Assembly (NCBI GenBank): GCA_050331235.1
Contig: JBHJHA010000002.1
Span: 1 to 45,513, forward strand
From: Leptolyngbyaceae cyanobacterium
Lineage (GTDB): Bacteria > Cyanobacteriota > Cyanobacteriia > Phormidesmidales > Phormidesmidaceae
Length of the DNA stretch: 45,513 bases
Direction of reading: 5' to 3'
A program made the position numbers and the translations under genes. Below are positions 1 to 45,513 of the stretch, piece after piece. Every line of letters begins with the position of its first letter. Positions within the stretch are counted from its first letter, which is position 1. The notes under the pieces are model-generated. The model was not told the DNA's origin. It saw only the letters and a list, made by a program, of their open reading frames with translations, and ran no database searches.

Positions 1-1
1 C

Positions 2-91
2 GCATATGTTAGATTCAATTTGCATAATGGCAATTGGAAAATTTCTCAGGTAGACTATCCTGAAAAAGCTGCATGCCCAGTTACAGAGTAA
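2..91 (+). CDS. Possible 3' end of a gene entering from the left edge (AYVRFNLHNGNWKISQVDYPEKAACPVTE*)
   Basis: Frame is open from the window edge to TAA at 89-91; AT-rich context; no family recognised. Confidence 0.3.
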   Translation, partial: AYVRFNLHNGNWKISQVDYPEKAACPVTE

Positions 92-450
92 AAACTTAGT
101 TAGAAGATATAACTAGGCAGGCCGCTAGCTTCAATCAAATACATCTTGCAGTTGCATTCTATATTGATGGGGATTTAAGACCCGCAGCATTTTTGCGCTT
201 CCGCATGCTATTTATTAGTAATGGACATGAAGTCTTATAAACAGGCTGCAATATCTTTAACTAAGAAAACGTTTCATAGTCCAGGGTTAACTTGTTAGCT
301 GCACAAGTAACAGTGTGTATGAGCGTAGAAAGACTGTTCTTTTCACTCCGACTCCAAACTCAAGCCTGTTCAAGCGATTACCCTCTGAATAGGTTAGCGC
401 CAACGCCCCAGTCGCTAAAATCAAGTCAACTGGTCTGATTCGCGATAGCC

Positions 451-688
451 ATGATTTTGAAGCTTGCCCCCAAGCAGTGCCTACCCTCCTCTGCTGAGTT
501 GCCCGACTCAGGCAAAACCCCCGGTGGATAATGTAGACCGCAGGGCTTCACGAAGCGTATTGCAAAACCTGATTCCCAATCTGCTGGAAGCTATCTTGGC
601 GATGATTGGGAGCGATCGCCAAGACTGGTTCTTTGGAGTCAATATGGGCATCTACTTCAACCCAGGCATCGATCCAGAGTCGCTCTAA
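451..688 (+). pseudogene. Uma2/DUF820 family endonuclease pseudogene (N-terminal remnant)
   Basis: ATG at 451 gives MILKLAPKQCLPSSAELPDSGKTP. After a frameshift in the C5 run (518-522) it reads PVDN[VDRRASRS]VLQNLIPNLLEAILAMIGSDRQDWFFGVNMGIYFNP, matching the cyanobacterial Uma2 N-terminus pattern LPDSDxTPVDNELQ..DWFFGVDMGIY. It ends before the nuclease core. Confidence 0.8.
533..559. repeat. 24-bp micro-insertion flanked by a GTA direct repeat (small dispersed repeat-like)
   Basis: GTA-GACCGCAGGGCTTCACGAAGC-GTA interrupts the conserved PVDNxLQ motif in frame. Confidence 0.55.
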
Positions 689-1344
689 CGCGATACCAGC
701 AGACCCAACTTTTGCAGACGAGCGTCATTGAACTCTTTGATCACCAGACTCGCGCCGTAGCTGTAGAGCACATCAGGCTCATGGGTTGACGCGACTCCAA
801 CCGTAGAGATTTTGGCGGCGACGGCGGATTGAATGCCTGTTTTAGAATCTTCGAACACGATCACCTCTGCGGCGGCTACCCCGCACCGGTCAAGCCCGGT
901 GGTGTACGGTAACGGATCTGGCTTGCTACGGGGCAATTCGCCGGCAATCAGCACAAAGTCAAAGGCGGTTTCTAGCTCCAGTACCTTGAGCACAAACTCA
1001 GCATTGGCTCGGGGGGCGTTGGTCACTACGCCGGTTTTTAACGACTGGCTTTGAATCCACCGATAGAGTTCGTCAAAGCCAGGCATCCGACCCAGGTCAG
1101 AGGCCGCAAGCTCCCGAAAGTGCGCCTCCTTATCCACCGCGAGCTGTTCGCCTTCGGCTGCTGAGAGTTGGGGTAGCAACTCCTTGATCAAGTGCTCATT
1201 CAGACGACCACTGATCTTTTCCTTAAAGAACTCGTCATCGACAGTGTAGCCGTGGGGTTCTAAAATTTCGCGCCAGACTTGGGTATGAATCGGGTCAGTG
1301 TTGGCTAGGGTGCCATCAAGGTCGAACAGTACGGCCTGGAGCAT
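685..1344 (-). CDS. HAD-superfamily hydrolase (CbbY/beta-phosphoglucomutase-like)
   Basis: Motifs FDLDGTL, VTNA, KPDP, FEDS; start placed at ATG 1344 (MLQAVLFD). Confidence 0.9.
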   Translation of the reverse strand: MLQAVLFDLDGTLANTDPIHTQVWREILEPHGYTVDDEFFKEKISGRLNEHLIKELLPQLSAAEGEQLAVDKEAHFRELAASDLGRMPGFDELYRWIQSQSLKTGVVTNAPRANAEFVLKVLELETAFDFVLIAGELPRSKPDPLPYTTGLDRCGVAAAEVIVFEDSKTGIQSAVAAKISTVGVASTHEPDVLYSYGASLVIKEFNDARLQKLGLLVSR

Positions 1345-1494
1345 AAGAATGTAGGTGAAATGAGCGTCATATGGGCAGTATACGACGGGGCTAGCTGACG
1401 GGAGAGTCCATAGCTGACCCATGAGAGCGTGCTTTTACAAAGCTGATAATTCCCACGGGAGCAGAGTTCTATTAAAGCTTGTTGACAAGTCGAG

Positions 1495-2877
1495 CTATGA
1501 GGGGGTGTCGCCCTCGGCGTAACGCTTGGAGCGCCAGCCAGGAATAGTGCTTTGTTTGGCCCGAGCGACGACCAACGCATCGTCATCCACATCTTTGGTA
1601 ACGACGGAACCGGCGGCCACCGTCACATCAGCACCCACGGTGACGGGTGCCACAAAAACGCTGTTGGAGCCTGTTTTGGTGCGATCTCCAATCACCGTGG
1701 GGTGTTTTTTTACGCCATCGTAGTTGGCCGTGATGGTGCCAGCTCCGACGTTAACTTGCTCGCCCAGGGTCGCATCTCCGAGGTAAGACAGATGAGCCAC
1801 GTTGACGCGATCGCCGAGTTGAGACTTTTTGATTTCTACAAAGTTGCCAATGCGACAGTTGTCGCCTACTACCGCCTGTCCCCGCAGATGGGCATAGGGG
1901 CCGATGCGAACGCGATCGCCAACTTGGCTATCGGTGAGGGTGGAGTACAGTACGGTGGCTTCGCGACCAATTCGTGAGTTTTCGATCAGCGCGCCTGGAC
2001 CAATCCGGCTACCGGCCCCAATCACCGTTTGCCCCCGCAGATGGGTTTGGGGCTCGATCACGACATCCGCTGCGATTTTCACAGTGACATCGATCGTGGT
2101 GGTCGCCGGCTCTAAGAAGGTGACGCCGGCCATCATCCAGTCAGTTTTGATCCGGTTCTGTAGGATGCTGTAGGCATCGGCTAATTGTTTACGGTTATTG
2201 ATGCCCTGAATCTCATGGGCATCGGCAACATCGACCGCCATTACCGGGGACATATCTTTGACCACATCTGTCAAATAGTATTCCTGCTGGTCGTTGTCGG
2301 CCTTGAGCTCGGGCAATATTTTGGCGAGGGCTGACCAGTCGAAGCAATAAACGCCCGCGTTGATCCGGCGATTTTGGCGCTGCGCCTCGGTGCAGTCGCG
2401 GTGCTCAATGATTTCCGTCACAATGTTGTCGTCGTTGCAAAAGACTCGACCATAGCCGGTCGGGTCAGCAAACTGAGCCGTTAATAAGGTCGCTTCGTTT
2501 TGGTGACTTTGGTGGGCTTCTAGCATCTGCCGCAGTGTAGAGGGGCGCAACAGCGGCACGTCACCGTTGAGTACTAGTAAATCCCCTTCAAAGCCTTGTA
2601 GATGTGGTAGGACTTGTTGTACAGCGTGGCCTGTCCCCAGCTGTTCGGTTTGCTCTACAAAGGTGAGGCCGTCAAGATGACTGAGGGCTCGTTGAACTTG
2701 TCCGGCTTCGTAACCGACAACTACTAAGCGGTGCGCTGGGTCAATCTCCGCCAGGCTATCGAGCACGCATTCCACCAGCGATCGCCCCCCCAGGGGATGC
2801 AGTACCTTAGGCAGAGCCGATTTCATCCGCGTGCCTTTGCCAGCTGCGAGCACTACGACGGCCAGCTTCCTGGTCAT
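1495..2877 (-). CDS. glmU: Bifunctional UDP-GlcNAc pyrophosphorylase / glucosamine-1-P N-acetyltransferase
   Basis: [44 protein letters not shown] and hexapeptide repeats; start at ATG 2877. Confidence 0.97.
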
Positions 2878-3278
2878 GACCTTTCTCCCACCTAATCCCA
2901 TTTACACGCTCCGGAGTATATCGTGCTTTGTAAAACGGCGGGAGACAACTTTTGATGGAGATTCCCCGGTAAGCAGCAACGCGTGGAGTTGCTGCCCCGG
3001 TGATGAGATTTTTCAGCGTCCCATCCTCATGGTTGAGCGTTGACCTCAAGAACTGTCCTGATTAGTGGCACACAAGTGACAGTATCTAGGGCCCGCTACC
3101 GCTAAATTAGAGGCAACCTGCTTAAATGTGTCCTATCTATTGTCAAGGCATCGCGAGTGCCAGCTGAGAGGGATTGTACGCTGTCAGGGAGCTCGCCTGC
3201 CTGGTGCTAAGGTCAGGAATCGCTGATCCCTGAGTTTTAGACATTTGAGTTGACTTGTAACTTTTTATCTGAGTTGCC

Positions 3279-4322
3279 ATGTCGGTCCTGCTTTTTCATG
3301 ACCTCGAAGAACTGCGTGGGTCAATTTCCGACCATTTGTATCAACAGCACCTGGGTCTGATTATGGGCCGAGTGGGCATGACGCGGCGACGGGCTGATTG
3401 CTTTTTACGACTGTGGCTCTATTTGCTGTTGAAACAGGCGCAGCAGCGGGGCGATCGCCGACAGCGGCCTTTAGAGACCCTCACGGTACCTCAGGGATGG
3501 ACGGCCTGTAGCTGCCGCGAAGCTGCTGCTGTGTTTTACAGCGACCGCGATCAGGGGAGCGATCGCTCCGCTGGCATGATGCTGGACAAGCTCGTGGCCC
3601 TAGGACTGATTCGCAAACATTTTGACGGCAACAGCACCCAGATTGAAATCTTGCCGTTGCCAGAGCTGCGAGTGACAGCGTCTCTAGAGGCTGCGCCATT
3701 AGTGCAGCCCGATGCCTTCGATCCTCGTTGTGACGCGGTGCCCATTGCTAATTTGCTGGCGACTAACTACAACTGGCTGAGCCGCAACACGGATGCTGTC
3801 CCCTATCGCATTGCCAATATTCTGCGCGATTGGGCTGAGCAATACGGTCGCGGGCTCCGGGTGCTAAGGCGTAGCGATAACCAAAATCCGGTGGGGTTCT
3901 ATGCACTGTATCCCACCCAACGGGGGTCTGAAATCAAATTCTTTGAGCCGCCCAGTCAGGGATTGCACCTCAGCCAAGTTGCTGCTGAAGATCCTTTCAA
4001 AATGTCAAGACCCGGTGACTTAACCTGCCGGGCTGTTTTTGTGCGTAGCTTTATGGTGGCTCCCGCTTGTCCGTCTACCTGCCGCACCGTTTTTGTGCAG
4101 GATGCGCAGGAGACTTTGACGGCGATGCAACAAGATTTTCCCAATCTGATGGATATGTATACGCTCATTATTCATCCCAGCTACACCGAGTTGGCCCTAG
4201 CGCTAGGATTTCAAAAAACGAATGCCGATCCTAAACTGCCCCTCCACTGGATGTATCAGGCCGTGGATCGCTTCATCGCCCTCGATGTCCCTCAAACCCT
4301 GGCTTCCCTGAGGGTCGAGTGA
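3279..4322 (+). CDS. Hypothetical protein, possible N-terminal winged helix and C-terminal GNAT-like fold
   Basis: 347-aa ORF; CREAAAVFY..SDRSAGMMLDKLVALGLIRK is wHTH-like; PVGFYALYP and LALALGFQK are GNAT-like (inference). Confidence 0.75.
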   Translation: MSVLLFHDLEELRGSISDHLYQQHLGLIMGRVGMTRRRADCFLRLWLYLLLKQAQQRGDRRQRPLETLTVPQGWTACSCREAAAVFYSDRDQGSDRSAGMMLDKLVALGLIRKHFDGNSTQIEILPLPELRVTASLEAAPLVQPDAFDPRCDAVPIANLLATNYNWLSRNTDAVPYRIANILRDWAEQYGRGLRVLRRSDNQNPVGFYALYPTQRGSEIKFFEPPSQGLHLSQVAAEDPFKMSRPGDLTCRAVFVRSFMVAPACPSTCRTVFVQDAQETLTAMQQDFPNLMDMYTLIIHPSYTELALALGFQKTNADPKLPLHWMYQAVDRFIALDVPQTLASLRVE

Positions 4323-4366
4323 TCTCATGAGCAGATTAGTCGACCTTGCAGCGATAAGATTGCTTA

Positions 4367-4396
4367 CACTCAGCCTCGACCGCAGAGGCTTGAGTG
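4367..4396. terminator. Stem-loop downstream of the 347-aa gene
   Basis: CACTCAGCCTC-gaccgca-GAGGC(T)TGAGTG; no clear U-tract. Confidence 0.35.
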
Positions 4397-4570
4397 CAGT
4401 ATGGCGATCTTGACCCTATCAGGCGCCGATTGGTGAAACGCTGATACCAACCAGTTGTGTTCGAGGCTGCTCCGCTGGACGAGGGGGCAGCAACTGCCAA
4501 CATTGGGCAGCGGTCAACCTAATCGCCCCTGCCAATGATGGACTCCATAGGACGCGATCGCCCTGGCATG

Positions 4571-4740
4571 ATTAATACGAACTCTCTGAAACGGGATGAC
4601 AGATGCATTTACTGGGATGATCCCCCCCAATCCCTTGCAAAAGGGCAGCAAAATGCAGGTGAGGAATAGCCCCCTTAAAGGGAGCGGCAACAGCGAGGGA
4701 GCCTCAATCTGTAATGCTTTCAGGCAGAATCGGTATTAAT
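4571..4740. mobile_element. MITE-like non-coding element, copy 1
   Basis: Ends ATTAATAC...GTATTAAT with imperfect inverted repeats extending about 30 bp; internal CCCTT..AAGGG palindromes; related to 27010-27125. Confidence 0.6.
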
Positions 4741-4783
4741 CTTACAAACTGACGGCTATCCAGCCTTTCACCGTTTTTGTGCA

Positions 4784-5338
4784 ATGGATAAACACTTAGT
4801 CAAACTCAGTAAGTTTTTGAGCTTAATTTTGAGGCATAAGCCTCAAGTCGTCGGTTTGCAGCTGGATGCCAGTGGCTGGGCCAATGTCGAAGACCTTATC
4901 GAACTCGTTAACCAACACGGTATTCCCCTTTCCGCAGCTCTGCTGGCGGACATCGTCCGCAAGGACGAAAAGCAGCGATTTGCCTTTAATGGCGATCGCA
5001 CCCAAATCCGTGCTAACCAAGGCCATTCCCTGGAGGTTGACCTGAACCTAATTTCAGAATCCCCGCCGCCGGTTTTGTTTCACGGCACGGCGAGTCGATT
5101 TTTGTCATCCATTCGCGCTCAGGGCCTGCTCCCAGGCAATCGTCAGCATGTTCATCTCGCTGCTGATGAGCTCACAGCAATTCGGGTGGGTCAGCGTCAT
5201 GGTCATGCCGTTGTTCTCAAGGTCAAAGCTGATGCCATGTTTCAGGCTGGCTTTGCCTTCTTCCTTTCGGAAAATGGCGTTTGGCTGACCCCAGCAGTTC
5301 CCCCAGATTTCATTCAGTTTCCCCATCGACTCTCATAA
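4784..5338 (+). CDS. kptA: RNA 2'-phosphotransferase (Tpt1/KptA)
   Basis: LSKFLSLILRHKP, KQRF, IRANQGHS, LFHGT, RQHVHL, NGVWLT. Confidence 0.95.
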   Translation: MDKHLVKLSKFLSLILRHKPQVVGLQLDASGWANVEDLIELVNQHGIPLSAALLADIVRKDEKQRFAFNGDRTQIRANQGHSLEVDLNLISESPPPVLFHGTASRFLSSIRAQGLLPGNRQHVHLAADELTAIRVGQRHGHAVVLKVKADAMFQAGFAFFLSENGVWLTPAVPPDFIQFPHRLS

Positions 5339-5391
5339 ATGGCCGATTTTTTTCCCACAGGTACCCGCGTCAACGTGCGGCCATGACACAG

Positions 5392-6384
5392 CTAGCCGTG
5401 CTCTTCTGCCCGGTTACGAGCGTCGAGCGCCTTGAGCTGGTGATACAGCATATCCATCCGGGGAGTGTCCACCCCCACCCGCTGCGCCGCTCGGAGGGGG
5501 TGGCCGACGATCGCCTCGATTTCTAATGGGCGACCGGCATCAAAGTCGATTTTCATGCTGGTGCGGTAAGGCTTCATGGTGGCAGTTCGGGCCAGCATCT
5601 TGTCAATGAGCTCAGGCGGGAGGGTACGATCGCCCTCCGGTGTTGCTCGTCGCCCGCAAGCGTTCGCGGCTGTGACGACTTCATGCATCAAATCGGTCGC
5701 TAGCTGCCGCGCATTCGCATCCGCCATCATGGCGTCAGTGGTTGCGTTGAGAATGACTGAGAGACTGTTGAAAGGTACATTCCACAAGAGCTTGCGCCAG
5801 CGAGACAGGTAGAGGTCGTCAGTCACTTCGATGGTGATCCCGGCTTGGGTAAAGTCTTGGGCGATCGCTCGTAACTGATTTGAAATCGGAACTGGGGCCT
5901 GCTGGGGGCTATATTCACCTAGCAAAATGCTGCCATAGTCGAGGTGATGAATATGGCCCGGACCAATTTTATTCGAACAAATAAAGCACAGTCCGCCCAA
6001 AATCGTCTGATGGGGCGCCGCCGCGGCAATATCAGCTTCAATGTCGAGACCGTTTTGCAGGGTAAGAATGACGGTCCCTGGGTTAAGTAGTGGCCGGAGG
6101 AGCTGAGGCAATAGCGTCAGATTATGAACTGTCTTGAGCCCAATGATGACAACATCCACGGTAGGCATATCAGTGGTGGTGCGATAAGCCTGGACGTCAG
6201 ACAAGACAAAGTCACCCGCAACGGAATCCACCCTCAGCCCGTGCTGCTGAACGACGGCGAAATCGCTGTGTAAGAGAAAGTAGACATCCTGCCCAGACTT
6301 TTGCAGACAGGCCCCATAATATCCGCCAATTGCTCCTGCACCGATAACGGCGTAGCGTCTTTTTTGAGTCGTGTCGCCAACCAT
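5392..6384 (-). CDS. panE: 2-dehydropantoate 2-reductase (ketopantoate reductase family)
   Basis: IGAGAIGGYYG, LQNG, RWRKLLWNVPFN, TSMKIDF..GRPLEIEAI. Confidence 0.9.
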   Translation of the reverse strand: MVGDTTQKRRYAVIGAGAIGGYYGACLQKSGQDVYFLLHSDFAVVQQHGLRVDSVAGDFVLSDVQAYRTTTDMPTVDVVIIGLKTVHNLTLLPQLLRPLLNPGTVILTLQNGLDIEADIAAAAPHQTILGGLCFICSNKIGPGHIHHLDYGSILLGEYSPQQAPVPISNQLRAIAQDFTQAGITIEVTDDLYLSRWRKLLWNVPFNSLSVILNATTDAMMADANARQLATDLMHEVVTAANACGRRATPEGDRTLPPELIDKMLARTATMKPYRTSMKIDFDAGRPLEIEAIVGHPLRAAQRVGVDTPRMDMLYHQLKALDARNRAEEHG

Positions 6385-6630
6385 GACGCAAGCTTAGTAA
6401 TCAGTTCATTGAATCCATGGAAACAGCGGGGACGGAAGCGTTGTGGACCACATGCGTTCCGATGCCTGCCCATCGCAGCTCAATTCTCGCATATGTCGCC
6501 GACTGGTTTTTCAGGATTCTATGGAGCCATCAAGTCCTATCTCACAGGGTTTCTCGGTCGGTGCTTCTCAGGTGCTGGCCCCAGGCAGTCGATAGCTAGA
6601 AATGTTGCCTGCTGCCATGATATTTAAAGC

Positions 6631-6667
6631 AAAAAGTAGAGCTTGAACTTGTTCAGGCTCTACTTTT
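6631..6667 (-). terminator. Intrinsic terminator (probably bidirectional) after the DUF4278 gene
   Basis: AAAAAGTAGAGCTTGAAC-TT-GTTCAGGCTCTACTTTT: long inverted repeat with A and T tracts on both sides. Confidence 0.85.
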
Positions 6668-6722
6668 GGGGGATCCCTCAATCAATTTCGGGCGTTAGCG
6701 TACCGACCGCGCTTTAGCTTCC

Positions 6723-6908
6723 TTACAGGTCATGGGAGTATTTGGCCCCGCGATAGGTAAGCTGCACTTTGCCATGCTCATGGGAGGGTGCAGCAAACTT
6801 TTTGCGAGTTAGGCGAGCGCCTCGATAGGTGCCAATCTCTTCAACATTTTGCTCTTGAGGTGAGGAGAGATGGGCTTCGTAGTCATGGCCGCGGTAAGAG
6901 AGTTTCAT
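6723..6908 (-). CDS. DUF4278 family small protein
   Basis: 61 aa with MKLSYRG..GTYRGA..LTYRGAKY (three YRG motifs); GGAG RBS upstream. Confidence 0.85.
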   Translation of the reverse strand: MKLSYRGHDYEAHLSSPQEQNVEEIGTYRGARLTRKKFAAPSHEHGKVQLTYRGAKYSHDL

Positions 6909-6957
6909 GGTGTTTTCTCCAAAAACAATTTGTTAAGACTGGGAGTGGTCTCGAAAC

Positions 6958-6973
6958 TGTAGCGATATATACA
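6958..6973. promoter_or_regulatory. NtcA-binding site
   Basis: TGTA-GCGATATA-TACA is a perfect GTA-N8-TAC; a minus-strand -10 TACAAT lies at 6986-6991. Confidence 0.7.
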
Positions 6974-7156
6974 GTCTTATCTTTTATTGTATGGGTTGTA
7001 AAGCGAGCTGGACCAAATGGATCATTAATTTATATCTACAGGAGGAGCACACTCCTCAAGGGCGGCCAGCGGTCCTAACATGGCGGTTGAGATGCTCAGC
7101 GCTTCCTATACTGAACTGAAAGCCTCGTGTTAGATATCAGGAGTAAAGGGGGAAGC

Positions 7157-8608
7157 GTGGCCGATCGCATTCTGTTTTGGCATCGTCGAGATCTACGGCT
7201 GAGTGACAACGTGGGCCTTGCCGCTGCCCGAGCCCGGTCGCCGCAGGTGACTGGGCTGTTTTGCCTAGATCCCCATATTTTGGAAAGTGACGATGTGGCC
7301 CCGGCTCGGGTGAGCTACATGATGGGCTGTCTGAAGGAGCTGCAGCGCCGCTATGCCGAAGCGGGGAGTGAGCTGTTGGTGATTAAAGCTCAGCCCGAGC
7401 AAGGCATTCCGGCTTTGGCGCAGGCCATTGAGGCCACGGCGGTTTATTGGAACCGTGGGGTCGAGCCCTATTCGCGCGATCGCGATACGAAGGTCGCCGC
7501 TGCCCTCAAAGAAGCCGGTATTGAAATCAAGACCACCTTTTGGGATCAGCTGTTGCAGGCTCCGGGAACAGTCCTGACCAAGACTGACCAAACCCCTTAC
7601 ACCGTATACACCCCCTTTTGGAAAAACTGGATTCAGCAGGCTAAGGCTGACCCAGCGGCCACCTTAGAAACAGCTGAAGGGTTGCCAGATGAGGTGCAGG
7701 CGCAAGCCAAACAGGCTGGGGCTATTGCCCTGCCCTCGGCTACCGACTTGGGGTTTGAGTGGGAGGTGCCACTGCCGTTAGAGCCGGGAGAATGGGCTGC
7801 GCAGCAGCAGCTCGAACAGTTTTGTGACGATGAGCGGCAGGTGACCGAATATGATGAACAGCGCAACTTTCCAGCCATTGACGGGACATCGCGACTGAGT
7901 GCTGCCCTCAAGTTTGGGGCGATCGGCATTCGCACTGTTTGGGCTGCGGCCGAGGCGACTTACAACCGCTGCCGCAGCGATGAAACGCGAGACAATGTGA
8001 GAGCTTGGCAGCAAGAGTTAGCTTGGCGGGAGTTTTACCAGCACGTGATGTACTATTTCCCCGAACTGGCTGACGGCCCTTACCGTGAGCACCTCAAGGA
8101 TTTTCCTTGGCTGAATAATGAAGACCACTTTCAGGCTTGGTGTGCGGGGCAGACCGGCTACCCGATTGTGGATGCAGCGATGCGCCAGCTCAATGAAACT
8201 GGATGGATGCACAACCGCTGCCGCATGATTGTGGCGAGCTTTTTGACCAAAGACCTGATTATCGACTGGCGCTGGGGTGAAAAATACTTTATGCAGAAGC
8301 TCTTTGACGGGGACCTATCAGCCAACAATGGGGGCTGGCAGTGGAGCGCTTCTAGCGGTATGGACCCTAAGCCACTACGGATTTTTAACCCCGCGAGTCA
8401 AGGCCAAAAGTATGACCCGGAGGGGGAGTACATTCGCCAATGGGTACCCGAAATTCGTCACTTAGACACCGCCCCCCTTGTCACCGGAAAAATTTCTGAA
8501 GGGGAGCGCGATCGCGCAGGTTACGCCAAGCCGATTGTCGACCACAAAGACCGCCAAGCAGTTTTTAAGGAGAAATATCAAACTCGCAAAGCTGAAACCA
8601 AATCTTGA
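7157..8608 (+). CDS. phrA: Deoxyribodipyrimidine photolyase (CPD class I)
   Basis: FWHRRDLRLSDN, GTSRLS, WREFY, GQTGYPIVDAAMRQLNETGWMHNRCRMIVASFLTKDL, NNGGWQW; start at GTG 7157. Confidence 0.95.
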   Translation: MADRILFWHRRDLRLSDNVGLAAARARSPQVTGLFCLDPHILESDDVAPARVSYMMGCLKELQRRYAEAGSELLVIKAQPEQGIPALAQAIEATAVYWNRGVEPYSRDRDTKVAAALKEAGIEIKTTFWDQLLQAPGTVLTKTDQTPYTVYTPFWKNWIQQAKADPAATLETAEGLPDEVQAQAKQAGAIALPSATDLGFEWEVPLPLEPGEWAAQQQLEQFCDDERQVTEYDEQRNFPAIDGTSRLSAALKFGAIGIRTVWAAAEATYNRCRSDETRDNVRAWQQELAWREFYQHVMYYFPELADGPYREHLKDFPWLNNEDHFQAWCAGQTGYPIVDAAMRQLNETGWMHNRCRMIVASFLTKDLIIDWRWGEKYFMQKLFDGDLSANNGGWQWSASSGMDPKPLRIFNPASQGQKYDPEGEYIRQWVPEIRHLDTAPLVTGKISEGERDRAGYAKPIVDHKDRQAVFKEKYQTRKAETKS

Positions 8609-8734
8609 GGCAAAATTCCTTAGACAGTTGATGGCACGTGGGCAATAGCGGACTTTTTAGTCCGAGTGATCATATCGAACAATTTGAGGATATAGTACAA
8701 AAATACTGTTTTCTGTCTTGAAGGCTGTTGAGTT

Positions 8735-9493
8735 ATGAAGCTGTCGTCAATTACTCCGGACTTATCCCAGAGGACTGCTCGGGAGGTTGGGCAACCGTAT
8801 TCTCGTCATTACGGGGGGCAAGCACTCCCTGCTGCACCTCCCTCCAGTCAGCTCACAGTTAAGAGCGAACTGCAACCTCAGGGACGCCGTAGGCTCGGGG
8901 CGGGGCTGTTGGGTTTGATGTTATTGGGCGGCGTCATTTGGGGTGGGGCTGAAATGCTGCAACAGCCACCCTGGGTAGAAGCGCAGGAGGCGCAGACTGA
9001 GACCTTAGCTGCCCCAACTTCGGCAAAAACCCCTTGGCAGTCAGCGTCTTTTCCGGTAGAGCAGTTTGTGGCTTACACATCCCCCTTTGGCTATCGAAAT
9101 CATCCCTATGGCGGGCGACGGTTTCATTATGGCCTCGATTTGGCCGCTCCCATGGGGAGCTATATTCGCGCTTGGTGGGAGGGGACGGTGGTCGAGGTGT
9201 CTGATGACACGGCCTGCGGCACAAGTGCGGTGATTGAGTCCCACGGGTGGTTGCATATTTATTGTCATATGCAGGGCCATGTGGTGATTGAGATGGATGG
9301 CGATCGCTGGCTGGTCGACAAAGCCGGTGGGGTTGAAATTCGCCAGGGAGATAGGGTCAAAAGTGGCCAGCGGATTGGCCGGGTGGGAATGACTGGGCGC
9401 ACCACTGGACCCCATCTGCATTGGGGGATGAAGTATCAGGGCAGCTGGGTTGATCCGTCGGTGGTGCTGCGGACGATGGCGGCGGCTCAATGA
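8735..9493 (+). CDS. M23 family metallopeptidase with N-terminal TM helix
   Basis: TSPFGYR, HYGLDLAAP, YCH, GRTTGPHLHW. Confidence 0.92.
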   Translation: MKLSSITPDLSQRTAREVGQPYSRHYGGQALPAAPPSSQLTVKSELQPQGRRRLGAGLLGLMLLGGVIWGGAEMLQQPPWVEAQEAQTETLAAPTSAKTPWQSASFPVEQFVAYTSPFGYRNHPYGGRRFHYGLDLAAPMGSYIRAWWEGTVVEVSDDTACGTSAVIESHGWLHIYCHMQGHVVIEMDGDRWLVDKAGGVEIRQGDRVKSGQRIGRVGMTGRTTGPHLHWGMKYQGSWVDPSVVLRTMAAAQ

Positions 9494-9522
9494 TTCCTAG
9501 TTGAACTGTCACACCGCGCACT

Positions 9523-10353
9523 TTACATTGCTGCGGGCTGTAAGTTTAAGACCTGGTTGAGTTTGCCGCTGCGATAGCCCTCTAAATCGAGGGTGACATA
9601 GGTAAAGCCAAAGGTCTGGAAGGCCGTGACTAAAGCGGGCAAATCTGTAGACTGCACAAAGGCAACGATCTCCGCTGGTGGCAACTCAATGCGTGCAGTG
9701 TCGCCGACTGAGCGCACCCGCAGGTTGCGGTGTCCGAGCTGACGTAGATAGCGCTCACACCGAGCAACCCGCTGCAGCTTCTCAGGAGTAATGGACTCGC
9801 CATAGGGAAAGCGGGAACTTAAGCAGGGCTGCGCTGGTTTATCCCACCAGGGTAGGGCTAGCGATCGCGATATTTCCCTCACTTCTAATTTGCTGATGCC
9901 AACTTCGGCTAAGGGCGATCGCGCTCCCCGCTCTTTAGCCGCTTGAATGCCCGGTCGGTAGTCATGGAGGTCATCGGCATTGACGCCATCAACCACGTAA
10001 GGATAACCGCGTTTTAAGGCTAAGGGTTTGAGCGTATCGTGAAGTTCGCTCTTGCAAAAGTAACAGCGATTGGCCGGATTGCTGGTGTAGTGGGGATTAT
10101 CCATTTCATGGGTTTGCACAATTTCGTGGGTGATCCCAATGGCAATGGCCTGGGTTTTGGCATCCTCGAGATCTTCCGGCATGAGCGAGGGGGAGTCAGC
10201 GGTGACAGCCAAGGCACGATCGCTTAGTACGTCATAGGCGACTTGGGCGATCAAAGTGCTATCAATGCCTCCCGAATAGGCAATCAGAGCTCGATCCATA
10301 TCGGCAAACAGTGCTCTGAGTGCGGCCAGTTTATCCATCTCGCTAATTCCCAT
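9523..10353 (-). CDS. larE: LarE-family ATP-dependent sacrificial sulfur transferase
   Basis: PP-loop AYSGGIDS, RCYFCK, DYRPG, PCLSSRFPYG, LDLEGYRSG. Confidence 0.9.
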   Translation of the reverse strand: MGISEMDKLAALRALFADMDRALIAYSGGIDSTLIAQVAYDVLSDRALAVTADSPSLMPEDLEDAKTQAIAIGITHEIVQTHEMDNPHYTSNPANRCYFCKSELHDTLKPLALKRGYPYVVDGVNADDLHDYRPGIQAAKERGARSPLAEVGISKLEVREISRSLALPWWDKPAQPCLSSRFPYGESITPEKLQRVARCERYLRQLGHRNLRVRSVGDTARIELPPAEIVAFVQSTDLPALVTAFQTFGFTYVTLDLEGYRSGKLNQVLNLQPAAM

Positions 10354-10439
10354 GAGTAATCCCTTGACCAGGTTAGCGAAATCCGGTCGGGCTTGTCGCT
10401 ACGGCTGGATCGCCACTGACGAACCTTAGCGTCGATGGG

Positions 10440-11795
10440 TTAAAGGCTGAGATATTCCCCGTAGATCCAGTTGCCGTCTACGAGTTCGTACCAGCCATTT
10501 TCTGTATTGCCGGTGAGGGTAACGGTGTCGCCGTCAGAGACAAATCCCGCTAAATCAAATTCGAGCCCCGGCCCTGTAAAAGCGATCGCGTCCGTGCCGT
10601 CGGTGGTTGTCACCGTTGCCTGCTGCCCGCCGGGAGAAGGAATGGGATTGTCTGGATCGGGGTTAGAGGGGTCGGTAGTACTGTCGCCGCCGCCATTATT
10701 GCCACCAGGGTCAGCGATGGCTCCGCTACTGTAGAGCACCTCTTGGGTGCGGACATCGGCGACGCCATTGGTGGTGAGGCCGTTGCGACCTTGAAAATTC
10801 CGGACAGCGGTTTCAGTATCGAAATCAAAGTAGTTGTCAGGAATCAGACCACGGAAATAATTGAGGTTCTGAAGGCGCTCTTCGAGGATGAGTACGTCGG
10901 GATTGCGATCGCCGATGCGAAGTTCTTGGTATTGCGGATTGGGCGGTGGCTGCACCGATGGATTAGCAATGGCACTAGGGCTGTCAAGCACCCTGCGCGT
11001 TTCTGGATCGGCCACGCCATTCACTGGTAATCCATTCCGACTCTGAAAATTGCTAACTGCCTGCTCAGTATCGGTGCCGTAGTAGGTATCAGCAATGAAG
11101 TTACTGGTGACATAGTTGAGCTCCCGCAGGCGCACCTCTAGCTCGACTACCAATGGGCTAGTCATGCCAACCCGGAGACTGATGGCTGTCGTAGGGGGCG
11201 GCAATGGCGTTACTGGCGTCCCCATCTGGATTAGGTTGCCGGCCACCCAACTGCGATCGCTGAGCTGCGCCCAGCCATGCTCGTAATAGCCGGTAAGGGT
11301 GATGGCAGTGCCGGGGGCTAAAGTGTTGACTACGGGGTACCGAATGCCGGGCCCACTGCGAATATTGACATTGACACTACCGGCAATAAAAGCTGTGGTC
11401 GCACCACCGTAGCTGCCCCCGCTGACCGGCACAGAGTTGATCAGGTTGCCGGCCACCCAACTCCGGTCGGCAAGCTGCGCCCAGCCATGTTCGTAGTAAC
11501 CCGTGGTCGTAATCGGGGTGCCGCGCTGCAGGGTATTAACCGCTGGATATTGTGTCCCAGGCCCACTGCGAATATTAAGGTTGTAGCCCGGCGGCGGCGC
11601 TACGTACGCCGTCCCAGCGGGAGGAAACACCCTTGCCTGTAGAGTCGGGCTCACTAAGACCAGCACAATCGCTCCGACCAGTGCTACCCCCGACTGTCGG
11701 ATCGCAGCCTGATAGACGAATTCCACCCCAGCGTTTGGCGAGGCTGAGGCAATACTATCGGTAAGCGTTGAGTGCGATCGCGTGAGATGATTCAC
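10440..11795 (-). CDS. Secreted SH3b and peptidoglycan-binding domain protein (SH3-SH3-PGB-PGB-SH3)
   Basis: Two NIRSGPG..YP.VNTL..GWAQL.DRSWVAG repeats; two AV.NFQ.RNGL..NGVAD repeats; C-terminal ENGWYEL; start uncertain. Confidence 0.88.
   Translation of the reverse strand: MNHLTRSHSTLTDSIASASPNAGVEFVYQAAIRQSGVALVGAIVLVLVSPTLQARVFPPAGTAYVAPPPGYNLNIRSGPGTQYPAVNTLQRGTPITTTGYYEHGWAQLADRSWVAGNLINSVPVSGGSYGGATTAFIAGSVNVNIRSGPGIRYPVVNTLAPGTAITLTGYYEHGWAQLSDRSWVAGNLIQMGTPVTPLPPPTTAISLRVGMTSPLVVELEVRLRELNYVTSNFIADTYYGTDTEQAVSNFQSRNGLPVNGVADPETRRVLDSPSAIANPSVQPPPNPQYQELRIGDRNPDVLILEERLQNLNYFRGLIPDNYFDFDTETAVRNFQGRNGLTTNGVADVRTQEVLYSSGAIADPGGNNGGGDSTTDPSNPDPDNPIPSPGGQQATVTTTDGTDAIAFTGPGLEFDLAGFVSDGDTVTLTGNTENGWYELVDGNWIYGEYLSL
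11233..11576. repeat. Intragenic duplication with 210-bp period (two SH3b domains)
   Basis: AGGTTGCCGGCCACCCAACT at 11233 and 11443; GGCCCACTGCGAATATT at 11350 and 11560. Confidence 0.85.
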
Positions 11796-12229
11796 GACAA
11801 TATCGAAGGGTATCTACGGGAGTGCGGGATGAAGACATGCAGGCGCTCGGAAAACCCGGGTAGCTCCTTCCCAGTGGGAAACATAATGGGGTTTGACTTG
11901 ACCCGAACTAGGGTTACCTAGAGCTTACTCTAAACCCTATTGAAACCGGGAATTTTGCTGAATTTTGCTGGCTTTTGCACCGTTCTGCCGTCGAGCGGGC
12001 GCAGAGACGGAGAGCCAAAGTTGTCCATACAGTCGAAATTCGTCTCACAATGGCATAAAATTTGTGAGCTTTCTGAGTTGGCTCTCATGGTCAATCCTCC
12101 ACCTTGGAGGAGTAATCAGTCGAAGGGGTTAGGGGCTTCCCATCGAAGTCGCGAATGTCCCGACACCCATGGACGGTGAAAGCTGTCACTGACATCAGCG
12201 AAATAGTCGAGTCATCTAGGTTTTGAGCG

Positions 12230-13027
12230 GTGGAGCCCAATTTTTACGAGCCGATTGACGACATTCCCGAAGCCCAGCGAGACGGCGTGGTCTCTGTCGG
12301 CAGCGGCAAGGGCAATCGCTATCGCCGCTGGCTAATTTGGTTTTTGGTCGGCTTATTGAGCGCGATCGCTGGACTCGTCGTTTCTTGGCTCACCTATCCC
12401 GCCGCCGAAGCGGTAGATCCAGTACCCTTACAGTCCCTCCCGCCGATCACCCTTGCTGATCCGCTAACCAACACATTGATCAGTACCGAGACGCTTGGGG
12501 AGGACCCAGCCGCCGGCGATCGCCCCCTGCTGCTTGGCCACCGAGCCTACGAGGAAGCAGAGCCGTCAGACCTGGTTTCGCTCACTTACAACAGTGGGAT
12601 TTTGATGCGACCTGAGGCGGCGGCAAGCTTCGAGGCGATGGTGGCAGCGGCGGCGAATCAGGGCATTTATCTGGTTCCTATTTCGGGCTTTCGCACTGTC
12701 GAAGATCAGAACTTCCTGTTTTTTGAGATCAAGGCGGAACGGGGCCAAACAGCCTCTACTCGAGCTGAGGTGAGTGCTCCCCCAGGTTACAGCGAGCATC
12801 ACACAGGCTACGCGGTTGATATTGGCGATGCCGATCAACCTGCCACCCATCTCAGCGTCGATTTTGAAACGACTGCAGCCTTTCGCTGGTTAGAAGATAA
12901 TGCGCCCCGCTACAGTTTTGAGCTGTCGTTTCCCGAAGGCAATCCGCAAGGCGTGCAGTACGAACCCTGGCATTGGCGGTTTGTCGGCAACTCCGAAAGT
13001 TTGGAAACCTTTTATCAGGCCCGCTAA
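12230..13027 (+). CDS. D-alanyl-D-alanine carboxypeptidase (VanY, M15B)
   Basis: SGFRT, SAPPGYSEHHTGYAVD, YEPWHWRFVG; N-terminal TM. Confidence 0.93.
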   Translation: MEPNFYEPIDDIPEAQRDGVVSVGSGKGNRYRRWLIWFLVGLLSAIAGLVVSWLTYPAAEAVDPVPLQSLPPITLADPLTNTLISTETLGEDPAAGDRPLLLGHRAYEEAEPSDLVSLTYNSGILMRPEAAASFEAMVAAAANQGIYLVPISGFRTVEDQNFLFFEIKAERGQTASTRAEVSAPPGYSEHHTGYAVDIGDADQPATHLSVDFETTAAFRWLEDNAPRYSFELSFPEGNPQGVQYEPWHWRFVGNSESLETFYQAR

Positions 13028-13225
13028 GCTAGAGGCACTGCCAGTTACACCCACTCTTTACCATTGGTCAGGGTGTGGGTTGAGGCGTTCAAACGCCTGG
13101 TCTGCGGTGGTCAGGGTGCTGCGCCATCGATAGAAGCTATCGGAGCTGACCGGAGCTCGGCGGCATAGGCGATCGCATTGTCTACGGAAAATTTTGGGAC
13201 CGGTGATGTTTAGGAGTGCTCAAGC

Positions 13226-13921
13226 ATGGGACAACAAACGCTGAATGTCGTTGCCATCACTATCTTTGTGGTGACGATGGGGATGTTGGTTGGTCCGCTC
13301 ATCGACCTGCCTCAGGTGGTGCCCGTGGTGGCGATCGCTGTACTCCTGACCATCGCTACGGTCGACCAGGCTAGCTTGAATGGCACCATTGGTAACCTGC
13401 TCATGGGTGGGATGAAACAGTTTTCAGAAGAGGAACGCGCGCGTATCGTTCGCCATGAGGCTGGGCATTTTCTGGTAGCGTACCTGCTTGATATTCCCAT
13501 TTCGGACTACACCCTGAGTGCGTGGGACGCTTGGAAAAAAGGCATGCCCGGCTTAGGCGGGGTGCAGTTTGACACAGCTGACCTAGATGCCACCTTAAAG
13601 ACAGGACAGCTCCCAGCACAGACTTTGAACCGCTACTGCACGGTCTGGATGGCCGGGATCGCCGCTGAGCAACTCGTATATGGCCAGGCGCAAGGCGGGC
13701 GAGACGACCGGCAGAAATTTTCCATTCTGTGGCAGCAGCTCCAGCGTCCCCTGCAAGAAGGCCAGATCCGACAGCGCTGGGCGACACTGCAGGCGCGATC
13801 GCTGTTGGAAAAGCATTTAGATGCCTATGAGTCTCTGGTGGCAGCGATGTCATCTGATCGTCCGGTCGCTGAATGTCTGGATCTGCTCAAAGCCCAGGTA
13901 GCCACAGCGCCAGCCAGTTGA
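13226..13921 (+). CDS. Membrane-anchored Zn protease with FtsH-like M41 domain but no AAA domain
   Basis: Two TM segments, RIVRHEAGHFLVAYLL, MAGIAAE. Confidence 0.85.
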   Translation: MGQQTLNVVAITIFVVTMGMLVGPLIDLPQVVPVVAIAVLLTIATVDQASLNGTIGNLLMGGMKQFSEEERARIVRHEAGHFLVAYLLDIPISDYTLSAWDAWKKGMPGLGGVQFDTADLDATLKTGQLPAQTLNRYCTVWMAGIAAEQLVYGQAQGGRDDRQKFSILWQQLQRPLQEGQIRQRWATLQARSLLEKHLDAYESLVAAMSSDRPVAECLDLLKAQVATAPAS

Positions 13922-14260
13922 AGCGTTGACTGATCTTGAGCAGCGACCCTGGACACCCTATGGCCCGACTGATGGAAACTTTGGGGCGATTGGCTGCGAC
14001 AGTTCTGGGAATTGATATGAGATGCGAGACTCAACTCAAGCTTTAACCTTCTAGATAATTCATTTTGGTAGGGTCATCCTCAGCTAAGATAAATATCTAT
14101 GTGAAGAATAGACCTAGGTTTAGGGTGTTCATAGATTATGTGATTGGTTGCGAGGGGCTATGCCGTGGCGGTGAGGGTTGTCACTTAGCTTTTCAGGATG
14201 GGTATGCTCTGTTAGGGTTGCTGATAAATCACAATCCTACGAGTTCAGACTCTTTCCCGC

Positions 14261-15025
14261 ATGACTGGTGAGAGATTGAAGACGATGAATAACCGTATTC
14301 CGGTACAGATCTTGGCAGACTTTACGACCGTCGTTCCCGGTGAACTGCGGATCATCACAAGTGATATTGCTGCGCGTCCCATGAGCTTTATCAATGAGGG
14401 TGAGCGCCAAGGGTTTGAGCCGGCTTTGACCCGCATTGTTTGTAATCACCTAGATCTCACGCCCCAGTGGTTTAGTTTGCCCCTCAAGCGTTTTTATCCG
14501 GCCCTCGCAATGGGTCACTATGACGTCATTTGGTTTAACCAAGTCATTACTCAGGAGCGTCGCTCCCGAGCGGACTTTACTCGGCCCTATGGCCGCTTTG
14601 ATACGGCGGTGTTAGTGCGAGAGGATGCTGAGATTACCCGAAGGGAGGACCTCAGTCGCAGGCGCATCGGTGTGTTGCGGGAAAGTGTTAGCACTCAACT
14701 TTTGGAGCAGCTGCCACCGGATATTGAGCCCATTTACTTTGAGGGTAGTGCGCCGGTCGCGATGGAAATGCTCCAGGGGCTTCGCGAAGGACACATCGAC
14801 GCCATTATTGAAGACTCGCTTATCCTGATGGCTACGGAAGCCCAGGGGACAGGGGTAAGGGTCGCATTTGAAATTACTTCTCAGCACCCGTTTGGGGTAG
14901 CGGTACTACCAGGCAACCGAGAGCTCTTAGAGGCTCTAAACGCAGTACTCAACCGCCTGATGATTGATGGCACTCTTAAGCGTCTGTGGGGGCAGTGGAT
15001 TCCCTTCAAGGCCTATCCGTTCTAG
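14261..15025 (+). CDS. Polar amino-acid substrate-binding protein (SBP family 3)
   Basis: GFE, ITQERRSRADFTRPY, IDAII, LMIDGTLKRLWGQW; no signal peptide seen. Confidence 0.85.
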   Translation: MTGERLKTMNNRIPVQILADFTTVVPGELRIITSDIAARPMSFINEGERQGFEPALTRIVCNHLDLTPQWFSLPLKRFYPALAMGHYDVIWFNQVITQERRSRADFTRPYGRFDTAVLVREDAEITRREDLSRRRIGVLRESVSTQLLEQLPPDIEPIYFEGSAPVAMEMLQGLREGHIDAIIEDSLILMATEAQGTGVRVAFEITSQHPFGVAVLPGNRELLEALNAVLNRLMIDGTLKRLWGQWIPFKAYPF

Positions 15026-15061
15026 GGATTTTCCAGAGTGGGATCGAGGCATGACCCGCGG

Positions 15062-16417
15062 CTAGGCCGTCACCGGTAGCAGGGGCGTGCCCGTCAAGCT
15101 AAAAGCACGGACTTCTGTGATTTTGACGGGTACCAGCTGGCCTTTGAGGGTTTCGATGTCTCCGGCGAAAAAGGTCAGGCGGTTGCCGCGGGTGCGCCCC
15201 ATTACCTGGGCCGGGTTGCGGGGGTTGATGGCTTCTACCAGGACTTCTTCGACCCGATCCGCATAGCGAAAAGACCGCTCCGCAGCCTTTTGATTGACGA
15301 GGTGATTGAGCCGCTGGAGGCGATCGCGCTTCACAGTTTCACTGAGCTGATGATCCCAGAGGGCTGCTGGCGTATTGGGCCGGGGCGAATACGCCGCAGT
15401 ATTAAGCTGATCGAAGCCAATGTCCTCCACGAGCCGCAGCGTATTCTGAAACTGTTCCTCGGTTTCGCCAGGAAAGCCGACGATTGCATCAGCGCTGATA
15501 GCCGCGTCGGGCATATATTCGCGAATGGTGTGAATTATGCGGCGATATTTTTCGTGGGTGTAGCCCCGGGCCATGGCCTTGAGCAAATCATTATCCCCTG
15601 ACTGGAACGGGATATGAAAATGCTCACAGACTTTGGGTAATTCTCGACAAGCTTTGATTAAGCGTTCGGTGAAATAGCGGGGATGGCTAGTGGCAAAGCG
15701 GATGCGCTCAATCCCTGGCACGTTATGAATGTAGTAGAGCAAGTCAGTTAGGGTGTTTTGTCGCCGCCCTTCAGCGGTGATGCCAGGCAGGTCGCGTCCA
15801 TAGGCATCGATGTTTTGGCCTAGCAGGGTAACTTCTTTAAAGCCCTGACGACTCAGATCTTCAATTTCGGCGCGAATGGCCTCGGGGGTGCGGGACTGCT
15901 CAGCCCCCCGTACGCCTGGAACTACGCAATAGGTACAGCGCTCATTACAGCCGTAGATGACATTGACCCAAGCGGTGACCTCACTGTCGCGGCGGGGTTT
16001 GGTGATGTCTTCCATAATGTGTACGGCCTCAGTCGCGACGACCTGGTGACCATTCATCACCTGCTCTAGCAGGTCCTGGAGGCGATTGGCGTGCTGGGGA
16101 CCCATGACCAAATCCAACTCGGGGACGCGGCGCAGCAGGGCTTCCCCTTCTTGTTGGGCTACGCAACCCGCCACAATCAGCGTGAGGTCAGGCTTTTCCT
16201 GTTTGCGCTTGGCCTGGCGTCCCAGATAGGAGTAGACCTTTTGCTCGGCGTTATCGCGAATGGTGCAGGTGTTGTACAGCACGACATCTGCCTCTAAGGG
16301 ATTTTCTTCCCACTGCAACCCCATAGTCTCCAAGATGCCGGCCATCCGTTCGGAGTCGGCTTTATTCATTTGGCAACCAAAGGTGGTGACGTGATAGCGA
16401 CGGGGAGCAGTAGACAT
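15062..16417 (-). CDS. miaB: tRNA i6A37 methylthiotransferase
   Basis: [23 protein letters not shown], radical SAM motif CNERCTYC, C-terminal TRAM domain. Confidence 0.97.
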
Positions 16418-16613
16418 GACAGGTACAAAAATTGGGCGATCGCAGCAATCTTAGATGTTACCGCGATTATCCATTGTCTGTGAAGCTTGAGAATAAGGTT
16501 CGATCTTTGAGGATAAGTGAATTAAGGAAAAGTCAGCGCCGGCAAGCGGCTCCAGTGCTCTATAGCCAATTAGATTTAGGATGGTTGGGTATTGCGGTAG
16601 AGAGGTTTCCGCT

Positions 16614-17513
16614 ATGGGCAAGCAGGCTCCTGAGTTGATTATTGCCGCTCTGATTGTCGCGGCCTTAATTATCTTGGCGTTGGATAATGCAACACCGGTC
16701 TTGGCGCTGACCTTTTTAGGCTGGCAATCTGTGTCGTTGCCGTTGGGAGTGTGGCTAGCGGGCGCGATCGCCCTAGGCTCACTCACCGGCATCGTTTTGC
16801 TAACTCTGACTGAAGTCGGGGCGCCGACTCGGCGACCCGGCCGTCGCCGCTGGACGGTGCGCCCCGATATGCCCCCCCACCCGGATGCGGGTCGCTCCGG
16901 CGACGGGACTTCCCAGCCGCGCCAGCCGCGCTGGCCAGGGCGATCGCCCCAGGAGTTTTTTCGCCGCGAGCCTCGGTCTCAAGACCCGCCGCGGGAGTCG
17001 CCGCGTCCAGAACCGTTCTCCCAATCGGGGGCATCGTCGCCTAGCCCTGCCGTCGCGGCTGAAGATTGGCAAGCTTGGGGCCAGCGCCGTAAGCCCAGTG
17101 ATTGGCAAGATTGGTCAGAGGCTAGTGGTAATCGCCCCCACGAGGAAAACCTAGACCGTCGCCAACGGCGCGATCGCGATCATGCTGAAGCTACCATTCA
17201 CAACTTAGACGGAGGCTGGGACGAGTCCGCCCAAGATACGGTTTATGTGGCCCCCGGCGGTAGCGATATCGACGATGTGCTCGACGACATTGCCGATGGT
17301 TGGGATGATTGGGACTCGGACGACGTCCCTGCCGACACGGCTTATGCCCAGCGGTTCGACGGAGGTGAACGCGACACCCGCCGTGACGCTATCTACGCGC
17401 CGCCGGATGCCGCGACTGGAGATGACACAGTCTACGATGCCGACTATCGGGTCATCATTCCTCCTAATCGGTCCCTTGATGATGATGAGAATAAGGGCGA
17501 TCGCGCTTCCTAA
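16614..17513 (+). CDS. LapA-like membrane protein with long disordered acidic C-terminus
   Basis: Two TM segments with N..PVL.LTFLGWQS.SLPLGVW; tail VYDADYRVIIPP; start at ATG 16614. Confidence 0.75.
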   Translation: MGKQAPELIIAALIVAALIILALDNATPVLALTFLGWQSVSLPLGVWLAGAIALGSLTGIVLLTLTEVGAPTRRPGRRRWTVRPDMPPHPDAGRSGDGTSQPRQPRWPGRSPQEFFRREPRSQDPPRESPRPEPFSQSGASSPSPAVAAEDWQAWGQRRKPSDWQDWSEASGNRPHEENLDRRQRRDRDHAEATIHNLDGGWDESAQDTVYVAPGGSDIDDVLDDIADGWDDWDSDDVPADTAYAQRFDGGERDTRRDAIYAPPDAATGDDTVYDADYRVIIPPNRSLDDDENKGDRAS

Positions 17514-17561
17514 ATTTTGGTACGGTAATGCCAGCTTGAGGACTTCATTAGGCGGGAACCC

Positions 17562-18137
17562 ATGCCAGATCCGACGGATCTTGATCTATTAAGAGGCGCC
17601 AATCTTTATCTGGTGGGCATGATGGGGGTGGGGAAATCGACCATCGGCCGCCTAGCGGCCCAGCGCATGGGCTACCGATTTGTGGATACCGATACGGTAA
17701 TTGAGCAGGCGGCCCAGCAGTCAATTGCGGAAATTTTTGCGGCGGCGGGGGAGACGGCCTTTCGAGAGTTGGAAAGTCAGATTCTCAGTCAGCTCTCGCC
17801 GTATTCGCGCATGGTGGTGGCCACTGGGGGCGGTATCGTGCTGGACCAAGAAAACTGGTGGCATCTACGTCAGGGGGTCGTGGTCTGGCTAGATGTCTCT
17901 GTGGCTGAGTTGGTGCGTCGACTCCAGGGGGATACCCGCCGCCCGCTGCTCAAGCGGCCTGACTGGCAAACCCATGTGGCCAATTTGCTGAATGAACGTC
18001 AGCAGCGCTACGCTGAGGCCGACATTCGGTTAACGGTGCAGCCGGGGGAGCCTAAAGATGCTGTGTGCGATCGCTTGATTGCGGCCCTTCAAGCGCGGAT
18101 CCTGCCACCGCCGACCCTGATGCCCCCTGACGGTTGA
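17562..18137 (+). CDS. aroK: Shikimate kinase
   Basis: GMMGVGKST, FVDTD, GETAFRELE, VATGGG, RPLL. Confidence 0.95.
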   Translation: MPDPTDLDLLRGANLYLVGMMGVGKSTIGRLAAQRMGYRFVDTDTVIEQAAQQSIAEIFAAAGETAFRELESQILSQLSPYSRMVVATGGGIVLDQENWWHLRQGVVVWLDVSVAELVRRLQGDTRRPLLKRPDWQTHVANLLNERQQRYAEADIRLTVQPGEPKDAVCDRLIAALQARILPPPTLMPPDG

Positions 18138-18167
18138 TACACTACGGTAGCTGTCGGAGCTGAAAAC

Positions 18168-19070
18168 ATGACTAACCTGACCGAATCACAACCCGGAGTG
18201 ATGGGCACGGATGCTGACCGCGTGCGGATCTTGAGCGAGGCACTGCCCTACATTCAGCAGTTTCGTGGGCGCACGGTAGTGGTGAAATACGGGGGGGCCG
18301 CGATGCGAGAGGGCACCCTCAAGGCTGGTGTGGTTCGTGACATCGTTTTCATGGCCTGTGTGGGCATTCGGCCGGTGGTGGTCCATGGGGGCGGACCGGA
18401 GATTAATACCTGGCTCACGAAGCTCAACATTGAGCCGCAGTTCAAGGATGGGCTGCGGGTGACGGATGCCCAGACTATGGACGTAGTGGAGATGGTGCTG
18501 GTAGGGCGGGTCAATAAGGAATTGGTTTCGCTGATCAATCAGGCGGGCGGCAAGGCGGTAGGGCTCTGTGGCAAGGACGGCAATCTGATTACTGCTCGTC
18601 CCCAGGGAGACGTTGATGTCGGCTTTGTTGGAGATGTGACCAACGTGGAGCCGGGTTTGGTTAAGTCGCTAGTGGCCGACGGCTATATTCCCGTGATTTC
18701 GAGTGTGGCTTCTGATGAAACGGGACAAGCTTACAACATCAATGCGGATACGGTGGCAGGAGAGCTCGCGGCGGCGTTGAATGCGGAAAAGCTAATTTTA
18801 CTGACGGATACTCGCGGTATTTTACGAAACTATAAGGATCCCAGTACGTTGATTCCTAAGCTGGATATCAAGCAGGCTCGGGCATTGATTGATGAGGGGA
18901 TTGTCGCTGGAGGTATGATCCCGAAGGTGAAATGCTGTGTGCGATCGCTGGCTCAGGGCGTGGGGGCGACTCACATTTTGGATGGTCGGGTCAACCATGC
19001 GTTGCTGTTGGAAATTTTTAGTGATACGGGCATTGGTTCGATGTTGGTGGCGTCGGAGTTTTCACAATAG
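18168..19070 (+). CDS. argB: Acetylglutamate kinase
   Basis: [41 protein letters not shown]. Confidence 0.97.
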
Positions 19071-19353
19071 CCAGCAGCAGCGAGGGCTGGCGGAGCGGGT
19101 CCGCTCGGTCGAATTGACAGATTGAATGAGTGATGGCCGGGCTGACTGGGGGAAAGCGAAATTTCCCCCAATCAGCCATCAACCAGGACGCCCCGCCGTC
19201 CTGGACCTCGCGGAAGACATTATTGGTTGCGTCGGAGGGCGATCGCTCGGTGTGACGCCTGGCTGTGTCGATGCCAGCGATATAACCTGCCGGTCAGCGG
19301 CAGAACTTTTTAGAATTAAAACTGTAAAGAGAGAAAAGTGGTGTGAGCGAACT

Positions 19354-19644
19354 GTGGCATCTGAGCAGGTCGATGAGTGCCCGCTGTGTGGTCGTTGGGT
19401 CAAGCTGACCTTTCATCATCTCATTCCTAAAAAGCTACACCGGCGCACTCGGTTTAAGAAGACGTACTCTAAGGCTGAGCTTAACCAAGGGGTGTGGGTT
19501 TGCCGGTTATGTCACAACGGCATTCATGATCATTACGATGAAATGGCCCTGGCTAAAGGGTTTCGAACGTTTGACAATCTTAAAAATGACCCAAAGATTC
19601 AGCGGCATTCGGAGTGGGTTGCAAAGCAGAAAGTGAAACGCTAA
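19354..19644 (+). CDS. Small HNH-like Zn-binding protein
   Basis: CPLCGR..LTFHHLIPK..CRLCHNGIH; start placed at GTG 19354 because the upstream ORF extension looks non-coding. Confidence 0.75.
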   Translation: MASEQVDECPLCGRWVKLTFHHLIPKKLHRRTRFKKTYSKAELNQGVWVCRLCHNGIHDHYDEMALAKGFRTFDNLKNDPKIQRHSEWVAKQKVKR

Positions 19645-19691
19645 GGGTGAGCTAATCGTAAACTGGGAAAGGTTCTGTGGCGATCGCGATA

Positions 19692-20486
19692 ATGGCTGAC
19701 TCTCTGGCGGCAATGACAATTTTGGTGACCCGTTCGGCTGGGCAGTTGAGTCAGTTTTCAGAGCTGCTGCGATCCGCAGGGGCCCAGGTGATGGAAATGC
19801 CGGCGTTGGAGATTCGCGCCCCCTCGACGTGGCAACCTTTAGATGCGGCCATTAGCCAACTGTCTACGTTTGACTGGCTGATTTTGACGTCGGCCAATGC
19901 GGTTAGGTATTTTTGCGATCGCCTGGCGGTGGTGGGCCGACTTCAGGATCTACAATCGCTGCAGCTTGCGGTGGTGGGTAAAAAAACTGCAGCGATCGCC
20001 CAGCAATATGGGCTGACTCCAACGTTTACTCCCCCGGATTTTGTGGCCGATGCCCTGGTGACGCACTTTCCGGAGCCGGTGGCTGGCCGCAAGCTCCTGT
20101 TTCCTCGGGTAGTAAGTGGGGGGCGTGAAGTGCTAGTGCAAGCGATGACGGCGGCGGGAGCGGTCGTCGCGGAGGTGCCAGCCTATGAATCGGGCTGTCC
20201 GGCGATCGCCTGTCCCGAGGCCATATCCGCTTTACAATCTGGGCAGATTCAAATCATTACCTTTGCGAGTTCTAAAACGGTGCGCCACACTGGCCGGCTG
20301 TTGCAGCAGGCTTTTGGAGAAACTTGGCTGCAGGTGCTAGAGACGGTGGCGATCGCCTCTATCGGCCCCAAAACGTCGGCCACCTGTCAAGACTTGTTGG
20401 GGCGTGTGGATATTGAGGCTGAGGAATATACGCTCGAAGGGCTGACTGAGGCAATCACACAATGGGCCAGCGCATTATCGGACTGA
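19692..20486 (+). CDS. hemD: Uroporphyrinogen-III synthase
   Basis: ILVTR, FDWLILTSANAV, VVGKKTA, FASSKTV, SIGPKTS. Confidence 0.93.
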   Translation: MADSLAAMTILVTRSAGQLSQFSELLRSAGAQVMEMPALEIRAPSTWQPLDAAISQLSTFDWLILTSANAVRYFCDRLAVVGRLQDLQSLQLAVVGKKTAAIAQQYGLTPTFTPPDFVADALVTHFPEPVAGRKLLFPRVVSGGREVLVQAMTAAGAVVAEVPAYESGCPAIACPEAISALQSGQIQIITFASSKTVRHTGRLLQQAFGETWLQVLETVAIASIGPKTSATCQDLLGRVDIEAEEYTLEGLTEAITQWASALSD

Positions 20487-21049
20487 CAGGCGGCATCGCT
20501 ACGGGAAAGTCGACGGTGGCGCGATATTTGGCAGAGCAACACCAGCTTCCGGTGCTCGATGCGGATGTGTATGCCCGCCAGGCAGTGGCACTGGGCTCAC
20601 CGATTTTAGCGGCGATCGCGGAGCATTTTGGGCCAGATATTTTGCAAGCGGACGGCAGCCTCAACCGTGCCCAACTCGGCTGCATTGTATTCAATAATCG
20701 TGCTGAAAAAGAATGGCTAGAGCAGCAAATTCATCCGTTAGTGCGACAGCGATTTGCTGAGGCGATGGCGACTCTTCATGAGACTGCGGCGGTTGTCCAG
20801 GTCATTCCCCTGCTATTTGAAGCGAAACTCACGGAGCAGGTCACAGAAATCTGGGTGGTAACCTGCTCACCGGCGACCCAACTGCAGCGGCTGATACAGC
20901 GTAATCAGTTGTCTCAGTCGGAGGCCCAGCAACGGATGCGAAATCAATGGCCCCTGGAGCAAAAAGCGGCGCTGGCAGATGTCGTGCTCGATAACGAAAC
21001 GACGTTAGCCCATCTGTATGCCCAGGTTGATCAGACGCTTGGTCAATAG
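20462..21049 (+). CDS. coaE: Dephospho-CoA kinase
   Basis: IGLTGGIATGKSTV, DAD, IHPLV, IPLLFE. Confidence 0.95.
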   Translation: MGQRIIGLTGGIATGKSTVARYLAEQHQLPVLDADVYARQAVALGSPILAAIAEHFGPDILQADGSLNRAQLGCIVFNNRAEKEWLEQQIHPLVRQRFAEAMATLHETAAVVQVIPLLFEAKLTEQVTEIWVVTCSPATQLQRLIQRNQLSQSEAQQRMRNQWPLEQKAALADVVLDNETTLAHLYAQVDQTLGQ

Positions 21050-21510
21050 GCGATCGCGCCAATGGTGCCCTGTACTGCGATTTGGTAAGTCTCTGGCGAC
21101 ATGAGCAACATATAACCACGTTTGCCCGCTGATACGGCAAACCGATCAAACTGAGTTGCCGAAATATCGATAAAAACGGGATGAGGCTTGATGCTGCCCA
21201 AGGCTGTGACGCCACCGCGAATATATCCGGTGAGGTGCTGCACCTCTTTTAGGGGGACAGTCTCTACCTTTTTGTTGTCAGACATTTTGGCAAGCGCCTT
21301 GAGGTCAAGGTGCTTGTTGGCGGGAATCACAGCAAAACAAACGCCACTAACATCACCCCGCACCACCAGGGTTTTGAACACCTGCTCGGCCGGTAAGCCC
21401 AATTTTTCGGCGGCCCGTTCAGCGGCCAGGTCGTTGGGGTCTACCTCGTAAGTCAGCAGCTCATAAGCGAGTCCCTGCTGATCGAGAATTCTGGCAGCAT
21501 TCGTTTTCAT
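21043..21510 (-). CDS. ybaK: Cys-tRNA(Pro) deacylase
   Basis: KTNAARIL, VFKTLV, TGYIRGGVTALG, VSAGKRG. Confidence 0.93.
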   Translation of the reverse strand: MKTNAARILDQQGLAYELLTYEVDPNDLAAERAAEKLGLPAEQVFKTLVVRGDVSGVCFAVIPANKHLDLKALAKMSDNKKVETVPLKEVQHLTGYIRGGVTALGSIKPHPVFIDISATQFDRFAVSAGKRGYMLLMSPETYQIAVQGTIGAIAY

Positions 21511-21858
21511 AAAAATACAAATAAAGGCGCACAGCCTCTACTTAATAGGGAAAAACCCATGAGCGGTCAATCGTTCACTTGACGAGAACTCGTCTAGCTC
21601 TTGCCATGAGCCTAACAGGCTTTTAGAAGACAGATATAGTATTTAAGACTTGAGAAAGATTAATGACACATTACTCAGTATTAACAAGCGTGTGGCAAAT
21701 CAAGGCGAGCTTTTCGTTCTGTGCTGTGAGCCGGGCTGTCAAGGACTCTGCGATCGCCATCGATGAGGCCTATTTTCTGATCTGCCCGAGGAGGCGATTG
21801 GATTGAATTTTGGTGGTTTTATACTGTAATCTATGCCCTCTCGTCCAGGAAATTTAAG

Positions 21859-22491
21859 ATGCCTGACCTTGCTACCTTTGGGGTATTTCTCAGCGCGGCG
21901 ATCGCCCTCGCCATTACTCCCGGACCCGGTATTCTCTACGTCTTGGCTCGCAGCTTAAAAGGGGGACGTCGGGCAGGCATTGCTTCATCCTTTGGCACTG
22001 CCATTGGCGGCATGTTTCATGTCTTGGCAGCGGCCTTGGGGGTTTCGCTGCTGTTGGCGGCTTCCGCGATCGCGTTCAACCTGGTGAAATATCTTGGTGC
22101 TGGCTATCTGGTCTACCTGGGGCTCAAAACCATCCTCAGCCGTGAGCCGCACTGGGGCGTTGAGGGCATGACGCAAGTGGGAGTCCGGCAGGCCTTTTGG
22201 CAGGGCATCACGGTCGAGGTGTTGAATCCCAAAACGGCTCTGTTCTTTTTGGCGTTTATTCCCCAGTTCATCAACCCAGCTGGCGTAGTATTTGCCCAAT
22301 TTTTGTTGCTGGGCAGCTTATCCGTTGCCCTCAACACCATGGCTGATTTGACGGTGGCCACCCTCGCTGGACCCATTGGCCAACGGCTGCACCGTAGTCC
22401 TCGCTTACGAGCGACCCAGCGATATGCCACGGGCAGCGGTTTAATCGCCTTGGGGGGCTATGTGGCCCTTACCGGCAGCCATGACAGCTAA
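21859..22491 (+). CDS. LysE/RhtB family translocator
   Basis: TPGP, GAGYLVYLG, LNPKTALFFLAF. Confidence 0.92.
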   Translation: MPDLATFGVFLSAAIALAITPGPGILYVLARSLKGGRRAGIASSFGTAIGGMFHVLAAALGVSLLLAASAIAFNLVKYLGAGYLVYLGLKTILSREPHWGVEGMTQVGVRQAFWQGITVEVLNPKTALFFLAFIPQFINPAGVVFAQFLLLGSLSVALNTMADLTVATLAGPIGQRLHRSPRLRATQRYATGSGLIALGGYVALTGSHDS

Positions 22492-22499
22492 CGCTAGGC

Positions 22500-23825
22500 T
22501 CAAACATCCAACACTACCTTTGAAGTTTTGGGCTTAGCTACGCAAATCAGCGCATGCCCTGCATCTGGGGTGCCTGAGGGGGGCTCATCGTAGGCCACAT
22601 TGCCCGCTTCGACGCGACACATGCAGGTGAGACAGATGCCAGCCCGACAGCTAAAGTCAGGGCTAAGTCCCTGGGCTTCGGCAAACTCTAGTAGGGTGCC
22701 ATCGCGATCTGACCAAGTTGCGGTCTGGCCTGACTTGGCGAAGACTACCTCTGCCGAGGCGATCGCGCCATCGCTATTCGCAGTTATGGGAGCCGCCGCC
22801 TTGGCCACGGGCTTGGCAAACGATTCAAAGTTTATCTGACTGTTTGGCACACCCCAGTCGGCGAGACCACGACGCAACGAATCCATAAAGCTGGGAGACC
22901 CACAGAGAAAATATTCGGCAGCTTCAGGGCCAAACTTGGGCATCAGCAATGACTTCACCAAGTCCGTATCTACATAGCCAGTGCTGTGGTGATGTCCCTC
23001 GTCTTCTGTCCGGGGGCGGCTGTAGCGATAATGCACTGTGAGGTTGGCTGCCCGCGCCGCCAGGTCTAACACAGACTCACGAAAGGCATGATAGCTGCCG
23101 TCTCGAGCCCCATGTAGAAACCACATTGGCCGTTGCGGCTGTCGGCCCGCGACGGCCTGCGCCATGCTGATCATGGGGGTGATGCCACCCCCATTGCTGA
23201 TCAGGACGGCAGGGCGATCGCGCGCCATGTCTAGTACGAACTTACCGTTAGGCGGCTTGCAGGGAATCACATCGCCTTCATTGATTTGATCATGCATAAA
23301 GGTAGACGCAATTCCCGGCGGAACATCCTGATCCTTGGGCGGACCCTCTCGCTTGATCGAAAGCCGGTAATACTCCGGGGTCGCCGCATAATCAGACAGT
23401 GAATAGGTGCGAATAACCGGACGGGGCTGATCAGGGATGTCAAGCCTGATCGTCAAAAACTGCCCCGGCTGGAAGGCGGGTAACGCTTGGCTATCTTGGG
23501 GCTTAAGGTAAAAAGAGGTGATTTCCCGACTTTCGGGAACCTTGCGAAACACAACGAAATTGCGCCAATCGTGCCACCCGCGAGTGCTAGCAGTCTCCTG
23601 AGCTGGGGCTGACTTTACTTGGGGTTTGACGACACTGCCAAAGCCAGCACCGATCGCCGCCCCTGCAATCCCGGTGTAAATTGCGGCTTGGTTAACGAAT
23701 TGTTTATCTAGCTTTGATAAACCTAGTAAACCGCTGGTTAAAACGGTGGCCGCTGAGGCACCCATGACCGCAGCCGTCAAACTGCGAGTGACAGGGTTGG
23801 GGATGCGTTCAAGAATATCCATCAT
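22500..23825 (-). CDS. FAD/NAD-binding oxidoreductase with C-terminal 2Fe-2S ferredoxin and hydrophobic N-terminus
   Basis: PGQFL, RTYSLS, GGGITPM, CGSP, FESF, CRAGICLTC...C. Confidence 0.9.
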   Translation of the reverse strand: MMDILERIPNPVTRSLTAAVMGASAATVLTSGLLGLSKLDKQFVNQAAIYTGIAGAAIGAGFGSVVKPQVKSAPAQETASTRGWHDWRNFVVFRKVPESREITSFYLKPQDSQALPAFQPGQFLTIRLDIPDQPRPVIRTYSLSDYAATPEYYRLSIKREGPPKDQDVPPGIASTFMHDQINEGDVIPCKPPNGKFVLDMARDRPAVLISNGGGITPMISMAQAVAGRQPQRPMWFLHGARDGSYHAFRESVLDLAARAANLTVHYRYSRPRTEDEGHHHSTGYVDTDLVKSLLMPKFGPEAAEYFLCGSPSFMDSLRRGLADWGVPNSQINFESFAKPVAKAAAPITANSDGAIASAEVVFAKSGQTATWSDRDGTLLEFAEAQGLSPDFSCRAGICLTCMCRVEAGNVAYDEPPSGTPDAGHALICVAKPKTSKVVLDV

Positions 23826-24148
23826 AAAAGTTGACCTTGCTAGCGCTCAAGATGACTGGTGTAACAACAACTTTACTTGGAACTTAGATTAGGCCGTTTA
23901 GCTGAGGAGAAAATGAGATTTGTCAGAGGATTACACCATCGTTTTCCCATCAAATATTCATCAGATTGAACGGAATCGGTCTGCCTGAATTCATCTGGAA
24001 TTCAGAAACTTTTAGTTGAATAATCTCAACTTCGGAATTTCATCAAGTCAGAAAAAATCATACTGACGCGAGAATGCCGTGAATGTTCTTCACCTTGGAG
24101 CCTTGGTGCCGGTTGCCTGTGCGATTCACCAGCGACTCACCTCAAATT

Positions 24149-25489
24149 ATGGAAGTTGATGAAGCTCTAGCTCTATTGGACGATCTCCTACCGGAATACA
24201 CCTTGAGCAATTTGCAGGAAACGGTGTTTTCTCAAGTTTGGCAGGGAAAAACCTATGCTGAAATTGCCGAAGCCTGTAACTATGAGCACAACTATATTCG
24301 CGATGTCGGATTTCGACTGTGGCAACTGCTATCTGGTGCCCTAGGCCAGAAAATCTCAAAAAGTAATATCAAGGGAGTGCTGGGACGCTACGCTCGCAGT
24401 CGCTCTGAAGATCCGGTAGTGATGCCCAATCAGCTGAGGGAGGTACAACTTGAGTTTCCGAGTGGGCCGGTGCCGCTCAACTCGCCGCTCTATATCGAGC
24501 GTCCCCCGGTGGAATCTCTGGCCTTTGCTGACGTGCTCAAACCTGGCAGCTTGATTCGGATTAAAGCGCCTAAGCAAATGGGTAAAACTTCGCTAGTGCG
24601 CCGGATTGTGGCCCATGCTCAAACCCACGGCCTACATACGGTGACATTGCGCCTCAATCGGGCCGATCGCACAATTTTTCAAGACATTGACCGCTTTTTG
24701 CGCTGGCTCTGTGCCAATATCAGTCATCAGTTAGGGCTGGAGCCGGCCCTTGATGCTCACTGGCAACCTGCCATTGGCAGTAAGGTGAGTTGTACCGCCT
24801 ATATCGAAGACTATATTTTGACCCAGGTGCAAGGCGATATTGCGATCGCGCTGGATGAGATGAATGAGGTGTTTCAATACCCAGAGATAGCCGCAGAATT
24901 TTTGCCCCTGCTGCGTACCTGGTACGAAGATGCCCAGGAGTATCCCACCTGGCAGCGGTTACGCTGGGTGCTGGCCCACGCTACAGATGTATATGTGCCT
25001 TTGCAGCTTAGTCAATCTCCCTTTAACGTCGGGCGATCGATCAAACTGCCCAGCTTTTCGCTAGCGCAGGTGCAAGATTTAGCCCAGCGCCACGGCTTAG
25101 ATTGGGCCGACGCCGAAGCTGGGACGGAAAAGCTGCTGTCGCTTTTGCAGGTGGTTAGCTGTCGCCCGGGATTGGTGCGGCTAGCCCTGTATGCTTTGGC
25201 CCGTTACCAAGTGCCCTTAGCGCGGCTCATTGACGAGGCTCCTACCCAGTCGGGAATTTATAGCGATCACCTGCGTGAACTGCTGGCCGCCGTATATCCT
25301 TACCCACGTTTACAAGCGGCCCTGGGACAGGTGATTGAGGCTGATCGGCCGGTTACCCTCGAGCCGATCACTGCCTATCGCCTAGAGAGCTTGGGACTCA
25401 TTAGCGTCGATAAAAACCAGGCTTCTCCGAGCTGTGAGCTCTATCGTCAGTATTTTCTCAAGTTTCTACCGCGAGCCGCCGATGATTGA
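24149..25489 (+). CDS. AAA_35-type NTPase with N-terminal HTH-like domain
   Basis: LQETVF..WQGKTYAEIA..LWQLLS.ALGQKISKSN; YIERPPVE; Walker A APKQMGKTS; Walker B IALDE; SPFNVG; start at ATG 24149. Confidence 0.88.
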   Translation: MEVDEALALLDDLLPEYTLSNLQETVFSQVWQGKTYAEIAEACNYEHNYIRDVGFRLWQLLSGALGQKISKSNIKGVLGRYARSRSEDPVVMPNQLREVQLEFPSGPVPLNSPLYIERPPVESLAFADVLKPGSLIRIKAPKQMGKTSLVRRIVAHAQTHGLHTVTLRLNRADRTIFQDIDRFLRWLCANISHQLGLEPALDAHWQPAIGSKVSCTAYIEDYILTQVQGDIAIALDEMNEVFQYPEIAAEFLPLLRTWYEDAQEYPTWQRLRWVLAHATDVYVPLQLSQSPFNVGRSIKLPSFSLAQVQDLAQRHGLDWADAEAGTEKLLSLLQVVSCRPGLVRLALYALARYQVPLARLIDEAPTQSGIYSDHLRELLAAVYPYPRLQAALGQVIEADRPVTLEPITAYRLESLGLISVDKNQASPSCELYRQYFLKFLPRAADD

Positions 25490-26912
25490 CTACCAAGTCG
25501 GGGGCAGTTTGCCGGTGGATGCGCCGAGCTATATTGAGCGCAGTGCCGATCACCAGCTCTATACCGCGCTGAGCGATCGCCAGTTTTGCTACGTGCTGAC
25601 TTCGCGACAGATGGGCAAATCGAGCTTGCGTCTGCGGATGCGCCACCGGCTCGAAGCTGCCGGTCAAGGACGCTGCGTGGCGATTGATCTAACCCGCATT
25701 GGCAGTTATCAACTCACCCAAGGGGAATGGTATCAGGGCTTAGCCTTTGATCTAGTGCGTAAGTTGGGCCTACAGCGACAGCTTGCCATCCCTGCTTGGT
25801 GGCAACGGCTGGGTAATTTGTCGGCAGTCCAAAAATTTGGCCAACTGCTCGAATCAGTGCTGGACATGGACGACACCTGCGCTCCCCTTTACATCTTTCT
25901 CGACGAGATTGATAGCGTGCGGGGGCTCAGCTTTTCAGTGGACGATTTCTTTGGTCTGGTACGGTTTTGCTATAACGAACGGGCCGAAAATCCCCGCTTT
26001 CGCCGTCTGACTTGGGGCCTGTTTGGGGTCGCCACTCCCCGTGATCTGGTACAAAATCCCCAGCAAACCCCCTTCAATATTGGTCGAGCAGTGTCGCTGA
26101 CTGGATTTTCTGAAACGGAGGCAGCGCCGCTCACCGCCGGCCTCGTGGCGATCGCCCAGCGGCCTGAGGCTCTTCTCCGCGAAGTGTTGTACTGGACCGG
26201 CGGGCAACCGTTCTTAACCCAAAAAGTGTGTGCTCTGCTGCGTGAAGGGTATGACCTACCGTTGATTGCGGCGGGTCGTGAAGCTGCCTGGGTGGCCGCG
26301 GTGGTGCGATCGCGCCTAATTCATAACTGGGAGGTTCAGGATGATCCGGAGCATTTGCGTACCATTCGCGATCGGCTGACCCAAGACAACCGCCGCGCTG
26401 GTCGTTTGCTGAGCCTGTATCAGCGGGTGCTGGCCCAAAGGCAACTGCAAGCCGATGGTAGTCAGGATCAAGCGGAGCTGAAACTATCGGGCATTGTGGT
26501 TGAGCAAGCGGGACAACTCCAGGTGACTAATCCCGTGTATGCTGCTGTGTTTAATCCTGAGTGGATTGACGATCACCTCTCACAACAGCGCCCCTATGCT
26601 GCAGCGTTAAACGCATGGATTGCCTCTAGCTACCAAGACGAATCGCGTTTGCTCATGGGGCAAGCCCTCGCCGAAGCAGTGCACTGGTCCACCGATAAAA
26701 GCCTGAGTGATTTGGATTATCGCTTTCTCTCCGCGAGCCAAGAGTGGGACGCCAAAATGATCCGTCTGGAACTAGAGGCCCAAGCCAAGGCCAATCAAAT
26801 GCTCGCTGAGGCGCAACAAAAGGCTGCACGGGTAATTGGGCTCGGCTATGCCAGCCTAGGGGCCTGTCTGGTGATTTCAGCGATCGCCCTTATCACCAGT
26901 TTGCTACGCTGA
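25482..26912 (+). CDS. AAA_35-type NTPase with C-terminal coiled coil and TM helix
   Basis: YQVGGSL..DAPSYIERSAD, SRQMGKSSL, IFLDEID, TPFNIG, WTGGQPFLTQK, DESRLL; start at ATG 25482 overlaps the upstream stop. Confidence 0.9.
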   Translation: MIDYQVGGSLPVDAPSYIERSADHQLYTALSDRQFCYVLTSRQMGKSSLRLRMRHRLEAAGQGRCVAIDLTRIGSYQLTQGEWYQGLAFDLVRKLGLQRQLAIPAWWQRLGNLSAVQKFGQLLESVLDMDDTCAPLYIFLDEIDSVRGLSFSVDDFFGLVRFCYNERAENPRFRRLTWGLFGVATPRDLVQNPQQTPFNIGRAVSLTGFSETEAAPLTAGLVAIAQRPEALLREVLYWTGGQPFLTQKVCALLREGYDLPLIAAGREAAWVAAVVRSRLIHNWEVQDDPEHLRTIRDRLTQDNRRAGRLLSLYQRVLAQRQLQADGSQDQAELKLSGIVVEQAGQLQVTNPVYAAVFNPEWIDDHLSQQRPYAAALNAWIASSYQDESRLLMGQALAEAVHWSTDKSLSDLDYRFLSASQEWDAKMIRLELEAQAKANQMLAEAQQKAARVIGLGYASLGACLVISAIALITSLLR

Positions 26913-27009
26913 CGGCGGCTTGCTTGGCGGTGTAGCCAAGTCTTTGGCTGGACGGTAGACGGGCAATCGCCCGGCCGCCCGGGTTCGCGTGACAAGCGGC
27001 GATTGGGAC

Positions 27010-27125
27010 TATACCAATTCTCTGTAATAGCGCTACAGATTTGAAGATCCTCCGCTGTCGCTGCCCCCTTGAAAAATGGGCTTTGAAGAATCTATGTGTC
27101 GTCGTGATTCGCAGAAAAAGTATTA
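27010..27125. mobile_element. MITE-like non-coding element, copy 2 (opposite orientation, shorter)
   Basis: TATACCAATTCTCTGTAATAGCGCTACAGATTTGAAGATCCTCCGCTGTCGCTGCCCCCTT aligns with the reverse complement of the right end of 4571-4740. Confidence 0.55.
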
Positions 27126-27252
27126 TCCGCCGCTCTCATCGAACTATCAGAAACAGTTCACACAGCATTTAGGGAAAGCCTGCAAAGTGTAGGGGCGTCA
27201 GGACGCGGTCGTGTCACTGATGGCGGGTTTGTGACTTTTCTTCTTCCTCACC

Positions 27253-29496
27253 ATGACTTCTGCACGTCTCTTCCCCAAGCTATTGCGGCCCCGGTTAGCC
27301 ACGCTGTTGATGGTCGGCACGCTGATGGCCGCGGCGGCGATCGCGATCGCCTGGTTTGCCGGTAACGGGCTGATTACCACCATCTTTCGCCAGTTGGATC
27401 AGCTCCAGCAGCATCCCCCTGGCTGGGCCATGACGCCCATGATGATTGGCCATTACTTTTGGTTTTGGGCGACGGCGCTGATCTTGGTTGTTTGGCTAAT
27501 TATGCGGGTGTCGCCTACGCCGCAGACTTGGTCTCGTACCGTAGTGGTCGGCATCTTGGGCCTTCTGACGCTGCGGTATCTGAGCTGGCGGCTCACCTCC
27601 ACGCTCAATCTCAGCACACCACTGGATGGGGTCTTTAGCCTGGGCTTATTGGCCCTGGAACTGCTAATTGTGTTGAATGGTTTGGTGCAGCTCTTTTTGC
27701 TGCTGCGCGTGCGCGATCGGCGGCAGGCTGCGGACCAACTGGCCCAAACCGTTACAGCGGGGGCATATCGCCCAACGGTGGACGTCTTGATTCCCACCTA
27801 TGACGAGCCTGCGTTTATCCTGCGGCGCACGGTGATGGGCTGCCAGGCCATGGACTATGACCCCAAAACCGTTTATTTGCTTGATGATACCCGGCGATCG
27901 GAGATTCAAGCCTTGGCGGCTGAGTTGGGGTGTGAATACATCACCCGTCCCGACAATCGCCATGCCAAAGCGGGCAATCTCAACCACGCCATTCCCTTGA
28001 CCCAAGGGGAACTGCTGGTGCTGTTTGATGCCGACTTCGTGCCCACAAAGAATTTCTTGACCCGCACGGTGGGCTTCTTTCAAGATCACCAAGTTGCCCT
28101 CGTTCAAACGCCCCAGAGCTTTTACAATCCTGATCCCATTGCCCGTAACCTGGGCCTCGAAGATGTTCTCACGCCAGAAGAGGAGGTGTTTTATCGACAG
28201 ATCCAGCGGGTGCGCGACGGTGCTGGGGCAGTGGTATGTGCGGGAACCTCTTTTGTCGTGCGTCGCTCGGCGCTGGAGTCAGTGGGCGGGTTTGTGACAG
28301 AGGCGGTGAGCGAAGACTTTTTCACTGGCATTCAGCTCGCGGCGAAAGGGTATCGGCTGATTTACCTCAATGAAAAACTCAGCGCCGGCTTAGCCGCAGA
28401 AAACATTGCGGCCCATGCGCTACAGCGAGTGCGCTGGGAACAGGGCACCCTGCAAGCGTTTTTTATCCAGTCCAATCCGGTGACCATCCCAGGTCTGAAA
28501 CCGCTTCAGCGGTTGGCTTATTTTGAAGGATTGATTCACTGGTTTAGCAGCGTGGCGCGGGTAGGCTTTTTGCTAATGCCCTTGGCCTATGCTTTTCTTG
28601 GCGTCATTCCGCTGCGGGCGACCGAGGCGGAACTGCTGTACTTTTTTCTTCCCTTTTACGTAGTGCAGTTGAGCGTGTTCTCCTGGCTGAATTATCGATC
28701 GCGCTCTGCGCTGCTATCAGATGTTTATTCCTTGGTGTTAGCCTTTCCCCTCGCTCTAACGGTCTTTCAGGTGATGGTGCGCCCCTTTAGCAAAGGCTTT
28801 AAGGTCACGCCCAAAGGAACGGCCAACGATCGCTACCATTTCAACTGGTCCTTGGCCTGGCCCTTGGTCTTGGTCTTTGGACTCACGGCCCTGAGCCTGT
28901 GGATCAATTTGGGCCAGTGTTTGGTGACTATGGCGAACCCAGTCGAGCACCTGCGCGGTATCGGCATTGGCTGGCTGTGGAGCGCCTACAACCTGCTGAT
29001 GTTGGGGTTGGCCCTACTTATCCTGCTAGATGCGCCCCGCCCCAGTCCCTATGAATGGTTCAACGTGCAGCGCATCGCGCGGGTGCAGCGGGCAGGCGAT
29101 CGCGCGGCCCCGCCGGTCTGGGGCACAACGACGATGATCTCGGAAGTCGCGATCGAACTAGAACTCACTAAGGTCGATGCCCTGGCAGGCCAAGACTGGC
29201 ACGGACAGACCGTCGAGATTGCCCTGATGGACGAGTCCTTAACCCTCTCGGCGCGGATTATACAACAGCAGCGGCCAAACGGCTTGCCGAGAATTACCGC
29301 CGAGTTTGAGCCGCTGAGCCAAACCCAACAGCGTCAGTTAGTGGCGCTGCTGTTTTGTCGACCGGGGCAGTGGCAGAGTCGCTGCTCGCCCAATGAGTTG
29401 CAGTCGCTATGGCTCATTCTCAAGTCAGTATTGCGACCCCGATTTTTAACTGATCGCCGACGGCATCCTAAACCTGTTTTGCTTAACCGGGGTTAG
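27253..29496 (+). CDS. Cellulose-synthase-like (BcsA-type) processive GT2 glycosyltransferase with C-terminal PilZ-like region
   Basis: IPTYDE, LLDD, HAKAGNLN, FDADF, QTPQ, SED, QRVRW, FKVTPKG; multiple TM helices. Confidence 0.9.
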   Translation: MTSARLFPKLLRPRLATLLMVGTLMAAAAIAIAWFAGNGLITTIFRQLDQLQQHPPGWAMTPMMIGHYFWFWATALILVVWLIMRVSPTPQTWSRTVVVGILGLLTLRYLSWRLTSTLNLSTPLDGVFSLGLLALELLIVLNGLVQLFLLLRVRDRRQAADQLAQTVTAGAYRPTVDVLIPTYDEPAFILRRTVMGCQAMDYDPKTVYLLDDTRRSEIQALAAELGCEYITRPDNRHAKAGNLNHAIPLTQGELLVLFDADFVPTKNFLTRTVGFFQDHQVALVQTPQSFYNPDPIARNLGLEDVLTPEEEVFYRQIQRVRDGAGAVVCAGTSFVVRRSALESVGGFVTEAVSEDFFTGIQLAAKGYRLIYLNEKLSAGLAAENIAAHALQRVRWEQGTLQAFFIQSNPVTIPGLKPLQRLAYFEGLIHWFSSVARVGFLLMPLAYAFLGVIPLRATEAELLYFFLPFYVVQLSVFSWLNYRSRSALLSDVYSLVLAFPLALTVFQVMVRPFSKGFKVTPKGTANDRYHFNWSLAWPLVLVFGLTALSLWINLGQCLVTMANPVEHLRGIGIGWLWSAYNLLMLGLALLILLDAPRPSPYEWFNVQRIARVQRAGDRAAPPVWGTTTMISEVAIELELTKVDALAGQDWHGQTVEIALMDESLTLSARIIQQQRPNGLPRITAEFEPLSQTQQRQLVALLFCRPGQWQSRCSPNELQSLWLILKSVLRPRFLTDRRRHPKPVLLNRG

Positions 29497-29621
29497 TGGT
29501 AATGGCTTTGGCAAAGCTATGTAACCCATTAATAAATATTGATGCTGAGATTTTGTAGTGTTCCTTAAGAGAATTGGCATTGACGAGTTTTCGACTTAAT
29601 TTTCACAACAGGAGGCCCACG

Positions 29622-29864
29622 ATGGTCATCGTAATTCCGCTTGAGACAACTGAACGGCTGATGCAAACAACTCAGCAGTATCAACTGAGCTTGCCTATTC
29701 CGCTGAGTAGTCGCTGTGCTAGCTACCTATCTCCAGCAGAAATGGACTTGATCTTGGTGGGGCTGCAGCCGTTCAGCCCGCAAAACGATGGGGTTCATCG
29801 CCTAGTCAGCGAGCTACAGCTTTATCGCACCTTGGAAAATCCTGTTGTCCCGTGTGAAGGGTAA
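29622..29864 (+). CDS. Small hypothetical protein
   Basis: AGGAGG RBS before ATG 29622; 80 aa; 8 bp before the next ORF. Confidence 0.6.
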   Translation: MVIVIPLETTERLMQTTQQYQLSLPIPLSSRCASYLSPAEMDLILVGLQPFSPQNDGVHRLVSELQLYRTLENPVVPCEG

Positions 29865-29872
29865 GAGAATCG

Positions 29873-30121
29873 ATGGAACTGAACAAATTTGATCTCAAAG
29901 TTTTGCCCGGATACGAGCCCTGGCTGGAGGCGAAAATTCGTGAGTTGAGTTTGGCGGTTTTAGATACCAATACTTTGACCTGCAACGCCTGTGGCGAAAT
30001 CAAAGGCACTTACATCATTGAGTACGATGGTCAGACCTTTCGCCTCCCTGGGGCAGAGACGCTAGCGTTTTTGGCATTCATCGATGAGCAAGCGCACTTA
30101 TCCCTGCAGGCTCACGCCTAA
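29873..30121 (+). CDS. Small hypothetical protein with CxxC
   Basis: 82 aa, TCNACGE; operon-like spacing. Confidence 0.65.
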   Translation: MELNKFDLKVLPGYEPWLEAKIRELSLAVLDTNTLTCNACGEIKGTYIIEYDGQTFRLPGAETLAFLAFIDEQAHLSLQAHA

Positions 30122-30292
30122 CAGGAGGAGATTGAGCAAGGGCGATCGCCCCAATTCAGAATTGCTGGAACTGTTTACTCAGAATTCGACAGCAGCAGTC
30201 TAAACTTTCGCCGATTTAGGTTTCAGGTCGGTATCACAGCACTAGGTTAGCTGCCTTGGCAACGATGGGTTATAGGACTGGAGAAAACCTAC

Positions 30293-30796
30293 ATGATGAA
30301 ACTAATGTGGATCAAGCACAGTTTGCTGGCCGCTGCGGCTCCGGCGATGGTGTTGGTCAATGCCTTGCTCCCGTTGACGGCTGGGCCCCCCCCCGTCCAG
30401 CTGCAACCGCACTCATAGGCAGAGACCTTGGTCGACTCCGAGCCCAAGACCCTCAACCAGGCCCTAAAGCAGATGCCAATGGTGCTGCCAACGGCTGCCC
30501 AGGCCAGTATCACCTGGCAAGACGGACGCTATGTTTTGGAGTTTTTTCACGCCCTCAATGCGGCGGCGCAGACCCCAGACTTGATGCTGATGTTAGATAT
30601 GGACGCGCAGCCCCAGGGCACCTACGGGCCCAGGCGCGATCGCGCAGTGATGCTGGGACCACTTCACCCCGTGGCTGGTCAGCAAAGGTACCCCATTCCG
30701 GCTGCGGTTGATGTCAATCAGTACCGCTCGGTGGCGATTTGGTGTCCTGAGCTGAATGCGGTGCTGGGATACTTGCCCGTTAGCGTGGATGGATAG
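30293..30796 (+). pseudogene. DM13 domain protein interrupted by an in-frame TAG
   Basis: GGAG RBS, ATG 30293, signal-like MMKLMWIKHSLLAAAAPAMVLV; TAG at 30416-30418; the same frame continues into PDL..LGPL..GQQRYPIP..VDVNQYRSVAIWC (DM13). Confidence 0.7.
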
Positions 30797-31016
30797 CCGG
30801 TGTATCCCGTTTCTGACTTTGCTGCGGCCCGGTTGCGGCCCAATGTGGCTATTCTCCGGCGGGAGAGCTCCCAACCGCTTTCCCCAGGGGCTGATAGCCG
30901 CTTACCAACAGTAGGAGCCAGAGCGCAAATTACCCAGGGCTTACCTGTGGGGAGCGCTGCTCTACCAATGATATCGCTCCGTTGCTTGGGTTGCCGCATT
31001 GAAAGGGACATGGGTA

Positions 31017-32909
31017 ATGTCGATTAAGCGAGTGGGCCGATGGTTAGGGGCGATCGCCCTCGGTTGGTTCCTCATCACTACCGCTGCCAGTGCTCAAGAG
31101 GCCCCCCACCGCCTGCCGGTAGTGCTCGACGGGCGATCGCTGTTTGCTGTGGGCGATTTGGATGACTTCTCCGCGAGCGAACGCGCCGACTTTGTCAATC
31201 ATGTGCTCCAGGCTCAGCTTCGCCAATTGCCGCCAGAAACGCCCATTCAAGTGACCCAACTGAAGCGGGGTGAGCTAATTACCCTGCGGGTGTCGGGGCG
31301 GCACGTATTGACAATTACTGACCAAGATTTAATGGGCAACATTCCCGCTGAGGAGCAGGCGGATCGATGGGCCGATAAGCTCCAGCAAGCTTTGCAACAA
31401 GGGAGAGCGCAGCGGACGCCAGCCTATCGTCGTCGCATCTTAATAGTGGCAGTGGGACTCGCCGTCTTAGGCTTGGGGCTCTACTTTGGCTTGCGTGGGT
31501 TGCGGCGGTGGCTGCGTCGCCATCGGCGTCGACTCTCGCCGGGGGCGCGATTTTGGACGGAAATGGGGATCTATCTGGCCCAGTGGAGCCTGCTGATTGG
31601 CTTTTTGGGATGGGTGTCCCAGGCCTTGCCAGAGCTCAGACATTGGCGCTATCGCGGACTAAACTTTCTCGGCACGACTCTGACCGCTGATGTCGTCACC
31701 CTGAGCGATCACGGCTATTCCATTCTGGAAGTCAGCAAAATTCTGCTCTTGGTGGTGCTGCTGTGGTTGGCCGTTCGGGCCATTACCGGACTCGTGCGCG
31801 CCCGTGTCCTGCAAACCGTGGGGGCAGATCCTACTGCTCAGGATGCGATCGCCCTATTCATCCAGGTTGCGCTGACTGGATTTGGCCTGTTGGTGCTCCT
31901 TCAGGCGTTTGGGGTCGACGTCAGTTCCCTGGCGATTTTGGCCAGTGTCATCGGCGTCGGTATCGGCTTTGGCCTGCAAAACATCGCCAACAATTTCATC
32001 AGCGGCTTGATCATCATGCTAGAGCGTCCTGTGCAGGTGGGAGACTTTGTTAAGCTGGGCGACCTCACGGGGACAGTCGAACGCATCGGCATTCGCAGCA
32101 CTGAAATCAGCACCCTTGATCGCATTACAATTATTGTCCCCAATTCAGAATTTATCGACAGTAAAGTCATCAACTGGAGTCACGGTTTCCCCGTTTCCCG
32201 GCTGCACATTCCCCTAGGGGTGGCCTACAGCTCGCCCATCAAACAGGTGCGCCAAGCGGTGTTCGAAGCGGCCCGGCGACATCCCAAAGTGCTGCGCTAT
32301 CCTAAGCCCCAACTCTGGTTTGAGGGGTTTGGCGACAGTTCGTTAGATTTCAACCTGCTGGTGTGGATTCGAGAACCGCGCCAGCAGTTTCGCATCCGCA
32401 GTGACCTCTACTATTTACTCGAAGCGAATCTGCGGCGTTTTCACATCGAGATTCCCTTTCCCCAGCGCGATCTCCATCTCCGCAGCGATGCTCTCGGTCT
32501 TCGCGACCCGGCATCGGCGCGACCCGCCGACCGCATCACCAGCAGTCCCGCTGTAACAGTTGATGAGGTCCAAACTTTAGAGGAGGCGATCGCCGACTGT
32601 GACATTTTGGATCACCGTGATGAGCCCGCAGAGCTTGAAATTCAAGAACTGGTAGCCCAGATGCGCGGGCCCAATGGCCTCGAAATTCGCGATCGCCGAT
32701 TTGGGCTACAGGTTTATACGCGATGTTTTGTTGGCAGCGATGCCGTGCGCTGGTTTATGCAGCGGCAGCTCGCATCCCGTGAAGAAGCCATCCGGCTGGG
32801 CCAAATTTTGGTCGAGCGAGGGATCATTCATCACGTTATCGATGAACACACCTTCAAAGATGATCATCTGTTTTATCGATTCTTTATCGACGAAGCGATC
32901 GAGCTATAA
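31017..32909 (+). CDS. MscS-family mechanosensitive channel with C-terminal DEP domain
   Basis: GVGIGFGLQNIANNFISG, ERPVQVGD, IGIRST, IIVPNS, IEIPFPQRDLH; DEP region CFVGSDAVRW..REEAIRLGQILVERGIIHHV..FKDDHLFYRF. Confidence 0.93.
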   Translation: MSIKRVGRWLGAIALGWFLITTAASAQEAPHRLPVVLDGRSLFAVGDLDDFSASERADFVNHVLQAQLRQLPPETPIQVTQLKRGELITLRVSGRHVLTITDQDLMGNIPAEEQADRWADKLQQALQQGRAQRTPAYRRRILIVAVGLAVLGLGLYFGLRGLRRWLRRHRRRLSPGARFWTEMGIYLAQWSLLIGFLGWVSQALPELRHWRYRGLNFLGTTLTADVVTLSDHGYSILEVSKILLLVVLLWLAVRAITGLVRARVLQTVGADPTAQDAIALFIQVALTGFGLLVLLQAFGVDVSSLAILASVIGVGIGFGLQNIANNFISGLIIMLERPVQVGDFVKLGDLTGTVERIGIRSTEISTLDRITIIVPNSEFIDSKVINWSHGFPVSRLHIPLGVAYSSPIKQVRQAVFEAARRHPKVLRYPKPQLWFEGFGDSSLDFNLLVWIREPRQQFRIRSDLYYLLEANLRRFHIEIPFPQRDLHLRSDALGLRDPASARPADRITSSPAVTVDEVQTLEEAIADCDILDHRDEPAELEIQELVAQMRGPNGLEIRDRRFGLQVYTRCFVGSDAVRWFMQRQLASREEAIRLGQILVERGIIHHVIDEHTFKDDHLFYRFFIDEAIEL

Positions 32910-33168
32910 CGTTTCTCAATTGAAGGCAATTAGGCCTGACTGGGATGTCTTGCAAAACAACTGATGACTGCTCCTCAAACCTCTTGAAATGAAGAAAGCT
33001 CCAGCCCTAAGACTGGAGCATTGGTGTGCAGATGACTGAACTAAAGGAGCTCAGCACACCAACATCGGATGACAGCAGAGACCGGTAGATAGCTTTGATG
33101 TAGCTGGCAAGCTAGCAACGATGTGCTCTAGCCATCAATTCTGATGCTTTGAGGCGGAGGAAATCTTT

Positions 33169-33199
33169 AAAAAGCAGGCTCTCTAACGAATAGAGAGCC
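33169..33199 (-). terminator. Intrinsic terminator of the precursor peptide gene
   Basis: GGCTCTCTA-acgaa-TAGAGAGCC stem at 33177-33199, followed on the minus strand by TGCTTTTT. Confidence 0.75.
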
Positions 33200-33240
33200 C
33201 GTAGCTTTCGGTGTGACTATTGAGACAAAGCTATATCAGT

Positions 33241-33519
33241 CTAGTCTTTGTCGAGGTTTTCACGACGTAGCTCGTCTAGGCTAGATGCATCCTTATCGAG
33301 GTTCTCACGGCGTAACTGGTCAAAATTGACGCCACCGCTGACGCCCTCGAGCTGATCATCAGAAATTGCATCTTTGTCGAGATTTTCACGACGTAGCTGA
33401 TCGAAATTAACAGCATCTTTGTCGAGATTTTCGCGGCGTAGCTGATCGAAATCAACACCACCACTAACATTCTCTAGCTGCTCATCAGAGACGGATTCCT
33501 TATTAGTGTTCTCAGCCAT
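33241..33519 (-). CDS. Multi-core double-glycine leader precursor peptide (2 leaders, 4 core repeats)
   Basis: SDEQLENVSGG and SDDQLEGVSGG; four LRRENLDKD; AAGGAG RBS 8 nt upstream (33528-33533); own terminator; divergent from a C39 peptidase transporter operon. Confidence 0.9.
   Translation of the reverse strand: MAENTNKESVSDEQLENVSGGVDFDQLRRENLDKDAVNFDQLRRENLDKDAISDDQLEGVSGGVNFDQLRRENLDKDASSLDELRRENLDKD
33244..33456 (-). repeat. Four ~42-45-bp coding repeats in a 2x2 arrangement
   Basis: Units recur 45 bp apart within a cassette and 126 bp apart between cassettes; differences within LRRENLDKD are synonymous. Confidence 0.9.
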
Positions 33520-33784
33520 GTGAATAGCTCCTTAACAATTACACATTCATCCTAGTAATCAGAATTGAAATTGTATGCCTGATAAAGTCGCAATCTAAAA
33601 GAGTTGAAATGTTAAATTCGAACATTTTGGGGGCTGGTTTCAGAAGGTTTTAAGCGGAATTTAATCTGCTTACCAAGTGTTAAGTTTGTTGTCGCTATTT
33701 GCTGGATAATGTTGGGTGTTTTCTTCGGCCATCGGTGTCAATGAAGAAACCCTTTAATATCGGGACGTCGCACCACAATTTCCT

Positions 33785-34831
33785 ATGACAGATACTTTAT
33801 TGCGAGAGTTGAGTAACACCGACCTGGACTGGATGATTACCAGTGGTGAGCGATCGCGGCTGTCGAGTGGAGAGCAGTTGTTAGGTGCGAGCCGCAGTTC
33901 TGACCTTCTATACGTCCTGATTGAAGGGAAGCTGGGCCTCACCGTAATGCCCGAGGGGGCTTCTGCTCAGGCAGATGAACTGCAGGATGAGCTGACTCAG
34001 GGAGAAATTGTCGGCATCGGGGCGCTCTTTGATATGCCAGAAATGAGCAACGTCAATACCCTGGAGCCTTCCATGGTGATGTCGCTCCCTATCGCTAAAA
34101 TTCGCGCCAAGTTGGCCGAAGATGTGGCCTTCGCGGCTCATTTTTACCGCGCGATCGCCATTATGCTGTCGAGTCGACTCCGGCGCATTTTTGAGCAACC
34201 AGGCCGTATTCAGCGTTGGGGTGAGCGCTCCGCTAAAGAAGTCCTGTCTGTGTTTGGAGAGTTGCGTGACAGTGATGTCGACTGGCTGGTGTCCTTTGGC
34301 GAAACGCGGGCGATCGCGGCGGATAAAGTTCTACTGCAGGCCGCTCGGCCGGTGGATGCCCTCTATATCTTGCTGGATGGTCAAATGTCCATCTCTGCTC
34401 CCCAGCAGGGTGAGTTTAACCCCCTTTATCTATGCTTTTCTGGGTTAGAGAGCAGTACCCGCGAGCAAAAGGCTTTTGCCACCATTGCCAAAGGAGGCAT
34501 GCCCGGCATCATCTCATTTCTCGATTTTCGCCCCCTCCCAGTCACCATTCGAGCCACTCGGGAGTCCCTGGTGTTTGCGGTGCCTCGACAAACCCTCGTG
34601 ACTAAGTTGCAGGTCGATGACAGCTTTGCTTCCCGGTTTTATCGCGTGATTACGATTGAAATCCTAGAACTGCTGCAAACGGTCAGCTCGCGATTGGTAC
34701 AGCCCGATCATGCCGCACCGACTCAGGACAACGATCTGCTGGACGAAGAGTTAGACATGGCAGATTTGCGCCAAATGTCAGAAGGAGCCAAGAAATTTAA
34801 CTGGATGTTATCTCAGCTGGGGGTCGCATAA
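33785..34831 (+). CDS. Tandem cNMP-binding domain protein of the type associated with cyanobacterial bacteriocin transport operons (TIGR03896-like)
   Basis: Two homologous halves (ELSNTDLDWM..LYVLIEG..FAAHFYRAI and ELRDSDVDWL..LYILLDG..FASRFYRVI); C-terminal DEELD. Confidence 0.85.
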   Translation: MTDTLLRELSNTDLDWMITSGERSRLSSGEQLLGASRSSDLLYVLIEGKLGLTVMPEGASAQADELQDELTQGEIVGIGALFDMPEMSNVNTLEPSMVMSLPIAKIRAKLAEDVAFAAHFYRAIAIMLSSRLRRIFEQPGRIQRWGERSAKEVLSVFGELRDSDVDWLVSFGETRAIAADKVLLQAARPVDALYILLDGQMSISAPQQGEFNPLYLCFSGLESSTREQKAFATIAKGGMPGIISFLDFRPLPVTIRATRESLVFAVPRQTLVTKLQVDDSFASRFYRVITIEILELLQTVSSRLVQPDHAAPTQDNDLLDEELDMADLRQMSEGAKKFNWMLSQLGVA

Positions 34832-35409
34832 TGGCTGAAAAGACGACTAAAGAACTCTTTCGCAAAGAGTCGCTAGAGCGCCTCTCCTCACCAGAACGGC
34901 TAGATGAGCTGATGACCATTGTCAATTTCAAGACCTGGTTGCCCCTCGGGACCATTAGCATTTTGCTAGGGCTAGGGCTGATTTGGAGCTTGGTCGGTCG
35001 CATTCCGGTGACGACGAGCGGCCGGGGATTGCTGGTGCAGGATGAGCAGTCCGCTGGCCAACTCGCCGCTTTGCTGCATTTTGACAATCGGTATCGAGGG
35101 CAGTTTCAGCCTGGTATGCCGGTGGTGATCACCCCCGATACGCTGTTGATTTACAACGAGCCTGGACTCCAGGCAGAAATCGTAGAGGTGCTGGAGCCCC
35201 CGGCCGTCACCCTTGACCAGGCTCGCCAAGTCGACATGGCTGCGATGGCAGAACCTCAGGATGGTCGGCTAGAGATCTTAGCCCAGTTGTCGCCGATGGA
35301 TGCTGCCATGCCGCCTAATACAGTCGTGGCTGGGGTGGAAATTCAGGGGCGCATCACGCTAGAAGAACGGGCCCCAATCAGGTTTGTGTTTCCCTTTTTA
35401 GCGCGTTAG
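34831..35409 (+). CDS. Shortened NHLP-type secretion / membrane-fusion protein (TIGR03794-like N-terminus)
   Basis: LFRKESLERLSSPERLDELM, TM, GRIPVTTSGRGLL, C-terminal RAPIRFVFP; only 192 aa; TAATG overlap with the upstream gene. Confidence 0.82.
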   Translation: MAEKTTKELFRKESLERLSSPERLDELMTIVNFKTWLPLGTISILLGLGLIWSLVGRIPVTTSGRGLLVQDEQSAGQLAALLHFDNRYRGQFQPGMPVVITPDTLLIYNEPGLQAEIVEVLEPPAVTLDQARQVDMAAMAEPQDGRLEILAQLSPMDAAMPPNTVVAGVEIQGRITLEERAPIRFVFPFLAR

Positions 35410-35525
35410 CGGAAGAGCTCAGGTGACTAGCCATGGGGGAATTTTGCTCAATTTAGAACTCCCGGCTGTGTCTACAAATCGCGATCGCCCGGACTCAACA
35501 CACTATTTTTGACTGATATAAACGC

Positions 35526-37745
35526 ATGCTGATTTTTCCTAAGCCGCTGGCAAAATCTTCTTCTAGCAAACGGGTCAAGACGCCCACCGTGCTGCAAATG
35601 GAGGCAGTGGAGTGTGGCGCTGCCGCGCTGGGTAAAATCCTTGGTTACTATGGCAAAACGGTTCCTTTGGCCGAGCTGCGCCAGACCTGTGGGGTCTCCC
35701 GTGACGGGGTGACGGCGGCCAGCGTACTCAAAGCGGCACGCAAGTACGGCTTAGAGGCATCAGGCTACAAAAAGAGTCTGGAGCGAGTCATGCAGCTCTC
35801 GCCGCCATTTATTGTGTTTTGGCATTTCAACCACTTTTTAGTGGTCGATGGCTTTACTGACAAATGGGTGTACTTAAACGATCCCGCAACGGGGCCCCGC
35901 CGTGTTACCCAGGCGGAGTTTGATGAAGGCTATACGGGCATCGTGCTGGGTTTTCAACCAGGTGAAACCTTTGCACCAGGCGGCAAGCAAGACAAGCTGA
36001 TCGGTACCCTATGGCAACGTCTCAAGCCATCAACCGGAGCGTTGCTGTTAGCTATTATTGCCGGATTCTTCTTAGTGCTACCGGCGCTGACGCTGCCTGC
36101 CCTCAGCCGGATTTTTGTGGATTCTGTCCTGGTGGGGGGGCGTCTGGAGTGGGTGCCCTACCTGCTAGTGGGACTGCTCATCGTGGCGATTGTGCAGGGT
36201 TGGTTAACGGCACTCCAGCGGCGCTATTTGCGATCGCTACGCATCAAGTTGGCTGTAGGCATGACCAGTCGCTTTGTGTGGCACGTGCTGCGGTTGCCTG
36301 TGGGCTTTTACGCCCAGCGCTTTGCTGGAGAAATTGCCAGCCGCATTCGCCTCAATGATGAGGTGGCAGCGGTGCTCTCGGGCCGCCTAACGACAACAGT
36401 GATCAGCTTTGTCCTGGTGATTTTTTACGCCTTGGCAATGGCCCAATATGATCTACTTATGACGGCGATTGTGGTAGGGTTCGCCATTGTCAATGTGGTG
36501 GTCTTGCAGTGGATTGGGCGACAGCGTACCGACGCCAACCTGCGTCTCTCCCAGGAATATGGCAAAGCCGCTGGGGTCGCGATCGCCGGCCTGCAAAACA
36601 TGGAGACCATCAAAGCCTCCGGTTTGGAATCGGACTTCTTCGCTCGCTGGGCGGGATACTACACCAAGTCCATCAATGCCCAGCAGGACCTCGGCCTCAC
36701 GAACCAGCTTTTGGGAATCTTGCCTTCTTTGCTGTCGGCGCTGACCAATCTCGCACTGCTCGTAGTTGGCGGCTGGCGGGTGATTAATGGTGAGCTCAGC
36801 ATCGGCATGCTCGTCGCCTTTCAACTGCTGATGGTGAGCTTCCAGCGTCCAGTCAACCGGCTGGTCAGCTTTGCTAGCATTTTGCAAACCCTACAGGGCA
36901 ACTTGACCCGCCTTGATGATGTTTTGGCCAATGAGGTCGATGGTCAGCTCATCGGTGCTGGTATGGAATCCGAGTCTTCGCCAACCGCCGAGCACTCTCT
37001 ACCAGCGGCAACTCATCGGTTGACGGGAGCCATTACGTTGCGCAATCTGGCCTTTGGCTACCATCCCCTTGAAGCACCGCTCATCGACAACCTGAATCTC
37101 GAGATTCAACCCGGACAGCGGGTTGCGTTTGTCGGCGGCAGCGGTTCCGGTAAGTCGACCCTGGCCAAGCTAATCGCCGGACTTTATCAGCCCCGCTCCG
37201 GTGAAATTTGTTTTGATGGCTGTCCCCGGGAGCGGGTGCCGCGGGCAGTGCTGACTAACTCCATCGCCGTGGTGGAGCAAGACATTCTGATTTTTGAGGG
37301 AACCATTCGCGACAATCTCACCCTGTGGGACACCACGATTCCAGAGGTAGACTTGCGCCGGGCCGCCCAAGACGCGGCGATCGAAGATGTGATCTTGGCT
37401 CAGCCCTATGGCTTCGATGCGCAACTGTTAGAAGGGGCATCCAACCTCAGCGGGGGCCAGCGTCAGCGGCTAGAAATGGCCCGCGCCTTGGTGGGCAATC
37501 CGTCGATTCTCATTCTGGATGAGGCCACCAGCGCCCTCGATACCGAAACGGAGAAAATCATTGACCAAAACTTGCGTCGTCGGGGCTGCACCTGCATCAT
37601 CGTGGCGCACCGCCTGAGCACCATTCGTGACTGCGATGAAATTCTTGTGATGGATCACGGCAAAGTTGTGCAGCGCGGCACCCATGAACAACTCTGGGAG
37701 GCTGGAGGCCACTATGCGCGACTGATCAAAAGTGAATCTGGTTGA
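35526..37745 (+). CDS. NHLP/NHLM bacteriocin ABC transporter, C39 peptidase/permease/ATPase (TIGR03796-like)
   Basis: TPTVLQMEAVECGAAAL (catalytic Cys), CGVSRDG, FNHFLV, NDPA; GGSGSGKST; LSGGQRQR; LDEATSALD. Confidence 0.95.
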   Translation: MLIFPKPLAKSSSSKRVKTPTVLQMEAVECGAAALGKILGYYGKTVPLAELRQTCGVSRDGVTAASVLKAARKYGLEASGYKKSLERVMQLSPPFIVFWHFNHFLVVDGFTDKWVYLNDPATGPRRVTQAEFDEGYTGIVLGFQPGETFAPGGKQDKLIGTLWQRLKPSTGALLLAIIAGFFLVLPALTLPALSRIFVDSVLVGGRLEWVPYLLVGLLIVAIVQGWLTALQRRYLRSLRIKLAVGMTSRFVWHVLRLPVGFYAQRFAGEIASRIRLNDEVAAVLSGRLTTTVISFVLVIFYALAMAQYDLLMTAIVVGFAIVNVVVLQWIGRQRTDANLRLSQEYGKAAGVAIAGLQNMETIKASGLESDFFARWAGYYTKSINAQQDLGLTNQLLGILPSLLSALTNLALLVVGGWRVINGELSIGMLVAFQLLMVSFQRPVNRLVSFASILQTLQGNLTRLDDVLANEVDGQLIGAGMESESSPTAEHSLPAATHRLTGAITLRNLAFGYHPLEAPLIDNLNLEIQPGQRVAFVGGSGSGKSTLAKLIAGLYQPRSGEICFDGCPRERVPRAVLTNSIAVVEQDILIFEGTIRDNLTLWDTTIPEVDLRRAAQDAAIEDVILAQPYGFDAQLLEGASNLSGGQRQRLEMARALVGNPSILILDEATSALDTETEKIIDQNLRRRGCTCIIVAHRLSTIRDCDEILVMDHGKVVQRGTHEQLWEAGGHYARLIKSESG

Positions 37746-37894
37746 AATATGGATTATGACAGCACTCGGATGCTCATTTGAGCTGACTGATCTGGGCTTG
37801 TTATATCCCATTCAGCGATGGTCTATTCCTAAAATGCACCTGACGCAGCGCTTCGCTATTTGCTTGTTCCTGTCCTTACCTACCCTTACGACCC

Positions 37895-40786
37895 ATGATT
37901 GCTACGCTTTCTCAACCTCGGACGATTACAGCTAATGAGCCGCTGCTGCTGACCGATCCGTCTAAGCTCTGGCACGTCAAATCGGGCCAGCTGGCGGTGT
38001 TTGTCACTGCTTTTGTCGATGAACAACCGGTCGGCGAGCGGTGGTATCTCTTCACGGTAGAGGCGGGAGAAGCGTTGTTCAGCGCCACTATCTGTCCGGT
38101 GACACACCTTGGGTTGCTAGCGATCGCGATCGAACCGGCCGAAATCCTAGATGTGCCTTTGAGCGAAACCGATGAATCGGCCCTGCCGAGCAATCGCCTC
38201 AAGCAGTTAGCCGATCCATGGATCCATCACCTCAGCCAAATCGACGGCTTTCCGAGAACGGCACAGACGGGAGTCGTGCCGGATATTCACTACATCTCGC
38301 TGCTACCGGGGCAAGTTTGCCGCGCCCCAGCAGGCACTGTTGCTTGGGTGCGGATGCAACAGGGCAAGGCCTCTTGGATGGGGAATCCCTCCTTTCCCCT
38401 CGCCTCTGAATTGGGCTGTTTTCCGTTAGGAGACGGCATGTTTATGCAGGCACAAGACCATATTGAGTTTTTCATTCGACCGACTCAAGAGGTCAAAAAC
38501 CGCAAAATTATCATTCGCGGGATTAAACAACTCCACAATTACTTTTTCAGTACCGTTGAGCAGATCCAATCGCGGCAGCAGCGGCTAAGGCTACGCCGGT
38601 TTCAACAGCGGCAGCAGCTCAATCAGGAGGTCACCCAAAAAGTCGTTCGCACTTTATCTGGTGTTTTAGAGCAAGATGAGCGCTTTCAGGAAATTGATTC
38701 TCCCCTATTGGCCGCTGCCGGGGCCGTGGGTAAATCCCTCGGCGTGAGGATCGAACCGCCCGCCACATCAGAAAACACGACCCGAAATAAGGAGCCATTA
38801 GAGGCGATCGCCCGCGCCTCTCAACTGCGGCTGCGGCGGGTACTCTTGCGTGGCCAGTGGTGGCAAAAAGACAGTGGTCCGATTGTGGCCTATACCCGTG
38901 AAGGTCACCATCCAGTGGCGCTGTTACCCACGCGCGGCAGCCAGTATGAGCTATTTGATCCCGTTGCGGCCCAGGCTGATCCGACTGCGGTCAGAGTGCC
39001 CATTACGGCTGCTATTGCCAATTCCCTAGAGCCCGTCGCCTTTGTCTTTTATCGACCATTGCCGACCACTGAGCTCAATGCCCTTTCCCTGCTCAAGTTT
39101 GCCTTTCGCGGTCAGGGACGAGATTGGCTGATGATTTTGCTCACAGGCGTCGCGGCTACGCTCATTGGCATGCTGGTGCCCCAGGCCGCGGCTGCGCTGG
39201 TGGATACGGTGGTGCCGTATGGCGATCGCCCACTGCTCGTTCAGATCGGGCTGGGACTGCTGGCGGCGGCGCTTGGAGCCTCCAGTTTTCGCTTGGCCCA
39301 GGCGATCGCCACCATGCGGGTCGAAACCGCCTCGGATGCTCACTTACAGGCTGCAGTTTGGGATCGGTTACTAAAGCTCCGCACCTCGTTTTACCGCGAC
39401 TACGCCACGGGGGACCTCAACTCCCGGGTCTCCAGCATCACCGCCATTCGCCGCAAGCTGAGCGGGTCCGCTCTTCAAGGCTTGTTTGCCGGTGCCTTCT
39501 CACTGTTAAACCTCGGACTGTTGTTTTACTACAGTCCGCCTCTGGCCCTAATTGCGCTACTGGTTGCCCTCGTTATTCTGGTGGTGACAGTGGCCTCCGG
39601 TTTAGTGCTTGTACGCAAATATCGCCCCTTGTTAGAAATCCAGGGCAAGCTCTACGGCCTTGTGGTGCAGCTTATCAACGGGGTCTCAAAACTCCGCATT
39701 GCCGGTGCCGAGGAACGGGCCTTTGCCGCTTGGGGCCAGCGCTATGGTCAGCAGCTGCGGCTCACCCTCAGCACCCAACAGCTCGAAGACGCTGTCGATG
39801 TGTTTAACACCGTGCTCCCCATTTTTACGACGCTGATTTTGTTTTGGTTGGCCAGTCAGTTTGTTGATAACACCTCTGGCGATGGCCTCTCAACAGGGAC
39901 CTTTCTCGCTTTTTCCGTCGCCTTCGGCACGTTTATCTCAGGGGCCACTAGTCTCAGTAATACGTTGGTAGAACTGCTCGATGTTGTGCCTCTCTGGCAG
40001 CGGGCCCAGCCAATTCTCCGAGCTGAGCCTGAGGTTAACCTCACCAAATCGGACCCTGGTCAGCTTTCCGGAGCGCTTAAAGCTGAGCGGGTGAGTTTTC
40101 GTTACAAGCCGAACGGTCCCCTCATCCTCGACGATGTCAGTTTTGAAGCTAAGCCCGGCGAGTTTATTGCACTGGTTGGTCCCTCGGGGTCAGGTAAATC
40201 TACCGCAATGCGCCTATTGCTAGGATTTGATAGCCCCGAGTCCGGCACCATTTACTTCGATGGTCAAGATCTTTCGGGCTTGGATGTCGTTGCTGTACGC
40301 CGACAGTTTGGGGTAGTTCTGCAAACGAGTCGCCTCAGCGCCGGCTCTATTTTTGAAAACTTGGCCGGTGGTGCCCTCATTTCCTTAGACGATGCCTGGG
40401 ATGCGGCTGAAAAAGCGGGACTTGCGGATGACCTGCGAGCTATGCCGATGCAGATGCATACCGTTGTCAGTGAAGGGGGGACTAACCTCTCCGGCGGCCA
40501 GCGCCAGCGGCTGCTCATTGCTCGGGCGCTAGCGGTGCATCCGAAAATCATGCTCATGGATGAAGCCACCAGTGCCCTGGATAATCGCACTCAAGCGATC
40601 GTGACGGAAAGCTTGGATCGACTCAATGTGACCCGTGTGGTGATTGCCCATCGCCTAAGTACCATTCGTAATGCTGATCGCATATATGTTGTGGAAGCTG
40701 GGCGAGTCGTACAGCAGGGCAACTTTGATGAGCTGGCGGCTCAGGGTGGCTTATTTGGTCAGCTCATCAAGCGACAAATGGCTTGA
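37895..40786 (+). CDS. NHLP/NHLM bacteriocin ABC transporter partner, permease/ATPase (TIGR03797-like)
   Basis: N-terminal cNMP-like region; AIARASQLRLRRVLLRGQWWQKDSGP; GPSGSGKST; LSGGQRQR; MDEATSALDNRTQ. Confidence 0.93.
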   Translation: MIATLSQPRTITANEPLLLTDPSKLWHVKSGQLAVFVTAFVDEQPVGERWYLFTVEAGEALFSATICPVTHLGLLAIAIEPAEILDVPLSETDESALPSNRLKQLADPWIHHLSQIDGFPRTAQTGVVPDIHYISLLPGQVCRAPAGTVAWVRMQQGKASWMGNPSFPLASELGCFPLGDGMFMQAQDHIEFFIRPTQEVKNRKIIIRGIKQLHNYFFSTVEQIQSRQQRLRLRRFQQRQQLNQEVTQKVVRTLSGVLEQDERFQEIDSPLLAAAGAVGKSLGVRIEPPATSENTTRNKEPLEAIARASQLRLRRVLLRGQWWQKDSGPIVAYTREGHHPVALLPTRGSQYELFDPVAAQADPTAVRVPITAAIANSLEPVAFVFYRPLPTTELNALSLLKFAFRGQGRDWLMILLTGVAATLIGMLVPQAAAALVDTVVPYGDRPLLVQIGLGLLAAALGASSFRLAQAIATMRVETASDAHLQAAVWDRLLKLRTSFYRDYATGDLNSRVSSITAIRRKLSGSALQGLFAGAFSLLNLGLLFYYSPPLALIALLVALVILVVTVASGLVLVRKYRPLLEIQGKLYGLVVQLINGVSKLRIAGAEERAFAAWGQRYGQQLRLTLSTQQLEDAVDVFNTVLPIFTTLILFWLASQFVDNTSGDGLSTGTFLAFSVAFGTFISGATSLSNTLVELLDVVPLWQRAQPILRAEPEVNLTKSDPGQLSGALKAERVSFRYKPNGPLILDDVSFEAKPGEFIALVGPSGSGKSTAMRLLLGFDSPESGTIYFDGQDLSGLDVVAVRRQFGVVLQTSRLSAGSIFENLAGGALISLDDAWDAAEKAGLADDLRAMPMQMHTVVSEGGTNLSGGQRQRLLIARALAVHPKIMLMDEATSALDNRTQAIVTESLDRLNVTRVVIAHRLSTIRNADRIYVVEAGRVVQQGNFDELAAQGGLFGQLIKRQMA

Positions 40787-40805
40787 TAATTCTGGCGTTA
40801 GCCAT

Positions 40806-41747
40806 TTAAGGTGAGACGGATGATGAAGGTTGCGGTGTCTGCCAGTGGCAACTGTTGGGCGTCAACGTGATCAAATCTTCAATATTGCGCTGCATCGTTT
40901 CGCAGATGGCATCTAGGGGCAAATCATTGGGATCATGGCCAAAGGGATTTTCAATTTCAATGCCGATTTCCTCGATGCCAAATACGGCAAAACTGATCAG
41001 TCCCACGGCGATCGCCGTCCACCAACCTAACAGCCCCACCATTTGAAAGGGCAGCGCCAGACAGTACAGCAGCAATAGTTGCTTGAGATGGATCACATAA
41101 GCTAGCGGAATTGGCGTTTTGAGAATGCGCTCGCAGCCCCCCAAAACGTCAACTAGGGTATCCACTTGGGCCAACATTGAAGAGAGTTGGTAAGCATTCA
41201 AGTGCCCTCGGTCAAAGCAAGACTGCAAATAGTTGGCAATCCAAAACGCAATTTCCAGCGGTGGATGGTTCATGGTTTGGAGTTTGGCTAGTTCCGTCGC
41301 GGTCACCAACTCAGCCAAGTCTTCGCCTAAGGGTTCGCAGCGCAGATTTAGCTTGGTGGCTTGGGCAAACGCTACCAGCAACCGCAAGTGATGAATCTTA
41401 TCAGCGCGATCGCCTGGGGCATCCTCATGCACTGCAACCCAGAGCTGCCGAGCCAAATTCCGACTCGTATTGACCAGCGTTCCCCAAAGTTTCCGCCCTT
41501 CCCAAAACCGCTCGTAAGCTGTGTTTGTGCGAAACACCAGCAACAGGCCTAACACAATACTGGGCACAATATTGCCCAATGCTCCGAAAGCTACCGGCGC
41601 TCCCCACTGATACAGGCTCGCAATCACAAGCCCAAACCCTGAGCACAGGAGTGATCTAGGCAAAACAACGGGAACCACCGAACCCCGCCATTGAAAAATC
41701 ATCCGAAACCAATGTCGAGATCGAGGTAGATCTATATTGGGCGTCAT
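40806..41747 (-). CDS. Bestrophin family ion channel (YneE-like)
   Basis: LLLVFRTNTAYERFWEGRKLWG, CERILKTPIP, EIENPFGHDPNDLPLD; start at ATG 41747. Confidence 0.93.
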   Translation of the reverse strand: MTPNIDLPRSRHWFRMIFQWRGSVVPVVLPRSLLCSGFGLVIASLYQWGAPVAFGALGNIVPSIVLGLLLVFRTNTAYERFWEGRKLWGTLVNTSRNLARQLWVAVHEDAPGDRADKIHHLRLLVAFAQATKLNLRCEPLGEDLAELVTATELAKLQTMNHPPLEIAFWIANYLQSCFDRGHLNAYQLSSMLAQVDTLVDVLGGCERILKTPIPLAYVIHLKQLLLLYCLALPFQMVGLLGWWTAIAVGLISFAVFGIEEIGIEIENPFGHDPNDLPLDAICETMQRNIEDLITLTPNSCHWQTPQPSSSVSP

Positions 41748-41949
41748 GATGGATGACCTCACCTCTGCAACCCCTGGCTCACTCTTGCCACACTATGGCC
41801 ATGCCAGAGTCAGCAGTCAGCTTTGCCGAGCGAAACCCTAACCGTAGAGATTGATATCTCGCTACAATTCTATAGTACAAGGTCACTCCTATCGGGTCTA
41901 TGCCGGCTGAGACAGCATGATGACTCGCCCAAACAGACGAAACTGATCA

Positions 41950-43074
41950 TCAGGTATTTAGCGCATATACCTGACCGTTAAAGAGTATCCGAGTAATCCC
42001 TTTAGCCTGTAAATATTCCTGTGTTTTGTTCAGGATTAGGCTATTTGGCACCTTGATAATGCGCTGGTTACGCCTAGCAAACCGCCGCGCGATCTTATGA
42101 TTTTCAAATACTGGTAGGGTCCTCGCCTGCTCTTCTCCCGGAGGGATCATACCCAATTCGGAAAAGTCCTTGAGCGGACAGGTGATCAGTTCTGACAGCC
42201 TATCTACAACTAAGTAGCAAGGCTTGGTCAGAGAAAAGCGCTCAAATGACAAAATCGATAGCTCTGCTTCGCTGGGTGGAGCCGGTTCGGCAACTTCTTC
42301 CTCGTCGTCATCTCCATCCCAGCTGTCTTCGTCCCAATCATCATCAGTATCATCGTTGTCAAAATCATCGTCGCCGAGACCATCAGGCACCCATGCCGTG
42401 ACTTCATCATCCTCGTCAGATTCGTCGGATTCATCTGACAGTTCTTCAGCAATCTCAGGGCTCGCTCCGATGTCTGAAGGGGGGAGCGACCGACCATTAG
42501 AGGATGCAGCGATCGCAGTCTCTTCTTTCCCAGAGGACGCGGCAAGATCGGCTGCTTCATCCGGTTCAACAGCTGTTGAGCGGCGGCGAGATCGGCGAGT
42601 GACCAGTTTTTTAGACGCAGTCTCTGTAGGCTGCATTTCCGATTCCGTTGCCGCTTTACTGTCGCTAGATGCCGTATCGCTATCCGATGACGTTACCTCA
42701 GTCTCACTTGATACTGCTGTGTCAGATTGATCCTCATCGCTCGAGGGGACCTCTATCGTCGCTGCTACTGTGTCAGACTGCGTCTCGTCGCTAGCTGCTT
42801 CTTGATGATTTGAAGGCAATGATGTCGGTTCCGTTGCCTCGATTTGCTCAAACGCTGCACTACTTGCTAAGGGAAAACTGCCGCGTTCGCCACTCCGCTT
42901 CCACTTCATAAGCTGCGTATATTCTGCCTCAGGCAGCATCTGCTTCAGCACACGACTCACCGTGCTACTACTGATGCCAAATTTATTGGCCAACGTAGAC
43001 GTGGTTTCTCCCGGCTGGCAGTAAATGCTGGTTATTTGTCGCCTGTCGGAGTCTGAAAGTTTGCGAGGTGCCAT
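41950..43074 (-). CDS. Cyanobacterial HTH protein with long acidic linker
   Basis: ETTSTLANKFGISSSTVSRVLK helix-turn-helix; D/E-rich tract; globular C-terminus (CYLVVDR..ELIT.PLKDF..TLPVF). Confidence 0.8.
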   Translation of the reverse strand: MAPRKLSDSDRRQITSIYCQPGETTSTLANKFGISSSTVSRVLKQMLPEAEYTQLMKWKRSGERGSFPLASSAAFEQIEATEPTSLPSNHQEAASDETQSDTVAATIEVPSSDEDQSDTAVSSETEVTSSDSDTASSDSKAATESEMQPTETASKKLVTRRSRRRSTAVEPDEAADLAASSGKEETAIAASSNGRSLPPSDIGASPEIAEELSDESDESDEDDEVTAWVPDGLGDDDFDNDDTDDDWDEDSWDGDDDEEEVAEPAPPSEAELSILSFERFSLTKPCYLVVDRLSELITCPLKDFSELGMIPPGEEQARTLPVFENHKIARRFARRNQRIIKVPNSLILNKTQEYLQAKGITRILFNGQVYALNT

Positions 43075-43219
43075 TCGGGAAGGTTGATGTCTACGGGGTC
43101 GCTCTTATCTTACTGCTATGCAGCCGTTACCGAGGCAATCTGTTATTGGAGTCAGCCATCTCTACTAGGGCGTGTCATCAGTTAGTTAAGCTGAAGATAG
43201 CAGACAGAGACGGAGAGAG

Positions 43220-43570
43220 AGGGGACGTTACGGGCTCCGCGATGACCAATGGGAGCGGATTAAGGACTTTTTGCCAGGGCGAGAAGGCCATGTGGGTGGC
43301 ACAGCTAGAGACAATCGAGTGTTCATCGAAGCTGTGCTGTATCGCTACCGTTCAGAGATTCCCTGGCGAGACTTGCCTGAACGCTTTGGGGACTTTCGAG
43401 TCGTACAGACCCGCTTTAGCCGATGGGCTAAGAGTGGAGTCTGGCAGCAAATCTTCGAGAAGCTCTCGGAGGCTTCCGACAACGAATACGCCATAATCGA
43501 TGCCACCATCGTAAGAGCCCATCAGCATAGTGCGGGTGCGGCTCAAAAAGGGGCCATCAGCAGGTCGTAG
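43220..43570 (+). CDS. IS5 transposase orfA (expected start codon reads AGG)
   Basis: RYGLRDDQWERI..DNRVFIEAVLY..PWRDLPERFG..RFSRW..IIDATIVRAHQHSAG. Confidence 0.75.
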   Translation, partial: RGRYGLRDDQWERIKDFLPGREGHVGGTARDNRVFIEAVLYRYRSEIPWRDLPERFGDFRVVQTRFSRWAKSGVWQQIFEKLSEASDNEYAIIDATIVRAHQHSAGAAQKGAISRS

Positions 43571-43970
43571 CCGAGGGGGATTGAGCACCAAGCTCAATGC
43601 CACCTGTGACGCGTTGGGCAATCCAACCGGGTTCTACCTGACACCTGGACAAGTCCACGACCTCGTCGGGGCAGATGTTTTGCTCAGTAACCTTGAAGCC
43701 CAGGCACTGCTAGCCGACAAAGCCTACGACGCCGATGAGCGAGTTCGTCAACTTTTGGCTCAAAAGGGATGTCAGGCGGTGATCCCATCAAAGTCTAGTC
43801 GCAAAGCGCCTTACCCTTACGATCTACATCTCTACAAAGCACGACATTTGATTGAGAACTTTTTCGCCAAGCTCAAGCAGTATCGAGCCATCGCCACGCG
43901 ATATGACAAAACTGACCTTAACTTCCTGAGTGCAATCTATCTGGCTGCCTCTGTCATCTGGCTCAACTGA
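43530..43970 (+). CDS. IS5 transposase orfB (DDE C-terminal part)
   Basis: GRSRGGLSTKL, ADKAYD, YKARHLIENFFAKLKQYRAIATRYDK. Confidence 0.88.
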   Translation: MRVRLKKGPSAGRSRGGLSTKLNATCDALGNPTGFYLTPGQVHDLVGADVLLSNLEAQALLADKAYDADERVRQLLAQKGCQAVIPSKSSRKAPYPYDLHLYKARHLIENFFAKLKQYRAIATRYDKTDLNFLSAIYLAASVIWLN

Positions 43971-44186
43971 TGACACACCCTAGTCAACCGGCGATCGCCT
44001 TATTCACGACTCGCTACCAGTTACATCTCACCATCCGATGCAGTAGTAGCGTCAAGACACAGACGCCTCATTAAGTCATCGTTCCCTTATGAACTCTAAC
44101 GGAGCTGACCAATCATTAAATATAAGAGATAAGCTTATGGATCAACGATAACGCTTGCCTAAGCTCTCACAGCTACCCGATTAAAT

Positions 44187-45362
44187 ATGGAATTGGCCAA
44201 CCGGATTAAGACAGTAACTCCATCCATGACTTTGGCGATCTCTGCCAAGGCTAAAGCGATGAAGAATGAAGGATTAGATGTCTGTAGTTTTAGTGCCGGC
44301 GAACCGGACTTTGATACTCCTGCTCACATCAAAGCGGCCGCTAAAAAAGCATTAGACGAAGGCAAAACCAATTACGGTCCAGCGGCCGGTGAGCCAGCTC
44401 TACGAGATGCGATCGCCCAAAAGCTTCATACCGATAATCAACTTGACTATCAAGCCAACAACATTATCGTTACCAATGGGGGAAAGTTCTCCCTCTACGG
44501 TCTCATGATGGTTTTGATCAATCCCGGAGATGAGGTCATCATTCCTTCTCCTTACTGGGTTAGTTACCCCGAAATGGTCAAAATAGCCGGGGGAACACCA
44601 GTGATTGTTCCCACTACACCCGAAAACGAATATAAAATTACCCCGGCACAGCTAAGAGCAGCAATCACCGATAAAACCAAACTGTTTGTTCTTAATTCAC
44701 CGTCTAACCCAACCGGGACCGTTTACACACCTCAAGAAGTTCGAGCCCTTGCAGATGTTGTTGTTAGCGCTGACATTTATGTGGTGTCAGACGAAATTTA
44801 CGAAAAAATCCTATATGACGGTTCCCAGCATCTCAGCATCGGTGCTGTTGGCCCAGAAGCTTTCGAGCGGACGATTGTCAGCAGCGGCTTTGCCAAGGCG
44901 TACGCCATGACTGGCTGGCGTGTCGGTTATCTAGCAGGACCTCAACCTTTAATTCAGGCGATGACTACTCTACAAGGGCAGAGCACTTCAAATGTGTGCA
45001 CCTTTGCCCAGTTCGGTGCGATCGCCGCGCTCCAGTCATCTCAGTCATGTGTCGAAGACATGCGATCGGCTTTTGACCAGAGACGTCGCTTTATCGTCGA
45101 CCGTGTTAATGCGATCTCTGGACTAAGCACCATCAAGCCACAAGGGGCATTTTATGTCTACGCCAATATTCAACCGCCGAACATCTCTTCGATAGAGTTT
45201 TGCGAAAAACTCTTAGACGAGAAACATGTTGCAGTTATCCCTGGCATTGCTTTTGGCACAGAAGGAACTATTCGAATTTCCTACGCAACTGATTTGGCAA
45301 CCATTGAACGGGGCCTAGATCGCCTCGAAGCATTTGCTACACACCGTTTGCCTAGCCTTTGA
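44187..45362 (+). CDS. aspC: PLP-dependent aspartate aminotransferase (class I)
   Basis: [49 protein letters not shown]. Confidence 0.92.
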
Positions 45363-45428
45363 ATGGTGGACTACCCCCGTCATTTGAGTGTTCAGGTTGG
45401 GGGGATAATTTTCCAAGGGTAAAAGGTA

Positions 45429-45457
45429 TTGACACTGAGATGTGATGTAGCTATATT
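45429..45457 (+). promoter_or_regulatory. Near-consensus sigma70 promoter, probably of an rRNA operon beyond the window
   Basis: TTGACA-17 bp-TATATT, followed by a non-coding leader with hairpin CGCTGC-GAAA-GTAGCG (45481-45496). Confidence 0.7.
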
Positions 45458-45513
45458 GGTAAAGCGCTCGAGGGAGACAGCGCTGCGAAAGTAGCGAGGT
45501 CTTTTGAGAGAAG

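Follow-up and report, generated by a model that had tools for sequence, protein, structure and literature searches.

A short cyanobacterial precursor that carries its double-glycine (GG) motif twice, each time ahead of a pair of repeats, raises the question of whether it is cut once or repeatedly by its exporter, and of what its products might do. The precursor, a 92-residue protein designated P0001, is encoded in a stretch of 45,513 nucleotides from a Leptolyngbyaceae cyanobacterium (GCA_050331235.1 JBHJHA010000002.1:1-45513), referred to here in its full length as the window, and its gene is divergent from a complete NHLM-type export operon (Table 1). The reading favoured, with a probability of about 0.6 on sequence evidence, is that the precursor is an unmodified, polyprotein-like cargo of a PCAT, cut after G21 and G63, from which two acidic peptides are exported.

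In the mechanism proposed, ABC1 and ABC2 would act as the exporter together with the short HlyD-like and cNMP-binding proteins. ABC1, through its C39 domain, would cut the precursor after G21 and after G63, and we infer both cleavages, together with export, from the features described below. Two hydrophilic peptides would be released, comprising residues 22-63 (4807 Da, charge about -6) and residues 64-92 (3505 Da, charge about -3), and duplication of the cassette would double the yield per transcript. Across the wider family, the repeat pair would reach the outside by two routes, either behind a GG leader and through a PCAT or behind a Sec signal peptide.

Table 1. Window coordinates of the precursor gene, its parts, its expression signals and the neighbouring genes discussed in the text.
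Feature	Coordinates	Strand	Evidence and details
Precursor gene, 92 aa (P0001)	33241..33519	-	translation, conserved orthologs, purifying selection; stop codon included
N-terminal double-glycine leader, residues 1-21	33457..33519	-	V-12, L-7, V-4, GG
Cassette 1 repeat pair, residues 22-50	33370..33456	-	translation, Tandem Repeats Finder
Internal 13-residue double-glycine motif AISDDQLEGVSGG, residues 51-63	33331..33369	-	I-12, L-7, V-4, GG
Cassette 2 repeat pair, residues 64-92	33244..33330	-	translation, orthologs
Shine-Dalgarno AAGGAG, 8 nt before ATG	33528..33533	-	read from sequence
Promoter-like site TTTAGA-18-TACAAT	33570..33599	-	adjoins conserved upstream block
Terminator-like hairpin, 11 pairs, then T-run	33175..33201	-	40 nt past stop
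Secreted DM13-domain gene	30293..30796	+	PF10517 49.9 bits; in-frame TAG 30416-30418
cNMP-binding 'bacteriocin-type transport-associated protein'	33785..34831	+	TIGR03896 256.8 bits (cut-off 161); PF00027
Short HlyD-like protein, 192 aa (P0122)	34831..35409	+	TIGR03794 66.5 bits (cut-off 156), N-terminus only
NHLM ABC1: C39 peptidase/permease/ATPase	35526..37745	+	TIGR03796 1105 bits (cut-off 853); PF03412
NHLM ABC2: permease/ATPase	37895..40786	+	TIGR03797 999 bits (cut-off 709)

The precursor gene and its internal motif

P0001 consists of MAENTNKESVSDEQLENVSGG (leader), VDFDQLRRENLDKD AVNFDQLRRENLDKD, AISDDQLEGVSGG and VNFDQLRRENLDKD ASSLDELRRENLDKD, which form two 42-residue cassettes, each with a recognition segment ending in [VIL]SDxxLxxVxGG and then a 29-residue repeat pair. 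Residues 21 and 63 close the two GG pairs, and each of the four repeats ends in LRRENLDKD. The translation agrees letter for letter with the 92 residues proposed in the first-pass annotation and shows the four repeats and two GG sites that it described. Tandem Repeats Finder detects the repetition in the DNA (126-bp period, 1.9 copies, 76% matches, score 294; 45-bp period, 2 copies, 93%). The repeat pair is made of two 15-mer repeats (xDFDQLRRENLDKD), and a profile of the pair scores 74.4 bits on residues 22-51. The earlier statement that the core lacks Cys, Ser and Thr holds for three repeats and for the conserved core, FDxLRRENLDKD, but not for the fourth repeat, ASSLDELRRENLDKD, which has two Ser and matches the one that closes single-cassette orthologs.

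The open reading frame is a real, conserved gene, far beyond a chance ORF, since orthologs of the same layout occur in other species, with pS at 0.68-0.81 but pN at 0.05-0.10 in the repeats. These values, of which pS is saturated, were pooled from 18 double-cassette genes, one of the 19 having been left out for a third GG-like match, and pooled pairwise pN/pS ignore shared ancestry and are descriptive only. Expression signals surround the gene as well. The strong ribosome-binding site described earlier is borne out by the spacing of AAGGAG from the start codon and by its exact presence in six of seven aligned upstream regions. A conserved upstream block, GAYTTTTTCAGGCA (window 33535-33620 (-) and the corresponding regions of L021, L024, L025, L026, L028 and L051), is present in all seven regions, with TACAAT after it in three of them; a promoter or operator function for the peptide gene is possible. 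Promoter-like and terminator-like sites are weak evidence alone, since a scan found about as many in shuffles; the gene's own terminator, as proposed earlier, would be the hairpin and T-run after the stop codon, a kind of site about as frequent in shuffled sequence.

The internal segment is exactly 13 residues long and makes up a complete minimal double-glycine recognition element. The leader motif in residues 10-21 is VSDEQLENVSGG, and its internal counterpart in residues 52-63 is ISDDQLEGVSGG. In the LahT150 study, the last 13 leader residues suffice for the protease, and the leader pocket positions -4, -7 and -12 used here are taken from it (PMC6363468). The leader of P0001 has the hydrophobic residues at -4, -7 and -12 and the GG that are required of a C39 cargo, and it is also matched by the TIGR01847 bacteriocin_sig model (20.5 bits, cut-off 15.7).

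Selection on the internal motif was compared with that on the leader in the pooled double-cassette genes. The internal 13 residues have a pN of 0.25 and the last 12 residues of the true leader a pN of 0.26, while the values are 0.046 for repeat pair 1 and 0.097 for repeat pair 2. By this measure, the internal motif is as constrained as the true leader and under selection. The motif stands at every cassette junction in 20 of 20 multi-cassette GG-type genes, which come from other species and hold two or three cassettes each, and at none in 33 Sec-type ORFs; part of this perfect correlation between the types of leader and spacer may stem from the history of duplication and not from function. The leader-core-core-leader-core-core layout put forward in the first-pass annotation is thus conserved and under selection in the 20 multi-cassette genes, and a second C39 cleavage site is predicted after G63.

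Comparison between cassettes within genes gave pS of 0.34-1.03 and pN of 0.02-0.22 (0.80 and 0.10 in the window gene). On these figures, most of the cassette duplications are old, they arose repeatedly, and all copies have been retained. Three cassettes, with three GG motifs and six repeats, are found in L012 (1563-1967) and L014 (10001-10408), neither of which is linked to a transporter; in L014 the first two cassettes share 91% DNA identity, a sign that their duplication is more recent.

The export operon, its likely cargo and the neighbouring genes

Among solved structures, the closest relative of the ABC1 C39 domain is the double-glycine protease LahT150 (6mpz), to which it aligns with an E-value of 5.5e-43. 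Cys30, His103 and Asp119 of ABC1 align with Cys27, His101 and Asp117, the catalytic triad of LahT150 (PMC6363468), and the triad is intact. The HlyD-like protein has 192 residues against the 421 positions of the TIGR03794 model. Short homologs of it occur in 19 of 20 linked loci, with match lengths about equal where the contig is uncut. It has the look of a short adaptor in its own right and not of a gene that has been truncated. ABC2 has an N-terminal extension of 267 residues (37895-38698 (+)), which matched no recognised Pfam domain and showed no resemblance to the nearby cNMP protein.

A check for linkage to TIGR03796 and TIGR03797 genes, suggested in the first-pass annotation, found both above their cut-offs beside the precursor gene, and the linkage recurs in relatives. 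Of the 31 assessable GG-type ORFs, 19 have a cNMP-gene homolog at a distance of 1.5 kb or less, against none of the 27 assessable Sec-type ORFs. The genes that the 20 linked loci share with the window are those for the cNMP protein (20), the short HlyD-like protein (19), ABC1 (16) and ABC2 (16), and contig ends account for most of the shortfall. The same syntenic slot is occupied by 12 single-cassette and eight double-cassette genes, and both kinds end in AS[SRN]LDE[LI]RRENL[DE]KD; given the same slot and the same terminal variant repeat, the window gene is read as the transporter-linked ortholog with an extra cassette.

The search of the host genome yielded a single peptidase-exporter of the NHLM type (TIGR03796) and one further C39-like gene, for a HlyB-type type I secretion ATPase. 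Convincing GG-leader ORFs in this genome are limited to two members of the repeat family. No Nif11 leaders (TIGR03798) were found in the genome; NHLP leaders (TIGR03793) were also not found, an absence that is weak since control genomes gave none either, and P0001 itself has no TIGR03793 or TIGR03798 match at E <= 0.01. With a single exporter of this type, no Nif11 or NHLP leaders and no other convincing GG-leader ORFs, the GG peptides of the repeat family are the likely main cargo of the adjacent exporter. No modifying enzyme, such as one defining the lanthipeptide, azol(in)e or graspetide class, was found in the window neighbourhood or near the three genomic paralogs, and nothing beyond the four transporter genes is conserved in the 20 linked loci, so that no syntenic modifying enzyme emerges there. 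These results agree with the earlier argument from core composition against lanthipeptide, azole and classic graspetide ester chemistry; at a genome completeness of 95.5%, a modifying enzyme encoded elsewhere or a further cargo may have escaped notice.

A secreted DM13-domain protein is a recurring companion of the peptides. In the window, the in-frame TAG of its gene falls between the signal peptide and the domain. Of the 78 loci, 10 have an intact DM13 homolog, in each case together with GG-type peptides; it lies between ABC1 and ABC2 in four of them (L039, L048, L060, L066) and 0.3-2.6 kb downstream of the peptide gene in the other six; two more DM13 paralogs are found in the host genome, on contigs 81 and 19. 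A complex prediction for the intact DM13 protein of L025 with residues 22-92 of the L025 peptide gave a score of 0.00, which counts neither for nor against an association. Other genes in the vicinity include an MscS-type mechanosensitive channel with a C-terminal DEP domain (PF00610, 78 bits; 30999-32909 (+)), which is convergent with the peptide gene and common to just two of the 20 linked loci. Farther away are two adjacent AAA_35 (PF14516) genes (24083-25489 and 25434-26912 (+)) and, after them, a cellulose-synthase-like GT2 gene (27253-29496; TIGR03030 480 bits, below the cut-off of 699).

The repeat family and its relation to known systems

The proposal of a 'candidate new peptide class' stands in that the core family is undescribed, but the gene turns out to be one member of a sizeable, clade-specific family. 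A protein search (E <= 0.01) returned at least 212 related proteins, which are present in databases as hypothetical proteins. Genomic scanning confirmed 190 stretches, and 78 loci were kept at one genome per species; these hold 82 repeat ORFs, of which 43 are GG-type, 33 Sec-type and six unclassified, most of the last being cut by contig ends. Among the GG-type ORFs, 21 have one GG motif with two repeats, 15 have two with four repeats, three have two with three repeats, two have three with six repeats, and two have one GG motif with one or three repeats. Single- and multi-cassette forms are roughly equal in number, and the most frequent architecture, one GG leader with two repeats, accounts for 62 of 121 classified proteins, the query included.

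Sec-type relatives among the 121 classified proteins have a signal peptide, MKRIALALTAL...AYA, and then 2-5 repeats. More generally, Sec-type proteins consist of a repeat pair and a spacer of 8-9 residues (e.g. AVVEIQVKG), up to five times, with up to 10 repeats, and the spacer is conserved as AV[VY]E[IV]x[VA]K[GA] in L010, L029, L047, L079 and other Sec-type loci. Since the same pair occurs with different spacers in GG-type and Sec-type proteins (33 of 82 ORFs), the repeat pair of 29-30 residues is taken as the functional unit. Compared in this way, the repeat family is a conserved module of 29-30 residues delivered by two routes, and not a peptide class of this cluster alone. Among the neighbours of Sec-type genes, the best recurs in six of 32 loci, and no conserved receptor or partner gene was found.

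All carriers are thin filamentous cyanobacteria, namely Leptolyngbyaceae, Nodosilinea, Halomicronema, Phormidesmidales, Oscillatoria sp. CS-180, Tildeniella and Almyronema. The pair profile matched in 63 of 173 genomes of the host order, in 11 of 19 genera and in 13 of 13 genomes of the host genus, with up to 45 matches in a single genome. Family distribution tracks taxonomy rather than one habitat. Three DNA runs from one stromatolite metagenome study contain this stretch, and no RNA run was found among the sequencing runs listed as containing it. An exhaustive HMM search of 1.84 billion representatives gave 91 clusters at E <= 0.001; three long matches in it were rejected as Ig-repeat, YadA-stalk or otherwise unrelated proteins by their Pfam matches. 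A search for longer or fused forms returned three proteins, all of them multi-repeat and secreted, and none with a precomputed Pfam domain. The host genome contains four members: besides the window gene, contig 34 carries a GG gene with a single cassette, and contigs 28 and 37 carry one Sec-type gene each. The contig-28 gene (L008 8062-8268 (-)) immediately follows a dCache-HAMP sensor gene of the same strand, and the contig-34 gene lies downstream of a response regulator; chance could account for either arrangement.

By its sequence matches, the system does not form a new class; it falls among the double-glycine/PCAT systems and within the NHLM transporter family. With the double-glycine systems (AMS; LahT, ComA, PCAT1), the locus shares a leader that fits [LVI]S..EL..[VI].GG and an adjacent C39-ABC transporter with an intact triad, whereas here the recognition motif is repeated inside the precursor, with one to three cassettes per gene, and the cargo consists of acidic, hydrophilic repeats. 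ABC1, ABC2 and the cNMP protein exceed their cut-offs in the usual operon of NHLM/NHLP/Nif11 systems; unlike those systems, the locus has a leader of only 21 residues, a 192-residue HlyD-like protein below its cut-off and no maturation enzymes. Multi-core precursors such as cyanobactin PatE and yeast alpha-factor likewise deliver several copies of a mature peptide from one translation product, whereas each copy here apparently has its own double-glycine motif and no modifying enzyme is linked.

Sec-type relatives resemble the 'pentapeptide MXKDX repeat protein' model TIGR02953, which matches 18 of 18 at E <= 0.01; in L047 it scores 44.4 bits (cut-off 41) over the signal peptide and first repeats. 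P0001, however, scores 18.5 bits, below that cut-off, and its repeat is a 15-mer rather than a pentapeptide; to our knowledge, no function has been characterised for the TIGR02953 family. The precomputed Pfam label PF28158 was seen in GG-type relatives only, among the relatives listed, so a curated model touching the repeat family may already exist. The claim that the core belongs to no described family is supported by the literature searched, in which the core motif was not found, and the motif is also absent from the supplements of a 2011 survey of cyanobacterial bacteriocins. Under the phrases searched, no description of internal, second or multiple double-glycine motifs in precursors was found. 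By these comparisons, what is new is a multi-cassette PCAT cargo, an uncharacterised core family and the use of two export routes.

It is mostly assumed that the double-glycine exporters of cyanobacteria carry bacteriocins or RiPPs. The nearest functional analogy, compared by description only, is found in the small GG-motif proteins EbfG1-4 of Synechococcus elongatus PCC 7942, which are secreted in dependence on the C39 peptidase-transporter PteB and have an extracellular role in biofilm formation rather than as antibiotics (PMC4997328, PMC9981879). The abstracts of these two reports present EbfG proteins neither as tandem-repeat nor as multi-cassette precursors. EbfG proteins are the only functionally studied, unmodified cyanobacterial double-glycine cargo found in the literature searched, and by analogy a biofilm or matrix role for the repeat family may be guessed. 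The present locus suggests that an NHLM-type exporter can serve a short-leader, apparently unmodified, acidic repeat peptide.

Processing, rival readings and possible roles

The reading closest to the favoured one treats the internal GG as a mere spacer, the exporter removing the 21-residue leader and secreting one four-repeat protein of 71 residues. In PCATs, as established for PCAT1, removal of the N-terminal leader goes hand in hand with transport of all that follows it, and if the N-terminal site is cut first and transport is prompt, a 71-residue cargo could leave with its internal site intact. The internal motif could also have been inherited through duplication, and the multi-pair Sec-type relatives show spacers of 8-9 residues that carry no known cleavage signal. 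These same relatives indicate, however, that a shorter and different linker is enough for spacing alone, whereas the internal motif of the GG-type genes has all the positions needed by LahT150, the closest solved protease, is constrained like a true leader despite saturated synonymous sites, and is kept in every multi-cassette gene, including both internal sites of the three-cassette genes. Secretion as a single protein is thus considered unlikely. Through cassette amplification the internal cleavage motif appears to have been retained by selection, and the same module is also sent through Sec. The internal site offers a simple test of polyprotein processing by a PCAT peptidase.

Modification of the core before export, by an enzyme encoded elsewhere such as an ATP-grasp ligase forming Lys-Asp/Glu lactams or an Asp/Asn hydroxylase, would make the precursor a RiPP. 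Near-total conservation is typical of cores recognised by enzymes, the Lys, Asp and Glu residues of this core can form lactams, and NHLM transporters are classically tied to modified peptides. Known graspetide precursors also include some that combine GG motifs with several core repeats, and graspetide cluster 13 has several core repeats (PMC8939145). The genomic surveys nevertheless yielded no such enzyme in the neighbourhood, near the three paralogs or conserved across the 20 linked loci, the conserved core has no Cys, Ser or Thr, and in 33 of the 82 repeat ORFs an identical core follows a Sec signal peptide, with no leader for a cytoplasmic enzyme, all of which makes modification distinctly improbable. 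A class II-type antimicrobial bacteriocin directed against competitors would account for the double-glycine leader and the PCAT exporter, and P0001 comes close to the NF038167 'CTB family bacteriocin' model (31.8 bits against a cut-off of 32), which also matches 20 of 26 GG-type relatives at E <= 0.01. This match, however, covers residues 9-36 only, mostly leader, and in the literature searched the name is printed merely as an annotation label. Membrane-active bacteriocins differ from the predicted products, whose charge is -3 to -6 and whose GRAVY is -1.1 to -1.6 (about -1.5 for the predicted peptides, with a weakly amphipathic muH of 0.09); no immunity-like gene is consistently linked in the 20 loci, and Sec-exported paralogs with 8-10 repeats are ill-suited to a toxin. 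The bacteriocin reading therefore has very little probability.

With twofold cutting and export of an unmodified precursor as the preferred reading, the role of the peptides is a matter of guesswork. The best guess, somewhat short of an even chance, is that they are abundant, sequence-specific binding modules outside the cytoplasm, in the envelope, sheath or matrix, or binders of cations. A diffusible signal is a doubtful guess, and an antibiotic is hardly to be expected. Copy number, the long Sec arrays and the lack of a conserved receptor gene favour abundant extracellular or periplasmic binding or assembly over a signal, and the near-invariance of almost every residue implies specific recognition. 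A more far-reaching joint reading, tentative and with the odds clearly against it as a whole, is that this clade mass-produces a near-invariant two-helix peptide of 29 residues, from polyproteins exported along two routes, as a new extracellular effector, the precursor on the PCAT route being cut repeatedly by the C39 protease of the transporter at the double-glycine site of each cassette. The effector would be a matrix or sheath component that assembles with itself or in dependence on cations, or else a signal, possibly acting with the secreted DM13 protein. If this holds, it would be the first bacterial polyprotein of the multi-GG-site PCAT kind, as far as the literature was searched. Near-invariance, together with saturated synonymous divergence and dozens of cassettes per genome, suggests an important extracellular role in mat- and stromatolite-forming cyanobacteria.

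Structural comparison yielded several candidates that were set aside. A search of solved structures with the family profile gave leader-like or leucine-rich-repeat chance matches only (E >= 0.016), the best score in an ESM Atlas search was 0.83, below the useful range, and a weak YadA_stalk Pfam match (19.4 bits, cut-off 28.4) is attributed to composition or periodicity. A canonical EF-hand, defined by a 12-residue loop with ligands at 1, 3, 5, 7, 9 and 12, Gly at 6 and Glu at 12, was rejected for DKDAVDFDQLRRE by inspection, which has no Gly at 6 and has its Glu at 13 rather than 12, and no EF-hand Pfam match to P0001 was found at E <= 0.01; the segment may bind cations in other modes. AlphaFold2 models are of low confidence, with a mean pLDDT of 53.9 for the window protein and 41.9 for a Sec-type relative of eight repeats, and contain one short low-confidence helix per repeat; they gave no structural hint of function. 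Each predicted helix carries opposite-charge pairs at i/i+3 and i/i+4, and the segment between helices, DKDAVDFD, is rich in Asp.

Follow-up and report, generated by a model that had tools for sequence, protein, structure and literature searches.

The locus described here raises the question of why a small cyanobacterial gene should encode the same nine residues four times, with codons that differ from copy to copy and residues that do not. It lies in the window, the whole stretch of 45,513 nucleotides that was analyzed, which comes from a Leptolyngbyaceae cyanobacterium. Here, an open reading frame at 33241-33519 on the minus strand (92 aa in translation) contains the sequence LRRENLDKD in four copies:

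33415-33441, minus strand: LRRENLDKD copy 1, residues 27-35
33370-33396, minus strand: LRRENLDKD copy 2, residues 42-50
33289-33315, minus strand: LRRENLDKD copy 3, residues 69-77
33244-33270, minus strand: LRRENLDKD copy 4, residues 84-92

A previous reading of this DNA, made from the sequence only, had listed the codons of the four copies, and its strings match the gene letter for letter. Eight of the nine core codons are variable, all variants are synonymous, and the constant codon is the ctc of the second leucine. The span given for the repeats in that sequence-only reading, 33244-33456, corresponds to residues 22-92, all downstream of the first double glycine. Within the 27-nt core, eight nucleotide columns vary among the four copies; when eight random single substitutions were placed on this core, not one of 200,000 draws was entirely synonymous. 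By the Nei-Gojobori method, pN over the nine codons is 0 in all six pairs of copies and pS ranges from 0.33 to 1.06, with repeat 3 saturated relative to repeats 1, 2, and 4. Most of the within-gene codon variation stems from repeat 3. Repeats 1 and 2 of the window genome have 85% of their same-residue codons in common, against a between-genome baseline of about 50%, and adjacent repeats seem to be partly homogenized.

Architecture of the precursor

The gene, its parts, and the signals around it are as follows:

33241..33519, minus strand: precursor gene, 92 codons plus a TAG stop, with 212 homologues
33457..33519, minus strand: N-terminal double-glycine leader, residues 1-21, with Val at -12, Leu at -7, Val at -4, and GG; recognized by TIGR01847 and by conservation
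33412..33456, minus strand: repeat 1, residues 22-36
33367..33411, minus strand: repeat 2, residues 37-51
33331..33366, minus strand: internal leader-like linker, residues 52-63, with Ile at -12, Leu at -7, Val at -4, and GG; predicted second C39 site after Gly63
33286..33330, minus strand: repeat 3, residues 64-78
33244..33285, minus strand: repeat 4, residues 79-92, its first three residues diverged
33528..33533, minus strand: ribosome-binding site AAGGAG, 8 nt upstream of the ATG, read from the sequence
33570..33599, minus strand: promoter-like site, a consensus match only
33175..33201, minus strand: terminator-like hairpin with a T run, about 40 nt 3ʹ of the stop

Translated from the minus strand, the product is MAENTNKESVSDEQLENVSGGVDFDQLRRENLDKDAVNFDQLRRENLDKDAISDDQLEGVSGGVNFDQLRRENLDKDASSLDELRRENLDKD. 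It is organized as two tandem modules, each made up of a leader-like stretch ending in GG and two 15-residue repeats. The true leader (residues 1-21) has the C-terminal end V-S-G-G, and residues 52-63, ISDDQLEGVSGG, echo the final twelve residues of a leader. A double glycine with hydrophobic residues at -4, -7, and -12 is present twice, first as V10, L15, V18, G20, and G21 and again as I52, L57, V60, G62, and G63. The TIGR01847 model (bacteriocin_sig) scores 20.5 bits on the whole precursor, above its cut-off of 15.7, and 15.1 bits, just under it, on the isolated 21-residue leader. Each repeat unit contains three spaced hydrophobic residues (F, L, L) together with A and V, and acidic residues occupy four to five of its 15 positions; the unit is without Gly or Pro, glycine being confined to the linkers. 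The net charge of residues 22-51, calculated from the sequence, is -3. In repeat 4, the last Asp directly abuts the stop codon.

That the open reading frame is a real gene, as had been proposed, is evident by the AAGGAG ribosome-binding site, the promoter-like site, the terminator-like hairpin, the 212 homologues, and the synonymous-only variation. With its signals on both sides, the precursor gene looks like a transcription unit of its own.

Selection across orthologues

Selection was followed in a codon alignment of fourteen two-module genes, comprising that of the window and 13 others and spanning five genera; a three-module gene (locus L031) was left out. Across these orthologues, pN/pS is 0.07, 0.05, 0.06, and 0.20 for repeats 1 to 4, 0.23 for leader 1 (residues 11-21), 0.33 for the internal linker, and 0.63 for the first ten residues. 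Synonymous sites are saturated in the repeats and both leader-like segments, as pS there reaches 0.76-0.83. From L27 to K34, the same residues are found in all 14 genes, yet each is encoded by two to six codons. Among the loci compared, the exact sequence LRRENLDKD occurs 137 times in 125 distinct 27-nt strings.

These figures uphold the view of the sequence-only reading that the exact sequence is under purifying selection, with low pN/pS in every repeat at a pS of about 0.8. Freely varying cores, which that reading had named as the outcome that would speak against it, were not seen among the 14 two-module orthologues. The duplication is also old, as it had supposed: module 1 (residues 11-50) and module 2 (residues 53-92) stand at a pS of 0.79 and a pN of 0.095, and the two-module layout is kept in other genomes across five genera. 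Codon sharing is 0.50-0.57 between orthologous repeats and 0.44-0.51 between non-orthologous ones. It is somewhat higher between adjacent repeats within a genome, reaching 0.66 for repeats 1 and 2, which hints at occasional local conversion between neighbors. The fixed receptor or self-assembly that the sequence-only reading also proposed would be consistent with these data; the internal GG leader, the repeat pair as the natural unit, and the Sec-exported forms, all taken up below, were no part of that reading.

The export cassette and its neighborhood

A four-gene export cassette is divergent from the precursor gene and starts at 33785 on the plus strand:

33785..34831, plus strand: bacteriocin-type transport-associated protein with two cyclic-nucleotide-binding domains (TIGR03896, 256.8 bits, cut-off 161; PF00027)
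34831..35409, plus strand: short HlyD-like adaptor, 192 aa (TIGR03794, 66.5 bits, below the cut-off of 156)
35526..37745, plus strand: C39-peptidase/permease/ATPase exporter, or PCAT (TIGR03796, 1105 bits; PF03412, 119 bits; structure 6mpz)
37895..40786, plus strand: second ABC permease/ATPase subunit, no peptidase domain (TIGR03797, 999 bits)

The peptidase domain of the exporter is a close relative of LahT150, matching its structure (6mpz) with an E value of 3.6e-43. Gln24, Cys30, His103, and Asp119 of the exporter align with Gln21, Cys27, His101, and Asp117 of LahT150, which passages of PMC6363468 describe as the oxyanion candidate (Gln) and the catalytic triad (Cys, His, and Asp). By this alignment, the catalytic triad of the exporter is intact. 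The adaptor matches the 421-position TIGR03794 model in two short stretches. Its short length is kept in four relatives that are 57-80% identical to it over the full length, so it is a minimal form that has been conserved, not a damaged gene; a truncated HlyD pseudogene was ruled out on the same ground. The second ABC subunit has a 267-aa N-terminal extension before its TIGR03797 match (37895-38704, plus strand), and a Pfam search with residues 1-270 returned no match even at E values up to 1.

The linkage of precursor and cassette was compared in up to 20 kb around ten two-module genes in relatives. In four of these (L048, L049, L053, and L054), the cassette lies beside the precursor; in L055, only a 54-residue fragment of the first cassette gene does. 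The DNA examined in the other five relatives contains no cassette, and three of those contigs end early. The window genome itself has one such cassette, and its three other repeat genes are scattered among unrelated neighbors.

No RiPP-modifying enzyme was found among the ORFs scanned at 27253-45362, which extends about 6 kb upstream and 12 kb downstream. The other neighbors scanned encode an MscS-DEP channel, a cellulose-synthase-like protein, a bestrophin, an HTH protein, and an aminotransferase. The region is flanked by the cellulose-synthase-like glycosyltransferase (27253-29496, plus strand; TIGR03030, 480 bits, below the cut-off) and the bacterial bestrophin channel (40806-41762, minus strand). 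The MscS-type channel, which has a C-terminal DEP domain (30999-32909, plus strand), lies beside the precursor and is also adjacent in L055. In two other genomes, an MscL gene lies beside Sec-type repeat genes (L037, 303-731; L060, 394-822), the one in L060 being the 16-repeat Sec-type gene. This proximity of mechanosensitive channels, seen in two unrelated settings, could be due to chance or could reflect a link to periplasmic osmotic physiology.

The internal double-glycine site

Whether the precursor is cut once or twice depends on the linker between the modules. The linker keeps S53, D54, L57, G62, and G63 without exception in all 14 orthologues and admits just I, V, or L at position 52 and V or I at position 60, while the positions in between vary. 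The true leader shows a matching pattern in V10, S11, D12, L15, V18, G20, and G21. When residues 45-66 were searched alone, the leader part of the NF038167 model aligned over model positions 11-25 with 14.4 bits, compared with 15.5 bits for the true leader.

The needs of the related peptidase LahT150 are set out in section 8 of PMC6363468, where the last 13 leader residues are enough for correct cleavage, a charged residue at -4 or -7 abolishes or strongly reduces it, and most changes at -12 impair it. PMC6363468 also describes the residues at -4, -7, and -12 as occupying hydrophobic pockets and as required. By comparison, the internal stretch has every feature on which this close homologue of the neighboring peptidase is known to depend. 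The retention of -12, -7, -4, and GG in the orthologous linkers suggests that the precursor is cut after both Gly21 and Gly63 to release two-repeat peptides, which we consider probable.

Alternatively, two adjacent single-module genes might have fused and left the internal GG as a relic, in which case cleavage after Gly21 only would yield one 71-residue peptide with four repeats. In L030 and L032, single-module and two-module genes do stand in tandem, which makes a fusion origin plausible, and the linker, looser than the repeats at a pN/pS of 0.33, is under less constraint than any other part but the extreme N-terminus. However, the residues at -12, -7, -4, -2, and -1 needed by the close peptidase homologue are kept in 14 of 14 genes as the positions between them vary; a fossil at saturated synonymous divergence should have lost them, and the three-module form of L031 also keeps the pattern. 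On this evidence, a relic cut at one site is unlikely.

Relatives and distribution

A word-indexed search returned 212 homologues of 50-161 aa. When the best 120 of these 212 were sorted by pattern, 78 proved to have a GG leader and 32 a Sec-type signal peptide; the remaining 10 are ambiguous, most of them mis-called starts. The GG forms consist of one module (51-63 aa, two repeats), two modules, or three. The three-module form (L031 1501-1905, minus strand; 135 aa) has three GG stretches and six repeats, so the module of a leader and two repeats can be iterated further. The Sec-signal forms have 2 to 16 repeats, arranged in pairs with 7-8-residue linkers of the type V-x-E-[VI]-Q-V-K-G. Since the single-module GG forms have two repeats and the Sec forms have pairs, the pair appears to be the unit and the module appears to act outside the cytoplasm.

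Sec-signal proteins of roughly 260-310 residues consist purely of 12-16 repeat copies (L060 1169-2125, plus strand; L058 1841-2857, minus strand), and in them conserved V-x-E-[VIL]-Q-V-K-G linkers lie between repeat pairs. These linkers might be processing sites or strand-forming spacers. In L034, L036, L058, and L059, orthologous Sec-type repeat genes adjoin a DUF7662-HTH (MqsA-like) gene in four of four cases, and a TsaD gene lies on the opposite side in three; two ORFs scanned there in L059 gave no match. In L011, an ORF with a telomere-resolvase (ResT/TelK) catalytic domain (1211-2365, plus strand; E 8e-19) adjoins a Sec-type repeat gene on a short contig, which may be a linear plasmid or prophage. 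Across 15 loci, 33 of the 43 ORFs beside Sec-type genes were scanned, and no recurring protease or receptor was found among them.

The window genome (G000) has four genes with the repeat, totaling ten repeats. Besides the two-module precursor, these are:

contig C34, 36224-36367, minus strand: single-module GG gene, far from any export cassette
contig C28, 13070-13171, minus strand: Sec-signal repeat gene, far from any export cassette
contig C37, 32384-32491, minus strand: Sec-signal repeat gene, far from any export cassette

The consensus unit, V-D-F-D-Q-L-R-R-E-N-L-D-K-D-A, is conserved at 71-100% per position in 256 units, figures that are biased upward by the permissive pattern with which the units were extracted. 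In an even sample of the phylum, three of 401 genomes matched (G000 included), all in the window's own family, and the sampled genomes of other families gave no match. The window's family is the only one in its order, where the repeat was detected in 93 of 173 genomes and in 62 of the 116 that are at least 90% complete; the matches cover 15 of 19 genera and number up to 41 per genome. A filter-free search of 1.84 billion representatives, with a profile made from the Sec-type alignment, found only 95 proteins at E <= 0.001. Of the long matches, the four inspected (P0141, P0145, P0149, and P0151) are unrelated low-complexity charged repeats. A search for longer homologues gave three matches, which proved to be extra repeats or mis-called starts, with no fused domain. 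Some relatives have a precomputed assignment to Pfam family PF28158, which means that the repeat family has in part been catalogued before.

From precursor to peptide

The reading that best accounts for the locus as a whole, to which we assign a probability of roughly 60%, is that the gene encodes an unmodified, exported precursor of two modules that would be cut at both GG sites to release repeat pairs made for a fixed partner. The precursor would consist of two tandem modules, each with a GG leader of 12-21 residues and two acidic units of 15 residues, and would remain unmodified. The C39 peptidase domain of the adjacent exporter would recognize the hydrophobic residues at -12, -7, and -4 and cut after the GG at Gly21 and Gly63, and the exporter would then move the pieces out of the cell. 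Product 1 would comprise residues 22-63 (42 aa), with the spent internal leader retained, and product 2 would comprise residues 64-92 (29 aa). The working unit would be the repeat pair, for which an amphipathic, helical form with a net negative charge is predicted. The pair would act outside the cytoplasm by binding an unchanging partner, whether a receptor, a cation, or copies of itself, and such a partner would explain why the residues are frozen as the codons drift. Both the export and the extracellular action on a fixed partner are what sequence and gene context suggest.

Structure prediction offers a low-confidence view of the repeat pair. An AF2 model of the window protein, built on 16 aligned rows, has helices over the repeats with a pLDDT of 54.5 and a pTM of 0.18; that of a 151-aa Sec-type mature protein, built on five rows, has a pLDDT of 33.6, likewise of low confidence. 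The two models disagree, one having a long helix per pair and the other a short helix per repeat. A prediction of self-association with three copies of residues 22-51, in a run without controls, scored 0.06 against a mark of 0.42, a result that weighs neither way on binding. The best Protein Atlas matches scored 0.82-0.83, short of the level that carries meaning.

What the repeat pair would do

The most credible alternative, though one we consider less probable than the reading given above, is that the repeat is a bulk extracellular or periplasmic material, an acidic and possibly helical unit that would bind divalent cations or self-associate in sheath, matrix, or periplasm. Large gene families, Sec-type polyproteins of up to 16 repeats, and the four to five acidic residues in every 15 are consistent with such a role. 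Additionally, the 15-residue period of the hydrophobic residues, read from the sequence, would line them up as one stripe along a helix, and there is a weak match, at 19.4 bits and below the cut-off of 28.4, to PF05662, the pentadecad YadA stalk model. Passages of PMC4997328 describe small GG-secreted cyanobacterial proteins that enable biofilm development. The locus is contained in no RNA run and in only three DNA runs, all from one study and labeled stromatolite metagenome, in keeping with such a role; these runs may, however, be the source sample of the assembly itself. Against a cation-binding material, comparison by eye recognized no known calcium-binding pattern in the repeat. An EF-hand-like calcium loop was dropped after the repeat was compared by eye with the PROSITE pattern.

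In heterocyst patterning, the different precursors PatS, HetN, and PatX contain one common RGSGR motif. By analogy, the repeat precursor could be of the polyprotein type, with repeats that would be cut out singly or in pairs to serve as a diffusible signal (a pheromone or morphogen) for a conserved receptor. Frozen residues with drifting codons, several copies per precursor, and one motif across precursor types and export routes would fit this role, and the cyclic-nucleotide-binding partners of the exporter suggest regulated release. However, the gene has neither a receptor nor a two-component pair linked to it, and the neighbors of the Sec-type genes are varied. Moreover, up to 41 matches in a genome and proteins of 16 repeats fit a bulk material better, and a signal common to 15 genera would hold no species information. 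We regard a signal as improbable.

Last, a classical bacteriocin, that is, a class II antimicrobial that kills competitors as the name "CTB family bacteriocin" implies, is very improbable. The GG leader, the adjoining PCAT exporter and HlyD-like adaptor, the near-threshold NF038167 match (31.8 against 32 bits), and the induction of CTB family bacteriocin genes by phosphate starvation in Nodularia reported in passages of PMC9846622 point toward it. Against it, the core has an acidic, hydrophilic makeup, with a net charge of -3 over residues 22-51, and is nearly invariant over five genera instead of diversifying (pN/pS 0.05-0.07 in repeats 1-3). Sec signals also direct the repeat, in 2-16 copies, into the periplasm of the producer itself, the CTB model is matched by the leader only, and no candidate immunity gene was recognized among the larger neighboring ORFs scanned. 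The repeat lacks the diversifying, usually cationic or hydrophobic core by which a bacteriocin is told, and of all the readings the bacteriocin label agrees least with a unit that is acidic and invariant and that also reaches the producer's periplasm.

Novelty and significance

A literature search with the motif strings found no paper (supplements and subscription journals lay outside its scope). Phrases for a second, internal, or multiple double-glycine motif likewise appeared in no paper found, and "tandem leader" appeared only in papers on ants and viruses. The terms "repeat," "tandem," and "two double-glycine" are absent from Wang et al. 2011 (PMC3140520). Tentatively, and with more doubt than confidence, the precursor could be the first polyprotein-type PCAT substrate in which every cargo unit has its own leader and which would be cut iteratively at two or three GG sites, with a cargo that is letter-perfect across the clade and a single family served by two independent export routes (PCAT and Sec). 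If it is such a polyprotein, possible roles include a shared signal or a cation-binding building block of the mat or sheath.

Cyanobacterial GG-leader peptides are routinely labeled bacteriocins and are expected to have variable cores. The repeat family departs from this in that its cargo is frozen across genera, is multiplied by repeating the leader itself, and is also exported as the same unit by Sec. Cleavage at the internal GG sites, if it occurs, would mean that a PCAT is able to process a polyprotein, with a bearing on how these transporters engage their substrates, and would supply a natural template for producing peptides in many copies with LahT-type proteases. The 125 DNA spellings of one nonapeptide mark a strong constraint in filamentous, mat-forming cyanobacteria, and the repeat looks more like a peptide with a fixed partner than like a fast-evolving antibiotic.

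Comparison with known systems

Among named families, the closest in sequence is the CTB family bacteriocin model NF038167, which also describes a cyanobacterial GG-leader peptide. The precursor aligns with the leader part of this model (positions 10-36 of 72) and leaves the cargo part unmatched; at 31.8 bits, it falls 0.2 short of the curated 32-bit cut-off. Single-module relatives score 19.9-24.5 bits, and in a six-frame NF038167 search of the window genome none of five matches exceeded the cut-off. The pentapeptide MXKDX repeat proteins (TIGR02953) are likewise small Sec-signal repeat proteins rich in K and D, and some sources give the MXKDX name to Sec-type members of the repeat family. However, the period here is 15 residues, not 5, the motif differs, and the scores of the window protein (18.5 bits) and of a Sec-type member (P0011, 30.4 bits) lie below the cut-off of 41.

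Cyanobactin PatE is a multi-core RiPP precursor. Microviridin AMdnA is one as well, with three cores, as reported in passages of PMC5934393. Like the repeat precursor, AMdnA and PatE carry several product copies per cyanobacterial precursor. Unlike it, they have one leader, dedicated modifying enzymes, and other proteases, whereas every module here comes with a GG recognition stretch of its own and nothing points to modification. EbfG1-4/PteB of Synechococcus elongatus, as presented in parts of PMC4997328, provide an example of small cyanobacterial GG-secretion proteins with a non-antibiotic role; the EbfG proteins are not tandem repeats, and the likeness is of role, not of sequence.

The cassette resembles the NHLP/Nif11-type systems in its second ABC subunit, HlyD-like adaptor, and cyclic-nucleotide-binding accessory protein; the three-gene transport cassette TIGR03794/03796/03797 of those systems is described in sections of Haft et al. 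2010 (PMC2887384). It differs in that the leader of its substrate is short and is not an NHLP or Nif11 domain, and in that the adaptor is under half the length of the TIGR03794 model (192 vs. 421). The likeness to PCAT/AMS substrates lies in the GG leader with hydrophobic residues at -4, -7, and -12 and in the adjoining C39-ABC exporter with an intact triad, and by these sequence features the precursor passes as a PCAT substrate. It differs in that it has a second leader-like GG site inside the precursor (a third in one relative), is accompanied by no modifying enzyme, and carries as its cargo a conserved repeat instead of a variable core.
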